Source: a virus. From it: a stretch of DNA of 64,000 nucleotides. A program made the position numbers and the translations under genes. The stretch lies in the IMG/VR virus record IMGVR_UViG_2718218054_000003; one strand, written 5' to 3'. The notes under the pieces are model-generated. The model saw only the letters and a list, made by a program, of their open reading frames with translations, was not told the DNA's origin and did not search any database. Within the stretch, counting starts at the first letter, position 1. The number at the start of each line of letters is the position of its first letter. Positions 1-64,000 of this stretch are shown here, piece after piece.

Positions 1-423
1 CACGGCCAGACTCTCGCCGAGCTCGACGTTCACCTGCGAGGCCGGCTCCGGCAAGCCACTCGCAACGCGGCCAGCTACCTTGCCCGCGCCATCGCGCCCG
101 ACGAGCTGCCGATTCCCTCACCAGCACCAACCCCGCCGGGCACGAGCACGCCGCAACGACCGAGGGCGGTCATCAACGAGGCCAGCCCACGTGACCCACG
201 GGCCGTGCCGCCGCCAGCAACCGAGCAGGCACGCGCAGTCGCCGTCGAGGGGTTCCGCCGAAGGCGTCCTGCGGCCACCACCTCGGCGCAGTTGCGCGCC
301 CAGTCGGAGGGGCGCGAACTGCTCACCCCCGAGCAGGAACAGCAGCGGCGGAACCAGCTGCTGGCCTCCCTGCAAGCCGCTCATCCAGAGATCAGCACCG
401 AGGTGATCCCCAGTGCTTCCTGA
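1..423 (+). CDS. Partial CDS (5' end outside window), possibly C-terminus of a phage replication protein
   Basis: Frame 1 open from base 1 to TGA at 421-423; overlaps the start of the next gene; function inferred from position only. Confidence 0.4.
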   Translation, partial: HGQTLAELDVHLRGRLRQATRNAASYLARAIAPDELPIPSPAPTPPGTSTPQRPRAVINEASPRDPRAVPPPATEQARAVAVEGFRRRRPAATTSAQLRAQSEGRELLTPEQEQQRRNQLLASLQAAHPEISTEVIPSAS

Positions 424-739
424 CCGCCGCACCGCACCTCGCCGCCGACGCCACCTTCGCCTCGTGGAGCCGATCGCCATGCCAGACCGCTTCGGTGAAC
501 CGACCGAGCCAGAGCAGGCCGATGACCTGCCGGTCGAGCCCGCATGCAACAGCACCAAGCAGGAGGCACTGCTCCCCCTGCCAGCTACGACAGCAGACGA
601 CGGCGCATGCATGGACCCCAGGTGCAAGAAGGGCTGGATCGACCGAGACGCCGACAACCCCAGGCCGTGCCTGCGGTGCAAACCGCACCTCGGCCGCAGG
701 GAACGCCTTCGAAAGATGGGGCTTGGCGACAAGAAGTAA
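413..739 (+). CDS. Hypothetical protein with C-terminal Cys pairs (Zn-binding?)
   Basis: CMDPRC...PCLRC; coupled to upstream stop. Confidence 0.55.
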   Translation: MLPDRRTAPRRRRHLRLVEPIAMPDRFGEPTEPEQADDLPVEPACNSTKQEALLPLPATTADDGACMDPRCKKGWIDRDADNPRPCLRCKPHLGRRERLRKMGLGDKK

Positions 740-807
740 CCCGGAGCCCACCAAGACCGCCGTCCTGGCGACCAACGCCGCCAGGACGGCACGAAAGGAC
801 CAACCTG

Positions 808-1602
808 ATGACCACCACGCCCTCCACGGTCGACGAGGCGCACAGCGCCGCTGAGCCCGCCATGGAGATCAAGACCGCCGAGGACTACATCCGGCACGCG
901 CTGGTCGAAGCCGCACGGCTGCTCGACCGGATCCACGACCCGAAGACCGACAAGCTCAACCACGTCGCCATCGCGCACTACATCAGCAAGTTCCCCGCGA
1001 TCGTCTTTCTTGAGGCGCTGCGCCGCCGAGACCCGCAGGAGGCCGACCACCTGGCCGCGTGGGTGCACCAGGCGCAGGAAGACGGCGACACCGCCGGCGA
1101 GTTCAACTGGTTCTGGAGCCAGCAGATCCAGAACAACCACGCGATGACCCGCGTTGGGGGAAACCCCGTCGACCAGCCGCCGCTGCCAGGCGGCCTGGCC
1201 ACGGTCAACATCACCGTGTCCGGGAGCGGCATCGCGAACACGATCGCGACCCCGTACGTGCCGACCAGGACCCCTGGCTTGATCATCACCCAGGACCACG
1301 GCCTTCACGACGGTCGGTGGAGCTTGCGCCCAGGCCGCTGGTCCGTCACCCACGAGCCCACTTTGCTCAAGGTCGCCGCGCCTGGCGTCCCGCTGGACGT
1401 CGCGCAGTCCATCGCGGCCCGCCTCGGCCAGGTAGGCGGGGTCGACTGGACTCAGCCGTCACGGGAGCTGTTCGCCGCGCTCGACAACACCGTGCAGCAG
1501 GCGATCCACAAGGCGTTCACCGACCACAACGCCTGCTGGGACTGCTCGGACGCTGACCACCTGCTCGTGCTGCCGTTCCGTACGGAGGTCGACCGTGGCT
1601 AG
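808..1602 (+). CDS. Hypothetical phage protein
   Basis: RBS GAAAGGA before ATG 808; protein-like composition. Confidence 0.7.
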   Translation: MTTTPSTVDEAHSAAEPAMEIKTAEDYIRHALVEAARLLDRIHDPKTDKLNHVAIAHYISKFPAIVFLEALRRRDPQEADHLAAWVHQAQEDGDTAGEFNWFWSQQIQNNHAMTRVGGNPVDQPPLPGGLATVNITVSGSGIANTIATPYVPTRTPGLIITQDHGLHDGRWSLRPGRWSVTHEPTLLKVAAPGVPLDVAQSIAARLGQVGGVDWTQPSRELFAALDNTVQQAIHKAFTDHNACWDCSDADHLLVLPFRTEVDRG

Positions 1603-2722
1603 CGGAACCAACATCGAATGGACCGACCTCACCCAGAACATCGTCTGGGGCTGCAGGCGCAAGTCCGAGGGCTGCCTGAACTGCTACATCCCCCGTCAGC
1701 CTCCGCTGCGCATGGGAGGACAGAAGTTCAACCACGACGGCCTCGGCGCGACCACTGGGCTCGTGTTCCGGCCGGAGAAGCTGGCTATGCCGCTGAAGAT
1801 CCGGGCACCGAAGAAGATCTTCGTCAACTCGCTCAGCGACCTCTTCCTCAAGGAGGTGCCCGCGGAACTGGTCGCCCGCCAGTGGATCGTCATGGCCCTG
1901 ACACCCCGGCACACCTTTCAGATCCTCACCAAGCGCCCCGAGCGGGCGAAGCTGCTGCTCAACGACCAGCCGCGTTGGCAGGCGCTCCTCAACGAGGCGC
2001 TGCGCTGGGTGATCGAGAACGTCGACGCGAAGATGCCCTACGCCGACGTTGACCGCGTGCAGGCGTGGCTGGACGAGCCGAAGACCGTCGACGACGAACT
2101 GCGGCCTCTGCCGAACGTATGGCTGGGCACGAGCACAGAGACCCAGCGGTGGGCGAACGTACGCATCCCGCATCTGCTCATGACCCCGGCCGCGGTTCGC
2201 TTCATCTCCGCTGAGCCGCTCTTGGGTGCCATCGACTTGACCCGCCTGCCGTGGACGGACGGCGGCGGAACCCGCCTCGACGTGGTGAATGGTCGGCACG
2301 GCACCACCGGCCTCTGGGTTCAGAAGGCGAAGCGGCTCGACTGGGTCATCGTCGGTGGCGAGTCAGGGCCCGGCGCTCGGCCGATGCACCCGGACTGGGC
2401 CCGCTCGCCGCGTACCCAGTGCCAGCAGGCTGGGGTGCCGTTCTTCTTCAAGCAGCACGGCGAGTGGGCTCCTGTCGGCCCGCTCTACTGCGAGGACGAC
2501 GGCCCCGGCTCGATCGCTGACGACGCCCGCACGGAGGCGGTGCACCTGGAGGTCGTTGAGCGTCGGACGGTGATCCAGCTCGAACGTGACGGCTACATCG
2601 TCGGCGACGACCACCAGCCCGGTGACCCACGCACGTGGCTCATGGCGAAGGTGGGCAAGAAGGCAGCTGGCCGTGAGCTCGACGGCGTGCAGCACAACCA
2701 GTTCCCGGCAGGTGTCGCATGA
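1595..2722 (+). CDS. Phage Gp37/Gp68 (DUF5131) family protein
   Basis: IEWTD, GCxxxSxGCxNCY, IFVNSLSDLF, FQILTKRP, VWLGTS, FISAEPLLG, WVIVGGESGPGARPM, PFFFKQ motifs. Confidence 0.9.
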   Translation: MASGTNIEWTDLTQNIVWGCRRKSEGCLNCYIPRQPPLRMGGQKFNHDGLGATTGLVFRPEKLAMPLKIRAPKKIFVNSLSDLFLKEVPAELVARQWIVMALTPRHTFQILTKRPERAKLLLNDQPRWQALLNEALRWVIENVDAKMPYADVDRVQAWLDEPKTVDDELRPLPNVWLGTSTETQRWANVRIPHLLMTPAAVRFISAEPLLGAIDLTRLPWTDGGGTRLDVVNGRHGTTGLWVQKAKRLDWVIVGGESGPGARPMHPDWARSPRTQCQQAGVPFFFKQHGEWAPVGPLYCEDDGPGSIADDARTEAVHLEVVERRTVIQLERDGYIVGDDHQPGDPRTWLMAKVGKKAAGRELDGVQHNQFPAGVA

Positions 2723-3009
2723 CGACGCCGAAGGAGCTCGCGATCGCTCGCTGCGGCGAACGGAGACCTGACGTGACCACGACCGTGCGCCGTGAGCGCT
2801 GCGAGAAGAGCGACCTGTGGCCCGAGGAGTGCGCGCACTGCCGGGGGCTCCAGCTCGACGTCGGCGACATGGCTGAGATCGAGGTCGTCCGGCGGTGGCG
2901 TGCGCCCAGGACCGGCGTCTGTCCGACGTGCGAGCACCAGTACGAGGAGGGCGACGTCCTCATGCGCACCGTCGATGACGAGACGGTATGCGAGAGGTGC
3001 CGAGCGTGA
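2719..3009 (+). CDS. Hypothetical Cys-rich protein
   Basis: ATGA coupling; CAHC, CPTC, CERC. Confidence 0.65.
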   Translation: MTTPKELAIARCGERRPDVTTTVRRERCEKSDLWPEECAHCRGLQLDVGDMAEIEVVRRWRAPRTGVCPTCEHQYEEGDVLMRTVDDETVCERCRA

Positions 3010-3587
3010 CGGTGCCGGTGCCTGCCCGACTGGAGGGCCGCCCGCGTCAGGGCGGCCTGGTGGTGCCGTGGGTGTCGGTGCAGCTCGGGGACGGCACCTT
3101 CGACTTCGGCAACATGCACAACACGCGCGCCAGCCTGTGCTTCGTCGAGAGCCGCTGCCAGATCGACGGCCAGCAGATCGCGCCGCAACCGCTGGTGTTC
3201 TTCGTGTCGGAGCGTTCCCTTGAGGACCTCACCACGACGGAACCACCGGTCCATCCGGAGTGCGCGGCGTACTCACGCCGCGCGTGCCCGATGGTCGCCG
3301 GCCAGATGAAGCGCTACCGGCGCACACCCTCCCGCGCGCACGGACCGGCGGGCGAAGTTTGCTTCGATCCGGGCTGTGAGTGCGGCGGCTGGGTACGGAC
3401 ACCTGGCCAGGGCGAAACCAACGCTGGCCAGCCCGCCCAGCGCTGGTACATGGTGTGGTGCCGCAACTTCGCGATCACCGTCCCCGACGAGGAAACCCGA
3501 CGCCACCTGGCAACCGGAGCTATCCCGACCGGCGTGTCGATCGGCGCGAAGATCCTGGATCCGCTGAAGATTCGGCCGGTGGCGTGA
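3006..3587 (+). CDS. Hypothetical phage protein (Cys/His motifs)
   Basis: GTGA coupling; RCQIDG, EPPVHPEC, ACPM. Confidence 0.7.
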   Translation: MTVPVPARLEGRPRQGGLVVPWVSVQLGDGTFDFGNMHNTRASLCFVESRCQIDGQQIAPQPLVFFVSERSLEDLTTTEPPVHPECAAYSRRACPMVAGQMKRYRRTPSRAHGPAGEVCFDPGCECGGWVRTPGQGETNAGQPAQRWYMVWCRNFAITVPDEETRRHLATGAIPTGVSIGAKILDPLKIRPVA

Positions 3588-3768
3588 TGTCTACGACCCC
3601 CGGCTTCTCCGGCACCTTCATGGTCTTGGCGCCTGGCTTAAGGCGCACATACGCGCGCGCGAGCTCCTGCAGCACTCTGCGGGGGTCGGGGCCGAGGGCA
3701 TCCCACGTGGACTCTTCAAGGCGGAACGAGCGCGACTTCAAGGGGTCTTCGCTCGGTGGCCGGGCCAT
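3520..3768 (-). CDS. Small ribbon-helix-helix-like regulator
   Basis: RBS AAGGAG; MARP..RSFRL strand followed by two helices; divergent from 3913. Confidence 0.55.
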   Translation of the reverse strand: MARPPSEDPLKSRSFRLEESTWDALGPDPRRVLQELARAYVRLKPGAKTMKVPEKPGVVDITPPAESSADPGSSRRSTRRSG

Positions 3769-3800
3769 GGTGCTCCTTCGCGTGCGTCGGGGGCGCGAAC

Positions 3801-3875
3801 AGAATACCGCGTTTTCGTGTCACGAAAACCCTTGCACCCGTCGCGGACGGATGCTAGTTTTCGTACCACAGAAAC
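3801..3875. promoter_or_regulatory. Divergent promoter with two operator-like sites
   Basis: Palindrome GTTTTCGTG-T-CACGAAAAC 3811-3829; degenerate copy 3857-3875; + strand TTGCAC(3832)-N17-TAGTTT(3855); - strand -10 TATTCT 3801-3806. Confidence 0.7.
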
Positions 3876-3912
3876 CCGCCCCCGCTGCCTCGGTCGACTC
3901 TCGGAGGACGAC

Positions 3913-4308
3913 GTGACGCCTTTGTTGTGTCCACACCGTCTCGCGTCTCGCGATTCTGAACGAGACGGGCGGCTTGTGGCGGTCGACAACACCGCCTACG
4001 CCTGGCGCAACGCGGCCGACGAGTGGCGCTGCTACCAGCAGCTCCCCGCCGACTTCGTCCACGACCACCGCGCTGCTCTGGACGAGGCCGCGACCTCGTT
4101 GTTCGCCCCCGTCCTGGTCGAGGCCTGGGCCGAGCGCGGCTACGCGGTCGAGTTCATCTCGGACGGCGACGCGATGCAGCACCGCCCCCACGACCCCAGC
4201 GACGAGACGTACGGCCAGGTCTGGGACGAGGCCGCCTACCGCCTCGACCCCTACGCCGTCGTCCGCGCCGCCCGGCTCGACGACGTCCTGCCCACCTACG
4301 CCGACTGA
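3913..4308 (+). CDS. Hypothetical protein
   Basis: GGAGG RBS, GTG start, strong GC3 bias. Confidence 0.7.
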   Translation: MTPLLCPHRLASRDSERDGRLVAVDNTAYAWRNAADEWRCYQQLPADFVHDHRAALDEAATSLFAPVLVEAWAERGYAVEFISDGDAMQHRPHDPSDETYGQVWDEAAYRLDPYAVVRAARLDDVLPTYAD

Positions 4309-4321
4309 TCAGGAGAGATCG

Positions 4322-4762
4322 ATGAACACCGCGAAGCGCATCCGGATCATCGGCCGCGAGGCCGCCGACATCGCCCACCACGTCACCGTCTACGTGCGCC
4401 CGACCTCCACCTGGTCCGAGGTGCAGGGCATGCGCGAGTGCGCCCACGGCTGCAAGCTCTACGTCCGCCGCAAGGGCTGCGTCACCCAGTACGCGCTGAT
4501 CCACAGCGAGGTCTACGGCTGCGTCCTCGGCCGGAACCTGGAGACCAAGACGGTGCCCGTCACCGTCGCCTCGGCCGGGAAGCCGACCGTGGCCGACGAC
4601 GACCAGCTCCTCGACCGGCTCGGCTCGGCCACGCCCGCCAGCGGCCCGATCGACACGGTGTCGGCCGGGCTGCTCGCCGAGCGGTACTTCGCCGAGCGCG
4701 CCCCGATGCCCGAGTTCATCGACGAGGTCCTCAACTCGCCGGAACTGCAGCTCGCGGGCTGA
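4322..4762 (+). CDS. Hypothetical protein
   Basis: AGGAG RBS, ATG 4322. Confidence 0.7.
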   Translation: MNTAKRIRIIGREAADIAHHVTVYVRPTSTWSEVQGMRECAHGCKLYVRRKGCVTQYALIHSEVYGCVLGRNLETKTVPVTVASAGKPTVADDDQLLDRLGSATPASGPIDTVSAGLLAERYFAERAPMPEFIDEVLNSPELQLAG

Positions 4763-4813
4763 CCCCACCCGGCCTTCGGCTTCCCCAGGGCCGGGCGGCG
4801 TCCTCCAACAACC

Positions 4814-4829
4814 GTCCACGGAGGACACC
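4814..4829 (+). repeat. Start-associated 16-mer GTCCACGGAGGACACC, copy 1 (others 11870-11885, 12496-12511)
   Basis: Three identical copies, each just before a start codon. Confidence 0.75.
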
Positions 4830-4832
4830 AGC

Positions 4833-5108
4833 ATGACGAGCACCATCGCGCGTGCCGACTTCTACCGGCACCCGGACCCGATCATGTCGAACCAGCAGGA
4901 AAGGGCGCGCATCACCGCCGAGAACGCCGTGCGCGCCGGAGCCGTTGCCTGGAACCGGAACATCGGCGTCGAGGGCGGCTTCGCCACCGGGAAACAGGGT
5001 GCGTCGGTGCCGCTCGGCCAGGCGATCGCCCTGCACGAGCTGCTCCGCGCGGGTCGCATCACCGTAAACAAGCAGACCGGCCGCGTGTCCATCGCGACGG
5101 CGAGCTGA
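4833..5108 (+). CDS. Hypothetical protein
   Basis: GGAGG RBS. Confidence 0.7.
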   Translation: MTSTIARADFYRHPDPIMSNQQERARITAENAVRAGAVAWNRNIGVEGGFATGKQGASVPLGQAIALHELLRAGRITVNKQTGRVSIATAS

Positions 5109-5110
5109 CC

Positions 5111-5224
5111 GTGAACCACCGGCCCGAGCCCGCGCCGCTCGTCGATGCCGTGGAAACGGTCCTCGTCACGCTGCAGATCGCGATCCTGCTCTGGGCCGCG
5201 ATCGCCGGGGTGGTGCCGGCATGA
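5111..5224 (+). CDS. Small membrane peptide (37 aa)
   Basis: GTG...TGA, hydrophobic stretch, ATGA coupling to next gene; below ORF-track cutoff. Confidence 0.5.
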   Translation: MNHRPEPAPLVDAVETVLVTLQIAILLWAAIAGVVPA

Positions 5225-5415
5225 CCCGCAGGCTCACTGCCGTCGTCCTCGCCGCGGTCCTCCTCATCGGAGTGCTCGCCCAGAACTACGGGCTCCGCGC
5301 CGCCGTTGTCTCCGTGGCGATCGTCCTCGGCGGCGTCATCCTCGCCGGCCTCGTCGCCCGAGCGCTGACCCGCGCCAGCAAGCGAATCAAACAGATCTTC
5401 GACGACCTCGACTAG
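5221..5415 (+). CDS. Small membrane protein (2 TM)
   Basis: Two hydrophobic segments. Confidence 0.65.
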   Translation: MTRRLTAVVLAAVLLIGVLAQNYGLRAAVVSVAIVLGGVILAGLVARALTRASKRIKQIFDDLD

Positions 5416-5469
5416 CCGCCTTCGCATTGAGCGCCGCGACTCGCCCATCGACACCACCGGAGAAACCCG

Positions 5470-5895
5470 ATGACCGCCGCAACCGACCTCGCCGCCCTGT
5501 TCGCCGCTCTCGCCGAGCACCTCAACGCCCACCCGGACCTCCCGGGCGTCAACGTCAGCCGCAGCGCGCCTGGCTACCTGCTCCAGATCTCAAGCAGCGC
5601 GCTCCGCTGCGAGCCGATCAATGCATCCGCCCTTCTGCTGTGGCACGACACCCTGACCGACCCGGTCCTGACAGCGTTCCACTGGGGACGAAGCAAGGAC
5701 TGCCCTCGCGGCGCAAAGGTCGAGGTGGTCGGCAAGACGCTCAACGGCACCGAGGTCCGCGTGTGGGAGGTGGTGCCCGAACTGGGCAGGATTCTCGGCT
5801 TCACCAAGAAGGGCGCCGACCGGTGGGCGGAGGCCGAGTTCAGCGTCGACATCCTGCGGGAGCTGGCCGCCGCCGAGAACGGCGAGCAGTCATGA
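5470..5895 (+). CDS. Hypothetical protein
   Basis: GGAG RBS; operon coupling. Confidence 0.7.
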   Translation: MTAATDLAALFAALAEHLNAHPDLPGVNVSRSAPGYLLQISSSALRCEPINASALLLWHDTLTDPVLTAFHWGRSKDCPRGAKVEVVGKTLNGTEVRVWEVVPELGRILGFTKKGADRWAEAEFSVDILRELAAAENGEQS

Positions 5896-6302
5896 CCGCC
5901 CCGGACCCGTTGGAGTGCATGGACCTCCTCGCTGCCGGCCAAGGGCCCGGCTGCGGAGAAGGCACCGTCTCCCACTGCTCCAGCTGCAAGGGCTGCCCCG
6001 GCGCCTGCGCCTGCCCGCCGCTGCCCGCGGTCGGCACCCAGATCCTCCCCAAGCCCGGCGCACGCCACGCTGGCCGCCTGCTCGTCCGCGCCCCGCACAC
6101 CGTCGTCGCGACCCAGGACGACCGCCGCGACGGAGAGCCCGACGACCACGTCATCGTCTGCCAGCTCACGGCCCTCGTCCGCTACGCCATCGACCACGGC
6201 GAACCGGTCGACACCGACTACGGAGCCTGCCTTGGCCTCGACGACATCGAGATCCAGGACCACCTGCCCCGCATCACCTTCACCACCAAGGAGACCGCGT
6301 GA
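5892..6302 (+). CDS. Hypothetical Cys-rich protein
   Basis: ATGA coupling. Confidence 0.6.
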   Translation: MTAPDPLECMDLLAAGQGPGCGEGTVSHCSSCKGCPGACACPPLPAVGTQILPKPGARHAGRLLVRAPHTVVATQDDRRDGEPDDHVIVCQLTALVRYAIDHGEPVDTDYGACLGLDDIEIQDHLPRITFTTKETA

Positions 6303-6970
6303 CGGACACGACCATGGAGCACCCCCGCTTCGGGAAGAATCCCACCAGGTCCACCTTGATACAGATCGACCAGATCACCGCCTGGATCAGGGAGCAGACG
6401 AAGCCGTTCAGCGTCATGGACGCCTTTAACGCCAAGAGGTCCTGGTCCTACAACACGACCTACAAGCTGGTCCGCGAACTCCGCGACAAGAACCTGCTGC
6501 GGCAGACGAACGACGTCGACGCCCGACCCGCATTGTGGATCTACAACGCACCGACCGAATCTCTGGTCACGATCACGACGAAGTCCGAGAACCACCTGAC
6601 TCAGCAGGAACTCTGCGACGAGGCACGCCGCCGGTTCGGCGACGACACCAAGCAGTGGGCGTTCATCTGTCCGAAATGCTCCGATATCGCCTGCGCCGCC
6701 GACTTCATCGCGATCGGTGCCGACCCGTACCTCGTCGGCCAGGAGTGCATCGGCCGATCCTGCGGCGCACTGGCCAAGGCAGCCACCGGAACCGACGGCC
6801 GCCAGCACGCCAAGCGCGGATGCGACTGGGCCGCATACGGGCTATTCGCCGGGCCCTGGTTCATCACCGTGCCGACCAAGGACGGCGGTACCAAGGAACT
6901 TCCCAGCTTCAAACTCGCACCGCACCGCGCGCCGCAGCACGTGCGTGAGCCCGCCGAGGTGATCGCGTGA
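6299..6970 (+). CDS. N-terminal wHTH-like domain plus VVA0879-family-like domain
   Basis: RRFGDD..WAFICPKC, GQECIGR, GCDWAAYGL motifs. Confidence 0.65.
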   Translation: MTDTTMEHPRFGKNPTRSTLIQIDQITAWIREQTKPFSVMDAFNAKRSWSYNTTYKLVRELRDKNLLRQTNDVDARPALWIYNAPTESLVTITTKSENHLTQQELCDEARRRFGDDTKQWAFICPKCSDIACAADFIAIGADPYLVGQECIGRSCGALAKAATGTDGRQHAKRGCDWAAYGLFAGPWFITVPTKDGGTKELPSFKLAPHRAPQHVREPAEVIA

Positions 6971-7254
6971 ACGTCCGAGCCTGGCTCGCATTGATCATCG
7001 TCGTCGCGGTGGTGCTCGCCGCCAACGACTCACCCGACGAAACCGCGCCGACGGTCACGGACCAGTCCCGTTGGCTGTTCACCGAAGCCAGCTGCGACGA
7101 GAACGACACCGCGTTCAACGTCAAGCCCGACACCCCCGAGGCGTGGAGCAGCGCCCAGGACTGGTGCATCCGCTCCGGCGAAGCGATCAACAACCTCCCG
7201 TGGCCCTCGGGCTTCAAGCCCACCACCATCCCCGAAGGCGTCGTGATCCCGTGA
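6967..7254 (+). CDS. Hypothetical secreted or membrane protein
   Basis: N-terminal hydrophobic segment. Confidence 0.6.
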   Translation: MNVRAWLALIIVVAVVLAANDSPDETAPTVTDQSRWLFTEASCDENDTAFNVKPDTPEAWSSAQDWCIRSGEAINNLPWPSGFKPTTIPEGVVIP

Positions 7255-7790
7255 GCTACGTTCCGCTCCGCAAGGGGCACCCCGACAACCCGGACCTCGT
7301 CGGCCTCCCCGACGACGCCTACGACCGCCTGGTCCCGCTCGGCGACCTGATCGAGGCCTCCCACAATGAGGGCTACCACCAGTCCGAGTGCAACTGCCGC
7401 GAGACCAACTGCAACACCCGCAAGCATCACTGGGCCACACCCTCCGTCGAGGAAGTCCTCGGCTGGCTCATCGCCAAAGGCGCGCTCACCTTCGACGCCG
7501 TCGACCACCTGGTTCGCGTCGGCAAGGGCTGGAGCGTCGACAAGGCGCCGGGCGACCTCGGCGCCGACGTCGCCAACGTCGCCCGGCTCGTCCTCACCGA
7601 ACGCCACTCCGGCACCTCGTTCGTCCAGCGCAAGCTCCGCCTCGGCTTCAAGCGCGCCGAGGATTGCCTGGACGTGCTGACGGCCTGGAACATCCTCGGC
7701 CCCGCACAGGGCACCCTCGCCCGCGCCATCCACGTCCCCGCAGACCAGACCGCCGCCGTGCTGGCCGCCATCGAGGCGGTGCGCGCATGA
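7251..7790 (+). CDS. Protein with C-terminal FtsK gamma (winged-helix) domain
   Basis: SFVQRKLRLGFKRAEDCLDVLTAWNILGPAQG resembles FtsK-gamma consensus SxLQRxLRIGYxRAxxxxDxLExxGIVGP. Confidence 0.7.
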   Translation: MSYVPLRKGHPDNPDLVGLPDDAYDRLVPLGDLIEASHNEGYHQSECNCRETNCNTRKHHWATPSVEEVLGWLIAKGALTFDAVDHLVRVGKGWSVDKAPGDLGADVANVARLVLTERHSGTSFVQRKLRLGFKRAEDCLDVLTAWNILGPAQGTLARAIHVPADQTAAVLAAIEAVRA

Positions 7791-8116
7791 GCTTCTTCAC
7801 TCCGCTCATCACCCGCGACTCCGACGGCACCATCTTCGAGGTCCTCGGCGAGGGCAAGGACTACGAGGGGAAGCCGAAGGTCTTCATCAGCCAGCAGGGA
7901 TCGGTCGGCTGGCACCGCGTCACGCAGGACCAACTGTGGGTGAACTTCACCGCCTACCCCACGCCACCGCACGTCCACAACGAGGACTGCATGTGCGTCA
8001 TGGTCCCGATGGAGGTCGAGGGCGCCCACGAGTGCCACCACTGCGGCGGCCACACCGGCGGCCCGTGCGGCGACCGCTGCGACATCGCACGCGCCGAGGT
8101 GATCGCCCGTGGCTGA
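7787..8116 (+). CDS. Hypothetical protein
   Basis: ATGA coupling. Confidence 0.6.
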   Translation: MSFFTPLITRDSDGTIFEVLGEGKDYEGKPKVFISQQGSVGWHRVTQDQLWVNFTAYPTPPHVHNEDCMCVMVPMEVEGAHECHHCGGHTGGPCGDRCDIARAEVIARG

Positions 8117-8375
8117 CCTCGATGACACCAGCCGCTGCCCGCAGGCCAACCGCTGTGACGCGTGTGGCACCAGCGAACAGCTTCAGCCCGCGACGCTCGA
8201 CACGATCGTGGGCGTCTTCTGCGCCACCCTCTGCCTCCCGTGCGCCGAATCCGGCGAGTCGCCCCGCCTGAGCTTGCACGCCGCCGCGATGCGAGTGCTC
8301 GCCCACTGCGAGCACCTCGGCATCGACCTCGACGAAGCCGCCGAGTTGCGTAGGAGGGAGAACGACCGTGGCTGA
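8109..8375 (+). CDS. Hypothetical Cys-rich protein
   Basis: CDAC, CLPC; operon coupling. Confidence 0.65.
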   Translation: MADLDDTSRCPQANRCDACGTSEQLQPATLDTIVGVFCATLCLPCAESGESPRLSLHAAAMRVLAHCEHLGIDLDEAAELRRRENDRG

Positions 8376-8691
8376 CATCCAGATTCCGCGCGAAGCCGTC
8401 GAGGCTGCCGCCCGCGCGATCCAGTTCCTCGACAGCGGGGACGTCGACAAGTGGGACGACCTGCTGGTGACGGAGAAGCGCTTCTTCTTGCGCAGCGCAG
8501 AGCACGCGCTCTATGCCGCCGCGCCGTTTATCAAGGCCGCGTACGCCGAACGCAAGGGCAAGGAGCTCAACGCGACCGCTGACGCCTTCCTCCGCTCCGG
8601 CAAGAGAACCAAGGGCAGCTGGTTCGGCCACATCGCCGGCCAGCTGCTCGCCGAGGCCTCGACCCTCCGCAACGGAAGGCCACGGTCATGA
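8368..8691 (+). CDS. Hypothetical protein
   Basis: GGAG RBS; operon coupling. Confidence 0.65.
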   Translation: MADIQIPREAVEAAARAIQFLDSGDVDKWDDLLVTEKRFFLRSAEHALYAAAPFIKAAYAERKGKELNATADAFLRSGKRTKGSWFGHIAGQLLAEASTLRNGRPRS

Positions 8692-8897
8692 ACCGCCGAG
8701 ACGCCCGACGCGAGGCTTGCGCTGTCGCTGCACGCCTGCTCTGGCAGGCGCTGGAGGAAGCGGAGTCCAACGTCTTCGACCCTGCCTGGTCCGACAAGGA
8801 CATCGAGCGGTTCGAGGACGAGGCCAAGGGCCTGGTGTACGAGCTGCGCCGCCGCGCGGGCACTCCGCGCGGCGAGCGACCTGAGGGAGACCGGTGA
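8688..8897 (+). CDS. Hypothetical protein
   Basis: ATGA coupling. Confidence 0.6.
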   Translation: MNRRDARREACAVAARLLWQALEEAESNVFDPAWSDKDIERFEDEAKGLVYELRRRAGTPRGERPEGDR

Positions 8898-9727
8898 GCG
8901 CACCCCCGTTCGCGTACTTCGGAGGGAAGTCCCGGCTCGCCGGGGATATCGCCGCGACGTTCCCCGAGCACACGCACTACGTCGAGCCGTACGCCGGTTC
9001 CCTCGCGGTGCTGCTGGCGAAGCAGCCCTCGGTGATGGAGACCGTCAACGACCTCGACGGCGACATCGTCCACTTCTGGAAGGTCCTGCGCGAGCAGCCG
9101 ACCGCGCTGGCCCGCGCGTGCGCGTTGACGCCGCACTCCCGTGCCGAGCACGCCGCCGCCCGCGACCGCCCCGCCGAGCTCGACGACATCGAGCGCGCCC
9201 GCCGCGTCTGGACCTACCTGACACAGGGCCGCGCCGGCATCCTCCGCAACACCGGCTGGCGCCACTACGTCGCCCCCAGCGGTTCGTCCACCTCGATGCC
9301 GAAGTACCTCCGCGGCTACGTCGACCGCATGGCCGCCGCAGCCGAACGCCTCGCGCACGTCAGCCTGGAGTGCCGTCCCGCGCTCGACCTGATCGAGCGC
9401 TACGGCCGCTCACCCGAGGTCCTGCTGTACGTCGACCCTCCGTACCTCGGCAGCGCCCGCGTGTGGGGCAACAACTACCGCCACGAGATGCGCACCGACG
9501 ACGAACACCGCGAGCTCGCCACCGCGCTCAACAACTGCGCGGCAGCGGTCGTGCTGTCCGGCTACCCGTCCCCGCTCTACGACGAGCTGTACGCCGGCTG
9601 GCACCGCACCACATTCGAGGCCACCACCGGCCAGGGCGGCACCCGCGGCGAGCGCACGGAAGTCCTGTGGGCCAACCGGCTTCCCCAGCCCACCTTGTTC
9701 TGCAGCACCGAGGAGATCCACGCATGA
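8894..9727 (+). CDS. DNA adenine methyltransferase (Dam-like, D12 class)
   Basis: YFGGKSRLA, YVEPYAG, VNDLDG, YVDPPY. Confidence 0.93.
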   Translation: MSAPPFAYFGGKSRLAGDIAATFPEHTHYVEPYAGSLAVLLAKQPSVMETVNDLDGDIVHFWKVLREQPTALARACALTPHSRAEHAAARDRPAELDDIERARRVWTYLTQGRAGILRNTGWRHYVAPSGSSTSMPKYLRGYVDRMAAAAERLAHVSLECRPALDLIERYGRSPEVLLYVDPPYLGSARVWGNNYRHEMRTDDEHRELATALNNCAAAVVLSGYPSPLYDELYAGWHRTTFEATTGQGGTRGERTEVLWANRLPQPTLFCSTEEIHA

Positions 9728-11856
9728 GCCGTGCCGCACAGCGCCTGCAGCGCGTCGCCACCCATCGCCCCGCCGTGCGCCGCCGCCGCTTCCGCCACGA
9801 CGAGCTCGTCGCCGTCGACCTGTTCAGCGGCTTCGGCGGCCTCACCGAGGGAATCCGTCGCGCCGGATTCACCACGATCATGGCCGCCAACCACAACGAG
9901 TACAAAGTCCAGGTCCACGAAGCGAACCACCCGTACGCCGAGCACTGGATCGCGAACCTCGTCGACAAGGAGTCCTCGGACTACCACGACGTCCGACAGC
10001 TCCCTGCCGCCGACCTCCTCGTTGCCGGCGTGTCCTGCACCAACCATTCCCAGGCCAACACGAAGAAGGCCTACGCCGAGGGCCTGTCGCTGTTCGACCT
10101 CGACGACCCCGAGTACAACGAGCGCGTCACCCGGTCCGAACGGGACCGTGCGACCGCCTCGTGCGTGCTGCACTACGCAGCCCAGCACCGACCCCGCATG
10201 ATCCTGGTCGAGTGCACCACCGAGATCGTCTCGTGGGGACCAGCCCTGCCCGGAAAGAAGATCGGTGACGGGACCACCTACAAGTGGTGGCTCAAGCAGT
10301 TCGACCTGCTCGGCTACCGGCACAAGGTCATGTACCTCAACACCCAGTTCTTCGGCGTCTCCCAGAGCCGCGACCGGTGGTTCTGCGCGATGTGGCTCAA
10401 AGAGATGCCCCCACCGGACCTCGACCACCGGCCGCACTCGTGGTGCGACCGGTGCCACACGATCGTCGAAGCCGTGTGGACCTGGAAAACGGGCATCCCG
10501 CCGACCGGAAGCGTGAGGTACGGCAAGCAGTACAACTACACCTGCCCCAGCTGCCGCCGCGAAGTCATTCCGCCGATGGCCCCCTCGATCAACTCCCTGG
10601 ACCTCACCGACCTCGGCACCCGCATCGGCGACCGCGAGATCAAGAGGTTCGTGGACAAGAAGACCGGTGAGGTCACCTGGTCGCAGATGGCGCCCGCCAC
10701 GATGGCCCGCGCCGAGCGCTGCCTCCAGCGGTTCGGGGACTTCCCTGCGGTGCTGATGCCTGCCAAGGCGGTGCACGGTACCGAGCGGCACCCGTGGCAG
10801 CCCATGTCCACCCAGACGAGCCAGCAGGAAACCTCCGTGCTGTCGACTGGCGCGGTCATGGCGGCGGCTGGAAACACCTACGAGAGGCCGGGCTCGGACT
10901 GCCGCAGCCGCGACCTGTCGCAGCCGTTGTGGGCGCAGCCGGCGACGAACACGACCGGCCTCGTGACGCCGCCAGTCGCGCTCACGGGCATGGTGACCGT
11001 CGGCCACCGGCACAACGGCGACGGCCAGCACTTCCTCAGGCCAATGGACACCGTCACCAGCACGCACGAGAAGGCCGTCGTGTACGCCGCGGTCGACAAC
11101 TTCCAGGGAGCGCCTCGCGGAGTCGGGGAACCGCTGGCCACTCAGGGCGGGTCAGAGACGATGGGCCTGCTCTCGGCGCGAGTGATGCCGAACCGGACAC
11201 ACGCGACCAGCCGCAACCTCGGCGAGCCGATGGAGACGGTTGTCGGAGGCGCCGGATCCGGCGGCATCGGCATGCTCTCCAGCGGAGTCGTGCCGTTCCG
11301 GAAGAACACCATCCCCACAGTGCACGGCGAGCCGATGCCCGCCGTCACCTCCGACCAGATCCCGGGCCTGCTGACCGCCGCCGGCGTCATCAAGAACAAC
11401 GGCTCGATCGACGAGGCGCAGTACCGGTCTCACCCCGTGAGCGACCCGCTGGGCACCGTGGTCGGCTCCGGCGCGCACCAGTCGCTCCTCTTCTCGGTCT
11501 GGTACAAGCAGAACGGCTCTGAGGCCAACGCAACCGCACCGCACCCGCTGAGCGACCCGTTCGGCACCCTCACCTCCCGCGACACCACTGCGGTGCTGGG
11601 CGCCGAGTGGCGCGCAATGCTCGCCGACATCAGCTTGTTGGACTGCTTCTTCAAGATGCTCGGCCCGCACGAGATCGGCCGCGGATGTGGGTTCGACGTC
11701 AGCTTCCCCGGCTATGGCTACGAAGGCACGTTCCAGGTATGGGGCTCCGCCCGGGACCAGGTCGACGGCTTCGGCAACGCCGTCACGCCGGCTGTCGGCG
11801 AGTGGATCGGCCACCGGCTGCGCGAAGCCCTGCACCGCACCGAGTCCGTCGCATGA
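9724..11856 (+). CDS. DNA cytosine-C5 methyltransferase with long repeated variable region
   Basis: DLFSGFGG motif I, catalytic Cys in GVSC, QSRDRWF, C-terminal GNAVTP. Confidence 0.88.
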   Translation: MSRAAQRLQRVATHRPAVRRRRFRHDELVAVDLFSGFGGLTEGIRRAGFTTIMAANHNEYKVQVHEANHPYAEHWIANLVDKESSDYHDVRQLPAADLLVAGVSCTNHSQANTKKAYAEGLSLFDLDDPEYNERVTRSERDRATASCVLHYAAQHRPRMILVECTTEIVSWGPALPGKKIGDGTTYKWWLKQFDLLGYRHKVMYLNTQFFGVSQSRDRWFCAMWLKEMPPPDLDHRPHSWCDRCHTIVEAVWTWKTGIPPTGSVRYGKQYNYTCPSCRREVIPPMAPSINSLDLTDLGTRIGDREIKRFVDKKTGEVTWSQMAPATMARAERCLQRFGDFPAVLMPAKAVHGTERHPWQPMSTQTSQQETSVLSTGAVMAAAGNTYERPGSDCRSRDLSQPLWAQPATNTTGLVTPPVALTGMVTVGHRHNGDGQHFLRPMDTVTSTHEKAVVYAAVDNFQGAPRGVGEPLATQGGSETMGLLSARVMPNRTHATSRNLGEPMETVVGGAGSGGIGMLSSGVVPFRKNTIPTVHGEPMPAVTSDQIPGLLTAAGVIKNNGSIDEAQYRSHPVSDPLGTVVGSGAHQSLLFSVWYKQNGSEANATAPHPLSDPFGTLTSRDTTAVLGAEWRAMLADISLLDCFFKMLGPHEIGRGCGFDVSFPGYGYEGTFQVWGSARDQVDGFGNAVTPAVGEWIGHRLREALHRTESVA

Positions 11857-11888
11857 CGATCCCGCACCAGTCCACGGAGGACACCACC

Positions 11889-12211
11889 ATGACGGCTAGC
11901 CCCGAACCGGCAGTGCGCGTCACGGAGTACACCGTGTCGTGCCTGCCACAAGGCCACCCGCAGGAGCACAACTTCAGCCTCACTGTCGCGGAACGCTCGC
12001 CCGGCAGGTGGGCAGTGCAGCGGTACAGCTCCTGCTACGACGCCGACGGCAACCGCGGCTACGAATTCGTGTCGACCGGCCGCGGTGACGACTTCGTGGC
12101 GCGGTTCCGGCACAGCCTTGACGACGCGCTCGCGCTGGCAAGCGGGTCGCTCCGACCCTGACCGTCAACGGCTACACGCTCGCCGACGTCGTCGGGCGGA
12201 CGGACGCATGA
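11889..12211 (+). pseudogene. Hypothetical protein with apparent 1-nt frameshift near 12140
   Basis: In-frame stop at 12161, but a one-base shift continues KRVAPTLTVNGYTLADVVGRTDA to a TGA overlapping the next ATG (ATGA). Confidence 0.5.
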
Positions 12212-12444
12212 GCGACCAGGTCGACGAGGACTTCGACTTCTACTGGGACGACGACCTGGGTTCGGCGAAGGAGGAGCCTGACTGCTTTTCCTGCAACGAC
12301 AGCGGATGCCGCGCCTGTGCCCGGCATCCGGAGAACTGCGACTGCGAGCAGTGCTTCGAGGCGATCGTCGCGGAGCACGAGTACGAGAGCGATGTCGACG
12401 CCGGCCTGATCTCCGCCACCTTCGCCGACACACCCCCGTTCTGA
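12208..12444 (+). CDS. Small acidic Cys-rich protein
   Basis: CFSC, CRAC, CEQC. Confidence 0.55.
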   Translation: MSDQVDEDFDFYWDDDLGSAKEEPDCFSCNDSGCRACARHPENCDCEQCFEAIVAEHEYESDVDAGLISATFADTPPF

Positions 12445-12511
12445 CCTGCTGGCGCCGCCGCGGCCACCGCACGCGGCGGCACCATTCAACCGACTGTCCA
12501 CGGAGGACACC

Positions 12512-13267
12512 GTGTCCAACTCCGAACCTGCGAAGACCTTCCGGATCGGCGTCACTCTGGAAGGCGGCTCCCTTCACGCGGTGGCGCCCATACCTCCGGA
12601 GATGGTGCTGGCGTGGCTCAGCTACGTGCCGGCCGAGTGCGGCGCCGCAGTGCAGATCGCCCACGACTGGGGTCTCTTCGAACGCGGCAACGAGCGGATC
12701 GACCGGCTCGGCGCGTGCGCGCACTGCGCCTGGTCCGTCGCGCTCGCTACCAGCACCACGCAACGCGAACTCGTCGCGCTCAACCCGGCATCCGCCGCAG
12801 AGCACGATGCGCTCGTCCGGCTGCACCCACGACCGTTCCTGTACCTGGACATCTGCCGATTCCTGCTGAAGGACATCGAGGAACACGGCCCCGACAGCGG
12901 CCGCTTCATCCAGGCGTTGACCATCGCGACCCGGCATCGGCCGGTCGTGCTGCTCGACACGCTGTGCACCGAGGACTCGTGCGACCACGACGAGAAGCCA
13001 CAGGGCTGCTACGCCGACGCGGACACGGTGGCGTGCAGGGAATGCACGATCAGCGCGGGCCCGTGGGCCGGCGCGTACGAGGGCTACGTCGAAGTGCTCG
13101 TACTCGCTGAGGACTGCCCGATGCTGCCCGCGATGGCCAAGGCCTACGGCGTCAAGTCGCCTTGCGCGGTGTGCGGGGAGTCGAGCCGCGGCGACACGGA
13201 GCTGTGCAACCTGCACACGCCTCTCCAGGGCAACATCGAGGTGCGGCGCGGGGGTGGTGCGTCGTGA
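12512..13267 (+). CDS. Hypothetical Cys-rich protein
   Basis: GGAGG RBS. Confidence 0.7.
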   Translation: MSNSEPAKTFRIGVTLEGGSLHAVAPIPPEMVLAWLSYVPAECGAAVQIAHDWGLFERGNERIDRLGACAHCAWSVALATSTTQRELVALNPASAAEHDALVRLHPRPFLYLDICRFLLKDIEEHGPDSGRFIQALTIATRHRPVVLLDTLCTEDSCDHDEKPQGCYADADTVACRECTISAGPWAGAYEGYVEVLVLAEDCPMLPAMAKAYGVKSPCAVCGESSRGDTELCNLHTPLQGNIEVRRGGGAS

Positions 13268-13863
13268 GCCTCGCCGAGAATCTCCGCGTCGCCCGCGCCG
13301 CGAGCGGCCTCAGCCAGCAGGCGGTCGCCGACAGCACCGGCATCCCGCGTACCGCAGTCTCCGACATCGAGCACGGTAAGCGCGAGGTCGGGGCGCTGGA
13401 ACTCAAGGCACTCGCGAACCTGTTCGGAACGTCCGCAGACGCGCTGCTCGGCGGGGAACCGCCCCAACTGTCGGCGACTGACCCTGCCACCTTGCTGCGC
13501 GACACGCTCGCCAAGCTGGAGATCACCCAGGCCGAGCTGGCACGCCGCACAGGTCTGTCGGTCAAACACATCAACCAGATCGCACAGGACCTCAAGCCGA
13601 TCAGCTCCATGGTCGCCCTGCGATTCGAACGCGCGACTGGGGTTTCGTCAGCTGAGTGGCATCGCGCGGCAGCCGAGCGACAGGACCGGTTGCTACGGCG
13701 TCGTCCGCGTGTCTGGTGGTCGCCGCGGCTCGGTGTGCTGGAGGAACTGGCGGGAAGCGTCCCGCTGGAAGTGATCCGCGTCGTGACCAACACCGTGCTG
13801 GCCGCGCTGCCCGACGACGCGACGGAGCTGCTCCCCGTAAACCAGAAGGGACTCGCGTCGTGA
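13264..13863 (+). CDS. Tandem XRE-HTH protein (second HTH HigA/VapI-like)
   Basis: LSQQAVADSTGIPRTAVSDIEHGKR; ITQAELARRTGLSVKHINQI. Confidence 0.85.
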   Translation: MSLAENLRVARAASGLSQQAVADSTGIPRTAVSDIEHGKREVGALELKALANLFGTSADALLGGEPPQLSATDPATLLRDTLAKLEITQAELARRTGLSVKHINQIAQDLKPISSMVALRFERATGVSSAEWHRAAAERQDRLLRRRPRVWWSPRLGVLEELAGSVPLEVIRVVTNTVLAALPDDATELLPVNQKGLAS

Positions 13864-14099
13864 GCACGATCCACCGCCAGGAGCGCACCGTTCACTTCGT
13901 CGAGCAGGTTGTGCCCGTGGATCCGGCGTGGGGTGCCTGCTGGGTCGAGGTCTACAAGGCCGTGTCCGCGCTCGTCGCGGAGATGCGCGCGACGGGCCGG
14001 CTGGGCGAGACGCAGGAGCCAGCCGACGACGCGATCCGGTTCCGCATCACCGACGACGAGATCGTCGCCTACTACGAGACCATCAAGGTGACCCGGTGA
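13860..14099 (+). CDS. Hypothetical protein
   Basis: GTGA coupling. Confidence 0.65.
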   Translation: MSTIHRQERTVHFVEQVVPVDPAWGACWVEVYKAVSALVAEMRATGRLGETQEPADDAIRFRITDDEIVAYYETIKVTR

Positions 14100-14620
14100 G
14101 CGCGCCTGAGGAGATCGCCGAGCAGCAGCGTGAGGACGAACTGCGCGGCCAGGTCGAGGCTCGCCCGGAGAGAGCTGCGGACGCGGTCTCGGAGACGATC
14201 GGCCTCGCCGTGGCTGAAGCGTTGGCGCGCGGGGAGTTCGTCGAGCAGCTCGCCGAACGCGGATGGGTGCTCGTGCATGTCGGCGTCGGGTCGTGCCCGG
14301 AACCGCCGAAGGAGTGGCTGCACGACGGCATCGACATCACCGCGCAGGGCTGGCTCGACCCGATTGGGCGGCTGCACGAGCTGTGGCAGACCGCATGGGA
14401 AGCCGGCCGTCGGGCGGGCAGCGACGCGCGTGAACTGGTTGAGCGGGTTCGTGAGGTTGAAACGTTCTTGGAACAGCGAGACGACCTCGTGGCGGAGCTG
14501 CGCCGGCAACTCAAGGCCGCTTGGCGGGGGCAGGCACGCGCCCAACACGCCGCCGGATTGCGGCACGACAAGGACTACTGCGAGTACTGCAAAACCGAGA
14601 CGGTGGTGACACTCCGATGA
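14096..14620 (+). CDS. Hypothetical protein
   Basis: GTGA coupling. Confidence 0.65.
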   Translation: MSAPEEIAEQQREDELRGQVEARPERAADAVSETIGLAVAEALARGEFVEQLAERGWVLVHVGVGSCPEPPKEWLHDGIDITAQGWLDPIGRLHELWQTAWEAGRRAGSDARELVERVREVETFLEQRDDLVAELRRQLKAAWRGQARAQHAAGLRHDKDYCEYCKTETVVTLR

Positions 14621-15240
14621 GGATGTTGACGGTTCGGCAGCCCTGGGCCTGGGCCATCGCCGCAGGCTACAAGACGATCGAGAACCGCACCTGGACGACA
14701 TCGCACTGCGGTGAGCTCGGCATCCACGCCGGCATCCGCTGGGACGACGACCGCGAAGACGCCGTCCGATTCGTGCGCGACACCGCCCGCGCGCTCGGGC
14801 ACACCTTGCCGCACACGATGAAGGACGCGTGGCCGCTCACCTCCAGCGGCTACGTGCTCGCGGTCGTCGACCTGGTCGGCATCTGTGACGTCTCGCTGCA
14901 CCGGCCCGACATCAGCTGCGGCTGCGGACCATGGGCGATCCCCGGCCAGGCCCACTGGCGACTCGAGTCCCCCCGCGTGCTGGACAAGCCGCTGGCGGCC
15001 AAGGGCCAGCTGCAGTTGTGGGAGCTGGACTTCACGTTGGAGGGCCAGCAGTTCACGGCCGCCGAGATCATCGACACCATCCACCACGCCCTGCAGAACA
15101 AGGAAATCCACGCGATCGAGGGGCTGCTCAAGCTGCTCGCGGTCCGGGACCCGGCGGCAGCACAGGACGTGATGGACACGCTGCACCTCGGCATCGTGCT
15201 GGGGCGCCTCAACGACACCGCGAAAGGGATCACGTCGTGA
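14617..15240 (+). CDS. ASCH-domain protein
   Basis: LTVRQPWAWAI..GYKTIENRTW..GELGIHAG; KGQLQLW. Confidence 0.85.
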   Translation: MRMLTVRQPWAWAIAAGYKTIENRTWTTSHCGELGIHAGIRWDDDREDAVRFVRDTARALGHTLPHTMKDAWPLTSSGYVLAVVDLVGICDVSLHRPDISCGCGPWAIPGQAHWRLESPRVLDKPLAAKGQLQLWELDFTLEGQQFTAAEIIDTIHHALQNKEIHAIEGLLKLLAVRDPAAAQDVMDTLHLGIVLGRLNDTAKGITS

Positions 15241-15629
15241 CGGAGCCGAACACCGACCTGCCGCGGCTGGCGCCCGGCACGTACCTGCTCACCAAGCGCC
15301 TCGTGGTCGGCGAGAACGGGTGCAGCGAGTTCGTCGACGAGCCGGTTGGCGAGTACATCAAGGGCTTCTGGCCGCGCACCCGCACGCGGGTCACGCCCGT
15401 CCTGGGCGAGCCGACCGACGAGCTGCCGTTGCGACAGCGCATCGCACGGGCACTGCTCGACTTGTCGCACAACGGCGGCCATGGCGACGACGTGATGGTG
15501 TCCCTGAACGCAGCTGCTGACGCTGTGCTGGCGGTGGTGCAGTCGCAGATCGACCGGTTGGAAGTGGCGCTGGAGACCCAGCAGTCCCTGCCTTCCGCGC
15601 TCGCAGAACAGGAGCGCGACCGTGGATGA
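15237..15629 (+). CDS. Hypothetical protein
   Basis: GTGA coupling. Confidence 0.6.
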   Translation: MTEPNTDLPRLAPGTYLLTKRLVVGENGCSEFVDEPVGEYIKGFWPRTRTRVTPVLGEPTDELPLRQRIARALLDLSHNGGHGDDVMVSLNAAADAVLAVVQSQIDRLEVALETQQSLPSALAEQERDRG

Positions 15630-16038
15630 GAACTTCCCCACCGCGAAGATCGCCGATGCCCTTGGAGGGAAGACCCAAACACTGGCTAATCAGAATTCCG
15701 TGCAGCGGGAAGTCGGCGAGTTGCGCCAAGCCGTCGAGGACCTTGCACATCGCGTCAACGCAGACCCCGCAGGCCGCAAGCCGGACCGCTCCTGGTGCGA
15801 GCCGGTCAGCAACCTCGTGTACGGCGAGTGGGACGTTGCCCGAGACCGGGCGAACATCCGAGTCCGCGCGGGACATACCGACGGCGTGCCGGGCCTGTTC
15901 ATCGTGGACCGCGCGAGCTGGGACATGACACACCTGTCGGTCGCGGACGCATACGACCTGATCGCGGCTCTGGTCGGCGGGATCGCTTACCTGCGGGATG
16001 ACCTGACCGAGCTTCGCGCTAGGAAGGAGCGCCGTTGA
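15622..16038 (+). CDS. Hypothetical protein
   Basis: GGAG RBS. Confidence 0.6.
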   Translation: MDENFPTAKIADALGGKTQTLANQNSVQREVGELRQAVEDLAHRVNADPAGRKPDRSWCEPVSNLVYGEWDVARDRANIRVRAGHTDGVPGLFIVDRASWDMTHLSVADAYDLIAALVGGIAYLRDDLTELRARKERR

Positions 16039-16244
16039 AGACGATCAACTGGGACGCTGTGCGTGCGGCGACACCGGGCTCGGTCACCTGCAACCACTGC
16101 CAGCGTCCGAACATCGTCGTCGTGAACAAGCTGACCGGGCTGCGCGCGCCGCACCGGAACAAGCCGAAGACCCAGCCCGGTCAGAAGCACCCGTGGTGCG
16201 ACGGCGGCAACCGGATGTACGACAGCCTGCCGGAGACGACGTGA
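16035..16244 (+). CDS. Small Zn-ribbon-like protein
   Basis: CNHC..H..WC; AGGAG RBS. Confidence 0.55.
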   Translation: MKTINWDAVRAATPGSVTCNHCQRPNIVVVNKLTGLRAPHRNKPKTQPGQKHPWCDGGNRMYDSLPETT

Positions 16245-16597
16245 CGAGCAACGAAGCCTCGTATCTTGCGGCCTTCGGAGCCCGACTCAAAGAAGCACGG
16301 GAGGCAGCTGGCTGGACCCAGACCGAACTCGCAGACCGGCTCAGCATGACGCGGTCGTCGGTCGCGAACTTCGAAGCTGGCCGACAGCACGCGCCAGTGG
16401 CGATCGCCGCGTTGTGCGCGGACGTCCTGCTGTGCGATCCCGGCTGGCTGCTCTCCGGTCGCACCCTGACGCCCTACCCGGTGCGACCCGCCCTCCGCCC
16501 ATCCGAGCTCGCCGAGGCTGTGCAGGAGGCCGAGCAGTTACACCGCCGCCTGCACGACCTGGCCAACCGACTGAACTCGCCGACCGCGTCGACCTGA
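16241..16597 (+). CDS. XRE-family HTH regulator
   Basis: FGARLKEAREAAGWTQTELADRLSMTRSSVANFEAGRQ. Confidence 0.85.
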   Translation: MTSNEASYLAAFGARLKEAREAAGWTQTELADRLSMTRSSVANFEAGRQHAPVAIAALCADVLLCDPGWLLSGRTLTPYPVRPALRPSELAEAVQEAEQLHRRLHDLANRLNSPTAST

Positions 16598-16672
16598 TCC
16601 CCGCCGACTTCCGCCGCGACATCAACTCCTGATCGACCTCTCCGGCTCGACCACCAGCTGAGGAGCTTCCAC

Positions 16673-16990
16673 ATGTTCAACCAACCGACCGACCGTGACT
16701 GGCGCGCCAAGGGCTACTGCAAGTACGAGGACCCCGAACTCTTCTTCGCCACCGGGAACAGCGGCCCCGCCCTGCTCCAGATCGCCGAGGCGAAGGCCGT
16801 CTGCCGCCGCTGCCCCGTCACCTCCGAGTGCCTCGCGTGGGCGCTGGAGAGCGGCCAGGACGCCGGCGTCTGGGGCGGCATGACCGAGGACGAGCGACGC
16901 AATCTGAAGCGGCGGAACAACCGCCGGATCCAGCGTGAGCAGAGCAGTGCTGACCCACTGCCGATCGCCGTTGTCGAGGGTGCGGCGTGA
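16673..16990 (+). CDS. whiB: WhiB-family Fe-S transcription regulator (WhiB1/WblE-like)
   Basis: Four Cys, DPELFF, GVWGGMTEDERR. Confidence 0.95.
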   Translation: MFNQPTDRDWRAKGYCKYEDPELFFATGNSGPALLQIAEAKAVCRRCPVTSECLAWALESGQDAGVWGGMTEDERRNLKRRNNRRIQREQSSADPLPIAVVEGAA

Positions 16991-17541
16991 CCAGGTTGAT
17001 CGCGATGCGCGGACTTCCCGGTTCGGGCAAGTCCACCCGCGCGCATCAGCTCCTCGACGAGGCCGCGGTCGGCACCATGGTGCGCTGCGGTCGGGACGAC
17101 TACCGGCGCATGTTGCACGGCCGGCCACGCCACGGCGACCGCGTCTGCGAGGACCAGGTGACGATCGCCCAGCACGCCGCGATCGAGCAGCTCCTCCTCG
17201 CGGGCGTGGACGTGCTCGTCGACGACACCAACCTGTCGCTGCGCAACCTGGAGACCCTCGCCGCGATCGCCTGGCGGTGCGGGGCCGACTTCACGGTGGA
17301 GGACTTCACCCAGGTGCCGCTCGAGGACTGCATCGCCCGCGACGCGCTGCGTGCCGGAGACGAGCGCCTGGGCGCGGACCTGATCCGGGCGATGCACAGC
17401 CGGCACCTCGCGGGCAAGCGGCTGCCGCTCCCGGTCCCGGCGCCGAACGCGACCGCGGACCTGCTGCTGTGCGCGGACGGTCAGTCTTGCGGGCGGCGCT
17501 CGATCACGTACCCGGCCTCGGCGAAACGCTGGGCGAGCTGA
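16987..17541 (+). CDS. Polynucleotide-kinase-like P-loop kinase (AAA_33), no phosphatase domain
   Basis: GLPGSGKST, RDDYR, VDDTNL, CIARD..R. Confidence 0.85.
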   Translation: MTRLIAMRGLPGSGKSTRAHQLLDEAAVGTMVRCGRDDYRRMLHGRPRHGDRVCEDQVTIAQHAAIEQLLLAGVDVLVDDTNLSLRNLETLAAIAWRCGADFTVEDFTQVPLEDCIARDALRAGDERLGADLIRAMHSRHLAGKRLPLPVPAPNATADLLLCADGQSCGRRSITYPASAKRWAS

Positions 17542-17747
17542 TCGACGTCGGCGCTGGTCATCTTCTCGATGAGGCACTTCAGGTGCAGGTCAGATACGCA
17601 CGAGCCGTCGCAGTCGTCGGCGTCGACCTCCACGTAGATCCGGCCGCTGGATGTCTGGAAGGCGCCGGGGATCTCGCCCCTGTGGAAACGGCGGTGGGCC
17701 GTGCGCCAGCTGACGCCCTGCTGCTCGGCCCATTCACGCAGTTTCAC
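17481..17747 (-). CDS. Small HTH regulator resembling the IS607 TnpA/MerR-type N-terminal HTH
   Basis: MKLREWAEQQGVSWRTAHRRFHRGEIPGAFQTSSGRIYV; no resolvase domain. Confidence 0.7.
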   Translation of the reverse strand: MKLREWAEQQGVSWRTAHRRFHRGEIPGAFQTSSGRIYVEVDADDCDGSCVSDLHLKCLIEKMTSADVDQLAQRFAEAGYVIERRPQD

Positions 17748-17753
17748 GGCGCG

Positions 17754-17793
17754 ATCATAACCGCACTTGAGTTGTCATAGAAACTATGACAAC
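17754..17793. promoter_or_regulatory. Operator palindrome and leaderless promoter
   Basis: GTTGTCATAG-AAA-CTATGACAAC 17771-17793; - strand -10 TATGAT 17754-17759 ends 7 nt from GTG 17747. Confidence 0.7.
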
Positions 17794-17840
17794 GTGTACA
17801 CCGATGGCCCCGAACGAGGCCGAGCAGGAAGGACCGAGCA

Positions 17841-19292
17841 GTGAGCAACCGAGCAGGCCGACGCGCACCGAGCTGGTGGGCACGTCGGCGCGCGGAAAAG
17901 CTCCGGCTGCGTAAGCAGGCCGAACTCGACAAGCGCGAGCTCCAGCTCAAGGACATCGAGCTCGCCAAGGCGCATGACGCCTACGAGGAAGAGAAGGTCG
18001 CCCGCGCCGACGCCGCCAAGGAGTCGAAGGCCGCTGCCGCCCGTGCCGCTGTTCGAGCACGCTGGCGCGCATTCCGCAACCGAATCGCCGACGATCGACC
18101 GCTGCTCGCCGCCGTGGTTATGGCTGGCGTCTGCTTGGTCGTCGAATTTGTCGGGCAGCTCATGTTCTACGGCGACCTGAACTGGCCGACGGTGCTTCTT
18201 TTCATGCCGGTGCTGCTTTCGATGATCGTCACTGGCGCCACATGGACATTCGCGATCAACGCCGACTACCTGACCGGTAAGGGTCTTTCTGCGGCGGCTG
18301 ACATCCGCAAGATGTGGTACTGGTCCACCGCTGCGGCAATCATGAACGGCTACCACGGCGTCGTCCGTCTCCATGAGCTTTCCGTCGGCATCGTTCTCGG
18401 ATCCGCCTCTCTCGTCGGCCCGTACATCTGGCACCGCTACGTCACCCTGCAGAAAGTCGCGAAATCCGGGCGCACCGCCGACCAGATCCGCGCCGCACTC
18501 CTCCGGCGTCTTTTCCACCCATTCCTCTGGCGCCGGGCCGTCGACCTGTGGGCTGCAGCCGACGGGGCCATGACGGCATCGACGGCATGGCGCATCACCT
18601 GGGCTCAGGTGATGGGCGCCGCTCCTGGCACCCCGAGAGCGGGCGCGGTCACGCCGGCGCGCAACCAGTGGCTGTTCCGACTGGTGTTCGGGCGCGTCGT
18701 CAGCCCGCCGTCAGCTGCCGTGGTGAGCGCTCCTCCCGCGCGCTCACCACGGCACTCGGAGGCGCTCCAGAAGCGCGCCGAGGAGCGCTCCATCACGGGA
18801 GCGGCGGTGAGCGAGAGCGCTCAGGGAACGCTCGCGGACGCCACGATCACGGCGGGGATCGACTGCCTCATGCTCGATGTTGAGCAGTGGCTCAAGGGCG
18901 CATCCGACGCTCCTGCAACGGACGAAAAAGCCGCTCCTGAAGCGCTCACCGAAGTGCATCAGGCCAGTTCAGGTGCTGTGAGCGGTGCGGATGAGCGGCA
19001 TTTGGAGAGCGCGTCCGACGTCCGCGACGAGGAGCGCTCTTCGGTGAGCGCCGCTCACCCGGAGGCGAGCGCTCCCCGCTCGTCGAGGAGCGCTCGCCAT
19101 GTGCGGCGGAGCGCGCGCCACGCTCGCCAGGACTTCACTGCGTTGGTGACCGCGTACTTCGAGAAGCGGTTGGCTGCGGGTGCTCGCGCAGACGAGATCA
19201 CCGGGCCGGAAGCAGCGCAGGCGACGGGGGCGTCGGAGCAGCATGCGCGCAAGGTGCTCGCCAAGCTCCGGAAGAAGCAGGACGAGCGATGA
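17841..19292 (+). CDS. Spd/DUF2637-like membrane protein with C-terminal HTH
   Basis: About 4 TM helices, low-complexity linker, C-terminal ITGPEAAQATGASEQHARKVL; upstream of TraB. Confidence 0.6.
   Translation: MSNRAGRRAPSWWARRRAEKLRLRKQAELDKRELQLKDIELAKAHDAYEEEKVARADAAKESKAAAARAAVRARWRAFRNRIADDRPLLAAVVMAGVCLVVEFVGQLMFYGDLNWPTVLLFMPVLLSMIVTGATWTFAINADYLTGKGLSAAADIRKMWYWSTAAAIMNGYHGVVRLHELSVGIVLGSASLVGPYIWHRYVTLQKVAKSGRTADQIRAALLRRLFHPFLWRRAVDLWAAADGAMTASTAWRITWAQVMGAAPGTPRAGAVTPARNQWLFRLVFGRVVSPPSAAVVSAPPARSPRHSEALQKRAEERSITGAAVSESAQGTLADATITAGIDCLMLDVEQWLKGASDAPATDEKAAPEALTEVHQASSGAVSGADERHLESASDVRDEERSSVSAAHPEASAPRSSRSARHVRRSARHARQDFTALVTAYFEKRLAAGARADEITGPEAAQATGASEQHARKVLAKLRKKQDER
18725..19095. 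repeat. Intragenic cluster of the palindromic octamer GAGCGCTC
   Basis: Perfect copies at 18725, 18783, 18815, 19032, 19067, 19088 plus many half-sites. Confidence 0.8.
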
Positions 19293-19522
19293 AAACGGAA
19301 CGGACAGGTTCCGCAAAGCCGGACAGGACCGCCCAGCACTGGGCTGGCCGATACGCGTCCGCCACCACGCCCGCGGCACAAGCGGCCGTCGAGTGGGACC
19401 GAGCGCGGGCCGCGGTGAGGGACCTGCCGGAGCAACAGCAGAAGCAGGCGTGGCGCGAGCTGGCAGCCAAGCTGCGGGACATCGCGCTCGGTATCGAGGC
19501 GGGACCCCGTGACTCGCGGTGA
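19289..19522 (+). CDS. Small helical hypothetical protein (transfer module)
   Basis: ATGA coupling. Confidence 0.6.
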   Translation: MKTERTGSAKPDRTAQHWAGRYASATTPAAQAAVEWDRARAAVRDLPEQQQKQAWRELAAKLRDIALGIEAGPRDSR

Positions 19523-19651
19523 TGTTCACGGTGAATTTCACGCCCGGCGGACGGGGCGGGGGAGGGCACACCGCGCGCGAGCGCGCCCGCGCGCACGAGA
19601 CCGCAGGGTAACGACCAACACGGAACGTAGTCAAGGAAGGAGAGCGACAAC

Positions 19652-20158
19652 ATGACCGGCACGTGGACCTGGATGAGCGGCGTCACCGGAGCCGTCGGCG
19701 CGATCGCCCTGCTCGTGGCCCTGCTGATGTGGACGGTCGGCGGCCAGATGTGGAGGACGGTCGTACTCGGCCTCACCATCACCGGAGTCGCCGGCATCAT
19801 GGCCACGCCCATCGGACGCTGGCTGCGTTCCCTCGTTGAGTGGCTCGTCAGGCTGTCGACGCCGGTCGGGAAGTACACCGGCGTCGCCTTGATCATCCTG
19901 ATCGCCGTGGCTCTGGCGCTCGTGGTGATCCTCAACGTGTTCGGACAGTTCAGCGGTAAGAACCCCCTCGCCACAGTCCTGTCGAAGCTGGGCGTGAACT
20001 CGGGTAATGGCATCACCGGCCGCACCTTGATCTGCGGCGGAGCTCTCTCGATCACCGCAGGTGTCGTGCCCGGAACAGTGGGAATGGTGCTGACGTGGGT
20101 GCTCGGTGGCGTCGTCCAACTCTTCGCCTGGCTGATCATGGCCGGTTTCGGCCTGTAA
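19652..20158 (+). CDS. Multi-pass membrane protein (transfer module)
   Basis: AAGGAG RBS; 4-5 hydrophobic segments. Confidence 0.75.
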   Translation: MTGTWTWMSGVTGAVGAIALLVALLMWTVGGQMWRTVVLGLTITGVAGIMATPIGRWLRSLVEWLVRLSTPVGKYTGVALIILIAVALALVVILNVFGQFSGKNPLATVLSKLGVNSGNGITGRTLICGGALSITAGVVPGTVGMVLTWVLGGVVQLFAWLIMAGFGL

Positions 20159-20170
20159 TCGGGAGCAACA

Positions 20171-21157
20171 ATGGGATGGCTACTGATCATCTTCGTGATA
20201 GCGCTTTGGTACGCGGTCACGAAGTCCCCGGCGCGTGCTTGGAGCGCGTGGCAGAAGCGCCGTGTGGAGAAAGCCGAGTACAAGGCGCACAAGTCACAGC
20301 TTGTCACCGAAGCGCTCGACAGCGGCCAGGCGCCGGGCCTTGCGCGTGCTGCGGCAAAGGCGGGTGCCAAAGCGGCTGTCACCGTCACGTCGTGGGAAGC
20401 GGTGTGGATCGCTTTCAGAGACGGCTGGCGCGAGAACTGGGCACGTGGAAAGCATCGCGGCGAGACCCTGCGGATGGGTACCGCCGAGCGCCACGTTGAG
20501 GAAGAAGCGCAGATGTGGCCAAACCAGGCGGCCTTCTGCGAGGTGCATCTCGCGCGCACCGCAGCCGATTTCAACAACCTCTGGGAAGCCGGAATGTGCG
20601 CGGAGGAGGTTGATTACGAGGAGTGCCCGGCCGGGCATCTCATTCCGGTCTTCTGCAAGAAAAACCCGTGCCCGGAGCACCTGAGGATTGCTCACAGCGA
20701 GATCGTGCGGGAAGCAAAGGAGCGTGAAGCGAAGGAGCTTGAAGCCCAAGCTGATGACAGTGCTGAACAAGGCAACTCACACCAACACCAGAACAGCAAG
20801 GAGAACCCGGACATGATCGACACCCGCACCGGCGGCGAGGTGCTCACCAAGGAGCAGTACAAGACCGAGATCGAGGCGGTGATTCGCGAGGCCACCGCTG
20901 AGTTGGAGGACGCCCAGGGCGACATCAAGCGCGCGCAGGAGGACGTGGCGCGTGTGGAGACCATGGCGGCCTCGCTGGTCAGCGCCCAGATCGACACGGA
21001 GACCGTCGCCGCCACCCGCAAGCTCGTGGACACGAACCCCGACCGGATGCGGCTCGCGCGCGATCGAATCGCCGCGGCCGAGGGGCGGAAGGCTGCGGCG
21101 GAGGAGTGCCTCAACAAGCTGAACGCCTCCGCGCAGAACAACTTCTACGCAGCCTGA
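20171..21157 (+). CDS. Membrane-anchored coiled-coil protein (transfer module)
   Basis: N-terminal TM; helical C-terminus. Confidence 0.7.
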   Translation: MGWLLIIFVIALWYAVTKSPARAWSAWQKRRVEKAEYKAHKSQLVTEALDSGQAPGLARAAAKAGAKAAVTVTSWEAVWIAFRDGWRENWARGKHRGETLRMGTAERHVEEEAQMWPNQAAFCEVHLARTAADFNNLWEAGMCAEEVDYEECPAGHLIPVFCKKNPCPEHLRIAHSEIVREAKEREAKELEAQADDSAEQGNSHQHQNSKENPDMIDTRTGGEVLTKEQYKTEIEAVIREATAELEDAQGDIKRAQEDVARVETMAASLVSAQIDTETVAATRKLVDTNPDRMRLARDRIAAAEGRKAAAEECLNKLNASAQNNFYAA

Positions 21158-21241
21158 GGCACTGAGCGTGCTGGCAGCCCATCGGCCTTCTTCAGGTCGG
21201 TGGGCTGCCAGGACACCTCAGCACCTAGGACGGAGCCGACC

Positions 21242-21463
21242 ATGTTGCGACACCGCCTCAGCACCGACGAGCGCGTCAACGCTGCCCTCGACGTCATCGA
21301 GAGCGACCTCAAGACGGCCCTCGCGACGACCGCTGCGCAGCTCAACGACCTCCTGCTGACCAAGCCGGACGACACCGAACACGTGCACATGCAGCTGCAG
21401 CGGGTGCACGCGGCGATGGAGCAGATCGACAGCAATCACCGGCGCTACCTGACTCGCGCCTGA
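21242..21463 (+). CDS. Small coiled-coil protein (transfer module)
   Basis: GGAG RBS before ATG 21242. Confidence 0.55.
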   Translation: MLRHRLSTDERVNAALDVIESDLKTALATTAAQLNDLLLTKPDDTEHVHMQLQRVHAAMEQIDSNHRRYLTRA

Positions 21464-21496
21464 TCACCAGCACGAACCCGTTCAGAAAGGACCGCT

Positions 21497-23584
21497 GTGA
21501 ACCCGGATCGCGTGCCACCGACTGCCGCGACCCACTACGTGCGGCCCAACTACTCCCAGCTCCGCAAGGAGATGAAGCGCGCCGGGTGGAGCCGCAAGCG
21601 GCGCGCAGCGGCATGGGTGGGCCGCAACGCTGTACGCGGTGCGCGGGCTGGCATCCGCACCGGCTACCGGCACCGATCCCGACTCTGGCCCATCATCGCC
21701 GCCAGCGGCATGTTCGCCGCCTCCGCAGGCCTCAGCTTCGCCGAGGACGGCTGGAAGACCGCGCTCGTGCTCAGCGTGATCGCCGGCGTGGTCCTCGGCT
21801 GGAACCAGTACTGGGCATGGCGCGCGTTCGAGGAGTGGATGCTGCGCTCGCTGGTGGTCTCGTGGATCGTCTGGGCAGCGGCGACGACCTGGACCGTGAC
21901 CGCCTCCGCCATCAGCCCGTTCACGACCCCGATGCCCGGTCTGCTGCTCACCGCGGCACTCGGCCTCGAGGCATGGTGGGTGATCCACCGGCACATCCGC
22001 GACACCCAGCACGCGGTAGAGACCGTCGAGGAGGAGCTGCCCAACCGGATCCTCGACCAGCGCGTCGAGGCCTGGATGACGAACATCGCGTGCGAGGGCG
22101 GTGCGCTGCCCGGCTCGATGTTGGTCGGCGTCGACGACCTGCGGGACGACGAGGGCATGCCCACCGGCCGCGGCTGGGAGGCGCTCATCCAGCTGCCGCT
22201 CACCGACGCCCAGAACAGCGAGTCCGCAGTGGCCGCCGCGCGCCGCATCGCGAAGGTCTACCGGGTGCCAGCGTCCCAGGTCGTCGTCGAGCCGCCCCTT
22301 GACGGCATGGAGGACGTCGCACGGCTGCTCGTGCTCACCGACAACCCGCTGATGAAGCCGCGCACGTTCGAGGGCCCGACGCTCAACGACACGACCGGCG
22401 AGTTCGAGATCGGTGTCCACGCTGACCGCACCTCGGCGCTGTGGCGGCTCTGGACACCAGGCTCCGGCGTCAACCACGGCATGGTCGCCGGCACCACCGG
22501 CGCAGGCAAGTCCGGCCTGCTCATGAACCTGTGCGCGGAGATCCGCCACAGCGGACGCGCGCTGCTCCTTCTCGCCGACCCGGAAGGCGGCGAGTCCGTC
22601 CGGGACTGGCAGCTCGGCGCGCACTGCTTCGCCGGCACGCTACCCAGGATCCGGCGGATGCTGCAGGGCGCCGAACGGATCATGAACGCGCGGAAGCGCC
22701 GTCGCTCGAAGGAGACGTGGGTCGACGAGCACGGCCGCACCCGTCGCGGGCGGGGGTACTTCACGCCGACACCCGAGGACCCCGCGGTGTACTGCGTGAT
22801 CGACGAGGCGCCCGACGTGCTCGCCGACCCCGAGTGCCGGCGGATCATCGCCGCGATCGGCAAGAAGGGCCGCAAGCACGGCGTCGCCGTGATCATCTTC
22901 GTGCAGATCCCGTCGCTCAGCGAGCTCGGCGGCGACCTCGCCGTCCGCTCGATGCTGTCCTCGACCAACATCGTCATCTTCCGTACCTCCGACTCGCTGT
23001 CCGCGCAGATGGGCGTGCCGATGCAGCTGCCCATCGACCCCGCCAGCTTGCCCGCGGTCTTCCCCGACGGCTCCAGCACCGCAGGCCTCGGCTACCGGGC
23101 GAGCGCTGGCGGCCGGGTCTCGCCGATGCGGGCCGCGTGGCAGGAGGACCCGTACGTGTGGGCCACGACCGGCGACCCGGCCCCGATCCCGGCCGCCGAC
23201 CACGCGGCGATGGCCGACGAGCAGGGCAACCTGTTCGACAACTGGCGCGAGCTGCTCGACGTCGACGAGGACGACGAGGCAGAAGCCCGCGAGACGATCG
23301 CCGCGAACCTCGCGGACTCCGGGGTGCAGGTGCCGCCGAAGACCAACGAGCGGATCCTGGCGTTCCTGGTGGCTCGCCGGAGCCTGGGCCAGCAGGCTGT
23401 GCGGCTCGGCGTCATCGCGGACAAGCTCGACCTCTCCAAGCCTGCAGTGTCGATGGCGGTCAAGCGGATGTGCGCGAAGACGCCGCCGCTGGTCAAGGAC
23501 ATGGGGCACGGGCTGTGGGGACTCAGCGAACATGTTGACGTAGTCGACGGCGAGCTGGTCGGCACGGCGGCGGGCGTCGCCTAG
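21497..23584 (+). CDS. traB: FtsK/SpoIIIE-family conjugative DNA translocase (TraB-like)
   Basis: N-terminal TMs, Walker A GTTGAGKS, Walker B CVIDEA, GRKHGV arginine finger, C-terminal wHTH. Confidence 0.85.
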   Translation: MNPDRVPPTAATHYVRPNYSQLRKEMKRAGWSRKRRAAAWVGRNAVRGARAGIRTGYRHRSRLWPIIAASGMFAASAGLSFAEDGWKTALVLSVIAGVVLGWNQYWAWRAFEEWMLRSLVVSWIVWAAATTWTVTASAISPFTTPMPGLLLTAALGLEAWWVIHRHIRDTQHAVETVEEELPNRILDQRVEAWMTNIACEGGALPGSMLVGVDDLRDDEGMPTGRGWEALIQLPLTDAQNSESAVAAARRIAKVYRVPASQVVVEPPLDGMEDVARLLVLTDNPLMKPRTFEGPTLNDTTGEFEIGVHADRTSALWRLWTPGSGVNHGMVAGTTGAGKSGLLMNLCAEIRHSGRALLLLADPEGGESVRDWQLGAHCFAGTLPRIRRMLQGAERIMNARKRRRSKETWVDEHGRTRRGRGYFTPTPEDPAVYCVIDEAPDVLADPECRRIIAAIGKKGRKHGVAVIIFVQIPSLSELGGDLAVRSMLSSTNIVIFRTSDSLSAQMGVPMQLPIDPASLPAVFPDGSSTAGLGYRASAGGRVSPMRAAWQEDPYVWATTGDPAPIPAADHAAMADEQGNLFDNWRELLDVDEDDEAEARETIAANLADSGVQVPPKTNERILAFLVARRSLGQQAVRLGVIADKLDLSKPAVSMAVKRMCAKTPPLVKDMGHGLWGLSEHVDVVDGELVGTAAGVA

Positions 23585-23607
23585 CAGCGCCTGCGACGCT
23601 TCACGGG

Positions 23608-23638
23608 CCTGCCCCTGCCGGTAACGGTCAGGGGCAGG
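23608..23638 (+). terminator. Hairpin after traB
   Basis: CCTGCCCCTG/CAGGGGCAGG stem, GTAA tetraloop. Confidence 0.55.
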
Positions 23639-23683
23639 TCAACGACTACTTGGGGTGCACCGCCGACCACAGTAGGAGACCAC

Positions 23684-24145
23684 GTGAAGCCCATCGTGCT
23701 CGCTGCCGCAGCCATACTCGCTCTCGCCGGCTGCTCCAGCAGCTCGACCAGCACGCTCACTGCCGAGCAGGTCACGCAGAAGCTCACCGAGCGGATCCCA
23801 ACCGTCTCGCTCACCAAGGCGTACACCGCGGAGGACGACCCGAACAAGCTCCTCGGCCGGCCCAACATGTACACGTCGAAGGTCGCGTTCGCGGACTCGC
23901 GCGTGCCAGCCGAGGGACTGCCGGACGACAAGACCCAGGTTGAGCACGGCGGTGGCGTCGAGGTCTTCCCGGACGAGGCTGGCGCGACCGCGCGCATGAA
24001 GCAGATCCAGGAGATTTCGAAGAACCTGGGCGGCATGATCTCCGAGTACGACTACGTCCGGGGCGGCGTGCTGGTGCGGGTCTCGAGCAAGCTGACGCCG
24101 GACCAGGCCAAGGAGTACGAAAGCGCGCTAGCCGCGATCCAGTAG
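23684..24145 (+). CDS. Lipoprotein
   Basis: Signal peptide with LAGC lipobox. Confidence 0.85.
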   Translation: MKPIVLAAAAILALAGCSSSSTSTLTAEQVTQKLTERIPTVSLTKAYTAEDDPNKLLGRPNMYTSKVAFADSRVPAEGLPDDKTQVEHGGGVEVFPDEAGATARMKQIQEISKNLGGMISEYDYVRGGVLVRVSSKLTPDQAKEYESALAAIQ

Positions 24146-24170
24146 CTGCGCTGCTGGCAAGATTCGCGCC

Positions 24171-24389
24171 GTGACGAACAAGTGGGAGCTGGTGGACGCG
24201 CTGCCCGGCGAGCTCGACGAGACGAAGGCCGTCGTGTGGCGCCAAGTCGAGCAGGAGAACGTGCTGCAGCTCGGCGGCAGGCACCTGGTGTTCGGCGACG
24301 AGGTCTGGCAGCAGCGAGACGATGGCCGGTGGCAGCGCAGCGCCATGACGCTGGCCGACCTGGTGCCCCCGGGATGGGAGCGCGTGTAG
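24171..24389 (+). CDS. Small Trp-rich protein, paralog of 27679-27951
   Basis: Shared W..V..LP..LD, LGG..LV..D.VW.Q, W.RS pattern. Confidence 0.6.
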   Translation: MTNKWELVDALPGELDETKAVVWRQVEQENVLQLGGRHLVFGDEVWQQRDDGRWQRSAMTLADLVPPGWERV

Positions 24390-24402
24390 CAGCGGGACAG
24401 CA

Positions 24403-24435
24403 AGCGGCCCCGGACCACATCGGTCCGGGGCCGCT
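24403..24435. terminator. Hairpin between convergent genes
   Basis: Perfect 14-bp stem AGCGGCCCCGGACC/GGTCCGGGGCCGCT. Confidence 0.75.
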
Positions 24436-24450
24436 GTAGCGCCGGCGGTT

Positions 24451-25062
24451 CTACTTGCCCAGCGAGTCGTACGAGGACAGTGGCGGCACACCGACCGGCG
24501 TGAACACGAACGCGAGCGACGACGAGTCGCGCGAGACGACCGTGAGGTCGTAGTAGGGCCGGACCGGGATGGTGGTCCGCGTCTGGGTGATCGCCGACAG
24601 CTTGGGCAGCGCGTCACGGCGGAACGCTTCGAGCGTGTCCGATTCCAGCTGGTGCAGCGAGGTCCCGACGCCGCCGAGCAGGCGAGCCGGGGTTTGGAAC
24701 GATCCTCCGGACCCGGTCACGTGAACGGTGACGGCGCGGACCTTGCTGAGCTTGTTGCTCTCGGGGAGGACGTAGACCTCGATGGTCGGGGTGGTCCGGC
24801 CGCCGAAGACGCCGTTGCGCATGCCGTCTGGCAGTGGTTCGGCGCCGTCCTGAAGCATCGGCAGCTGCAGGTTCAGCGCGGTCAGCACGTCGTTGGCGGA
24901 CGCGTTGAACGTGGCGGTGGCCGCCGTGGTGGTGGTTGTCGGCGCGGTCGTCGTCGTGGTGGTGACCGCGCTGGACGAGGTGGGTGTGGCTTGCTGGCCT
25001 TGGGCTCCGCACGCGGTGACGCCCAGCAGGACGCAGGCGGCGAGGAACGATCTGTGTGGCAC
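24451..25062 (-). CDS. Lipoprotein with Thr-rich linker
   Basis: VTAC lipobox; poly-Thr linker. Confidence 0.8.
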   Translation of the reverse strand: MPHRSFLAACVLLGVTACGAQGQQATPTSSSAVTTTTTTAPTTTTTAATATFNASANDVLTALNLQLPMLQDGAEPLPDGMRNGVFGGRTTPTIEVYVLPESNKLSKVRAVTVHVTGSGGSFQTPARLLGGVGTSLHQLESDTLEAFRRDALPKLSAITQTRTTIPVRPYYDLTVVSRDSSSLAFVFTPVGVPPLSSYDSLGK

Positions 25063-25118
25063 GGGCGGCTCCGCTTGGTCGATGGCTACCGGCCCTGTCG
25101 CATCGTCGTGGACGGGCG

Positions 25119-25352
25119 TTACTGCGGTCGCCAGTCGTCGCGGTAGCCGGGCTGGTCGGCGTAGACCGAGCCGAGCGCCAGCAGGACGCGACGGGTGAGC
25201 TGGCCGGCCGACGAGGTGGCGTGCAGGTGCGGGGCGAGCACGTCGAGGATCGCGGCGTGACCGCGGCCGAGCCGGGTGTCGTCGAGTTGGTCGCGCAGCC
25301 AGGCAGCGAGGGCGTCGAGATCGTCGCTGTCCAGCCGGACCACGACCGGCAT
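25119..25352 (-). CDS. Short DUF6221-like protein
   Basis: C-terminal LGSVYADQPGYRDDWRP. Confidence 0.55.
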   Translation of the reverse strand: MPVVVRLDSDDLDALAAWLRDQLDDTRLGRGHAAILDVLAPHLHATSSAGQLTRRVLLALGSVYADQPGYRDDWRPQ

Positions 25353-25675
25353 CAGCGGGTCTCCGCGTCGGCGGGCTCGTGCGGGTGGGCGTCGAGCACG
25401 GGGTGCCCGCACGCTGGTGGCGGGGGCTGGACACCGAGGGCTGCAGGCTCGCCGGGCAGCAGAGGGATCGGCGCAGGGCCGACGCACCAGCTGGCGTACT
25501 GCGGGGTTTCGCGGTCGCAGGCCAGACAGACGTAGCCGCGGAGCTGGTGGCACACGTTCCAGGTGATCAGCATCCGGCCTAGTCGGTTGCCGCGCAGGTC
25601 GTGCGGCTTGTACGGGCGGACGCACCGATCTGGTGGGATCTCGCGCAGGCGCTGTCCGGGGCGTTCGTACCGCAT
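25352..25675 (-). CDS. Hypothetical Cys-containing protein
   Basis: Coupled to next gene; start uncertain. Confidence 0.45.
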   Translation of the reverse strand: MRYERPGQRLREIPPDRCVRPYKPHDLRGNRLGRMLITWNVCHQLRGYVCLACDRETPQYASWCVGPAPIPLLPGEPAALGVQPPPPACGHPVLDAHPHEPADAETR

Positions 25676-25850
25676 GGTGCCGATGATGGGGACCTGGGCG
25701 GCGACCATGCTGCTGCTGGCGTCGTTCCCGATGTCCACCTCGGCCTCCAAGACGGCGGTGCTGGGGGATGCGGGAATCGTAAGCGCGGGCCGGCCGGACC
25801 GCAGGCGGTCCCCGAACCGGGCTGGTTCGGGGACCGCAGTGGCGGAGACG

Positions 25851-26051
25851 TCAGCGGGTCTGGATCTTGTAGGCCAGGTCGACGACGTCCTGCGCGGAGT
25901 GGTCGGACAGTCGACCCGGAAGGGCCTTGAGCAGCTCGGGGAGGATCTCCTCAGCCTCTTCCTCGTCGTAGGTGGCCACGAGGTTGGCGCGGAGCTCGTG
26001 CTCGTCCTCGAAGAACGGCTCCTCGTCCTCGAAGGTGTGCGCGTCGGTCAT
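25851..26051 (-). CDS. Small acidic protein
   Basis: GGAGG RBS. Confidence 0.65.
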   Translation of the reverse strand: MTDAHTFEDEEPFFEDEHELRANLVATYDEEEAEEILPELLKALPGRLSDHSAQDVVDLAYKIQTR

Positions 26052-26133
26052 CTTGTCCTCCGGTGGTGGTTGGTCGTTCCCGTGGCACTGGCTCTGGCGT
26101 GGCCCGGAGCCAGTGCCGTTCTGGGGGCTTGAG

Positions 26134-26538
26134 CTACGCGTGGGCGCGGACCACGCGGGGCAGGTCCTTGTGCAGGTGCTGCACCTCGGTCGTGATGCCC
26201 AGCTGCTCCAACGCCAGGCCGAGGCCTTCGCCGATCGCGACCGCCCGGTGCTTGCCACCGGCGCAGCCCACGTGCACCACCACCTGCGGCACCAGTGCGG
26301 TCAGCTCCAGCACCAACTGGGCGGTCGTGGCGGTGAGGGTGGGCGCGCCGGCGGTGGCGTAGACGAAGCGGCGGACCAGGTCGTCCTGGCCAGTGAGGTC
26401 GCGCAGTTCCTGCGGCAGGACGCGCGCGGGGTCCTTCAGCAGGCGCTGCAGGTCGAGTTCGACGTCGGCGGGTGGGGTGTCGGCGGGTCGGGTGTGGAGG
26501 TAGCCATGGGTGACGATGAGTACCTGGCGCGTGGGCAT
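26134..26538 (-). CDS. Stand-alone RapZ C-terminal-domain-like protein
   Basis: THGYLH..PP.AD..LD...DP, LTGQD, HVGCAGGKHRAVA, V.H motifs. Confidence 0.75.
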   Translation of the reverse strand: MPTRQVLIVTHGYLHTRPADTPPADVELDLQRLLKDPARVLPQELRDLTGQDDLVRRFVYATAGAPTLTATTAQLVLELTALVPQVVVHVGCAGGKHRAVAIGEGLGLALEQLGITTEVQHLHKDLPRVVRAHA

Positions 26539-26689
26539 CGGTCGGCCTTCCGGTCGGGGTTCAGCTGGCGGTTGCATCGATCGGAGATGAAAGGGTTCGT
26601 CGTGTGGTGTGGGGCCCTGCTGTCGGGTGTGTTGGCCGTCGTGGCCCACGACGACGGAGGGCGGCCCCTCGTGGGGGCCGCCGCGGCGG

Positions 26690-26968
26690 TCACTCGCCGA
26701 AAAACTCGCCCTCGAAGACCAGGAAGTCCTTGCGCTCGCCGCCGACCGGGATCGCGGCCTCCATGACCTCGGAGTCGTTGCGGCTGCGGTCCGAGCTGGG
26801 CAGCAGGTGCACGAACCCGGTCTTGGTCATCTCCAGGATCGTCGCGTCGACGACCTCGCGGGGGAGGTCGAGCTGCTCGCGCAGGTCGAGCAGAGCGACG
26901 GGGAGCTGCATGACGTCCTTGGCGAGGTCGAGGTAAGTGGCGGCGATGAGGGCGGCGGTCGAGTTCAT
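26690..26968 (-). CDS. Small winged-helix-like protein
   Basis: GGAGG RBS; V.L..LR..L.LPR..VD..I pattern. Confidence 0.6.
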   Translation of the reverse strand: MNSTAALIAATYLDLAKDVMQLPVALLDLREQLDLPREVVDATILEMTKTGFVHLLPSSDRSRNDSEVMEAAIPVGGERKDFLVFEGEFFGE

Positions 26969-26995
26969 GGTGTCCTCCGGGGCTCGTGGTAAGAC

Positions 26996-27103
26996 CATCA
27001 TGCTCGACGGTCGAGCGTTATACAAGCCTCAGGGAGGAGCGCCACTCGAACGGCGCAACCTTGAGTCGAAGCCTTGTCGCTTGCTCGACCGTCGAGCATG
27101 ATG
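26996..27103. promoter_or_regulatory. Mirror-image divergent promoters with palindromic operators
   Basis: 21-bp inverted repeat CATCATGCTCGACGGTCGAGC (26996-27016) / GCTCGACCGTCGAGCATGATG (27083-27103); TTGTCG-N17-CATGAT (+), TTGTAT-N17-CATGAT (-). Confidence 0.75.
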
Positions 27104-27108
27104 ACTGC

Positions 27109-27447
27109 ATGACCGACGCCGCACACGCCAACCCAGTCGCCACGATCAGAGCCGACGCCCGCATCGTGGCCGACATGACCGCAGCCGAGTTCGACCACTC
27201 CCTCGCAACGGGAGACGGCCAAGCACTTGCGGCCATGAACGAAGCCAGCTACCGCCTCGCCAACGCCACCTACCCCGCGGTGCAGCCGGGCGACGGGGAA
27301 GAGGTCCTGCGACAGCGCACCGAGCGGGCGCAAGCCCTGTGGCAGCAGGTCTGGCCGGAGATCGAGGCGATGGTCACGCGCGCCAAGGCGATGGAGTTCA
27401 GCGGCTGGTCGTCTGCCAGCTCCGGTCCGATCCGGTACGCCCGGTGA
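27109..27447 (+). CDS. Hypothetical protein (likely leaderless)
   Basis: ATG 7 nt after -10 box. Confidence 0.65.
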   Translation: MTDAAHANPVATIRADARIVADMTAAEFDHSLATGDGQALAAMNEASYRLANATYPAVQPGDGEEVLRQRTERAQALWQQVWPEIEAMVTRAKAMEFSGWSSASSGPIRYAR

Positions 27448-27668
27448 CCGACCCCGAGGTGTGGACCACACCGGAGGTCGCGAAGTTCTGCGGTATCAAA
27501 GACACCGTGGTGTCCAACCGCATGATCCGACTTGGTGTGCCCGTCTACGACCGCGAACCCGGCCGCGCCGGCCGCAACCGCTACCTCGCGAACCTCGTTC
27601 GTGACGCTGTCGCCAAGGCGCCCGGCAAGGGCAACCGCACCCCGAGGAAGCCGGCGCCACCGACGTAG
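27444..27668 (+). CDS. Small HTH (excisionase/MerR-like) protein
   Basis: WTTPEVAKFCGIKDTVV..R. Confidence 0.65.
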   Translation: MTDPEVWTTPEVAKFCGIKDTVVSNRMIRLGVPVYDREPGRAGRNRYLANLVRDAVAKAPGKGNRTPRKPAPPT

Positions 27669-27678
27669 GATTCGATCC

Positions 27679-27951
27679 GTGGCGGATGTTTCGTGGGCGC
27701 CGGTCGAGACCCTGCCGAAGACGCTCGACGTGCGACAGGCCACGGTCTACCGCCAGGCCGCCGAGCCCGAACCGGGAAAGGTCGTGCTCGGCGGCCAGTG
27801 GCTGGTGTGGCCCGACCAGGTGTGGTGGCAGATGCCGGTCAACGCCGAGGAAGGCGGGGAGGCCGCCGCGCCCGCGCCGCGCTGGAAGCGCTCGCACCTC
27901 ACGCCGGAGGAGTTCGACGGCCCGATGTGGACGCGCGTAGAGCAGGCCTAG
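27679..27951 (+). CDS. Small Trp-rich protein, paralog of 24171-24389
   Basis: Shared residue pattern. Confidence 0.6.
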   Translation: MADVSWAPVETLPKTLDVRQATVYRQAAEPEPGKVVLGGQWLVWPDQVWWQMPVNAEEGGEAAAPAPRWKRSHLTPEEFDGPMWTRVEQA

Positions 27952-27991
27952 CCACGCGCCCGCGCGTCACCCTGATCGGCCGACCTCGAGG

Positions 27992-28495
27992 TCAGTGCGT
28001 GGCGATCCGTTCCCGGCGCAGGCGTTCGCGATACCGCTGCTGCGCAAGGGCCTGGCATCTGCGGAACGTACGCGTGCCGCTCTTGGTGATGTAGGTGTTC
28101 TTTTCGGTGAACTCGTGACGGTTCACGCAATGAGTCTCCAAGCGCCGCTGGAGGCTCACATGCGTGCTGTCCTTGATGGCGTCTTCGACGTTGGCCTTCT
28201 GCGTTCCGACGTAGAGGTGCTCAGGTCTTACGCACAGCCTGTTCCCGCATCGGTGGTTCGCGGTCTCCCGCATCTCGCTGTTCCAGGTCAAGGGTGCGCC
28301 GCGTAGATGACCCAGCAGCCAGCGGTGTGCTTGGTTGGTTGTCTGCCCGACCTTGAAGCGTCCGTAGCCGTACTGGTCTACGTTCCCCTTCCATAGCCAG
28401 CAACGCCCGAGCTTCGACTTGCTCGGAACGGTGCCGCGTTTGTCGACATAGGTCTCGAACCGGACCATGGGCGGCGCACCCCGAAGCCTTGGCAT
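27992..28495 (-). CDS. HNH homing-endonuclease-like protein
   Basis: CWLWKG..YGRF, AHR, HRCGNRLCVRPEHL..GTQKAN; start may be 28468. Confidence 0.85.
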   Translation of the reverse strand: MPRLRGAPPMVRFETYVDKRGTVPSKSKLGRCWLWKGNVDQYGYGRFKVGQTTNQAHRWLLGHLRGAPLTWNSEMRETANHRCGNRLCVRPEHLYVGTQKANVEDAIKDSTHVSLQRRLETHCVNRHEFTEKNTYITKSGTRTFRRCQALAQQRYRERLRRERIATH

Positions 28496-28512
28496 AACCC
28501 ATTTTATCTCAC

Positions 28513-29121
28513 CTACGGCTGCCGTGCGTCCCCTTGGGTCGGCAGCCCGCTTGTGTTAAAGCCATGATGGGACCACCACCAAGTCCGTTGCGGCACATGA
28601 ACAATCTTGGCGCCAAGTCGCACGCAGTCGAGGGTGAAGAACCAGTCCTCGCCGCCACGCTGCCCGTGGATCATTTCTCCCGCAGACGGCTCGTGGAACC
28701 CGACCTTCTGCGCGAGCTCGGTGCGCACGAGCGTCGTGATCGTCGTCTGAATAGGGTCAGCCGGGTCGAACACCTTCCCGAAGTGCCCCAACGGGTCGCA
28801 GTCGATGTCGTGCCCGTAGGCGTTGCGGACCTGGTAGTACGAGTACACGTAGTCCGCGCCGGTTTCCTCGGCCGCGCGGGCGAGCGTCTCCAGGTGGTGC
28901 GGCATGAACTCGTCGTCGCTGTCGAGGAACGCAACCCACGGTGCGCGAACGGCTTGCAGGCCGCGGTCTCTCGTTCCCCAGGCGCCCTCGCGATGAAGGT
29001 CGATCGGGATGTGCAGCTCGGCCGGCCGAAGGGTCTGAGTCATCACCGACGCGGTGGCGCGGGCGACCATGCCGTTGTCGACGCGGGCCGGGTGGGTGGG
29101 GATGACAACGCCGATGTCCAT
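28513..29121 (-). CDS. Glycosyltransferase family 2 (GT-A)
   Basis: VVIPTH, WVAFLDSDD (DxD), GEDW. Confidence 0.88.
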   Translation of the reverse strand: MDIGVVIPTHPARVDNGMVARATASVMTQTLRPAELHIPIDLHREGAWGTRDRGLQAVRAPWVAFLDSDDEFMPHHLETLARAAEETGADYVYSYYQVRNAYGHDIDCDPLGHFGKVFDPADPIQTTITTLVRTELAQKVGFHEPSAGEMIHGQRGGEDWFFTLDCVRLGAKIVHVPQRTWWWSHHGFNTSGLPTQGDARQP

Positions 29122-29226
29122 GTGAGGTCCCGGATTCTCTAGAGTGATGCGTGATCCCGTGCCGGGAGTCGGGGACCGGCACGGGATCACGCTGTTCTGC
29201 CGACGCCACGGCAGGTTCTGGGTTGG

Positions 29227-29601
29227 TTACTTCGGCAACGACGTGATCGTGTGCGAGCCGTCAGCGGCACGTGACGCCGGACGCAGGCCGGCCCCGACGC
29301 CGTGGGTGGTGGCCCAGGTGGACACGCCGAGCGGCGCCCAGATCTTCGCCTCGACCGCGAGGGCGGTCAGCAGGGTCAGCAGCCAGCCGGTCGCGGCCTG
29401 CACCGCGTTGTAGGCCGTGCCGGTGTTCGCGGCGTCCAGCCACTCGGCGGCGAATCCCGCCGCAGCCGAGAGGACGAGCTGCCCGAACACCCGGACCTTC
29501 GCCGCGGCCGGCTTCGTCAGCAGTCCGTTGAGGACCGGGAACACGAAGCCCAGCAGCATCGACAGCAGCTGAGCGGTGCCCAGCAGGTTTCCCATCTCCA
29601 T
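29227..29601 (-). CDS. Holin-like membrane protein
   Basis: TM segments, directly after endolysin. Confidence 0.7.
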   Translation of the reverse strand: MEMGNLLGTAQLLSMLLGFVFPVLNGLLTKPAAAKVRVFGQLVLSAAAGFAAEWLDAANTGTAYNAVQAATGWLLTLLTALAVEAKIWAPLGVSTWATTHGVGAGLRPASRAADGSHTITSLPK

Positions 29602-30788
29602 CAGAACTTCTCCTCGGTGTCGTCGCCCACAGCGTCGTCTGCGGTCGGGCCGCCCACACCGTCCGGTGCGGCGGCACCACCGCGCAGGCCGTCCTCGTTC
29701 ACGTCCGCCACGGACGGCGGCGCGCCGGTGAGCGTGCTGATCCGGCTGAGCAGCTCGTCGACGGTCTTCTTGGCCTCGTCGAGGTTGTCGGCGTCCTGGA
29801 CTCGCCGCAGCGCCTCCTCGGTCATGGCCGCGAGGTCGCCGCGCAGGGTGTCGGACACCAGCGACGCCTGCTTGCCCGCGGCCTCCAGCGCGGCTGCGAG
29901 GGTTGCCTCCCGCAGCTCCTCCGGCGTGATGTCCGCGTTCTGTGCGATCCCGGCCACCGCTGCCAGCACGCCGGCGAAGTGCGGCTCGACCGCGCCGGAC
30001 ACCATCTGCTGGAACGACGCGGCCGCCGCGCTGTTGCCTGCTGCCATGTCGAAGAACAGGTTCCGGACCGCGGCGTACGCCCGGTTCTCGATCTCCCAGT
30101 ACTCGCCTTGCGTGAGTGCCACGTCGACACCTCCACCCATCAGGGCAGCGAGCTCCTGCACGCTGCCGCGGTAGTAGTTCTGATCAACAGCGCCGTCGTA
30201 GCCGGAGACCCGGCCAGACGAGGTGTACTGCGCCACCGCGACCCACAGGCCGCCGTAGCCGGTCCACACGGACGCGGGCAGCGCGTCCTTACCTCGTTCC
30301 TTGGTCCTGGTCAGGTAGTCCGGGTACCAGGACACCCAGAGCGGCGGCAGGCCGGAGAGGTCGGCGTAGCCGAGTCCGCCCTTCGGGGCGTCGGCTGGGG
30401 CCGACCAGTACCAGCGCGGGATGTACACCAGCGGCACCAGGTAGCCGCGGGCGCGCAAGCCGTCGACGATCGCCCGGCACAGGTCGACGCCGGCCTTGCC
30501 GCGCCCGGAGTGGTGCTCGACGTCGATAACGACCGGGACGTCCTTCGGTACCTGAGACGCGATGATCTCGACTTGCCGTGCCGCAGATACGTGCTCCCGC
30601 TGGTAGTGGTATGCCGCCACCAGCAGACCTCGAGTCCGGCAGCCGTCCAGCTGCTGCCGGAAGAAGGGCTGCCGCCACTCGCCGTCCGACGCGAGGATGA
30701 ACACGAACTCGAAGCCGTCGCGGACGATCCCGCCGTAGTCCGTGAGCCGCGACTGGTAGTTGCTGATGTCGAGCCCGTACACGCCCAT
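29601..30788 (-). CDS. Endolysin, GH25 muramidase
   Basis: GLDISNYQ, AYHY, VIDVE, QYTS, VDQN. Confidence 0.9.
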   Translation of the reverse strand: MGVYGLDISNYQSRLTDYGGIVRDGFEFVFILASDGEWRQPFFRQQLDGCRTRGLLVAAYHYQREHVSAARQVEIIASQVPKDVPVVIDVEHHSGRGKAGVDLCRAIVDGLRARGYLVPLVYIPRWYWSAPADAPKGGLGYADLSGLPPLWVSWYPDYLTRTKERGKDALPASVWTGYGGLWVAVAQYTSSGRVSGYDGAVDQNYYRGSVQELAALMGGGVDVALTQGEYWEIENRAYAAVRNLFFDMAAGNSAAAASFQQMVSGAVEPHFAGVLAAVAGIAQNADITPEELREATLAAALEAAGKQASLVSDTLRGDLAAMTEEALRRVQDADNLDEAKKTVDELLSRISTLTGAPPSVADVNEDGLRGGAAAPDGVGGPTADDAVGDDTEEKF

Positions 30789-30800
30789 GGATCCACCTCC

Positions 30801-31613
30801 TCAAAACGTTGGGACCACAGGGGTTCGTGTGGTCGATGAGCTGGGCGGCGTCACAGCGACGACGCACTGCCACGTGTCGGCCGTGCCACCGTCAGCGAGC
30901 TGGACGCGCAGCTGCGCGAACGAACCGCCGCGGGGACACAGGGCGTCCGGGTTGTCGCGCAGGTAGGCGACCCACACGGCCTCGATCTCTGCGGCGGTAG
31001 GCGGATCGCCCTTCTCGCCCTTGTCGCCCTTCTCGCCGTCGCGTCCTGGCTGGCCATCCACTCCGGGTGGTCCAGACGGCGGCGGATTCGCCTGGAAATA
31101 TGCGGCGACCTCGGTCCTGATCTGCTGTGGCGACGGCCCGAACAGCGACATGTTCGCTGCCACATAGGCCGCGACCGCCGCAACGACCTGGTCCGCCGTC
31201 GGCCGGCTATCGGGCAGCGACGCCAGAACCCGCGCGGTGGCCGCCGCGACGAGCACATCGGAGTCCTGTGCTTCGCCCGGTTGCGGGATCGGCACCGGCT
31301 GCTGGCCGCGGCGCTCCAGCTGGGCGTTCGCGACGTCGCCGGCAGTCTTGGCGTCTTCGGCGAGCTGCCGGATCTCCGACACCGCCGCGGCCACCTGCGT
31401 CTGCTTCGAGTACAGGTCGACCACGGCGAGGGCCACCGCGGCGGAGATCAGCAGCGAGACCACCAAGACCCCGCCCATGATGACCGGCAGCCAGCGCCGG
31501 TTGGACCGCGCGACGGTCGCTTCGGCGGCCTGCTCTGCGGCAGCAGCGGTCTCTTCCTGGACGGCGCCCTTGAGGATGTCGATCGGGTCGTCGTCTTCCT
31601 GGTGCCGCGTCAT
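30801..31613 (-). CDS. Membrane protein with collagen-like Gly-X-Y repeat (lysis cassette)
   Basis: TM then GPPGVDGQPGRDGEKGDKGEKGD. Confidence 0.75.
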   Translation of the reverse strand: MTRHQEDDDPIDILKGAVQEETAAAAEQAAEATVARSNRRWLPVIMGGVLVVSLLISAAVALAVVDLYSKQTQVAAAVSEIRQLAEDAKTAGDVANAQLERRGQQPVPIPQPGEAQDSDVLVAAATARVLASLPDSRPTADQVVAAVAAYVAANMSLFGPSPQQIRTEVAAYFQANPPPSGPPGVDGQPGRDGEKGDKGEKGDPPTAAEIEAVWVAYLRDNPDALCPRGGSFAQLRVQLADGGTADTWQCVVAVTPPSSSTTRTPVVPTF

Positions 31614-32023
31614 GCCGAGCCACCTCCGAGCCGGTTGATCAGCGCCTCGATCTGTGCGTCTCGCCGGGCGATGACGACGTCGCGTTCCGCGATCTCGCGG
31701 TGCGCGTTGGTCAGCTCTCGTGAAAGGTCCTTGGCCTCCTGCTGCGCTTCGTCCCGTTCCCGCCGGGCGTCGGCGAGGGCTTCGCGCACCAGGTCGACCG
31801 AGCCCTCGACGGCAGGCGCTGGTGGTGTGGCGGTGGACGCGGCCGAGGTGTGACCGCGCTTGACCCGCTCGACGAGCGCTGGGGCCAGCGCGACGCCGAT
31901 GGCGCTGAGGGTGGCAATGGCGGCCAGCGCGATGGCGAGCCACGGCGGCCCGGTCGCCGAGGCTTGCGCCAGGTAGACGATCGCGTCGCGGTGTGTGGCC
32001 GGCGCGAGAAGCAGCCGGATCAT
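31610..32023 (-). CDS. Membrane plus coiled-coil protein (lysis cassette)
   Basis: One TM followed by heptads. Confidence 0.65.
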   Translation of the reverse strand: MIRLLLAPATHRDAIVYLAQASATGPPWLAIALAAIATLSAIGVALAPALVERVKRGHTSAASTATPPAPAVEGSVDLVREALADARRERDEAQQEAKDLSRELTNAHREIAERDVVIARRDAQIEALINRLGGGSA

Positions 32024-32400
32024 TCGTGGTCCGTTCTCGCGTCCACTCGGGACTGCGCGCGTCGCCAGAGCCCCAGGGCGTGCAGCGGGGCCGCCAGCAG
32101 AAGGTTGTGGATTGGTGAGCCCCAGCCCGACAACTGACCGGACTTCAGCGACGCTGCCAGCCCGAGGCCCCAGAACACGAAGACGAGCACCCCCATCGCG
32201 TGGCCCGCGGTGTGTTTGCGTGCCAGAAGCAGTAGGCCGACGATGAGGAACGCCACGCCCCACACGGAGATCGGCACACCCAGGCTCCGCACGACAGAGA
32301 AGGTGCCGCCGCTGTACCACTGGGGTGGCCCGAGCAGGTAGCCCAGGCCGAGCACCAGGGCGTGCACGGCGAGGATGTAGCGGGCGACCGGTGAAAGCAT
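32020..32400 (-). CDS. Multi-pass membrane protein
   Basis: About 4 TM helices. Confidence 0.7.
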   Translation of the reverse strand: MLSPVARYILAVHALVLGLGYLLGPPQWYSGGTFSVVRSLGVPISVWGVAFLIVGLLLLARKHTAGHAMGVLVFVFWGLGLAASLKSGQLSGWGSPIHNLLLAAPLHALGLWRRAQSRVDARTDHE

Positions 32401-32460
32401 CGAATCGACCTCCCAGGTTGTGCTGGTGCTGCGTGCGGCAGCGGCGGAAGGTGGCGGCCA

Positions 32461-33459
32461 TCAGACGGAGACCCCCGTGTTCGTGACGGCCAGGCCGACG
32501 TCTTCGACGACCAGTTCGGTGGAGGCGGTCGCGTCCGCGTACGCCTCGACCGTGCCCGTGCCGGCACCGCGGGAGATCGTCAACAGCAGCCGCAGGTTGT
32601 GTGAGGTCGCCGGCTCATACACGGTCTCGAACGGGTCAGAGTCCGCAGAGGACACCGCAAAGGCGGTGGAGTACTTCTGCGCCAGCACGGTGCTGGACGT
32701 CGACGGTGCGGAGCCATCCGTGGTGTAGCGGATCTCGGTCAGGATCCGGTCACCCGCAATCGTCGAGCGGGGATGCACGACTGCGCTGATCCGATAGGCG
32801 CGCCCGCTGACCACGGGGATCGTGTTGGGACTGTCGCCCAGTCGCAGCACCCCGACGATCGAGGTGGTTCCCGTGCTCGATGTGGAGCGGCGCCCGCGGC
32901 GAACCAGGCCGCGGGCGACCGGTCCCGAGACGGCGCCGGTCAGCGTCACCGCACCGACGACCGTGAGTGCGCCGCCAACGTAGAAGGAGTCGTCGGTGCG
33001 CAGCAGGTCGGTGGTCGAGCGGTACAGGTTGGTGTCCGGCGCGGTGACACCACCTGGCCCCCACTGGTGCTTGCCGTCGAAGTCGATGGTGAAGCCGGGG
33101 TTGGCCTCGCCGTACTTGCGTGCGTCGAGCAGTCGGGTGCCGGTGAGGAAGCCGGTGGTCTGGCCGCGCAGCGGTGCGGACGCGCCGACCGCACCGACGA
33201 TGACTGGGCCGTCAGCGGACCACAGGTACTTCCAGCTGCCCGACGCCGGCACGGTTCCGTTGGACAGCAGCACGGACCCGGTGTCGGACTCGCGGATGCC
33301 CTTGCCGTTGTAGGGGCTGCTCGGCCGGGTGCTGGACGTGCACTCCTCGAATCCGACGGCAGCGTCGATCTTGTCGCTGTTGTTGTTGACGGTTCCGACG
33401 GAGTAGTTCTCGGCGTTGGTCTCCTTGACGAGCTGGAGACGCGTGGTGAGGGTCGACAT
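32461..33459 (-). CDS. Tail fibre / receptor-binding minor tail protein
   Basis: N-terminal LQLVKE..E.Y...N.N.DKID anchor; position after tail-tip genes. Confidence 0.65.
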   Translation of the reverse strand: MSTLTTRLQLVKETNAENYSVGTVNNNSDKIDAAVGFEECTSSTRPSSPYNGKGIRESDTGSVLLSNGTVPASGSWKYLWSADGPVIVGAVGASAPLRGQTTGFLTGTRLLDARKYGEANPGFTIDFDGKHQWGPGGVTAPDTNLYRSTTDLLRTDDSFYVGGALTVVGAVTLTGAVSGPVARGLVRRGRRSTSSTGTTSIVGVLRLGDSPNTIPVVSGRAYRISAVVHPRSTIAGDRILTEIRYTTDGSAPSTSSTVLAQKYSTAFAVSSADSDPFETVYEPATSHNLRLLLTISRGAGTGTVEAYADATASTELVVEDVGLAVTNTGVSV

Positions 33460-33989
33460 CAGGCCCCCTGCTTCTGCTCGAAGGCGTCGACCGCGACCTG
33501 CATGTACTGGAAGGCCTTCGCGACGTCAGGGTCGAGCTTCTGCACACCGGTGGTATGCCTGTGCAAGATCACGCCCATGGTCTTCAGTGCGAGGTCAGCG
33601 GGATGGACGGTCGTCTCCTGTCGGATCTTGTTCATCTCCGCGTTGCGGGTCGACATCCTGTACTTGAGCTTCGTCGCGACGATGTGGCCGAGGAACTCTT
33701 CACGGGCCTCGGCGATCGTCGGCTTGTTGAACAGCGCGATGTTTTCCGGCTGCATCACGCTCGGGTCGACGTAGCGCTCGCAGAGCATGATGTCGACGAG
33801 GGTGTTGAGGTCACCTGGGTCGATGCCGTACTCGGCGGCCCGCCAGATCGGCATCTCGTACGGCAGCACGTTGACGACGACCGCGGGCTTGGGCTGGTCG
33901 TCGTGGTGCTCGTGCACGACAACTTCCCAGCACGCCACCGGCTTCTGCCTCAACGTCACACTTTGGACGACCACTCGTGTCAGGGCCAT
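33459..33989 (-). CDS. Hypothetical tail-region protein
   Basis: Operon coupling. Confidence 0.6.
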   Translation of the reverse strand: MALTRVVVQSVTLRQKPVACWEVVVHEHHDDQPKPAVVVNVLPYEMPIWRAAEYGIDPGDLNTLVDIMLCERYVDPSVMQPENIALFNKPTIAEAREEFLGHIVATKLKYRMSTRNAEMNKIRQETTVHPADLALKTMGVILHRHTTGVQKLDPDVAKAFQYMQVAVDAFEQKQGA

Positions 33990-34002
33990 CGCTCTGTCCT
34001 CC

Positions 34003-36879
34003 TTAGACGAACCTCATGGCCTGCACGCCGTAGTGGCCGTTGCGTGCGCCGACGGAGTTCCCGACGCTGAACCCGGTGGACGCGTTGTTGTAGACGTTGC
34101 ACACGGTGTCTTTGAGGTAGCTGGTGTGGTCGGTCCAAGACGCAAGGACGATCATGGTCCCGGTCATCGTTGCGCCGTAGGCGAAGTTGGCTGCGCCACC
34201 GCCAGCCACCGTGTAGTTCCACCACAGGGCGGCCTGTCCGCTGTACGAGTTCCCCTGCTCCAGTGCGCCCTTGAAACCGTGCCGGCCGTTCGAACCGTCG
34301 ACGTGGTGGAAGGCGTCGACCCCGCCGGGGTAGTGCACGCCGAAGTAGGCTTCGCTGCTCAGCGCCCACAGGAAGCCGCCGTTGCGTTGACCTGTCGCGA
34401 GAGAAAGGTTCTCGACGTGCGCGCCACCGCTGTTGACGCTGCACGAACCGCCCGCGGCGGTGCCTGTGCCGACCTGTGAGTAGGAGAGCCGACCGTCGCC
34501 TGGGAACAACCACACCGTCGTCTGGAACCCACCAGACGCGCCAGAGTTCATGCCGAGGGTCGCCGTCGATCCCGCGGCCGGCGAGTTGATGTAGCCGTAG
34601 GACGAACCGGCGTCTGGGAAGAACCTGATCTCCGGCACGCGGCCGCTGTCGACCGGGTTGAGCACGATGCGCTTGCCGGTCAGGCCGGTGGTGATGGTGC
34701 CGACGGCTTCGATCGTGCCGTCTGAGGCGTTGATCGCGACCGTCTTCGTGTTGCTGGCGTTGTAGGCCTCGAGTCCAGCCGCAACGAGCTGCATGCGGGC
34801 GCCGCCGTCGGTGCCGGACCAGATGCGGCCGGCGTTCACCACCTGCGCGGTCATGGTGCCTGCGGTGATCTTGCTGACGGTGAGGTCGGAGATGTGCGCG
34901 TCGTCGATCAGCAGCACGCTCGACTGCGCCGCCACGCTCGGCGAGGACTTGTTGCCGGCGTCGTCTACGGCAATGATCTTGATGTAGACGTCGTCGACAA
35001 ATTCCACGGGGAACGTGCCGACGGCGGGGATCTCGCCGAGCATCATGCCGTTGTTGGCCAACAACTTCCCGATGCGTGTGGTGTCGTCAGGGAAGAAGCT
35101 GGGCGTGTACTGGGCGTGGATCTCCAGGTGGTTGAGGTCGGCTTCCAGGTTCCACTCGCCGCCGTCGGAGCGGCCGAGGGTGTGGGTGATCTGCACGGCG
35201 ATCCGCGACGCCGCGACCTCCGGTGCTGCCGGTGTGGACGGCGCGATGGTGTCGCCGTTGGTCTGGATCGTCGTCGTGGCGGACCAGGCCGACACGTTCG
35301 GCGGGGTTGCGTTGTCGAAAGCCCGGATCCGCAGGTCGTACGGCACTCCTGGCGTCAGCTCCTGCAGCAGCTGCGCGGTGTCGTCGAAGCTCGCGTACGC
35401 GGACTGCCAGGGACCCGGCTCGTACGTGATCGGCTGTGCGTGCGTGCCCGCGGCGAGCTGGCCGTGGGTGTACGCGGACATCTGCCCGTGCGTGGCGGGG
35501 AAGATCGGCGTCGAGCCGGTGCGGTACTGGATCTCGTAGTGGTCGCCGTCGAGCACCAGGCTGCCGTCGGTGTTGTTGGGCTTGACCCACTGCACCTGCA
35601 CCTGGGCCTTCGTGATGCCCGAGATTGCCGACTGGTACACGGCCTGCACGAACGGAGTGACGAACACCGGTGCCGCGGGCACGCTGGTGTCCGGCACCGG
35701 GCGGGAGCCGACAGGCTCGCCGCCGCTGTTGGTCAGGGACCGGTCGTAGCCGCCGACGACCAGCGAGGTGGAGCCGTTCTCGAACCGGACGTAGTCGGTG
35801 AGGTCCCACCAGCGGCCGGTCTTGTCCCGGTAGGCGACCGACATACCGGAGCTGATCGGCCAGGTCATCTCGATCAGGCGCAGCTTCACTGGGTGCAGGC
35901 GCAGACCGCGGTGGATGATCTGGTTGTTTTGGTCCTCCAGGCCGACGTCGGGGGACCAGACCCACACAGCGTCGCCGACCGCGACGTCGCCGCGGACGTC
36001 GTACTCGTTGGTCGACAGCGTCAGCTGGGTGCGGGGCTTCGTGAACTGGTTGAGGGCGAGCTGTGCGCGGGCGGCCGCGTTCCCTCCGCTGGTGGCGGAC
36101 TCGGACACGAGCCGGGTCATGACGAGCGGGTTGCCGTGCAGGTCCAGGTACCCGTTGAGGCCGGGTGCGATGTCGGCGTCACCGGTCGCGACCGACCCGC
36201 CGGTACCGGACGCGAGGAGAACCACCCGCGTGGTGAAGTCGTCGACGTCGCGCGCGGTGGACGCCTTGCCGGCGAGCGCCCGCAGCGCCATGTCGACGCC
36301 CTCGGAACGCCGGACGATCGCGCACCGCGGCGTCGACTCGTACAGGTCCGAGACGTGGCCAGCGTCGAGCGTGCCGTCGCCGTTGACCCGCCACTCCACC
36401 GGGTCGGACGTGTCCGCGGTGAAGTAGCCGCACACGTAGTCGATCGCCGTGCGCGGGTCTTGGTAGACGTGCGTGTTGGTGTAGGCGCCAGTGACCGAGT
36501 GAAGCGTGCCTTCGGTGACGGCACCGGAGTACGGCAGCAGCGCCCGCACGGTGGACGTGAAGGACCCGGACGCGAACGGCGTGGCGTTCTCGAGGACGGA
36601 TCCCTTCTTGTCCTCGTCGCCGAGCCACATCGCCATGCCAGGGCCGCCGAGGGTGCTCTCGGCGCCGCTGTCGACCTCGGCGAGCTGGCGGACGCGGACG
36701 ACGCCGACGTACCGGGCGGACCGGAGCAGGCTGTCGCCGGCCACGCGGGGGTCGACGCGACCGGTGCTGATCGCGACGTGGCCGAAGTAGTCGATCGCGT
36801 CGAGAACCTCGCGCGGGGTCTCGGCGGTGAGCTTGAACCCCCACCGGCCGAGCTTCATCAGCGCCTCGTTGACGGTCAC
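34003..36879 (-). CDS. Large minor tail (tip/host-specificity) protein with Fn3-like repeats
   Basis: 958 aa; PGVPYDLRIRA..N.SAWS; position. Confidence 0.75.
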   Translation of the reverse strand: MTVNEALMKLGRWGFKLTAETPREVLDAIDYFGHVAISTGRVDPRVAGDSLLRSARYVGVVRVRQLAEVDSGAESTLGGPGMAMWLGDEDKKGSVLENATPFASGSFTSTVRALLPYSGAVTEGTLHSVTGAYTNTHVYQDPRTAIDYVCGYFTADTSDPVEWRVNGDGTLDAGHVSDLYESTPRCAIVRRSEGVDMALRALAGKASTARDVDDFTTRVVLLASGTGGSVATGDADIAPGLNGYLDLHGNPLVMTRLVSESATSGGNAAARAQLALNQFTKPRTQLTLSTNEYDVRGDVAVGDAVWVWSPDVGLEDQNNQIIHRGLRLHPVKLRLIEMTWPISSGMSVAYRDKTGRWWDLTDYVRFENGSTSLVVGGYDRSLTNSGGEPVGSRPVPDTSVPAAPVFVTPFVQAVYQSAISGITKAQVQVQWVKPNNTDGSLVLDGDHYEIQYRTGSTPIFPATHGQMSAYTHGQLAAGTHAQPITYEPGPWQSAYASFDDTAQLLQELTPGVPYDLRIRAFDNATPPNVSAWSATTTIQTNGDTIAPSTPAAPEVAASRIAVQITHTLGRSDGGEWNLEADLNHLEIHAQYTPSFFPDDTTRIGKLLANNGMMLGEIPAVGTFPVEFVDDVYIKIIAVDDAGNKSSPSVAAQSSVLLIDDAHISDLTVSKITAGTMTAQVVNAGRIWSGTDGGARMQLVAAGLEAYNASNTKTVAINASDGTIEAVGTITTGLTGKRIVLNPVDSGRVPEIRFFPDAGSSYGYINSPAAGSTATLGMNSGASGGFQTTVWLFPGDGRLSYSQVGTGTAAGGSCSVNSGGAHVENLSLATGQRNGGFLWALSSEAYFGVHYPGGVDAFHHVDGSNGRHGFKGALEQGNSYSGQAALWWNYTVAGGGAANFAYGATMTGTMIVLASWTDHTSYLKDTVCNVYNNASTGFSVGNSVGARNGHYGVQAMRFV

Positions 36880-38081
36880 CGTCTCACCGCCTGCACGAGC
36901 TCGGCCGGGGCCCCGAGGTACTGCGCGTAGAGGTCGCCCGCCTGGTCACCGGCCACCGCTCCGGAGCCGCTCACGATGACGCCGATGAACGCGTCGAGCG
37001 TCGTCGTGGTGGCGAGGGAGAGGCCTCCGTTGACGGTGTCCGCAGTGTGCGTGAGGGCGGAGCCGACTATGTACCGGTTCCCGGCCCCGTCGTTGGCCGT
37101 GGCGCGCACGTAGCCGGTTCCGGCGGTCCCAGCCTCAGCGGAGGCGCGGACGACCTTCAGCGTCGAGCTGAACGCCGCCTGCACGTACAGCTCGACGAGG
37201 CGGGAGCCGCGACGCAGCGTCACGTCCACGGTGAACCGACCCGGTGACTGCGACCGCAGAAGCCGGAGGACGACCAGCTCGGGCTCGTTGTGCAGCACGG
37301 ACACCGTGTCGAACGCGCCGATGCTCACGCCGCCCGAGAGGATGTCCCAGCTCTTCGCCTGCCAGCCGCCCCCGGTGTACGCGGAGATCTCCAGAACCCC
37401 GGACGAGGCCAGCGGCCGGACGCGGACGAGTGCGTTGTTGAGCTCCCAGCTGGACGCCGGGGTGCTGAAGCCGGTGCCGACGCGCTCCAGGTTGTTCGCG
37501 TCGAGGACCCGCACGCGGCCGGCCAGGTACGAGCCCACCGGGCAGCCCCACCGCGGGTTCACCGTCAGCGGCAGCCCGCGGTACACGGTCATCGCGCCGT
37601 CGGCCCCGCTGCGGGTGACCGACGAGGGTTGGGTGCTGGATGTCCAGTACCCGTAGTGGCCGATGGGCGGCGCGTGCCACCGCTCGCCGCTGGCGGCGAA
37701 GCTGTTGTTGCGCGCGGAGGCACCAGTGAGCCGGGACTCCAGGTCGACCTCGGTGTCGGTGCCGAGCCTGGTGAGGGTGAGGTTCCAGTCGCAGGTGATG
37801 ACCTCGCCGGTCCAGCTGAAGAGCTTCGCCCCGGTGTCGCGCACCTGGTAGTAGCCGTTGCGGTCATCCTTGTCGGTGAACGTCACCGGAACGATCGCGC
37901 CCAGCAGGCCAGGAACGTCGTCCTGGATACGCGCGATCTGCACGGCCGTGAGCGGTGGCAGCGACTCCTGGCCGGTGATCGTCACCGTGCGCACGTCGGT
38001 CGTCGCGTTGACCTTGTCGTCGAACGCCGACAGCGCCTCGGTCAACCCGAGGCGTCCCACCTGAACGGTGCCGTAGCTCAT
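36876..38081 (-). CDS. Minor tail (distal-tail-like) protein
   Basis: Immediately after tape measure. Confidence 0.7.
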   Translation of the reverse strand: MSYGTVQVGRLGLTEALSAFDDKVNATTDVRTVTITGQESLPPLTAVQIARIQDDVPGLLGAIVPVTFTDKDDRNGYYQVRDTGAKLFSWTGEVITCDWNLTLTRLGTDTEVDLESRLTGASARNNSFAASGERWHAPPIGHYGYWTSSTQPSSVTRSGADGAMTVYRGLPLTVNPRWGCPVGSYLAGRVRVLDANNLERVGTGFSTPASSWELNNALVRVRPLASSGVLEISAYTGGGWQAKSWDILSGGVSIGAFDTVSVLHNEPELVVLRLLRSQSPGRFTVDVTLRRGSRLVELYVQAAFSSTLKVVRASAEAGTAGTGYVRATANDGAGNRYIVGSALTHTADTVNGGLSLATTTTLDAFIGVIVSGSGAVAGDQAGDLYAQYLGAPAELVQAVRR

Positions 38082-41000
38082 GCCTGGCTCGCCTCCACCT
38101 GCCGCAGGGCCTCACGGAGACGCACGACGAACTCGCGTGCGGCAGTGGTCATGGCGTACGGATCGGTGAGGTCGACAACGCCCTGCACCTGCACGATCAG
38201 CTGCTGGATGGTGATCGTGGAGCCGCCGCCAGAGGAAAGGCCGGCCGCACCAAGGTCGAGTGGCACCGGACCGGAGGTCGGTGCCGCGGCACCGTCACCG
38301 CCGACCGTGATTCCGCTTTGGATGGTGCTCGCGAGCCGCAGGGACGCGCGCTCAAGATCCTTGCTGCCAGCATCGAGGCCGATGACCATGCCGGCGGGCA
38401 CCTCGCGCGCGATCTCCTCGGCGACCTTGGAGGGCGAGTGGATGCCGAGGGCGTCCTTGACGGGTGCGGGAATCTGCGCCTTCACCCAATTCCAAATCTT
38501 GTCGCGCAGCCACGAGCCCATGGAGCTGATGCCGTTCCACAGGCCCCGCACGAAGTCCTGTCCCTTGCCCCACAACAGGTCTCCGAAGTTGCCCGCAGCT
38601 TCAAGTAGCCGCCCTGGCAGGCCGCGGACCCAGTCGACCAGCGCCCAGAAGCGGTCGATCGCGGCGTCCTTCGCGCGGTTGATCCACTCGTAGAACCGGA
38701 TGTGCAGACTGCCGAACCACTCCAGCCCTTCGCGGATCAGGTCGATGTTCTCCCGCGTCTTGTTCTTGATCCACTCCCAGGCGGCGGGGATGTTGGTCAG
38801 GGCCCAGGCGATGGCGTCAGCGAGCGGCCCGAACACGGTGTTGTTGACCTGGATGAAGGACGTCACGAGCCACGCGACGGCCGGGATGACGACCCCAGCG
38901 ATGACCGCCGCCAGCTCGATCAGCTGGGGGATGTGAGGTGCTACGGCCTCGACCAGCTTGACGAAGCTCTCGATCAAGAACGGCAGGTGAGGCGCCAGAT
39001 CGATGATCGCCTTGCTCAGCTCGTCGGCGATCACCGACGCCAGGTTCTGCACCTCAGGCCAGATCGGCTCCAGGGCTTCGAGCCACCGCATGGCCAGGTC
39101 CAGAAGCAACGGCAGGAGCTGGACGACGAGGTTGGACAGCGGCTCAGACAGCTTCGCGAGCACCATCCACCACTCGCCGAAGGCCTCGCCGGCGGCCGTC
39201 ATCAGCTCTTGGAACTGGTCGCCGCCGAGCAGGTCCGTGAGTGGCCGAAGGCCGTGCTCGATGATGTGGGTCAGCGCGGGCGACAGGGCGTCGATCAGCG
39301 GCTCCGCGACCGAGAGGAAGCCCCTCGCCAGCGACCGCACTACCGGAACCAGGGCGTCTAGGATCGGCGCGAGTCCGTCCGCGAACATGCCCGTCAGCTC
39401 GCCGATCGGCCCCAGCAGCTCGCCCGCGATCTGGAACACGGACCGCAGCACACTGCCGATCGAACCCATGTGCGGCGCCAGCGCATCGAACATCGCGCTC
39501 ACGCCGTCACCGAGGAAGTGCAGCCCGTCCGCTAGCGCGTCCGTGACCGGCTTCGCCTGCGCGCCAAGCTCAACCCAGTCCCGGAACAGCTGCAACCCGA
39601 CGTCACCGGCTGCCTTGAACATGGTCATGCCGTTGGCGAAGTTCTGTGCGAGTTCCCCTTGGAACACCGGGTCCCGGAACAGGTCTCCGGCCCGTGCGGC
39701 GAGGTCACCGATGATGCCGCTGGCGTCGCCGATGGCCTGCTTGAAGATCGGGAACAGCGTCTCGCTGTCCTTGAGCATCTTCGTGAAGCCGGGCAGCATT
39801 TCCTGCTGCGCCGTCTTGGACAGGTCGTCCAGCAGCGGCTTCATCGAGATCAGCTGCTCGACGAACGCACGCCCCTCCGGGGTGAGCTTGGCCATCGCCT
39901 CGGCGAACTTCGACGTCGCCCCACCAGCAGCGCCCGCCGAAGCAGCCTGCTGAGCCTGCACATCGGCGAGGTGCTCGATCGCGCGCGCGACCCGCTCGTC
40001 GGCCTGGCGACGTCGCTCGGCGGCATCCTCGTGCGCGTCCGCCAGCGCCTTCTGCGCATCCGCGACGTCCCGGTTCGCGTCGGCGAGCCGCTCCCGCGCG
40101 TCGATCACCTGCTCGTCGCCCTCGATGCCGGCGGCGGTTGCCTCCTCGAGGTCGCGGCGGGTGCGGGCGTTCTCCTCCTGCAGGCGCTTCAGCCGGTTCT
40201 CGGCCTGCTTCACGTCGTACTCGGCGCGCCGCTTCTCCAGGTCGGTCGACAGCGGGCTGCCCATCACCTCCTTGAGCCGCTCCTTCGCCGTCTCCAGCGA
40301 GAGCGTCGCGCCCTCTTCGGACAGCGACGCGTCCTCCACCCGGCGCTGCAGGTCCTCCAACTGCTCGGTGGCGCGCCGGCGCGCGTCGGTGAGCGCGTCC
40401 TGTGCGTCCGCCGCAGACCGGTTCGCGTCCTCCACGCGGCGCTCCGCCGCGGCGATCTGGTCAGCGGCGTCCTCGTAGGCCTCGACCTGGTCCCGCTTCG
40501 CGTCGGTGATCGCACGGTTCGCGTCCCGGATCGCCATCGCGTCCGCCAACTGGCTCGCCGCCGAAGAACCCGAGGCGGCACCAGCGGCCTTCTGGTCGGC
40601 CGCGTAGCCCTTGAGCGCGCCGATGACCGGGCCGAACGCCAGCCCGATCGAGGCGATGCCCGCGGCGGCAGCGAACGCGGCGGGAGCGATGGCGGCGATC
40701 GCGCCCGCGCCGGCGATCGCGAGCGGCGGCACGACGCCGAGACCGATCGCGGCGTAGCGGCCGAGCGATCCAAGGTGCACGCCAGAACGGGTTGCTGCGC
40801 CGCCCATCCGGGTCTCGACGTCGTTCGCCGCGGCGCCCGTGGACTGGCGGATCGAGTTCGACGCGGAGCGCATGTCGCGTTCCATGTCGCGCGCGCCGTC
40901 GCGCACCTTGTCCTTGGCGCGGTCCAGCTTGGACTCGTCGACCTCGACGGGGATCTTGGCCTTGACGGTCATGGCGACGAGGTCGACCTCGCTGCGGATC

Positions 41001-41425
41001 TTGCGCCGCCACTCCGCGGCTTCGGCGACGTCCAGCGGGATGTCGGCCTTCATCGTCTGCTGGATCTCTTGGATCTGCGCGGCGATGTGCTGCCGGATTC
41101 GCTCCGTGTCGGCGTCGACCGGGAGTTGGGCGAGGTCCTTGGCTGCGGCGCGGATGTCCGCGTCGACCTTTGCTTTCCACGCGTCGTTGACCGGGTCCTT
41201 CAGTTTCGTCGGGACCTCGACCGGGTCCTTCGACGTCTGCTTCTCGGTCTGCTCCTTGTTCTTCTTCTGCTCGGAGGGTGACGGCGGCTTGAGGGTTGTG
41301 GTGGTAGGCAGCTCGAACGGCTTCGAGTTCTTGATGCGGTCCCGCATCCGCTGCATCTCGTCGTCGGTGTGATCCCGCAAGACGACGTCGACGAACGCCT
41401 CGGCGATCTTGAAGCCTTCGGCCAC
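38078..41425 (-). CDS. Tape measure protein
   Basis: 1115 aa Ala/Leu-rich helical; ALGIHSPSKV motif; after tail chaperones. Confidence 0.9.
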   Translation of the reverse strand: MAEGFKIAEAFVDVVLRDHTDDEMQRMRDRIKNSKPFELPTTTTLKPPSPSEQKKNKEQTEKQTSKDPVEVPTKLKDPVNDAWKAKVDADIRAAAKDLAQLPVDADTERIRQHIAAQIQEIQQTMKADIPLDVAEAAEWRRKIRSEVDLVAMTVKAKIPVEVDESKLDRAKDKVRDGARDMERDMRSASNSIRQSTGAAANDVETRMGGAATRSGVHLGSLGRYAAIGLGVVPPLAIAGAGAIAAIAPAAFAAAAGIASIGLAFGPVIGALKGYAADQKAAGAASGSSAASQLADAMAIRDANRAITDAKRDQVEAYEDAADQIAAAERRVEDANRSAADAQDALTDARRRATEQLEDLQRRVEDASLSEEGATLSLETAKERLKEVMGSPLSTDLEKRRAEYDVKQAENRLKRLQEENARTRRDLEEATAAGIEGDEQVIDARERLADANRDVADAQKALADAHEDAAERRRQADERVARAIEHLADVQAQQAASAGAAGGATSKFAEAMAKLTPEGRAFVEQLISMKPLLDDLSKTAQQEMLPGFTKMLKDSETLFPIFKQAIGDASGIIGDLAARAGDLFRDPVFQGELAQNFANGMTMFKAAGDVGLQLFRDWVELGAQAKPVTDALADGLHFLGDGVSAMFDALAPHMGSIGSVLRSVFQIAGELLGPIGELTGMFADGLAPILDALVPVVRSLARGFLSVAEPLIDALSPALTHIIEHGLRPLTDLLGGDQFQELMTAAGEAFGEWWMVLAKLSEPLSNLVVQLLPLLLDLAMRWLEALEPIWPEVQNLASVIADELSKAIIDLAPHLPFLIESFVKLVEAVAPHIPQLIELAAVIAGVVIPAVAWLVTSFIQVNNTVFGPLADAIAWALTNIPAAWEWIKNKTRENIDLIREGLEWFGSLHIRFYEWINRAKDAAIDRFWALVDWVRGLPGRLLEAAGNFGDLLWGKGQDFVRGLWNGISSMGSWLRDKIWNWVKAQIPAPVKDALGIHSPSKVAEEIAREVPAGMVIGLDAGSKDLERASLRLASTIQSGITVGGDGAAAPTSGPVPLDLGAAGLSSGGGSTITIQQLIVQVQGVVDLTDPYAMTTAAREFVVRLREALRQVEASQA

Positions 41426-41447
41426 TGCTGCCCACCTCCTTCCGCGT

Positions 41448-41800
41448 TCAGTCCTGCTTGTCGCTGCTCATCTCGACGACGCCGGGGTACATCGCCCGGA
41501 ACGCCGAGAGCTCCACCACCTGCGCTGGTCCCTGCTGCGCTGCCGGTCGCGCCGCGGGCTGCGCTGCGGCAGGCGTTGCTGGCGCCTGGATCGGTTGCTG
41601 GGCCTTGTCTTCCGCGCGAGCCCTCGCTGTCATGACCCCGTCGAACGCGAACGTCCGCATCGCCAGCGCGAAGAACTCCGGGCCGGTCAGCGTGGTGTCC
41701 CGGTGGATGTCGATGCCCCAGATCGCCAAAAAGTCGGCGTGGAGATCATCGAGGTAGCCGAGCACCCAACTGATTTCCTTCAGGCGCTCTTCGAACGCTC
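41448..41800 (-). CDS. Tail assembly chaperone, frameshifted extension (GT-like)
   Basis: Frame reached by -1 slip at CCCAAAA (41801-41807). Confidence 0.7.
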
Positions 41801-42190
41801 TTTTGGGGCTTCCACGGCGCCCATCGCTTGCCGCCGCAACAGGTCCATCACGTCGGCAAACTGCTCCTTCGTGAGGTGTGGGTAGTTGGCGAGTGCGTCG
41901 TAGGCCTCCGTTCCGAGCATCTCCTCCAGCAGACCCGCCATCGCGATCTCCATGCCCTCCTGGCGAGCGAGCCGCATGAAACGGAGGGAGACCGACGGGC
42001 TGACGTCCTTCGGCACGCAGTACGACTTGTCGTCGATTGAGAAAATCTCGACCATCTCGACCGGCGCTGGCTCGGCCGGAGTAACCATCCGAATCGGCTC
42101 GAACCCGTCGAGCGGCACGGCGACCGCGCGTGGCTTCGGTGCTGTGGCCTTGCGCGGCGCGCGCTTGCGGGTCGGGGAGGTTGCACCCAT
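41780..42190 (-). CDS. Tail assembly chaperone (G-like)
   Basis: Between major tail and TMP; slippery site near its end. Confidence 0.8.
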   Translation of the reverse strand: MGATSPTRKRAPRKATAPKPRAVAVPLDGFEPIRMVTPAEPAPVEMVEIFSIDDKSYCVPKDVSPSVSLRFMRLARQEGMEIAMAGLLEEMLGTEAYDALANYPHLTKEQFADVMDLLRRQAMGAVEAPKERSKSA

Positions 42191-42230
42191 GGCATGTCCT
42201 TTGGTGGTCCGGAGAACAACGGGAGAGGGC

Positions 42231-42260
42231 GCCGGGCGCGAGGGAGAGCTCGCGCCCGGC
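42231..42260 (-). terminator. Hairpin after major tail gene
   Basis: Perfect 12-bp stem GCCGGGCGCGAG/CTCGCGCCCGGC. Confidence 0.65.
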
Positions 42261-42266
42261 AGAAGG

Positions 42267-42830
42267 TCAGGCGGCGACCTCGTCCTGGATGTAGAAGGGC
42301 GCGACGCTCTCGCTGACGTAGTGCGCGGCGAAGTCGACCGGGATGAACGTCTGCGCGTCCTTCTGGTATGCCGACTCGACGTTGCTGATGTTCAGCACCT
42401 TGCGGGCGATCACCCGGCGCCGCTTCTGGTTCGGCCCCCACGCGTCGAGCAGGCTGGCGATGTAGTTCGGCTGAGTTGCCGAGCTCGCCGTCTGAGGCGT
42501 GAGGGTCTTGAACCCGGAGCCGCTCGCTGCGGTGCCGCCATTCATGGCCAACGCGAGGTTCTCCAGCGTCACCTCGGCGAGGTTGGTCTGGATGTTGAAG
42601 TCGCGCTTCACCAGCCGTCGGCCGGGGCTGTCGACGATCTGGTCGACCTTCAACTCGGAGAACGTCTGCGTCATCACGAGCTTGATGCCGCCGTCCGTGC
42701 CGCCGCGGTCCGTCCACCCGGATGCGGCAGGCGTGGTGTTCACCGCAGAGTCGGCGGGCTCCGCCGTGCCGAACACGCCCGTGTAGAGCGTGCCGGGGCC
42801 CTGGGCCAGGTTGGTCACGGTGACCGACAT
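42267..42830 (-). CDS. Major tail (tube) protein
   Basis: GPGTLY.G, GGTDGG, VDQ, LAE.TLENL motifs. Confidence 0.85.
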   Translation of the reverse strand: MSVTVTNLAQGPGTLYTGVFGTAEPADSAVNTTPAASGWTDRGGTDGGIKLVMTQTFSELKVDQIVDSPGRRLVKRDFNIQTNLAEVTLENLALAMNGGTAASGSGFKTLTPQTASSATQPNYIASLLDAWGPNQKRRRVIARKVLNISNVESAYQKDAQTFIPVDFAAHYVSESVAPFYIQDEVAA

Positions 42831-42842
42831 GTCCTGTCTCCC

Positions 42843-43013
42843 TTACTTCTCGGTCCCGGCGTCGCCGCCGTCCTTGTTGTCGTCCGGAGTGGACTTCTTC
42901 TTCGTGGCCTTGCCGTCCTCGACGAGCAGGCCCTGGCGCTGCAGGTCCTCGTACTCGGCGTCGCCGATTTCGATCGGCTTGTCCGGCTGGAAGGTCGTCC
43001 TCACGTTGTGCAT
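42843..43013 (-). CDS. Small hypothetical virion-region protein
   Basis: AAGGAG RBS. Confidence 0.55.
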   Translation of the reverse strand: MHNVRTTFQPDKPIEIGDAEYEDLQRQGLLVEDGKATKKKSTPDDNKDGGDAGTEK

Positions 43014-43252
43014 CGGAACTGCTCCTTCCCGGCGACGTCTCCGTCGGCGGTGAACTGCACCCCGCACATCTCGGGGTGGAACCGGATCGGCAACGTCTGG
43101 TCCTCGGGGATGTCCGGCGGCAGCTCGCGCACCGGCACGCCGACGACGAGGAACTCCAGCTGTGCGCGGTCGTGGTGGACGAGGATCCGGCCGCCGTAGG
43201 TGAGAAAGTCCCTGCTGTTCGGGCCGTAGAGGCCGAAGCGCTTTCGGCTCAT
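43001..43252 (-). CDS. Hypothetical protein
   Basis: ATGA coupling. Confidence 0.6.
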   Translation of the reverse strand: MSRKRFGLYGPNSRDFLTYGGRILVHHDRAQLEFLVVGVPVRELPPDIPEDQTLPIRFHPEMCGVQFTADGDVAGKEQFRCTT

Positions 43253-43716
43253 GGCAGCTCCACCCAGTCGAACTCGACGTCCAGCAGCACGTGTGCGTAG
43301 CCGCCGGCGTCGCCGTAGGCCTCGCGCGGCTCGCTGCGTGCGGTCGCGCCCATGACGCGGGCCTGCGGGTAGTTGCCGGGCAGCGCGAGGTCGCGGTACA
43401 CCGCACGGCGCGCGGCGTCGTCCGCTGGATTGGTAGCGGCGTGGATGGTCTCGGCGAGGTGCCACGCCTTGCCCCACGGCGGCTTGCTGCTGTTGAGCGT
43501 GCAGGCCCAGCAGTCGACCGTGACGACGGGCTGCCGCAGCGCGTAGTCGACTGCCGACGAGCCGCCCGTCGTGCGCACCGTGACGAACCCGGATGCCGCC
43601 CAGGTCGTGTTGTCGCTGGGAAGCCGTGACGCCACCATCGCCGGGTTCAACCCGGTTACGCCGCCGAGCCAGGCAGCGGCGACGAGCCCCGTGTTCGCGC
43701 GCAGGATCGTGGCCAT
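43249..43716 (-). CDS. Tail terminator / completion protein
   Basis: Position; PVVTVDCWA. Confidence 0.7.
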   Translation of the reverse strand: MATILRANTGLVAAAWLGGVTGLNPAMVASRLPSDNTTWAASGFVTVRTTGGSSAVDYALRQPVVTVDCWACTLNSSKPPWGKAWHLAETIHAATNPADDAARRAVYRDLALPGNYPQARVMGATARSEPREAYGDAGGYAHVLLDVEFDWVELP

Positions 43717-44048
43717 CAGCCGCCCCGCTTCCGGTACAGAGCGGGCTTCATGTACGGCTGGGCGGGAACCATGCGTCCGGTGTGGACCTTCGCGCCGTTC
43801 GCGTCGCGGTAGACGATCTCGTGGCCCTCCTCGACGGGGCCCGAGTGCTTCGCGTCGCGGGAGCCGATGCGGCCGACGTCGTCGCCGATGACCTCGAAGT
43901 CCAGCGAGTCACGGAGCTCGCCGGAGTCGACGGGGACGCCACCGACCATGTCAGCGAGGATGGCGGGACAGAGCTTGGCCTCCAGCAGTTCGCGCTTGCT
44001 GACGGCGACGTGCGCCTGCCAGCCCGCGACTTCGCGGAACTCGCCCAT
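43716..44048 (-). CDS. HK97 gp10-like neck protein
   Basis: PVDSGELRDS, VEEG, MVPAQPYMKPAL. Confidence 0.8.
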   Translation of the reverse strand: MGEFREVAGWQAHVAVSKRELLEAKLCPAILADMVGGVPVDSGELRDSLDFEVIGDDVGRIGSRDAKHSGPVEEGHEIVYRDANGAKVHTGRMVPAQPYMKPALYRKRGG

Positions 44049-44103
44049 GGTTCACCGCCTTCCTCGCCTCTACGGCTCGGCTGGCTCAGGGAGATCGGCC
44101 GAT

Positions 44104-44454
44104 CTACTCGGCCGGCTTGAGCTTCCTGAGTTCGATCACTAGGTCTGACTGGCGTCCTTGCTGGTCGGGCTGGTCCACGTCGATCACGGCGTAGATCACG
44201 CCGCCGTGGGTGTCGTCGCGGAACCGGTCACCGGCCTTGATGTCCGTGTCGGACTGCACGCGCGCCATCGGCACGCGCACCGTCCGCGCGGTCTGCGTCG
44301 CGGAGTCGAAGACCCGGCGGCGCTCGCTCTTGATCCGGGCCAGCACGCCGGACGCGGCGACGGTCTCGTTGTCCTCCTCGTCGCCGAACTCGGACTCCGT
44401 GCTGCCACGGAGGATCGAGCCCCGGCACGTGGCGACCGCGTACACATCAGCCAC
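44104..44454 (-). CDS. Head closure protein
   Basis: Position; DIKAGDR..D motif. Confidence 0.65.
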   Translation of the reverse strand: MADVYAVATCRGSILRGSTESEFGDEEDNETVAASGVLARIKSERRRVFDSATQTARTVRVPMARVQSDTDIKAGDRFRDDTHGGVIYAVIDVDQPDQQGRQSDLVIELRKLKPAE

Positions 44455-44899
44455 CCCCCAGCGGGGTCCACGACTCGTACGCGTCGTTGACCTCGGCGAG
44501 CGGGTTACTCGACACAGGGCCCGGACCGTCCTGAAACGTCGACCGCACGTGCAGCGACCTGGTTCGGCGCCACGACAGCCTGTTCAGCACGAGCCGCGTC
44601 ATCGGCGCGAGGATGAGCGCGAGTTCCTTGAGCTCCAACCCTTCGAGCGTCGCGAGGTCGAGACGCTCGAAGAAGTCCGGCTGGGCCCGCATCCACGGCA
44701 CCTGGTAGGCGACCGCGCGGCGCAGCCACTCGGTGTCCTTCCGGCCGGTCCGGTCCGCCGAGGTCGTGTACAGGCGACCGCCGATGATCTCGATGATCGC
44801 GTTCGCCTGAACGACCTCGGCGTCCGTCGCGTCGGCGATGCCGGTGAGGGAGAGGACGTCAACCGGCATGGCCCACGTCGTCCGCGTCGGCTGCGTCAT
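44447..44899 (-). CDS. Head-to-tail connector
   Basis: Position; LRRAVAYQ. Confidence 0.7.
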   Translation of the reverse strand: MTQPTRTTWAMPVDVLSLTGIADATDAEVVQANAIIEIIGGRLYTTSADRTGRKDTEWLRRAVAYQVPWMRAQPDFFERLDLATLEGLELKELALILAPMTRLVLNRLSWRRTRSLHVRSTFQDGPGPVSSNPLAEVNDAYESWTPLGGG

Positions 44900-44903
44900 C
44901 ACC

Positions 44904-45560
44904 TCACTCCTTCTTCGTCGTGGCCGGCTTCGCCGCGGCCGTGGACTTGGTGCTGGTCTTCGAGGTGCTCGACTTCGCCGTGGCCGAGCTGGTGCGGGAG
45001 CTGGTCTTCGCCGTGGCGGACTTCTCCGCCTTCGCGGCCTCGGCGCGCCGCGTGGCACCGGCCGCCGGCTTGTCCGTCGGCGTGCTGGTGCTGCCGTCGT
45101 CCGACTCGATCTGGTCGCGCGGCGTCGTGGTCTCAGCTGGCTGCGTGTCGACTGCGGCCGGGATGGTCTCCACCGAGTAGGTCAGCTCGACCAGCGGGAA
45201 GAACCGGCGACCGGGCTCGGCCGGCTCCCTCGTGATGTCCTCGGCGCCGTCGAACCGCACCTCGCCGCGCGGGTGCAGGCCGCGCTGGATCGCGTCCTCC
45301 AGCACGTTGGCGCGGTTCGCCTCGTGCTGCGGCTCGCTGTTCTCCGCGCCCTTGTCGACGATGAACTTCTTCTCGAAGCGCGTGCCGTCGGAGCCGTCGG
45401 CCGAACGCTGCTCGACCTCCTGCTCACGGCCCTCCTCGGTGCCCTTCAGGGACGGGAACTGCTCGGTGCGCTTCGGCTGCGCCTGGGACTCGTCGGGGCC
45501 GTCGTTCTGCAGCTCGACCTCGTCCGCGTTGTCCTTCGCGGTGTCGTCGTTGTTCGCCAC
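44904..45560 (-). CDS. Capsid-adjacent protein with Ser/Thr/Lys/Ala-rich tail
   Basis: GAGGAG RBS; low-complexity C-terminus. Confidence 0.7.
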   Translation of the reverse strand: MANNDDTAKDNADEVELQNDGPDESQAQPKRTEQFPSLKGTEEGREQEVEQRSADGSDGTRFEKKFIVDKGAENSEPQHEANRANVLEDAIQRGLHPRGEVRFDGAEDITREPAEPGRRFFPLVELTYSVETIPAAVDTQPAETTTPRDQIESDDGSTSTPTDKPAAGATRRAEAAKAEKSATAKTSSRTSSATAKSSTSKTSTKSTAAAKPATTKKE

Positions 45561-45590
45561 GGGATGTGCTCCTCACAGTTCGTCTGGGGA

Positions 45591-45630
45591 GCGGTAGGGC
45601 ACCGGACCACCACGCTGGGCGCCCTACCGC
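45591..45630 (-). terminator. Hairpin after major capsid gene
   Basis: GCGGTAGGGC/GCCCTACCGC stem. Confidence 0.55.
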
Positions 45631-45645
45631 GGTCCAGGGGGTGGG

Positions 45646-46722
45646 TCAGGAGTTGTCCTCGTGGATGGCGAACGCGTGCTCGATGCCGACGGCGAAGCCG
45701 CGGCGTGCGCGGAGCTTCAGGATCGACTCGTCGGTAAGCGCGGCGAGGCCGTTTCGGCCGTCGATGTAGATCGACTCCGGGCCGGAGCGGATGCCCAGCA
45801 GCATGAACTGGGGGATGGCGAACACCGCGAGCGGGTTGCCGGTCGGCCGCGCGGTCGGCGTGGCGCTCGTGCGCGCACCGAGCGACCAGCGCACCGGGTA
45901 GCCCATGATGCGGTCCGGAACCGACGCGGCACCGGCGGAGTCACCGCTGGACGACTCGGCGAAGATCGGCCGGTCGTTCGCGTCGACGATGTCGCGCAGG
46001 ATCTGCTTGTACGCCGGGTGCACGATCCACACGCCGGCGCCGTCGACCCAGTAGTCGGAGGTCTCGACCTTGCCGAGCGTGGCCGACAGGCTGGCGTAGC
46101 TGGTGCCGCCCGAACCGGTCTTCGTGATGTTGCTGTTCGCGGTGTAGTTGGTGTCCGCGTTGGTCTGCGTCAGCGTGTAGTACAGGCTGTCGAACTTGCA
46201 GCCCGTGCTCGACTTGGACGCGGTGACCGCCAAGCAGGCGTTGTCGAGGCCCTTCGCGTACGCGGTGGCCCAGTCGCTCAGCTTGGTCTCGACGACGTCG
46301 GCGAGGGAGTCGTCGATGTCCTCCTCGGCGATCCGGACCGCGCGACCGAACTTCTGCGCGCTCAGGATCACCTCGTCGTTGACGTTGGTGTCCTCGCCGT
46401 AGGCACCGCCCTTGGCGACGATGTCCATGTCGATGCCGCCCGACCGCGGGGTGGACCGGGTCTGCGACTTCATGGGGACGCGGTGTGCGACCGCCTCCAC
46501 CGCGGAGTTCTGGCGGATCTTCTGGATGACGTCGGCGCCGAACTCCTCCCAGAGCCACGGCTCGTACGTGTTCCGCGCGCCGCCGCCGAGGGCGCGAATC
46601 GGGGAACCGTCCGGGGCGAAGCCGAGGATGTCGCCGACGTCGTGAGCCGGGACGCGGGAGTCGAAGAGCTCGCGGTCGCGGTCGGTGAACAGGTCGCTGT
46701 TGCGCAGCAGAGTGCCGCCCAT
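45646..46722 (-). CDS. Major capsid protein (HK97 fold) with N-terminal leader
   Basis: GAAGGG RBS; V.LSAQKF..AVRI.EE..DD; DRIMGYPV; ILKLRARRGFAV. Confidence 0.9.
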   Translation of the reverse strand: MGGTLLRNSDLFTDRDRELFDSRVPAHDVGDILGFAPDGSPIRALGGGARNTYEPWLWEEFGADVIQKIRQNSAVEAVAHRVPMKSQTRSTPRSGGIDMDIVAKGGAYGEDTNVNDEVILSAQKFGRAVRIAEEDIDDSLADVVETKLSDWATAYAKGLDNACLAVTASKSSTGCKFDSLYYTLTQTNADTNYTANSNITKTGSGGTSYASLSATLGKVETSDYWVDGAGVWIVHPAYKQILRDIVDANDRPIFAESSSGDSAGAASVPDRIMGYPVRWSLGARTSATPTARPTGNPLAVFAIPQFMLLGIRSGPESIYIDGRNGLAALTDESILKLRARRGFAVGIEHAFAIHEDNS

Positions 46723-46764
46723 GGTCGTGCCCTTCAGGCGATGGGGAGGTGGCTGGCACCTGCG

Positions 46765-46836
46765 CCCCATCACGGGCACGCGGGTCGGAGGTCTTGCTGG
46801 GTCCGATCACCGGATGCGGTGGACGCCCATCACGGG
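46765..46836 (-). repeat. Two CCCGTGATGGG mini-hairpins in capsid 5' leader
   Basis: Direct repeat at about 46766 and 46826. Confidence 0.65.
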
Positions 46837-46909
46837 CCGTACACCTGGCCGAAGAATACACGCTTAGTCAGGCAAAGCTACGACGAAACGGCGGAAGATA
46901 GATCGCGCT

Positions 46910-46931
46910 ACCGAAGATTCGTCGGTACGAT
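46910..46931. promoter_or_regulatory. Operator-like site ACCGAAGATTCGTCGGT adjoining -10 TACGAT of the RNA operon
   Basis: Motif recurs at 46849, 57571, 59765, 59802, 63467, 63499. Confidence 0.6.
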
Positions 46932-46939
46932 GCGCCCAT

Positions 46940-47087
46940 GTCCTGCTAGTAGTTCAGCGGCCTAAGACGCCGCGATCGTGGAGATCGAGTCTCCTGCGGG
47001 GACCCGTTGATCCAGCACCCCGCGAACCCCGGCAAGGGGAGTGACACCGATCGCGGAAGCGCCGGTTCAAATCCGGTCGGCGGGACA
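46940..47087 (+). ncRNA. tRNA-bodied RNA with a 77-nt structured insert replacing the anticodon loop
   Basis: Acceptor stem, D arm GTTCAGCGGCCTAAGAC, anticodon stem CCGCG/CGCGG, T arm GCCGG-TTCAAAT-CCGGT; insert 46975-47051 folds into three hairpins. Confidence 0.8.
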
Positions 47088-47088
47088 T

Positions 47089-47172
47089 GGAAGGCGGCGC
47101 CGAGGTCGGCAAACCGGTCTTGAAAACCGGGCCGGGCCTAACAGCCTGGGGGTTCGATACCTCCGCCTTCTG
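47089..47172 (+). tRNA. tRNA-Ser(UGA), short D-loop
   Basis: GGAAGGC/GCCTTCT; CCGGT-CT-TGA-AA-ACCGG; long variable arm; G73. Confidence 0.8.
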
Positions 47173-47185
47173 CTGATGCTCGACT

Positions 47186-47269
47186 GGAAGACGGCGGCGC
47201 TGGTGCGCCAGATCGGTTGCTAACCGGTCGCCGGGCGAGAGCCCGAGGGTTCGATCCCTTCGTCTTCCG
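47186..47269 (+). tRNA. tRNA-Ser(GCU)
   Basis: GGAAGAC/GTCTTCC; ATCGG-TT-GCT-AA-CCGGT; variable arm with GAGA loop; G73. Confidence 0.85.
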
Positions 47270-47277
47270 CGCAGCAA

Positions 47278-47349
47278 GGCCGGTGAGCCATACGGTTGAG
47301 GCACCGCCCTTTCAAGGCGGGGAACCGGGTTCGATTCCCGGATCGGCTA
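47278..47349 (+). tRNA. tRNA-Glu(UUC)
   Basis: GGCCGGT/ATCGGCT; CCGCC-CT-TTC-AA-GGCGG; CCGGG-TTCGATT-CCCGG. Confidence 0.88.
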
Positions 47350-47351
47350 CA

Positions 47352-47441
47352 GCTCGGCGAAGTCGAAAGAGGCGTGGCGCCCCACGTCGAGTCGAGAGGC
47401 AGCAGGGTCCCGTCAGAGATGCGGGACAGCCCGTGGCAGCC
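47352..47441 (+). ncRNA. Unassigned structured RNA between tRNA-Glu and tRNA-fMet
   Basis: GCTCGGCG/CGTCGAGT stem; GTCCCG/CGGGAC stem; GNRA loops; no T-loop. Confidence 0.5.
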
Positions 47442-47445
47442 GCGG

Positions 47446-47518
47446 TGCGCCGTGGAGCAGTCGGTAGCTCGCTGGGCTCATAACCCAGAGGTCGCGGGTT
47501 CAAGTCCCGCCGGCGCTA
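47446..47518 (+). tRNA. Initiator tRNA-fMet(CAU)
   Basis: 1:72 mismatch, three G-C pairs in anticodon stem CTGGG-CT-CAT-AA-CCCAG. Confidence 0.92.
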
Positions 47519-47525
47519 CAACGAG

Positions 47526-47560
47526 AAGGGCCCGCCCGGATGTCACCGGGCGGGCCCTTT
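47526..47560. terminator. Bidirectional terminator between RNA operon and Ro60 gene
   Basis: AAGGGCCCGCCCGG/CCGGGCGGGCCCTT stem followed by T run. Confidence 0.8.
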
Positions 47561-47572
47561 GTCACATGCCGT

Positions 47573-49216
47573 TCAGAACGGCCAGGTGGCGTCTCGGCCG
47601 GACTCGAGCCACGGGATCATCTTGAAGGCCGCGTCGGTCAGGCCGCCGAAGGTGTGCCGGTTCCGCGCTCCGGAGCGGGTGTTGCCGTGCTGGTAGCCAC
47701 CCAGGTTCCACACGTACACCGGCGTGCTGCCCGGCACCGAGGCGGCAGCGTCAGCCGAGGCCGACTGCTCGTCGGTCACGATGATCACGCGGTCGTGGCC
47801 GGCGAAGTGCTCGCGCACCGCAGCTGCCGTGTCCGTGTAGCTGATCGGGTCGCCGAGGCCGTCGACGAACTTCAGCAACGACCCGCCGCGGGGCGGGTCG
47901 ACCTTGCGGCTCGTGCCACCGAACAGCACGGTCGTGGCGTTGGCCGCGCGCATCGCAACCGCGCAACCGAACACCGCCGCCTGGTCCGCGCACGTGATGT
48001 CCGACTTGGACGGCGTCGAGAAGTGGTAGCCGGGGAACATCGACGGCGACCGGTCGATCAGCACGAGCGTCCGCCCCGGCAGCGCGGGCACGTTCCGCAG
48101 GGACGCCTGCAGCGCCTTCTCCAGTGTGTGCCCCCACCGCAGCGACGGCGCGGCCCGGTACGCGGCCAGGAACCGGAACGGGAACTGCTGCGACCGCTCC
48201 ACCTGCGCGGGGTCCGCCAGCTTCGCCGCGACCTCTGCTGCGACCTCGTCCGAGACGCCGGCCTCGTCGAAGTTCCTGAGCTGACGGAGCAACGCCATGT
48301 AGCCCATGGTCGGGACGAGCGCCTCCCACACCTGCGCGGTCATCGGGCCCTGCAGCCACCCGGCGACCGACTCCCACGTCATGCCTGCCTGCCGCAGCAC
48401 CGAGGAGACGGCGTCGCGGTCACGGTCGAACAGGGCACGGCGCTTCTCGACCGGCCACTTCATCAGCTCGGCGCGCGCAGCCATCATCTCGAGCCGGGCG
48501 GGGATGGCGGCTTCGTTGTCGCGTCGCCGGTCGAGCATGTGCTGGAACAGGTCGCCCTGCCAGTCCGCCTTCGGTGACGGGTGCGCGAGGTTCAGCACGT
48601 CGGCCATGCGGAAGCCGCGGGCGGTGCTGTCCCACTTCAGCACCGCGCGCTCGTCCCACAGGCGCTGGATGGCGTCGGCGATGCCGCGCTTCACGGGCTT
48701 GGGCACCTTGCGTCCGTGCACCGCGGTCCAGTAGGCGAGGAGTTCGCCGGGCTCGTCGGCGCGCTGCAGCACGGACTCGATGACGTTGCGGTTGGCGGCC
48801 AGCACGTAGTTGAGGTGGTCGCCGTCGAACGTGCCGTCGAGCGCCTGCGTCTCGTGCTGGTCGGCCGGGCGCGTGCCGGCGGCGGCGAGGCGGGCGTGCA
48901 CGTACTCGGCCGCGCCGACGAGCGATGCCGTGCGCATGTTCGCCTCGGTGCGCAGCCAGAGCAGGAACCGGGCCGTCCACGCCGGATCCTCCAGCGCGAC
49001 GGTGCGCACGAGGTCGGCGTAGCGGACGTCGCGCTTCTCGGCGGACTCGTAGAAGGTGTCGGTGCCGACCATGTTGGACACGGCGTGCAGGAACAGCTCG
49101 GACTTGGTGTCGCGCGCGAAGGCCTCGCCGCCCTGGTGATTGCGGGCGATCGTGGGCGTGCTGACGACCGGGCTGGAGACAGCCGGTCGGACCCCTTGGG
49201 TGTTGAATCGTGCCAC
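47573..49216 (-). CDS. rsr: Ro60/TROVE-domain RNA-binding protein with vWA domain
   Basis: MARFN start, YLR..ANMRT-like WLRTEANMRTASL, QRADEPGE, KWD, MGYMALLRQLRNF, QFPFRFLAAY, MIDAS DRSPS, IVTDEQ. Confidence 0.93.
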   Translation of the reverse strand: MARFNTQGVRPAVSSPVVSTPTIARNHQGGEAFARDTKSELFLHAVSNMVGTDTFYESAEKRDVRYADLVRTVALEDPAWTARFLLWLRTEANMRTASLVGAAEYVHARLAAAGTRPADQHETQALDGTFDGDHLNYVLAANRNVIESVLQRADEPGELLAYWTAVHGRKVPKPVKRGIADAIQRLWDERAVLKWDSTARGFRMADVLNLAHPSPKADWQGDLFQHMLDRRRDNEAAIPARLEMMAARAELMKWPVEKRRALFDRDRDAVSSVLRQAGMTWESVAGWLQGPMTAQVWEALVPTMGYMALLRQLRNFDEAGVSDEVAAEVAAKLADPAQVERSQQFPFRFLAAYRAAPSLRWGHTLEKALQASLRNVPALPGRTLVLIDRSPSMFPGYHFSTPSKSDITCADQAAVFGCAVAMRAANATTVLFGGTSRKVDPPRGGSLLKFVDGLGDPISYTDTAAAVREHFAGHDRVIIVTDEQSASADAAASVPGSTPVYVWNLGGYQHGNTRSGARNRHTFGGLTDAAFKMIPWLESGRDATWPF

Positions 49217-49248
49217 AGGCTCAACCTCTCTGCGAGAGGGAGCTACAG

Positions 49249-49399
49249 CCTCACACGGGCCCGAGGTCAAGTCGGTGAAGGTGACAATGCGTCCTGGGCC
49301 GCTAGACCACGTCGACATGAAGCCGACGGCAGGATTCGAACCTGCGCCTCACCTTTTGCAGAGGAAGTAACCCTCGCCTGCGCACCGGGCCGTGTGAAG
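49249..49399 (-). ncRNA. yrlA: YrlA-type Y RNA with circularly permuted tRNA-like domain
   Basis: Order T arm (GCAGG-TTCGAAT-CCTGC), acceptor closed by loop (CGTCGGC-TTCAT-GTCGACG), D arm (GTCTAGCGGCCCAGGAC); terminal stem with TTGACC; directly upstream of Ro60. Confidence 0.85.
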
Positions 49400-49406
49400 T
49401 TGTTGG

Positions 49407-49475
49407 CTCCCGAGATCAGGGCGCCGACGGTGGGTTTCTTTACGAGAGAAGTAACCGTCGGCTTCGCACCGGGAG
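49407..49475 (-). ncRNA. Second, short Y-like RNA lacking the tRNA-like domain
   Basis: 5' 26 nt match the YrlA-like RNA at 23/26; terminal stem CTCCCG/CGGGAG; inner stem GCCGACGG/CCGTCGGC. Confidence 0.7.
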
Positions 49476-49484
49476 TGCACGTCC

Positions 49485-49514
49485 ACTGTAACCCAGCTGT
49501 GCCACTGCTTTGAA
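49485..49514 (-). promoter_or_regulatory. SigA-like promoter for Y RNA-Ro60 operon
   Basis: TTCAAA-N18-TACAGT. Confidence 0.55.
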
Positions 49515-49518
49515 CCAT

Positions 49519-49935
49519 TCACACGACGGTGACGGTCTCCTCCGCCACCTCGCCGCTCACGATGCGAAACGACTTCACATCCGGCGGCATCCGGACGTTG
49601 CCGCGGTCGCGCGTCGCCACGATCACCCAGTGCGCCTCGGGAATCGTGGCGTGCTGGATGTCCAGCCTGGACGGGTACGCGTGCGTCGCCGTGTGCGAGT
49701 GGTAGATGACGACCGGCCGTTCCCGCTTCTCGGCCATCTCCTGCCACACCTCGATCTGTTCGTCCGGGTTAAACCGGTACGCCACGGTCGAGCGCTCGGC
49801 GTTGCGCATCGGCACGATCCGGTCCGGCACGTCGCCAGCGCGCGGGCCGGGCATAACACCGCAGGCCTCGATCGGGTGCTCGGCGCGGCAGTGCGCGAGC
49901 ATCGCGTCGAACAGGTGGCGGGGCATGGTCAGCAC
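49519..49935 (-). CDS. JAB/MPN+ metalloprotease, Mec (CysO-cysteine peptidase)-like
   Basis: EACG...YHSHTATHAYPSRLD (E, HxH-x7-S-xx-D). Confidence 0.9.
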   Translation of the reverse strand: MLTMPRHLFDAMLAHCRAEHPIEACGVMPGPRAGDVPDRIVPMRNAERSTVAYRFNPDEQIEVWQEMAEKRERPVVIYHSHTATHAYPSRLDIQHATIPEAHWVIVATRDRGNVRMPPDVKSFRIVSGEVAEETVTVV

Positions 49936-50600
49936 GGCGGCTCGGTCCCTTCGATCGCGGCGAGGACCTTCGTGACTCGATACGGCTGCTGGCACGACTC
50001 GCACCTCGGAAGCCCCCGGCGCATGCCGGACCTCTCGAACTCGGTGCCGTGGTACTGGCAGGACTTGGGCGCGTGCTTCAGCACGGACGCCGCGCGCAGC
50101 AGCTTCGCCTCAGCGCCGCCGGCGCGACGGGCCATCGCGACGAGCTCCTCCTGCAACGTCGCGTGCCCCGCTTGCTCGCACGCGGCACCGGCGGCCGCCG
50201 CGGCGAACAACATGCCGATCTGTTCCAGGCGCTGATCGACGGGCGTCTGGTTCCAGCGCGCCAGCCACTGGCCAGGCGTCGGACGCACGCCCTCGACCGG
50301 CTCCGTCGACGGGTCCTCGCCGGCGCGGAGCCACGCCACCTCCGCGCGCAGCCGCTCCAGCTCGGCGGCGTGCTCGTCGTCGTCCAGGTCGAGGAACACG
50401 AGGCGGGTCGCGCCGTCGTGGCCGTGCACGGTCTCGGCGCTCGCGAGGTCGTCCCAGTTCACTGTGGACTGGTGCTCGCCGCGCCACCGAATCGTGACCG
50501 TTCCGTCCGGCCACAGGACGCCGTCCGCGACCCGGCCGGTGCCGGACGCGCCGGTGACGTCAGTGCGGCGGTCGAGGTAGAACCTGTGAGGTTCAGCCAC
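49929..50600 (-). CDS. Conserved-looking phage hypothetical protein
   Basis: DVTGASGTG.VADGV.WPDG.V..RW, HGHDG.T. Confidence 0.7.
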   Translation of the reverse strand: MAEPHRFYLDRRTDVTGASGTGRVADGVLWPDGTVTIRWRGEHQSTVNWDDLASAETVHGHDGATRLVFLDLDDDEHAAELERLRAEVAWLRAGEDPSTEPVEGVRPTPGQWLARWNQTPVDQRLEQIGMLFAAAAAGAACEQAGHATLQEELVAMARRAGGAEAKLLRAASVLKHAPKSCQYHGTEFERSGMRRGLPRCESCQQPYRVTKVLAAIEGTEPPC

Positions 50601-50808
50601 CGTTGTTCTCCTTGCCCTGTTCGGCGTGGACCTGGCTTGATGTGAGGAGCTCGGCCGAGGACAGGATGATCGCCAGCCAGCTCAGGCCGAGGACGAACTG
50701 CGGTTCGTCGTTTGCGACGGTGAGCGCGGTGATGGGCCAGCCGATGGCCGAACCGACGAGCAGTACCCACGCGATGACGATCCGGGCCTTACGGGCGCGT
50801 TGGCTCAC
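50593..50808 (-). CDS. Small membrane protein
   Basis: 2 TM. Confidence 0.65.
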   Translation of the reverse strand: MSQRARKARIVIAWVLLVGSAIGWPITALTVANDEPQFVLGLSWLAIILSSAELLTSSQVHAEQGKENNGG

Positions 50809-51071
50809 GGCTGTTCCTGGTGGCAGGAGCAGCCGCAGCGGCGGCCAGTCTCGGTTGCGAGGATGGCCTGGGCGGCTTCCCAGACGTACATGACGGGCCT
50901 GCTCAGGAGAACCCGCCAGTTCTCGCGGCGGGCTTGCTCTTCGACGCTGCGCAGCCAGAGACCGATCGGCTTCCGGAGCGCCGGCGGTTGGATAACGTCG
51001 ACGTGCTCGACGGCATCAAGAAGCACGGCACGGAACTGCTCGACGGTCACGTCACTCAAGGACCTGGTCAT
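50805..51071 (-). CDS. Hypothetical protein
   Basis: ATGA coupling. Confidence 0.6.
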   Translation of the reverse strand: MTRSLSDVTVEQFRAVLLDAVEHVDVIQPPALRKPIGLWLRSVEEQARRENWRVLLSRPVMYVWEAAQAILATETGRRCGCSCHQEQP

Positions 51072-51532
51072 GGCAGCTCCACGTGGCAGTCGCAGATGCA
51101 GCGGCCGTTGACGTCCATGCGGCCCTGGGGCTCGCCGTGGTGGAGCGGCAACGTGCAGCAGCGGGGGATGATGGCGTCGAGCTGGTCGTGCAGGACGGGG
51201 ATGTGCGGTCCGAGGCCGGGCATGCCGGGGTAGGGCGGCGGGAACTCGTCGGCGCGGCGCTCGGCCACCACATTGGTCCGGTACACCACCCGCAGCGCGC
51301 CGGCTGACGGCTGACCCGGTTCCCACGGTTCCCGGACGATCTGGTCGTCCTCACCGCGGCGTTCCAGCGTCCAGGTCTCGTGGAGCGGTGTGGTGATGCG
51401 CCTGCCGTCCCGTGCCACGGCCTGCTTGAGGGCTCGCCGCGCCTCGTGCTTGAGGGCGTCCACGACGAGCGGTTGTTCTGCGTCGTCTGCGTGCAGCGCG
51501 AACGTGCCGCCGAATTGCTGAGGATCGGTCAC
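51068..51532 (-). CDS. Hypothetical protein
   Basis: GGAGG RBS; coupling. Confidence 0.55.
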   Translation of the reverse strand: MTDPQQFGGTFALHADDAEQPLVVDALKHEARRALKQAVARDGRRITTPLHETWTLERRGEDDQIVREPWEPGQPSAGALRVVYRTNVVAERRADEFPPPYPGMPGLGPHIPVLHDQLDAIIPRCCTLPLHHGEPQGRMDVNGRCICDCHVELP

Positions 51533-51795
51533 GAGGGGTCCTCCGACGATGCGTTGGTGCGGAGCCAGTGCAGGTCCGCGTGGCAGAGGTCCACCCAGCG
51601 GGGCCCGAGCTTGGTGTGCGCGATGCACGCGACCTGGGCGCGCTCGCCGCAGCGCAGGCAGCCGTGCACCTCGTCCTGGACACGGCGCGTGGTCGCGGCA
51701 CCCTGGTCGTCGGCTGGCGCTTCTTCGAGCAGACGCGGTTCCGCGCGCACGAGGTGGAGCAGGCCGTCGGCGAGTGCCCTTTCGGATGCGGTCAT
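51529..51795 (-). CDS. Small Zn-finger-like protein
   Basis: CLRC..DLC..D. Confidence 0.6.
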   Translation of the reverse strand: MTASERALADGLLHLVRAEPRLLEEAPADDQGAATTRRVQDEVHGCLRCGERAQVACIAHTKLGPRWVDLCHADLHWLRTNASSEDPS

Positions 51796-51942
51796 GGGCG
51801 CCATCCCTCGCGGTACCCGTCGTTGTGCTGGTAGGCGAGCGCGATGTCGCGCCACGTCCCGCAGGGGAAGTACTTGGTGTCCTCGAAGCCGATCGCTTGC
51901 TCTCGGCTGCACGCGTTGCACCACGCGGTATCGCAGCTTCAC
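51792..51942 (-). pseudogene. DUF6221-like C-terminal fragment with disrupted start
   Basis: Frame reads SCDTAWCNAC...FPCGTWRDIALAYQHNDGYREGWRP-stop; GTG is one base out of frame. Confidence 0.5.
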
Positions 51943-52376
51943 GTCGTGTCCTCCTCGACTGCGGTCCAGTTTTCGAGCACGACTACGCGACGGCGGTACA
52001 CCTTGCTGCCGTTCTGCAGCTCGTCCCGGATCCACTCCGCCAGCGGGTAGACGCGCTCGATGTCCGGATGCGGGTTGCGGACCTGCATCCCGCCGCTGGC
52101 CAAGCGGAGCGCGTGCTCGGTGAGCGTCGCCTCCGTGACCTTCGTGAGTTCCGCGTTCAGGCGCTGAATCGTGCGCAGGTACTCCAGCGGGGTGTGGGTG
52201 TCCACATGCGCCTGGAGGACGGCCTCCGCGTCCTGTGCCTCCTGAATCGCCACAGCCGCCACGAACTCGTCGAGCGTGAGGAACGAGCCCTGAGGTGGCC
52301 CTCCGAGGGGTGACGGGCGGTCGAGGTAGAAGTCGCACTCGTCGACCGGGCACAGGTGCCGAAGCGTTGGGCCCAT
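51939..52376 (-). CDS. Hypothetical protein
   Basis: Coupling. Confidence 0.6.
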   Translation of the reverse strand: MGPTLRHLCPVDECDFYLDRPSPLGGPPQGSFLTLDEFVAAVAIQEAQDAEAVLQAHVDTHTPLEYLRTIQRLNAELTKVTEATLTEHALRLASGGMQVRNPHPDIERVYPLAEWIRDELQNGSKVYRRRVVVLENWTAVEEDTT

Positions 52377-52819
52377 CACGGCCGCCACTCCTCGCGGTAT
52401 CCGGGGCGGTGCTGGTAGGCGAGCGCGACGATCCTGATGGTCTTGCAGGGGTATCGCTGTGGTGAGCTGCCGCCGTGCGTCGGGTAGCCCCACTTGCCGG
52501 TGACGCAGGTGGCGCAGTCGCCCTCGTTGACGTCCCAGTGCTCATCGAGGAGCGCTTCGTGTGCGGCGCACTGGGCGAGCACGACGCGCGGGTCGTGACG
52601 GACAATGTGCAGCGCGTCCTCGGTGGAGTCGAAGACGGGCGCCTCACCACCCCAACGGCCGCCGCCGATCACGCACGTTCCGTCGGCGCCGTAGATCGCC
52701 TCGGCGTACCCCGCGTCGTTCACATGCCACGGACCGTCGCAGGACTCCTCCGCGATCCGTCGATCCTCGGCGATCTGCTCGCGCAGCCACACCACGAGCT
52801 CGTCGAGCGCCGCCGTCAC
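52376..52819 (-). CDS. DUF6221-family protein
   Basis: WLREQIAED, HDPRVVLAQC, PC.TIRIVALAYQHRPGYREEWRP. Confidence 0.75.
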   Translation of the reverse strand: MTAALDELVVWLREQIAEDRRIAEESCDGPWHVNDAGYAEAIYGADGTCVIGGGRWGGEAPVFDSTEDALHIVRHDPRVVLAQCAAHEALLDEHWDVNEGDCATCVTGKWGYPTHGGSSPQRYPCKTIRIVALAYQHRPGYREEWRP

Positions 52820-53205
52820 CGCGGTTCCTCCAGGAGTTGGGGGATGCAGTCGCCTGCGATCGAGCAGATCGTCCTGTCCCGCAGACGGATCGTGCCTGCT
52901 TCGGCGAGCGGGATCTCGTCAGCGCCGCCCTCTTTGCGAGGCCGGAGAACGGTCCACCGGATACCGGTTGTGGTGATCATGACGAGGTTCTTGTCGAAGG
53001 TTTCCCTTCTCGCCCGCGCGATCACCTCGGCCTCGGTGTAGCGGCGTGCGTAGTCGTCGGTGAAGTATTCAGCGATCAGCTCGCACTTCGCTTCGACTCG
53101 CTTGCGGGTGGCCCAGCAGCCGACGACGTGGAAGCCGGCCGTCATGTGGTCGATCATCGCCACCACCTCCACCTGCGCAGCCGCGCCCGGAAGCGCTGCC
53201 ACCAC
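52816..53205 (-). CDS. Hypothetical protein
   Basis: Coupling. Confidence 0.55.
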   Translation of the reverse strand: MVAALPGAAAQVEVVAMIDHMTAGFHVVGCWATRKRVEAKCELIAEYFTDDYARRYTEAEVIARARRETFDKNLVMITTTGIRWTVLRPRKEGGADEIPLAEAGTIRLRDRTICSIAGDCIPQLLEEPR

Positions 53206-53435
53206 GTGCGCTCTGGCAGCAGCACGACCTGCACGCCAGCAAGAGGGGCCACCACGCCGAGGTCGTCAGGGCGCTGGAGAAACGGCGGCGCAGCCGCGGT
53301 GTACCGCTTCAGCACGTCGAATTGGCGATGCGTCATGAAGACGTGCGTTGGCCACGGCTCGGCCGCCAGCGGCGGCATGTTGGCGAGCAGCGTCCTCATG
53401 TACTCGTCCATCTTGCTGCTGATCTGCTCGTGCAC
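53154..53435 (-). CDS. Hypothetical protein
   Basis: Start uncertain. Confidence 0.5.
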   Translation of the reverse strand: MHEQISSKMDEYMRTLLANMPPLAAEPWPTHVFMTHRQFDVLKRYTAAAPPFLQRPDDLGVVAPLAGVQVVLLPERTWWQRFRARLRRWRWWR

Positions 53436-53620
53436 GGCTCGGTGCCGGTGTCGGTGCTGCCCCAGCGCAACCGGGCGAGCAGCCCGACGACGTGGTCCCG
53501 CGCACCGGCCCAGCTGGCGAAGGACGTGACCTCCGGGTCGCCGAACCCGAGGCGTGGCCAGGTGACCGTCCACTCCTGCGGCGCGGTCTTCCTGATGCTG
53601 ACGCGGTCACGCACGATCAC
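53396..53620 (-). CDS. Hypothetical protein
   Basis: GTGA coupling at start. Confidence 0.45.
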   Translation of the reverse strand: MIVRDRVSIRKTAPQEWTVTWPRLGFGDPEVTSFASWAGARDHVVGLLARLRWGSTDTGTEPCTSRSAARWTST

Positions 53621-54017
53621 CGCCGCGGTGCATGCAGGGCGGGCGGTCGTTCCAGTTCATGTCGTAGTCGACCCAGACGAGCGTCCCGTTGAGCCAGCCC
53701 AGGTTCGCCGGCTTCTTGTCCATGGGACCGTTGAAGCCGATGGCGGCGTACACGTCGTCGGTCAGGTCCTCCGACGCGGGCTCGCACCGCGGGTAGACGT
53801 TGACGAGCCCGGCCGCCGACCAGAGGACAGGGCAGAGGCCTTCCTGCCCGGACCACTCGGCTTCGGACAGGTTCGCGGACAGCCCGCGGGCGAGACTCCA
53901 CATCACGCCGCGAAGCCTCTTGCCGTGCGAGCGCAGCGACGGAAACTTGAACGCCCACCGGCCGGCGAGCAGCACCGTGCGGGTGACTCCGCGGCGTACC
54001 GCGAACCGCGGCTCCAT
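53607..54017 (-). CDS. Minimal protein-kinase-like fold protein
   Basis: G.TR.V, AFKFP (Lys), NLSE (alphaC Glu), DKKPAN catalytic loop, VDYD. Confidence 0.55.
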   Translation of the reverse strand: MEPRFAVRRGVTRTVLLAGRWAFKFPSLRSHGKRLRGVMWSLARGLSANLSEAEWSGQEGLCPVLWSAAGLVNVYPRCEPASEDLTDDVYAAIGFNGPMDKKPANLGWLNGTLVWVDYDMNWNDRPPCMHRGGDRA

Positions 54018-54020
54018 GGT

Positions 54021-54818
54021 TCAGCGCTGCCCGGAGGCGTGGATCTTGGCCACGATCCGGTCGGCCGTGCGCGTGGGCTCCTGCTTCACGGGCGGCTTGT
54101 TCGCCGCCGTGACCTTCGTCGGGCGCGTCGGCTTCGTCGGCTCGGACGCCCGGACCGGTGCGGTGAACAACTCCGGGAAGTCGTCGACCAGCTGGTCGAT
54201 CTGGTCCTGGAGGCCGGTGATGTCGCCGTCCTCGTCCACGTCGATTTCATCGAGGTCGAGCCGGCGGATGAGCTTCTTGACGCGCTCCTCAGTCGGGTTC
54301 TGGAAGTTGGCCTCCAGCAACGCCGCCTTCGCCGCCGCCCGGACCGCGACCGGCTTGTACCGGGACGCCGCCGCCTCCTCGGCCTTCCTGATCCGCTCCG
54401 CCTCGTCGGTGTCGCCCGACGTCTCCGCGGCCTTGCGCTCCTTGCGCATCTCCGCGATCTGGCCCTCGCGCTTCTTGCGGAGCTCGCGCTCCTTCTGCAT
54501 CGCGGTCTCGAGGCGCTGCCAGTCCTCTGCGGTGCGCTCCGGCTTGTCCGTCTCCTTGACGGGCTTCGACTTGTCCCCGGGCTTCGCGTCCTGCGGTGCC
54601 TCGTCGGGCTCGTCATCGTCGTCCGGCTCGTCGTCGAGGAAGTCCCGCTGACCGCCGCCCGCGGGCGCACCCGATCCTGGGTTCTCCAGGTCGATCTCGG
54701 GGCCGTCGTCATCGTCGTCCGGGGCGCCGCCGAGCTGCGGCCACACCGGTTCGCCCTCGAACACCGCGAGGGCCGTACCCCACACGGGGTGCACCGGGTA
54801 GATCGTGTTGTCCTGCAT
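54021..54818 (-). CDS. Capsid scaffolding protein with N-terminal leader
   Basis: Acidic linker, coiled coil, LDLDEIDVDEDG, FPELF. Confidence 0.8.
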   Translation of the reverse strand: MQDNTIYPVHPVWGTALAVFEGEPVWPQLGGAPDDDDDGPEIDLENPGSGAPAGGGQRDFLDDEPDDDDEPDEAPQDAKPGDKSKPVKETDKPERTAEDWQRLETAMQKERELRKKREGQIAEMRKERKAAETSGDTDEAERIRKAEEAAASRYKPVAVRAAAKAALLEANFQNPTEERVKKLIRRLDLDEIDVDEDGDITGLQDQIDQLVDDFPELFTAPVRASEPTKPTRPTKVTAANKPPVKQEPTRTADRIVAKIHASGQR

Positions 54819-54826
54819 GGTGGTCC

Positions 54827-55849
54827 TCATCTCGTGCGGGCCCCGCTCTTGATGCGCGGGAAGGTCTCGAAGGAGCCGCGGCGCACGGCTGCGCGGGCGC
54901 GGGCCTGGACGGTGCTGAGCAGGGTGGTGCCGGACAGCAGAAGCCGTTCGGCGGCGTCGAGGCGGACCCGCTCGCTCTCGGACGGGAGCCGCCAGCCCGT
55001 CAAGATCGAGCGGGCCGCCTCGCGCTGCAGCGCCGCACGGAAGTCCGTGTCACCGGCGCTATCCCTGGTGCCCAGCCAGGGCTGTGTGCGGCACCGGCAA
55101 CGCGGGTGCCGCGGAGGAGACACGAGATCCGGGCCCGGCCAGACCGCGAGCGGCCGGATCCCGAAGGTCTTGGTGGCGTCGAAGACCCCGTCCACCGAGG
55201 TTTCGCCGGCGAGGCCGAGACAGTGCACGCACGCGTCGCGTTCGGCGATCCAGATGCGCTCCACGCCGAGCTCGTCCGCCACGGCGGCGGTGCCGGCGTT
55301 CGCGGCGCGGTTGGTTACCCACGCGGCGGCGGTGTCCGCTGCGATCGCGGCCTGCTGGGCGGGCGCGAACGCGTTCATCAGGCCGGTGAACCGGTCGTCG
55401 TCGAGGCGGGCCAGCGCCCGGTCGGCGTCCGCCAGGTGTCTGCCGATGGTGTCGTCGAGCTCGTCAACCGCGCGCAGCACGTCGTCGGGAAGCTCGTCGG
55501 CCTCGGCCGCGTCCAGGTCAACGTCGACCAGCACCTCGTCGGCGGCCTGCTCGACGCCGAGCCGGTAAGCCCGCACGGCGTACGCGGCCAGCGGGCGAGA
55601 CGCGTCGGGGCGCAACTCGCCGAGGTCCCCGCGCACCGCGTCGACAATCACCCGCAGCTGACGCTGGTCCGCGCGGTTCTTCGTCGTGCCGAACCGCGTG
55701 ATCCACCCGCGGGTGATTGCCCTCACGATGCGGGCGAGCGCGGTTCGCAGCGGCCCGGCGGTCGCGAGCCGTGCGGCCTCCTCCAGCGCGTACAGCTGCG
55801 CCGCATGCTCGACAACCCGGTCGGTGCCAGCAGGCTGAGGCCCGGTCAC
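54827..55849 (-). CDS. Minor capsid / Mu gpF-like head morphogenesis protein
   Basis: WIAERDACVHC, PPRHPRCRC; follows portal. Confidence 0.8.
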   Translation of the reverse strand: MTGPQPAGTDRVVEHAAQLYALEEAARLATAGPLRTALARIVRAITRGWITRFGTTKNRADQRQLRVIVDAVRGDLGELRPDASRPLAAYAVRAYRLGVEQAADEVLVDVDLDAAEADELPDDVLRAVDELDDTIGRHLADADRALARLDDDRFTGLMNAFAPAQQAAIAADTAAAWVTNRAANAGTAAVADELGVERIWIAERDACVHCLGLAGETSVDGVFDATKTFGIRPLAVWPGPDLVSPPRHPRCRCRTQPWLGTRDSAGDTDFRAALQREAARSILTGWRLPSESERVRLDAAERLLLSGTTLLSTVQARARAAVRRGSFETFPRIKSGARTR

Positions 55850-57495
55850 GACTCGTCCCGATCAGCGCTGCCGGCGGCGAGCTGTGGCACGACCTCCAGC
55901 ACGGCGCTGATCAGCTCGCGTACCTGCTCGGCCGGGATCAGCTCGAACGCTGTGACGCCAGCGAAAGCCTGCAGCACGCCACCGATCTGCTCCAGCAGCG
56001 CGAGCCGGGCCGGCAGGTCGTTGTCCTCCTCGCCGAGCCACGCCGTGATCTGCTCGTTGGTGTAGCCGGCCTCCGCGAATGCCTGCCGAACGGGGACACC
56101 AGCCTCGATCTGCAGCTTGATGGTCTGCCAGGCCTCCAGCCCGGACACGCGCTGCACGGGGGCCCAGTTGACGACCACCGGCACGCGCCCGAACCCAGCG
56201 ACCTTGAGAGCGAACTGCCACAGCTCCCGCCACGTCGCCTTGAACGACAGCACGCGGTTCTCGCACTTCTGGTCGAACGGGCGGTCGTGCTGCGAGTAGC
56301 TCGCACCGGACGGCTGCTGGCCGGTGACCGCGTCGAACAAGCGGACCGGGGTCTCGCAGGCCTGCGCGCCGAATCGCAGGTAGAACATCGCAGGCTTGAT
56401 GAAGACGTCAGGGTCGGCCTCGTCGAACTGGCCGACCGCCTTGACGCCACGCATGAACCACAGGTCGCCAGGGTCTGCGGTGAGCTGGGACGGCGCGCTT
56501 CCACCGCGGGTGCGGGTGGCGCCGGTGTCGTCGTCGGCGAAGGAGAACTCGTCTTCGTCGGCCGCCGCGGTCTCGCTGGTGTCGCTGCCTTCGGCGGTGA
56601 GCGCGTACCGCTGCTGGAAACCCTGGTAGTCGACCGTGCCCATGTGGGTGACGATCAACTTCCGCAAGATCTGCTGGGTGCCGTAGAAGCCCTTGTGGTC
56701 AGGGGTGCCGTATGGGCCGACGTCGGTGCGGAAGTGGAACACCGGGATCTCGTCGTACGGGTTGTCGTACGGCCACTCGTCGTCCTCGTCGTCGCGGAAG
56801 ACGTAGAAGTCTGCGGCGGTGGGGTTCCGGACCTTGCCCCTGGTGACGTACTTCTCCAGCCGGTCCCGATAGAACAGGTCGACCCTGGACCGGCCGTCGG
56901 TCAAGCGCCACATCTTGATCGCGAACGCCTTGACGCGTTCGTTTTCCGGGTCGTAGATGATCCGTGTGCACAACGGGGAGTTGTAGGTGATGTCGATCTT
57001 CTCGCGACTCGCCGATCCTTCCGAGACACGAGACTCTTCGGGCACGTCGATGTCGCCGGTGTCGGCGTCGTTGTCCTCCGCAGCGGGCCAGACGATGACG
57101 AGCGCATCGCCGTACTCTCCGGCGCGTAGGTGGATGTTCGGGGCGGCCAGATCGAGCTGGTTGCGTTCCCACTCGCGCTCGATCCATGCGGTGGCCTCGT
57201 CGTTGCCGGGGCACAGGGTCGACGTGATCTTCAGGCGGTTGACGACCGCGGTGACCGGGATGCGCGAGAAGTTGACTTTGTAGTCCACGCCGGTGCGCTC
57301 GATCGCCCGCCGCAGCCTGATGGACGCGAAGACCTCAGGTACATCGTCCTCGAAGTAGTCCTCGGCCTTCTGGTACTCCGCTGCCGCCTTGCGCAGTTCG
57401 TCGAGGCCGTATTCGAGGTCCGGGTTGGTTGCGCGCTCTTCCAGGATGGTGGCGACGACCGCGCCGGCGGACTCGGACAGCATCGGTGTGCTCAC
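55846..57495 (-). CDS. Portal protein (SPP1 gp6-like)
   Basis: After terL; NFSRIPV, YDNPY..IPVFHF, SGAS. Confidence 0.85.
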   Translation of the reverse strand: MSTPMLSESAGAVVATILEERATNPDLEYGLDELRKAAAEYQKAEDYFEDDVPEVFASIRLRRAIERTGVDYKVNFSRIPVTAVVNRLKITSTLCPGNDEATAWIEREWERNQLDLAAPNIHLRAGEYGDALVIVWPAAEDNDADTGDIDVPEESRVSEGSASREKIDITYNSPLCTRIIYDPENERVKAFAIKMWRLTDGRSRVDLFYRDRLEKYVTRGKVRNPTAADFYVFRDDEDDEWPYDNPYDEIPVFHFRTDVGPYGTPDHKGFYGTQQILRKLIVTHMGTVDYQGFQQRYALTAEGSDTSETAAADEDEFSFADDDTGATRTRGGSAPSQLTADPGDLWFMRGVKAVGQFDEADPDVFIKPAMFYLRFGAQACETPVRLFDAVTGQQPSGASYSQHDRPFDQKCENRVLSFKATWRELWQFALKVAGFGRVPVVVNWAPVQRVSGLEAWQTIKLQIEAGVPVRQAFAEAGYTNEQITAWLGEEDNDLPARLALLEQIGGVLQAFAGVTAFELIPAEQVRELISAVLEVVPQLAAGSADRDES

Positions 57496-57595
57496 GCGGC
57501 GACCTCCCCTGGGTGGGCTGCGTCAAGAGTAACCGCTGACCGGAGTATCTCCGGCCATAACGACGTTTCGCTGAAGAATCGTTGGTGACTGCCGG

Positions 57596-59179
57596 TCATG
57601 ACGCCAGGTCTTCGTCATCCATGCCTGGCCGGTAGACGTCCACTCCGGCCTGTCGGCGGCGCCTGAGGAACTGGTCCACCCCAGTGCCGATGGCGTCGAC
57701 CACGTCGTCGTGCGGCGCCTTCGGGAAGCCGATCAGTTGCTCCTCGGCCACCGGGATGCGCCGCTCGTGCACCACGAACGGCAGGGCGTCGATCGGCCCA
57801 ACCGGCTTGGCCGGGTTCCGCTGCGGCCGCGTCTGGTACCAGCCCAGCAGCCGGGCCGCCCGGACCTCCTTCGCCTCGTCCTGGTGCACGGTCTTCACCT
57901 TCACCGGCATGTTGTGCAGGACGCTGTTCTCCCATACCTCGCCGCCCTGGTTGACCTCCACCACGATGCCCCGGATCCGCGGGTACTCCTTGAGGATTGC
58001 CAGCACCCTGCGCCGCAGCGGCGTGCCGGGCGGGACGCGGATCGCCCAAGCGGCGAGCACGACGCACCGCCGGTGGTAGGACGAGTAGGCGATCACCGCG
58101 AGCCCGGTGAAGTCCGACGTCTTCTTCGACGTCGTGGCGGGGTCGATCGACAACAGCATCGCCGTCTGCGCGGGCAGCTCGTGGACGATGATGTCGCCCT
58201 CGTTCCAGTAGTCCCCGTCGCGGGCCATGGGGTTGTTGTCGTAGTTCAGCCTGTACGACCGGGTGTGCTCGATGCTCACCAGGAACTCGAGCGGCCACTT
58301 CTCCGGCCACAGCGAGCGCCGCTCACCGGTCTCGTCGTCGGTGATGATCGCCCGGTAGTAGTGCACGCGGATCTTCTCGTCCGCGACCCACTCGGCCTGC
58401 TCCTCGCCCGGCATGTTCACCGTCTTGACGAGGTCGTGGATGATCGATCCGGGCATGGTCACGGTGCCGGCGATGACGACTCGGGCCCTGATGTTCAGCG
58501 GTAGGATCGCGTTCTGCAGCGTGCTGAGCCGCTGCGCCTTCTGGTAGTCGGAGTAGTTGCTCTCGTTCGGCTCGATGTCGTCCAGGATCAGCAGGTCCGG
58601 CCGGCGGGCGCCGACCTTCATGCCGAGCGACTGCGAGTCGATGCCCTTCGCCGCGAACACGAACCCGGACGCGGCGATCAACATCGACTTGGTGTCGGCC
58701 TCGGTCACGCCCGACGGGCGCCGGCCCGGGCTGCACAGGTCGGGGAAGTCCGCGCGGAGCAGTTGGTTGCGGTCGAGTTCGTGTTTGAAGCTGCCGAGGT
58801 GCATCTCGGCCTGCGGGCCTGCGTGCGCGAACGCGCCGATGAATTTCCGGTGCCCGTGAGCGGCGGCCCACAGCGGCAGGATCAGGAACAGCCACGTGCT
58901 CTTGCCGGCCTCGCGCGGGCACACGTAGGCGTCCCGGTCCGACCGTGGTTCGCGCGTCGGGAGCGCCCACCGCTTCGCAGCCTCGGCGAGCTGGACGTGG
59001 AACTCGGACAGGGTGATCCGCGCGTCCTCGCCTTCTCCGCGCAGGTGGTGCGGCAGGTACAGCAGCGCGAACAACAGCGGCTCGTACCGGGTGAGCTGCC
59101 GACGGCACTCTGGGTCCGAGAGCATCTCGGGGTCGAACTGCAGCAGGTACTGGTCGAGGCTGAAGCCCTCGGTCGCCAT
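57596..59179 (-). CDS. Terminase large subunit
   Basis: PREAGKST, LLILDDIE, SIDPA, HDDVVDA. Confidence 0.93.
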   Translation of the reverse strand: MATEGFSLDQYLLQFDPEMLSDPECRRQLTRYEPLLFALLYLPHHLRGEGEDARITLSEFHVQLAEAAKRWALPTREPRSDRDAYVCPREAGKSTWLFLILPLWAAAHGHRKFIGAFAHAGPQAEMHLGSFKHELDRNQLLRADFPDLCSPGRRPSGVTEADTKSMLIAASGFVFAAKGIDSQSLGMKVGARRPDLLILDDIEPNESNYSDYQKAQRLSTLQNAILPLNIRARVVIAGTVTMPGSIIHDLVKTVNMPGEEQAEWVADEKIRVHYYRAIITDDETGERRSLWPEKWPLEFLVSIEHTRSYRLNYDNNPMARDGDYWNEGDIIVHELPAQTAMLLSIDPATTSKKTSDFTGLAVIAYSSYHRRCVVLAAWAIRVPPGTPLRRRVLAILKEYPRIRGIVVEVNQGGEVWENSVLHNMPVKVKTVHQDEAKEVRAARLLGWYQTRPQRNPAKPVGPIDALPFVVHERRIPVAEEQLIGFPKAPHDDVVDAIGTGVDQFLRRRRQAGVDVYRPGMDDEDLAS

Positions 59180-59213
59180 GGTGGTCCTTCCGCAGGCGAG
59201 GGCCCCGGCGCGG

Positions 59214-59432
59214 CTACGCCTCCGGGGTGCCGGGTCTCGCCGCGGTCAGGACGTCGACGACCTCCCGGTAGAACTCGCGCCGCTGCCGCACCTCGGCGAT
59301 GACGGCGTGGCCGATACCGACGAGCGCGAGCACCTCGGCCCCGGTCGTCGCTGACCGGGCGCGGGCGAGGTACTGCGCGGCGTCAGCCAGGTCGTCATCC
59401 GCCGTGCGTGAAACCTCGTCATGGGTGGTCAC
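59214..59432 (-). CDS. Hypothetical protein
   Basis: Short helical ORF, start uncertain. Confidence 0.5.
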   Translation of the reverse strand: MTTHDEVSRTADDDLADAAQYLARARSATTGAEVLALVGIGHAVIAEVRQRREFYREVVDVLTAARPGTPEA

Positions 59433-59437
59433 GTCGT

Positions 59438-59713
59438 TTACTGCCGCGTCCAGTGGCCGGGCCCGTCGCCCTCGGACACCGACGTCACCCACAGCTCGGC
59501 GCCGGGGCCTCCGTCGAGGTGCACCCGCAGGTTCACGCACGCGCCGAAGTCGCGGAGGACCATCGCCGGGTAGACGTCGCCCACACGCGGGGTGTTGAGG
59601 TTCTGCTGTGCGGCGGTGTTGAGCCGCTGCACGGTTCGCTCGGCGTTGCGGATGTCGTGCTCGCTGAGCGTGTACTGGACGATCGAGCCGAGCGGGGGCA
59701 TCTGGGCTGTCAT
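59438..59713 (-). CDS. Hypothetical protein
   Basis: GGAGG RBS; G.IV.Y.L, PAMV, VNL.V.LDG. Confidence 0.65.
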   Translation of the reverse strand: MTAQMPPLGSIVQYTLSEHDIRNAERTVQRLNTAAQQNLNTPRVGDVYPAMVLRDFGACVNLRVHLDGGPGAELWVTSVSEGDGPGHWTRQ

Positions 59714-59821
59714 CGTGCACCTCCGGTCGCGGTGAAGATTGTCCGGCTCAACCCCGCGAGGCCGCCGAAGAATCATCGGTTCAACGACCATTCTGCGTCA
59801 TAATCTTCGGTCAGACGACCA

Positions 59822-60388
59822 TCAAGCGCCCTCGGCCTGCTTCCGCAGCTTCTGCTCCGCGTCCTCGGCCACCTTCCGAGCCTTCTCGATCATCGACAAC
59901 GCCTCATCCGGAAGCGGCGCCTCAACCTGCCCCACATCCACCTTCACCGGCGCGTCCAAGCCCTCCAGCCGCGCACGCCGCTCCTGGATCTTCAGCAGCT
60001 TGTCGACGCACGCCAGCGTCAGCGCGATGTCCTCGACCGGCTCCTCGTCGATCGTCACCACCTGGCCGTCATGCATCAGGTACCGCGGCTTCGCCATCAG
60101 CTGCAGCACCCGCCGCGACAGCCCGTCCAACCGCTCGCGCTCGAGCACGCGGTACTTCTCCACGAACGGAGAAATGTTCCGGTCGATCGCGTCCGTGATC
60201 CGCTTGTGCACGGTGCCGACCGACAAGCCAGTGATCGCGGAGATCTCGCGGATCGTGTGGTGCTGGAGCCGCAGGTCGAGGCAGAGCTGTTCCTGCTGGG
60301 CGAGGTCGACGTTCGTGAGCCTGGCCTTGTGTACGTACCGCTCGACCGCAGCGGGCGTTGACGGCTCTGGGGTGTCGGGTGCCGTCAT
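59822..60388 (-). CDS. Terminase small subunit (HTH)
   Basis: HTIREISAITGLSVGTVH; ERERLD.L; RRARLEGLDAP. Confidence 0.8.
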   Translation of the reverse strand: MTAPDTPEPSTPAAVERYVHKARLTNVDLAQQEQLCLDLRLQHHTIREISAITGLSVGTVHKRITDAIDRNISPFVEKYRVLERERLDGLSRRVLQLMAKPRYLMHDGQVVTIDEEPVEDIALTLACVDKLLKIQERRARLEGLDAPVKVDVGQVEAPLPDEALSMIEKARKVAEDAEQKLRKQAEGA

Positions 60389-60455
60389 GTTCAGCTCCTA
60401 CCGTTCGCATCGACCAGCCGCGTTCCTCCTGATCGAGTATGCGGCGTTCAGCGCG

Positions 60456-60863
60456 TCAGCCGAGCCACTGTGGGTCGTCTGGGGCGATCGGCATCTCGAC
60501 CTCACCGACGTAGCGGAACATCCAGCCGGGGTCGTCGCGGTCGACGTCGTACCTGCTGCACGGCGGGCCCGGCTGGGTCACCAGGTGTCCGGACCGGGTG
60601 CGCCACCAGAAGTTGCTGTGCCCGTCGGGATCCACCAGCACCCGCTCAGCGGGCAGGGGCATCGCACCCGGTGCGGGAGCGAGCCAGAACCGGTCGAGCG
60701 GGAACTCGACGCCGTCGTGGGGGCCGCCAAGCAGACGGCCGGTCTCGGTGCTCAACGCAGGCTCTCCTTGTCGGGTGTGGCGCGCCCGCTGCGCGGCGCT
60801 GTCCCGTCTACCCTGCCTCGGTGCTGACCAACGCCGCCATCGAGCTCGCCTTCCAGCAGCCAC
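60456..60863 (-). CDS. Possible small hypothetical protein (start uncertain)
   Basis: Only the C-terminal half looks protein-like. Confidence 0.3.
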   Translation of the reverse strand: MAAGRRARWRRWSAPRQGRRDSAAQRARHTRQGEPALSTETGRLLGGPHDGVEFPLDRFWLAPAPGAMPLPAERVLVDPDGHSNFWWRTRSGHLVTQPGPPCSRYDVDRDDPGWMFRYVGEVEMPIAPDDPQWLG

Positions 60864-61483
60864 CGTCCACCGTGGACTTCCTGTGGTGGTCGTGGCCCAC
60901 CGACGAGTTCGCTGCCTGGGGGCAGTGGGCGGGCGGCGTCGGAAGCATCGCGGCCGTGATTGTCGCGCTCGCGGTGTTGGTTCGGGATCGTCGTCGAGCC
61001 GAGACCGAACGCATTGAGCGCGAGCGGGAGACGGCGCGTGCGGAGCTAGAGCACCGGTTCGATCAAGCGCGGACGGTCGTCGGCGGACTTGCGATGCTGC
61101 TAGGTGACATTCCCGGCTCGACCACGAGGTTCCCTGGCATCAAGATCGTCAACCATGGCGCGCGGCCGATCCTTGAGGTGGACCTGGAAGCCGTGACGTT
61201 CACACATCGCGACGGCACTGTCTTCGACGACTTTGCGGTCGGGACCCCTGAGTACTTCAGGCAACGCCAGGTTCGGGGAGCTCGTCGCTTCGCGGATGTC
61301 CTCGGCCCGCAGGGTGAGGCCGTACAGCATCACCTCAACTTCGCAGGCACGCCAGAGCGGATGCGCCTCGAAGAAGGGGTGGTCGAGGTGACGTTCACGT
61401 TCCTTGACATCGACGGCTACCGCTGGCGACGAGTAGGCGGCAGGGCACCTGCACTGGTCGAGGGCGCGGGCCCCGCCGCCTGA
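60821..61483 (+). CDS. Membrane-anchored moron protein, antisense to late operon
   Basis: TM WAGGVGSIAAVIVALAVLV plus coiled coil; -10 TACCCT 7 nt before GTG. Confidence 0.65.
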   Translation: MLTNAAIELAFQQPPSTVDFLWWSWPTDEFAAWGQWAGGVGSIAAVIVALAVLVRDRRRAETERIERERETARAELEHRFDQARTVVGGLAMLLGDIPGSTTRFPGIKIVNHGARPILEVDLEAVTFTHRDGTVFDDFAVGTPEYFRQRQVRGARRFADVLGPQGEAVQHHLNFAGTPERMRLEEGVVEVTFTFLDIDGYRWRRVGGRAPALVEGAGPAA

Positions 61484-61487
61484 TCTG

Positions 61488-63377
61488 TCATTTCATGGCG
61501 AGCCAGTACAACGCGTTGTTCGTGGACATCGAGCTGATCGTGAGCGTGCTGGGGAACCCAGTCTGGCCGGACAGGAAGACGGATCGGCGGACACCGTGAT
61601 TGAGCAGCGCGTCCGAGATCGTGGCGGCGCAGCCCGCGATCTTGCCGGCGCCGGAGCCGACGAACAGGATGGCCGCCCGATAGTAGTTGCCGGGCGTCAC
61701 GTTGACCGGGGCGGTGAGGGCGATCGACTTCACGCCTGGGCTGGTCCACGAGGCGCCCGCGTCTGCGGACTGGCCGAGGCGGTTCACCACCCCGGTGCCG
61801 TCCTCGTAGAGGGCGACGCCGGAGTAGGCGCCGGGGCCGCTGGCCGCGCTCGTGACGGCGAACCCGATCTCGGAGATCGACGCCGCAGAGCCGCGGTAGC
61901 GGAACCTGACCATCAGCAGGTTGCCGGACGCGTGGTTGAAGTCGGTCTCCACGTCCTTCGGGTCGGCGGTCCACTCCAACAGGCCGACCGTGGACGGCTG
62001 GTACAGCTCGCGGTCGCCGCTCGATGCAGCTCCCCACGTGACCGCGCCGGCTGAGACCGTGAGGACCTGGCCGTCGGTTCCCTTGGCGAGGCGGGCGAGC
62101 GTGTCCACGCCGCTGCCGACCAGCAGGTCACCGGCGGCGTCGACCAGCGTGAGCGGCACCTTACCGTCGAGGGCAGTCTGGGTGGCGTTGCTGATCGGCA
62201 GGTCGGCGGGCGCGAGGTTGGCGACCTGGTCGAGCGTGAGGTCCGACTTCAGGCCGGCGAGGGTGCGGGCTGCCCAGGCACCGCCGATGCGCTGCAGCAG
62301 CGCGCCATCCGCCGGGGCCAGCCCGGCGATCGCGGCCAGGTCCGTGTCGGCGGCCTGCTTGCCGTCCAGCGCGGTCTGCGTCGCCGTCGAGATGCCGAGG
62401 TCTGCGGGGGCCAGGTTGGCGACGTTGCCGAGGCCGACGTCGGCCTTGCCCAGGGTGACGGCGCCGGTCTGCCCGGCGACGGAGATGACCGGCGCGGTCG
62501 GGTAGGACAGGGCGGTCCACGAGGCGAGCTGTGTTGGAGTGTCGCCGGTGATGATCCAGGTGGTGCCGAGGTCGGTGCGGGTGCACCAGTCGCCCCGCTG
62601 GCCGGCCAGCGTCAGCATCTCGGCCTGGCTGGCGACCGCGCCGAGGTACTCGGTGATGGCGATCGCGGGTAGAGCGGAGGTCGGGACCGTGCCGGTGAGG
62701 TCGTCATAGGAGTCCGGAATGGACGGCCGGCCGGCGAGGTCGCCGTACGCGCCGCTGGTGGCGACGGCGGCCAGCGCGCCGGGCTGGACGGCGGTGCCCG
62801 CGAGCGCGAGCAGCGCCTGGATGGCTGCGGCGAGGTCGATCTGGGGGATGCCGCCGACCGGCTTGACGTACTTGTCGGCCAAGGCCGGCACGGTCGGGGC
62901 GTTCGCGGTGCCGCCGAAGTCGCCCGCGAGGCGGATGATGCCCTTCGTCGAGGTGGTCGCGTCGGGCACGTCGCCGCCTCCGCCGCCGGAGTGGGTGTGG
63001 CCGGCGAGGGCGTAGGAGACCAGCGTGGGCGGGGCTTCGGCCGGGGCGAGGTCCGCGAGTTGGATCGTCGTGTCCCCTGAGCCCTCGGGGATGACCACGT
63101 CGAACTCCGCGGCCCACACGTCGGTCAGGACCTTGATGTGTGGGGCCCAGCCCTGTGGGGAGATCTGCGGGTCGTTCGGGTCAGGGATGACGACCTGGCC
63201 GACGCCGGCGGTGACGGTGCCGCGGATGACGCCGGGCGCGATGATCACGTTGTCGGTGCTGTCCCGCAGGGCGAAGGGGATGGTGACCTCGACGGTGCCG
63301 GTGCCGGGAGCGCCGCCGGCGGGGTGGCGGATGTCGTAGGCGATCGTGACCGTGCCGACGGCAGCGGGGAGTGGCAT
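61488..63377 (-). CDS. Fibre-like virion structural protein
   Basis: GAGG RBS; Gly linker, ATTSTKGIIRLAGD, repeated NVANLAPADL...TQTALDGK. Confidence 0.7.
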   Translation of the reverse strand: MPLPAAVGTVTIAYDIRHPAGGAPGTGTVEVTIPFALRDSTDNVIIAPGVIRGTVTAGVGQVVIPDPNDPQISPQGWAPHIKVLTDVWAAEFDVVIPEGSGDTTIQLADLAPAEAPPTLVSYALAGHTHSGGGGGDVPDATTSTKGIIRLAGDFGGTANAPTVPALADKYVKPVGGIPQIDLAAAIQALLALAGTAVQPGALAAVATSGAYGDLAGRPSIPDSYDDLTGTVPTSALPAIAITEYLGAVASQAEMLTLAGQRGDWCTRTDLGTTWIITGDTPTQLASWTALSYPTAPVISVAGQTGAVTLGKADVGLGNVANLAPADLGISTATQTALDGKQAADTDLAAIAGLAPADGALLQRIGGAWAARTLAGLKSDLTLDQVANLAPADLPISNATQTALDGKVPLTLVDAAGDLLVGSGVDTLARLAKGTDGQVLTVSAGAVTWGAASSGDRELYQPSTVGLLEWTADPKDVETDFNHASGNLLMVRFRYRGSAASISEIGFAVTSAASGPGAYSGVALYEDGTGVVNRLGQSADAGASWTSPGVKSIALTAPVNVTPGNYYRAAILFVGSGAGKIAGCAATISDALLNHGVRRSVFLSGQTGFPSTLTISSMSTNNALYWLAMK

Positions 63378-63560
63378 CGCAGGACCTCGTCTCACGCGAG
63401 CGGAGCGGTGGTCCTGCCGTGGCGTCGGCAGCAAGGATTCTAGCGCCGCGCGGCATGGTCCTCGGTGATTCGTCGGTGCCTTACGCTGATCGCAGGAAAA
63501 TCTTCGGTCAGGAGGGGCTGTGAACCACCACCTCTCGCCGCGGTCGGCTAGGTGCTCGAC

Positions 63561-64000
63561 GTGAAGATCTTCGGCTGGGCGGCCGACAACATGGGCTGCG
63601 GCTGGTACCGCGTGCGCATGCCGCTCAACGAGCTGGCGCGCCGTGGCCATGAGACCATGGCCAACACGATCATGCCGGACGAGTGGCTCGACACGTGCGA
63701 CGTGCTGCTCGGGCAGCGGATCTGCGAACCGGGGCCGTCCACAGCGTGGCAGCGGATCGCGGTGCACCCGAAGCGGCCGCTCATGGTGTTCGACATCGAC
63801 GACGACCTCTGGGAGGTCGACCCGCGGTCGCCGGTCTCCTACGCCTGGTTCAGCCGACCGGACGTGCAGGAGCGGCTACGGCGCAACATCACGGTCGCCG
63901 ACCTCGTCACGGTCACGACCGAGACGCTCGCCGACAAGGTCCGCGCGCTCAACCCGAACGTCGTGGTGATCCCGAACTTCGTGCCGCAGGCGATGCTCGA
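63561..64000 (+). CDS. Glycosyltransferase (GT-B/GT4-like), truncated by window end
   Basis: GCGWYRV.MP, DVLLGQR, VFDIDDDLW, ADLVTVTT..LA, V.VIPNF; absent from ORF track because it has no stop. Confidence 0.8.
   Translation, partial: MKIFGWAADNMGCGWYRVRMPLNELARRGHETMANTIMPDEWLDTCDVLLGQRICEPGPSTAWQRIAVHPKRPLMVFDIDDDLWEVDPRSPVSYAWFSRPDVQERLRRNITVADLVTVTTETLADKVRALNPNVVVIPNFVPQAML

Follow-up and report, generated by a model that had tools for sequence, protein, structure and literature searches.

RNAC and RNAD are small RNAs of the tRNA region of phage T4, and their function is unknown (PMC3014915, PMC9697503). Theta ribozymes, for which most reports concern gut phages of Bacteroidota and Bacillota, adopt a minimal HDV-like fold in which J4/2 supplies the catalytic C, and have their cleavage site no more than 5 nt from the end of a tRNA (Kienbeck et al. 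2024, PMC10879173). Bacterial Y RNAs (such as YrlA, YrlB and Yrn2) carry a GNCGAAN(0-1)G motif near the 5' end, and in D. radiodurans Yrn2 shares its transcript with a tRNA (Chen et al. 2014, PMC4201824). The raiA motif RNA, a trans-acting structured RNA of Actinomycetota, is about 200 nt long, with a P1 formed from its two ends and two pseudoknots (PMC10861870, PMC12968392).

Here we describe a 90-nt element of a prophage small-RNA operon that can be compared with each of these systems. The window (the whole stretch of DNA analysed, 64,000 nt of IMG/VR record IMGVR_UViG_2718218054_000003) is part of a prophage inside a complete 10-Mb genome. Its relatives point to a Pseudonocardiaceae affiliation, and the nearest named relatives of its TROVE protein come from Actinosynnema and Umezawaea. 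Like T4 RNAC and RNAD, to which we liken it by setting and not by sequence, the element is a non-tRNA small RNA in a phage tRNA cluster; the T4 species are late RNAs, and one copy of the element has a predicted late-type promoter. It differs from them in belonging to temperate actinobacterial phages and in apparently also forming a transcription unit of its own outside tRNA arrays. Its likeness to the raiA RNA is that of an Actinomycetota structured RNA which, for the element, would likewise act in trans. The short GAA-GUC word of the element presumably resembles the raiA junction, and membership in the raiA family was rejected given the absence of an Rfam match and of raiA-type helices among those common to all copies.

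The small-RNA operon and the homologues of its element

The minus strand of the window carries portal, scaffold, JAB, Ro60/TROVE and capsid genes, and a plus-strand small-RNA operon (mimic, Ser, Ser, Glu, element, fMet, inverted repeat) sits between the TROVE and capsid genes. Its features are as follows:

46926-46931, + strand: likely -10 box (TACGAT, a conserved hexamer) of the operon promoter, divergent from the capsid gene
46940-47087, + strand: anticodon-less tRNA mimic, the first gene of the operon, which assorts independently of the element
47089-47173, + strand: tRNA-Ser(UGA), operon member
47186-47270, + strand: tRNA-Ser(GCU), operon member
47278-47350, + strand: tRNA-Glu(UUC) without encoded CCA (ARAGORN), 5' neighbour of the element in the window and in sister phage L522 only
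47352-47441, + strand: 90-nt structured small RNA element, with homology from G47352 to about C47441
47446-47519, + strand: initiator-type tRNA-Met(CAU) (ARAGORN), 3' neighbour of the element
47526-47559, no strand assigned: 14-bp inverted repeat, a probable terminator, between tRNA-fMet and the convergent rsr
47573-49318, - strand: Ro60/Rsr (TROVE) gene, convergent on the operon (Pfam PF05731, E 7e-17; PHROG 850)

The -10-like hexamer is retained as TAyGAT or TATGCT in loci L522, L530 and L531, and a sigma-70 scan made no call at 46926-46931. The inverted repeat, of which L522 retains the arms around an altered loop, is without a T-run and likewise went uncalled. The mimic that opens the operon is tRNA-Glu-like and carries a large insert, and its homologues in L055, L530 and L531 stand behind the same divergent promoter; it occurs without the element in L055 and L530, together with it in L531, and is missing from L522. 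A different conserved hairpin-forming RNA stands behind this capsid-divergent promoter in L532 (about 7110-7610) and L533 (about 9950-10330, both - strand), followed by GC-rich structured DNA without a called gene. The non-coding leader of the capsid gene (46723-46860, - strand), in turn, contains repeated CCCATCACGGG-type words and is strongly conserved in L055, L522, L530-L533 and L535; it is a candidate structured leader or operator array.

A first-pass annotation had singled out the spacer between tRNA-Glu and tRNA-fMet as unusually long and had proposed that it holds a structured RNA, which would have been undermined by a lack of conservation in related arrays. ARAGORN bears out the length (a gap of 95 nt, compared to 12 and 7 nt between the other called tRNAs), and our comparisons recovered the element as a sharply bounded, conserved unit at three other phage loci. 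The known set comprises four loci and three distinct element sequences. In L522, which was reached via the closest TROVE relative, the array has the same order (Ser-Ser-Glu-element-fMet) and the element is identical at 90 of 90 positions, compared to 79% identity at third codon positions of the TROVE gene and 86-93% for the other three tRNAs. Since the run shared by the window and L522 is 209 nt long and spans tRNA-Glu, recent recombination, rather than selection, may explain this identity.

The L531 locus, reached via the JAB protein, contains a copy identical at 86 of 90 positions. It has no TROVE gene and no tRNA adjoining the element; the slot there holds a tRNA mimic, then a mini tRNA that has no anticodon arm, then a long hairpin RNA, which here takes the place of a tRNA as the 5' neighbour of the element. 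The mini tRNA-like gene and its successor, an RNA that combines a 9-bp hairpin with a perfect stem of 14 bp (z -2.7), occupy about 6518-6680 on the - strand, just upstream of the element. The third sequence belongs to another phage family (L473, L131 and G116) and is 78% identical to the window copy across the first 74 nt. In G116, which appears to be Actinosynnema mirum DSM 43827 (an identification we assume here), the element is flanked by a prophage's terminase and portal genes, and no tRNA is nearby. This was the sole match among 400 family genomes (BLAST E 8.8e-9), and the same copy is present as IMG/VR contig L131. Outside the element, the 60-kb G116 prophage shares no DNA similarity with the window at E<=1e-4, and the G116 genome (100% complete) contains no TROVE gene.

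The sequence around the element is unrelated in L531 and L473, and homology begins at G1 (G47352) in three unrelated 5' contexts, with a single copy of the element in each genome. The global alignment score of 90 compares to a maximum of 26 in 5000 random genome 96-mers. A 151-nt contig from wastewater run X1 spans tRNA-Glu and nt 1-75 of the element and differs by one change; since the run is probably DNA and the contig is one read length, it demonstrates a near-identical copy and not expression or ends. Judged from these alignments, the element is a real conserved unit, which is mobile between phages and independent of neighbouring tRNAs.

Further copies appear to be rare. BLAST of genus, family, order and class samples, together with covariance-model searches, recovered G116 alone; weak covariance-model matches (25-32 bits) were rejected, as the invariant words were missing on alignment and the best match lay inside coding DNA. 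Pattern scans of viral, genome and metagenome contigs returned, among the matches listed, the A. mirum-type copy or chance matches in coding DNA, and isolated phages and plasmids contained no match to the element. It is also missing from 80 capsid-relative loci and 47 portal-relative loci, and its absence from most sister phages examined indicates that it is dispensable. Rfam gave no match for the window copy at E<=10 and two unrelated matches at chance level (<12 bits) for the distant copy, and ARAGORN and Rfam found no cloverleaf with a T-loop in the element (i.e., it is neither a tRNA nor tRNA-like). A search of the accessible literature returned no description of the sequence or motif. We consider the element a new and rare RNA motif of a known general kind, with a small chance that it represents a new ribozyme class.

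The G116 prophage and its relatives share a promoter-like word, in which GTGACA is followed by 9 nt and a -10-like hexamer. Among these relatives (L473-L484), the word stands upstream of the portal gene, with the portal start codon 27-28 nt from the start of the word at 12 of 12 loci. The G116 prophage contains six copies located 27-28 nt before ORFs of 90-536 aa, and a seventh places G1 of the element at +28. The pattern anchored on start codons has 7 matches in this 60-kb prophage, compared to one in the 10-Mb host genome of the window, and the word is missing from the window's prophage. The word is probably a late promoter for leaderless transcripts, and G1 is exactly the predicted +1 of the element's own late-type promoter in G116. 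If so, the element would be its own transcription unit there, with G1 as its natural 5' end and the plus strand as the RNA. In L477 (about 3929-3980, + strand), a 52-nt insert lies between two copies of the promoter word, much as the element's slot does in G116, and forms a stem ending close to the portal start; its similarity to the element is not significant (p 0.12-0.37).

Fold of the element

Our model divides the element into two helical domains:

47353-47396, + strand: domain 1, with P1 (47353-58/47391-96, i.e., nt 2-7/40-45) enclosing an unpaired strand and hairpin P2
47359-64, + strand: invariant unpaired GAAGUC of domain 1
47371-77/47382-88, + strand: hairpin P2 of domain 1 (pair probabilities of the domain 0.78-0.83)
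47398-47441, + strand: domain 2, with an interrupted P3 (47398-403/47436-41) and GGG/CCC (47405-07/47430-32)
47409-15/47420-25, + strand: P4 capping P3, with a bulged U and a GNRA loop at 47416-19 (stem probability 0.74-1.0)

This model is near the minimum-energy fold of the window copy and of L531, and the minimum-energy fold of the distant (G116/L473) copy shares only P2 with it. Folding energy is no better than chance (z -1.35, with 21 of 200 shuffles folding equally well), so the case for the element rests on conservation. P1 is invariant across copies, and P2 contains one change from G-U to G-C, along with a change from U-A to C-G seen in the hand alignment only. An A-A mismatch of P3 is replaced by G-C in the distant copy, and the GNRA loop at 47416-19 varies between GAGA and GCGA. 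The changes in L531, which were found after the model was built, all fall at unpaired sites (4 of 4; P about 0.03-0.09), and the 15 changes in the distant copy leave every pair intact (P 2e-4, a value that is partly circular). Formal covariation is negligible given only three distinct sequences, and a pair-count tool applied to the MAFFT alignment found no two-sided change. The covariation support for the two-domain model is no more than suggestive, and the fold in its details is one that we infer from modelling.

The first-pass annotation had drawn somewhat different hairpins, with an 8-bp first helix that begins with a G-U pair just after tRNA-Glu, and GNRA loops on both stems. G47352 does lie 3 nt past the tRNA-Glu discriminator (A47349), both helices can form, and the GNRA loop of the second hairpin stands, with GCGA in two homologues. 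The supposed first loop (GAAA, 47365-68) does not, being altered in L531 and L473, with its closing pair broken in the run X1 contig. Of the two registers, the 8-bp helix (47352-59/47385-92) is less stable by 3.4-5.6 kcal/mol in each of the three sequences, and it draws on the variable unit of a short tandem repeat. In the distant copy, 7 of its 8 pairs are retained, the G-U first pair included, and in the folding model it could conceivably be an alternative state.

Two candidate readings of the conserved words were tried and rejected. A T-box-like arrangement (GAA in domain 1 and UGG in domain 2) has no Rfam support and places UGG on the wrong strand, and pairing of the invariant GAAGUC with host tRNAs was found for 1 of 92 tRNAs, matching chance expectation.

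Ribozyme, Y RNA and other explanations

It is very improbable that the element is a theta/HDV-like ribozyme that trims the 3' end of tRNA-Glu, the possibility raised by the position of its G-U pair. As in theta ribozymes, a G is found a few bases past a CCA-less phage tRNA in the window and L522, and G1 falls there within the +/-5 nt used for tRNA association (Kienbeck et al. 2024, PMC10879173); in the 8-bp register, every copy could also begin with a G-U pair. Unlike theta ribozymes, however, the element is about 90 nt long, contains no consistent nested double pseudoknot (P1-P2-P3-L3-P1.1), and lacks a conserved tRNA neighbour (two of the three distinct copies, those of L531 and G116, have no tRNA upstream), and its host group differs from the Bacteroidota and Bacillota of the gut phages in which they are mainly known. 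A strict HDV descriptor, which recovers the HDV genomic ribozyme as a control, found no plus-strand match in the window copy or the A. mirum-type copy. When relaxed, it gave two fits with a J4/2 core for the window copy, which start at A47351 and contain only 4 real P1 pairs; L531 yielded none with the core, and the G116 copy could not be fitted at all. P1.1, a usable L3, the J4/2 core and a conserved P2 are all missing. Furthermore, since the predicted start in G116 is G1, no 5' leader would be left to cut off. Taken together, the failed descriptor, the loss of the tRNA in G116 and L531, and the G116 start at G1 lead us to reject theta membership. The other half of the original suggestion, that of a structured RNA which may be a different motif, is supported.

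A self-cleaving ribozyme of an undescribed, non-HDV class is in keeping with the size of the element, its many invariant unpaired bases and its place inside polycistronic small-RNA operons. Such a catalyst would process the operon's RNAs by cutting polycistronic tRNA/small-RNA transcripts, either in the immediate vicinity of G1 or at an internal site. The sharp 5' border at a G, whatever stands upstream, would fit this role, and so would the L531 copy, where a 7-bp P1 with a G-U first pair, followed by GG, might form the active site together with the invariant bases. We nevertheless consider this explanation unlikely: the predicted +1 in G116 is G1, an exhaustive list of shared helices yields no conserved pseudoknot or multi-stem junction, and no Rfam ribozyme matched at E<=10. 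No hammerhead, twister or hairpin core word occurs in any copy, a pistol-like word in two copies is missing from the distant one, and none of the core words searched for (hammerhead, twister, twister-sister, pistol, hatchet and hairpin) is common to all three copies.

The Ro60 gene close by invites comparison with Y RNAs, and the element could be an atypical, YrlB-like Y RNA that binds the Ro60/Rsr ring of phage or host via nt 5-11. It contains an exact GNCGAAG at these positions, invariant in all copies, its length fits the Y RNA range of 80-130 nt, and in both the window and L522 about 130 bp separate it from the end of rsr. Residence in a tRNA operon would also have a precedent in the co-transcription of Yrn2 with a tRNA (Chen et al. 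2014, PMC4201824). Yet 1.5% of random 90-mers carry the 7-mer by chance within their first 18 nt, and in the window and L522 the element and rsr are encoded on opposite strands, whereas Y RNAs are expected on the same strand within 4 kb. Nor is rsr always alongside it, as no TROVE gene is present in the G116 genome or at the L531 locus. Structurally, forcing the ends to pair makes the fold 3.5-8.4 kcal/mol less favourable than without the constraint, T and D arms and a T-loop word are missing, and the Rfam tRNA and YrlA models gave no score. A longer signature common to phage and host Y-like RNAs is missing from the element as well, and on balance a Y RNA identity seems improbable.

Two explanations remain that do not invoke a free RNA. 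As a cis-acting element (a processing or stability signal, an attenuator or a ligand-sensing leader), it would serve the RNA or gene downstream, and its position upstream of the portal gene in G116, where a read-through transcript makes a 10-bp stem beside the portal start codon, is consistent with this, as are the two P1 registers, which could act as a switch. However, what lies downstream is a tRNA, a portal gene with its own promoter or, in L531, no same-strand feature, and the second register hangs on the variable tandem-repeat copy; we assign action in cis a low probability. It is quite unlikely that the conserved segment is no functional RNA at all (hitch-hiking DNA, a small mobile repeat or a small ORF). 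The unremarkable folding z-score would be compatible with this, and the two length differences to the distant copy are both multiples of three, with a GTG 2 nt before G1 there. But the window copy is without a start codon at the GTG position, and in the GTG frame of the distant copy all changes but one are non-synonymous; a coding reading was rejected, since no frame has a synonymous excess and the start-codon frame is non-synonymous. The element is single-copy in each genome and is conserved between phages without other DNA similarity at E<=1e-4 over 60 kb, and its G-U pairs and GNRA-preserving change point to an RNA from the plus strand.

Y-like RNAs occur elsewhere in these genomes. In the window, two lie directly upstream of rsr (49258-49391 and 49407-49475, - strand), one YrlA-like with permuted T and D arms and the other a shorter, YrlB-like hairpin; Rfam gave this pair no YrlA score and one weak tRNA match only. 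On the host chromosome, at least three Y-like RNAs in tandem precede a second rsr (G000:C1, about 3930500-3931100), and there is a third, partial TROVE match near 2.096 Mb. In the phage-like contig L523 (419-7653), a close TROVE relative is accompanied by two Y-like RNAs, and RtcB is encoded about 4.4 kb upstream of this relative.

Proposed action in trans and its implications

We think it reasonably probable that the element is a small phage RNA that stands on its own, is freed by the tRNA-processing enzymes of the host and works in trans, binding protein as a scaffold or decoy. It would be a free-standing small-RNA gene, carried as cargo between actinobacterial phages. In the window's prophage, it would be co-transcribed in the operon with the tRNA mimic, Ser, Ser, Glu and fMet; 3' trimming of the CCA-less tRNA-Glu would free its 5' end, and the RNase P cut at the 5' end of tRNA-fMet would set its 3' end. 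Processing of this kind would leave two extra 5' and four extra 3' bases, and the released RNA would be roughly 90-96 nt long. In the other phage family, the element would be made from its own promoter.

The two side-by-side domains may then expose bases that are invariant and unpaired (in GAAGUC, an A/GUG internal loop, ACAG and the GNRA loop) for binding of a host protein, as scaffold or decoy, and could thereby help the tRNA cargo or the phage withstand RNA-directed defence or decay. Since no downstream gene, tRNA neighbour or co-travelling protein is fixed (no gene for a partner protein travels with the element), we infer that it acts in trans on a host component. The element's site in sister phages is a swap slot for differing small-RNA cassettes, with Acb5-like and Tad3 genes nearby, and the window contains an Acb5-like homologue. 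The latter (49929-50600, - strand) adjoins the JAB gene and is 71% identical to an L531 protein annotated as Pfam PF26761 (Acb5); a Pfam scan of its own product gave no match. Two reports describe phage tRNAs as a counter to tRNA-targeting defences (PMC10264068, PMC11555353), the kind of setting in which an anti-defence role for the element might be sought.

The element offers a compact motif with three natural variants and defined ends, one copy of which sits, with a predicted promoter of its own, in a complete genome that is apparently that of a cultured strain, A. mirum. Its slot belongs to a family of actinobacterial phages in which tRNAs, mimics and further RNAs are swapped beside Ro60 and anti-defence-like genes. 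T4 RNAC and RNAD first showed that phage tRNA clusters can encode RNAs other than tRNAs, and the element is a compact new example. If it proves to cleave, it would found a new ribozyme class; if it is a decoy, it would represent RNA-based counter-defence.

Follow-up and report, generated by a model that had tools for sequence, protein, structure and literature searches.

A prophage-borne Ro60 gene with two upstream Y-like RNAs of the YrlA/YrlB type in Lentzea

Introduction

In M. smegmatis the gene for the Ro60 orthologue, rsr, is preceded by two Y RNAs, YrlA and YrlB, which derive from one precursor together with the rsr message. YrlA is defined by tRNA elements in permuted order (T arm, loop-closed acceptor stem, D arm) and described as a stable, Rsr-bound RNA with tRNA-type modifications, and its relatives have been found in 22 phages; the Ro-binding motif is quoted in the same study as GGUCCGA (Chen et al., 2014; PMC4201824). 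An RNA consisting of the handle only, next to an RNA with the handle plus a tRNA-like domain, is the arrangement of YrlA/YrlB in both M. smegmatis and Salmonella (PMC4201824). More recently, in 2025, biochemical work on the Thermus phage phiLo showed binding of its Ro60 to two Yrl RNAs encoded upstream, as well as ternary complexes with the host polynucleotide phosphorylase, PNPase (PMC12135203). “Ro-like RNA binding protein” is a routine annotation in actinophage genomes. Phage Ro60 genes with upstream Y-like RNAs have thus been reported both in 2014 and in 2025, and the locus described below is not a new kind of system.

The locus lies in a 64-kb stretch of DNA (hereafter, the window), which corresponds to coordinates 650,352-714,351, reverse strand, of the genome of a Lentzea host (Pseudonocardiaceae), whose chromosome of 10.0 Mb is a single contig with 70% G+C. 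Like the rsr locus of M. smegmatis, it is actinobacterial and has two Y-like RNAs upstream of the Ro gene on the same strand, one with the T arm, acceptor and D arm order and a 7-bp stem (RNA2) and the other a hairpin (RNA1); a YUAY motif ahead of the V loop is also common to both, and a CGAA-type motif is present in the 5’ handle of RNA1, that of RNA2 being one base off. Several differences were found. First, the order is reversed: in the prophage the tRNA-like RNA adjoins the Ro gene and is preceded by the short one. Second, the prophage locus is situated between the scaffold and capsid genes. Third, the D arm of RNA2 is of the tRNA-Glu type, and CGCAG stands in place of CGAAG. Finally, RNase P cleavage of YrlA is a feature of the M. 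smegmatis system, and for RNA2 both such processing and CCA addition are possibilities.

In phiLo, too, a Ro60 gene of the phage directly follows two Y-like RNAs, and the phiLo protein also provides the best sequence matches in the PDB (9KOP and 9L5Y, E-value 4e-19); however, the two proteins are only about 20% identical, the host of phiLo belongs to another phylum, and no tRNA-like domain is described for the phiLo Yrl RNAs in the part of the article considered here (PMC12135203). The YrlA-like RNAs of mycobacteriophages, together with the Rfam family RF02553, are likewise phage-borne, adjoin Ro genes and have the same permuted tRNA-like design; the carrier here is a Lentzea prophage and not a lytic or temperate mycobacteriophage. 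With the Rsr-Yrn1-PNPase complex of Deinococcus radiodurans and the Salmonella rsr-yrlBA-rtcBA operon, in which a Y RNA tethers PNPase, the locus shares a Ro60 ring and a Y RNA, and also a pair of one tRNA-like and one non-tRNA-like Y RNA; neither rtcBA nor RtcR adjoins the prophage Ro locus.

Results

Prophage and gene neighborhood

The region is a siphophage-type prophage with identifiable genes for DNA packaging, head, tail and lysis proteins (Table 1). Approximately 7 kb of accessory genes, among them the Prok-JAB gene, the Ro locus and a tRNA operon, separate the scaffold gene from the major capsid gene, so that the Ro cassette is positioned inside the head module. The original prediction had the Ro operon converging with a tRNA array, which is indeed the case: the tRNA genes for Ser, Ser, Glu and Met are encoded on the opposite strand. 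At gathering thresholds, an Rfam search of the whole window reported two tRNAs and nothing else. The GC-rich hairpin between the two units is very stable on both strands (-37 and -35 kcal/mol, z-scores -5.0 and -5.4), and is likely a two-way terminator common to the Ro unit and the tRNA operon. Scans of positions 47000-50200 for sigma-70 promoters and intrinsic terminators called none, and a search of the phage collection for nearly identical DNA gave no match.

Two further candidate features of the neighborhood were rejected. A ubiquitin-like tagging operon around the Ro gene was considered; Pfam and PHROGs assignments between the scaffold and Ro genes comprise only JAB, DUF6221 and unknowns. 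The second tRNA mimic pointed out in the original prediction (46940-47087) is not supported as a conserved part of the cassette, as the tRNA operon of the closest relative (L043, see below) begins directly at tRNA-Ser, and the covariance model of the short Y-like RNAs (R1, see below) found no handle in it. The mimic, which belongs to the convergent operon, is anticodon-less and has the body of a tRNA-Glu, and a separate tRNA-Glu gene is present in this phage as well.

Table 1. Features of the Ro locus and of the surrounding prophage (window positions).
Feature	Positions	Strand	Remarks
Terminase large subunit	57596-59179	-	
Portal	55846-57495	-	
Scaffold	54021-54830	-	
Prok-JAB protein gene	49519-50004		Among the scaffold-capsid accessory genes
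Candidate -10 hexamer TACAGT	49485-49490	-	Begins the region before RNA1, with 11 nt between it and the first stem
RNA1, 65-nt YrlB-like Y RNA	49409-49473	-	One long hairpin closed by the handle, without tRNA domain
Inter-RNA spacer	49390-49408	-	Conserved ACAACUUCACAYG; possible processing site
RNA2, 130-nt YrlA-like Y RNA	49260-49389	-	Handle, UUAC motif, V stem-loop, permuted tRNA-like domain
T arm of RNA2	49329-49345	-	5-bp stem, loop UUCGAAU; helix 7, G-C to A-U changes across homologues
Acceptor-like stem of RNA2	49310-49328	-	7 bp, loop UUCAU; in place of the acceptor stem
D arm of RNA2	49291-49307	-	tRNA-Glu type, after U-G
Ro mRNA leader	49217-49259	-	Hairpin GCUCCCUCUC / GAGAGG..GAGC enclosing the Shine-Dalgarno sequence; design kept in phage and host lineages
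Ro60/Rsr orthologue, 547 aa	47573-49216	-	TROVE ring and vWA domain; ORF, GTG start after GAGAGG
GC-rich 14-bp hairpin	47523-47563	.	Likely two-way terminator, between the Ro stop codon and tRNA-Met
tRNA operon Ser, Ser, Glu, Met	47089-47519	+	ARAGORN; convergent with the Ro gene
Major capsid	45646-46779	-	
Tape measure	38078-41425	-	
Endolysin	29601-30788	-	

Ro60 protein

The TROVE domain was identified in the 547-aa product by Pfam (PF05731, E-value 6.2e-17, bit score 62 with a cut-off of 23). The AF2 model of the protein (pLDDT 83.6) has the full HEAT-repeat ring of Ro60 closed by the vWA domain; in a full-length Foldseek comparison the highest TM-score, 0.73, was obtained with Xenopus Ro (1yvp), and the human, Deinococcus and phiLo Ro60 proteins were matched with probability 1.0. 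The MIDAS motif of the vWA domain (D-x-S-x-S) is present as DRSPS, with D388, S390 and S392 invariant across 29 homologues. Judged by sequence and modelled fold, the protein is a Ro60/Rsr orthologue and is predicted to bind Y RNA.

Two Y-like RNAs

The limits of both RNAs were set by comparison with relatives, which gives lengths of 65 and 130 nt, in place of the 69 and 151 nt initially proposed. The first 26 nt of RNA1 and RNA2 are identical at 23 positions, just as had been counted before, and the 3’ ends, TGATCTCGGG and TGACCTCGGG, both contain the TGAYCTCGGG noted earlier. Together these ends form the handle, which in both RNAs consists of 5’ GGUGCG(A/C)AG...GGUUACUUC and 3’ UGAYCUCGG. RNA1 contains UGCGAAG, with the CGAAG core, while UGCGCAG of RNA2 is one base off the published GNCGAAN0-1G motif; A/C variation at this position of CG(A/C)AG also occurs among the RNAs linked to the host rsr gene. 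The Ro-binding helix of vertebrate Y RNAs is GGUCCGAAG / UUGACY, from whose GGUCCGAAG strand the prophage handle, GGUGCGAAG / UUGAUC, differs by one base.

Apart from the handle, RNA1 is a plain hairpin with a predicted folding energy of -26.1 kcal/mol (z-score -2.4). It fits the description of the YrlB-type short Y RNAs, for which there is no curated family to score against. In RNA2, the UUAC motif occupies positions 20-23 of the RNA and is followed by the small (V) stem-loop and then by the T arm. The permuted tRNA-like domain claimed for the longer RNA was located in full, with the T arm, the loop-closed 7-bp acceptor stem and the D arm; the folding energy of RNA2 taken alone is unexceptional (z-score -1.5). 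A 22-nt region at the D arm is identical to the host tRNA-Glu(CUC) at 20 of 22 positions, compared with 16 of 22 for the next best tRNA, whereas almost all other YrlA-like RNAs have UAGCUCA...GAGC there instead.

The spacer between the two RNAs is nearly identical in the window, in two of the relatives described below (L043 and L044) and in the host chromosomal locus, and is a possible processing site. A promoter had also been proposed upstream of RNA1. The TACAGT hexamer is kept as TACAGT in L043 and as TACTGT in L044 while its flanks diverge, but the sigma-70 scan calls no promoter here; what stands is a conserved hexamer, a weakly supported candidate for a -10 element.

Relatives and covariation

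The closest Ro proteins in a large protein collection are 86, 74, 73 and 69% identical to the prophage protein, and are encoded on metagenomic or run-assembly contigs. In the locus of the 86% relative (L043) the order of the cassette is kept completely: JAB, short RNA, long RNA, Ro and convergent tRNA-Met, Glu, Ser and Ser genes. Short and long RNAs precede the Ro gene of the 73% relative (L044), and a long RNA precedes that of the 69% relative (L046). The contig that encodes the 74% relative is phage-like and 98 kb in length, and it carries an integrase as well as an RtcB gene, the latter 4.4 kb upstream of Ro. Between L043, L044, L046 and the window, compensatory substitutions affect the stem of RNA1 and, in RNA2, the acceptor stem of 7 bp. 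The handle and the UUAC motif are constant, as are the spacer between the RNAs and the TACAGT/TACTGT hexamer. For example, one pair of the RNA1 stem is changed from C-G to U-A in L043, and in L043 and L044 all 7 bp of the acceptor stem are kept with several compensatory changes and the loop UUCG. As the acceptor stems of relatives are capped by stable UUCG or GAAA loops, the stem may be a closed one.

Covariance models were built from the short RNAs (R1) and from the long RNAs (R2); R1 scores RNA1 at 75.8 bits, and R2 scores RNA2 at 100.1 bits (E-value 5e-22). Applied to seven actinophage loci, the models found two to four RNAs next to Ro in six (GiJojo, BRock, VanLee, Atuin, Neville and Quantum) and a single truncated match in Kela; they also found the RNAs in the three metagenomic relatives L043, L044 and L046. 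Bona fide tRNA genes are present within 2 kb of Ro in five of the seven loci. Proximity to tRNA genes, counted as less familiar in the original prediction, is therefore a common situation for actinophage Ro genes.

Covariation was assessed in an alignment of 44 RNAs from Lentzea, another family and six actinophages (A3). Paired bases occupy 96.6% of its helix cells, compared with 80% in shuffled alignments and 33-58% with slid partners, and changes on both sides were observed in 23 of 32 pairs, values which none of 500 shuffles reached, although the pair counts are inflated because the alignment was fitted to the model. Independent MAFFT alignments gave the same trend. The acceptor helices (8 and 9) of A3 are 100% paired, with double changes in all four counted pairs.

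Such RNAs are poorly served by existing annotation. Both tRNA callers and published annotations take their 5’ half for tRNA-Arg or tRNA-Asn, and in public phage records some of the Y RNAs are overlain by small ORFs.

Host chromosomal locus and specificity of the handle

Outside the prophage, at 3.93 Mb on the host chromosome, there is another rsr gene, the product of which is 58-64% identical to the prophage Ro protein. This locus was present in 34 of the 36 Lentzea genomes sampled, and its typical RNAs are one of 113-116 nt, a hairpin of 64-80 nt and a tRNA-like RNA of 124-133 nt. The prophage RNA1 and RNA2 align with the second (hairpin) and third (tRNA-like) of these types, respectively. 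Alignment of RNA1 with 17 short RNAs from upstream of Lentzea rsr revealed double changes at four stem pairs, and RNAalifold recovered the handle, the stem, the T arm, the acceptor stem and the D arm with compensatory changes. The pairing of one RNA with and one without a tRNA domain, which had been considered less familiar, is the usual design and not an oddity: it is standard in M. smegmatis, in Salmonella, in the 34 Lentzea genomes and in most of the actinophage Ro loci examined.

The combined pattern, in which the 5’ motif is followed by GNUACYUC and then, within 220 nt, by the 3’ motif, was counted on either strand of the 10-Mb genome. Six occurrences were found (2 x 10 Mb), all adjoining a Ro gene: two in the prophage and four upstream of the host rsr. 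A genome search with model R1, in which 150 of 6734 candidates were scored, recovered at least three of these six handle sites. The handles of the phage and the host are nearly identical within one cell.

In a tree of Ro proteins, which was rooted at the midpoint only and hence gives no direction, the prophage protein groups with copies from metagenomic and phage contigs, Umezawaea and Actinokineospora, and the SEA-PHAGES Ro proteins fall into other clades. Capture of the prophage gene from the Lentzea chromosomal rsr was rejected, since the prophage protein is outside the Lentzea clade, in a separate well-supported clade. One of the proteins from the host genus in this tree is identical to that of Lentzea flava, by which the host is assigned to Lentzea.

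As its check, the original prediction had named a match to the Rfam YrlA model, the lack of which was to speak against it. In a local search with this model (RF02553), RNA2 scored 13.9 bits, far below the gathering score of 69. The host chromosomal rsr-linked RNAs scored 37.1 and 33.4 bits (E-values 2e-6 and 2e-5), also below the cut-off, so we take the low score of RNA2 to reflect the limited reach of the model and not absence of such an RNA. At the same time, the E-values of the host paralogues make them a bridge from the prophage RNAs to the known family. As RNA2 and the host copies all miss the gathering score, we call the prophage RNAs YrlA-like and YrlB-like by architecture and linkage, and do not claim membership in RF02553.

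Discussion

A phage Ro60 gene of the TROVE-vWA type with two upstream Y-like RNAs, the core of the original prediction, is borne out by the protein fold, homology, covariation and conserved synteny. We are confident that the locus is a prophage-borne Ro60–Y RNA module of the actinobacterial YrlA/YrlB type, with expression of the RNAs and their binding to Ro60 as predictions.

Its operation, as we infer it, would be as follows. One transcript would cover RNA1, RNA2 and the Ro mRNA, either beginning a few bases upstream of position 49473 or reading through from JAB; with no internal terminator called by the scan, it would end at the 14-bp GC hairpin. By analogy with M. smegmatis, it would be cut into two stable small RNAs and the Ro mRNA. 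The Ro60 ring would then bind the handle of each RNA, a bulged helix formed by 5’ GGUGCG(A/C)AG and 3’ UUGAYC, and the RNA bodies, tRNA-shaped in RNA2 and a plain hairpin in RNA1, would serve as adaptors. As in Deinococcus, Salmonella and phiLo, by analogy, these adaptors might tether Ro60 to the polynucleotide phosphorylase of the host or control entry into the ring, and in this way the decay or quality control of structured RNA could be redirected during infection or in the lysogen.

Elements of the tRNA-Glu type recur in this prophage, in the D arm of RNA2, in a tRNA gene and in the body of the mimic, and could be read as a counter-measure directed at tRNA-Glu. The phage might have re-tooled YrlA by combining a host-like handle, which would allow RNA to be swapped between phage and host Ro particles, with a D arm of the tRNA-Glu type, the cassette being a decoy, or a sensor, for a host factor that recognises tRNA-Glu and not a general RNA-decay adaptor. 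We consider this unlikely.

Several other explanations of the two structures were weighed against the Ro60–Y RNA module. Instead of stable Y RNAs that act in trans, both could be cis-acting elements of the Ro mRNA leader, such as stabilisers or autoregulatory sites bound by Ro. The layout is compatible with this: the RNAs are not separated from the Ro start by any terminator called in the scan, the 3’ end of RNA2 is only 43 nt from the start codon on the same strand, the ribosome-binding site lies within a conserved hairpin, and the M. smegmatis RNAs also share a common precursor with rsr. However, the M. smegmatis RNAs build up in processed form and are purified together with Rsr (PMC4201824), and a leader-only role does not fit the loci in which the Y-like RNAs lie downstream of Ro (Atuin) or among tRNA genes (other phages). 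Such an explanation is improbable, and the leader role and the Y RNA role are not mutually exclusive. The hairpin around the ribosome-binding site was itself rejected as a covarying element, as the consensus fold is present, covariation is about zero and the stability is no better than that of shuffled sequences.

It is still less probable that the phage RNAs act mainly as decoys for the host Rsr, or for a host factor that recognises tRNA, and not as adaptors of the phage Ro60. The near identity of the phage and host handles makes cross-binding with the host Rsr plausible, and the tRNA-Glu-type D arm of RNA2 differs from the host YrlA; on the other hand, the RNAs are always co-inherited with the phage Ro gene, and the idea itself is purely inferential. 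Finally, there is next to no chance that the two are without function, RNA1 being a chance hairpin and RNA2 a tRNA gene that has decayed or been rearranged: RNA2 does score 28.2 bits with the Rfam tRNA model, just under the cut-off of 29, in an alignment without the D arm, and tRNA finders do call homologous RNAs as tRNAs, but every helix, including the handle, is kept by covariation, the handle is confined to Ro loci, and the RNAs are conserved across phages with Ro identities of 40-86%. A genuine tRNA gene at the place of RNA2 was rejected as well, given the loop-closed acceptor stem and the score below the cut-off of the tRNA model; ARAGORN called no tRNA over 49260-49473.

The Ro60–Y RNA module of this prophage adds small new points to the known picture: the tRNA-Glu-type D arm, the mis-annotation of Y RNA halves as tRNAs, the site in the head module and the nearly identical handles of host and phage. 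It is a clean and comparatively well supported example of such a module on a temperate actinophage, and it shows that in public phage records such modules are missed or labelled wrongly. As the lysogen contains both a host and a phage module with nearly identical handles, it is a convenient natural system for addressing the exchange of RNAs between Ro particles, and is equally suited to asking what Ro60 gives to a phage.

The Host rsr Locus and Conserved Elements of the Cassette

The host chromosome carries its own rsr gene, whose product is 58-64% identical to the prophage Ro protein and which is preceded by four Y-like RNAs grouped in two promoter-like units (locus L003). A layout with two or three Y-like RNAs is kept in 34 of the 36 Lentzea genomes sampled. 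The Rfam YrlA model matches two of the four host RNAs (E = 2e-6 and 2e-5), both below the gathering score. The short and long Y RNAs are separated by a spacer that is nearly unchanged between the phage and host lineages, although the proteins are only about 63% identical, and that may be a processing signal. A hairpin containing the rsr Shine-Dalgarno sequence is present in both lineages (L003, L007-L035, L043, L044, and L046) and may control rsr translation; its covariation is nearly nil, and its stability is not above that of shuffled sequences. A third TROVE-like gene of the host has a shorter open frame. Upstream of it, a 49-nt hairpin carries a degenerate form of the handle, the putative Ro-binding helix common to the prophage Y-like RNAs (L004 2074-2122; 24.4 bits, E = 1e-4 with R1, the covariance model built from short Y RNAs).

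Coordinates of features in the prophage window and the host chromosome
Feature	Location	Strand	Description
Shine-Dalgarno hairpin	window 49217-49259	-	rsr leader; GCUCCC... / ...GAGGG..GAGC
Short/long Y RNA spacer	window 49390-49408	-	ACAACUUCACAYG
Same spacer, host	C1:3930702-3930721		ACAACUUCACAYG
Host rsr-linked Y-like RNAs	G000:C1:3930567-3931114 (L003 1887-2433)	-	upstream of host rsr
Third TROVE-like gene	G000:C1:2095281-2096400 (L004)		354-aa open frame
tRNA mimic	window 46940-47087	+	148 nt; first element of convergent tRNA operon
Accessory genes	window 46780-54020		DUF6221, JAB protein, Ro module; tRNA operon on opposite strand
188-aa protein	window 59822-60388	-	just upstream of large terminase

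tRNA-Like Elements and the Head Module

The D-arm region of RNA2, the YrlA-like RNA of the prophage (49287-49308, minus strand), agrees with host tRNA-Glu(CUC) at 20 of 22 bases, the next best tRNA reaching 16; unlike it, the D arm of host YrlA matches tRNA-Trp/Lys types. The anticodon-less mimic has the D arm AGCGGCCUAAGAC, similar to that of RNA2. The mimic is absent from the same place in L043 (3225-3430), a relative with 86% Ro identity whose operon begins at tRNA-Ser; the cassette thus does not always include it.

The accessory genes occupy about 7 kb between the scaffold and major capsid genes, an unusual break in the head module. The 188-aa protein occupies the position expected for the small terminase. 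It matches PHROG 645 (E = 3e-18), whose label, "RNase E," may be wrong.

Annotation and Neighborhood of Phage Ro Loci

The annotated tRNA-Arg(tct) of Gordonia phage VanLee (L039 1704-1775), the annotated tRNA-Arg(cct) of Streptomyces phage GiJojo (L036 2269-2343) and an ARAGORN call of tRNA-Asn(gtt) in L046 (67-139) each coincide with the 5' half of a YrlA-like RNA found by R2, the model built from long Y RNAs, while the small hypothetical ORFs gp88-90 of Gordonia phage Neville overlie YrlA-like RNAs (L041 1463-1873). All of these are likely mis-annotations of Y RNAs.

Linkage to RNA ligases is occasional among phage Ro genes. In the 74% relative (contig of P0003, ENA ERZ27235281), Ro has an RtcB gene 4.4 kb upstream, and a gene annotated as "RNA ligase" adjoins Ro directly upstream in Streptomyces phage Kela (L038 1229-1981), arrangements that recall the Salmonella rsr-yrlBA-rtcBA operon.
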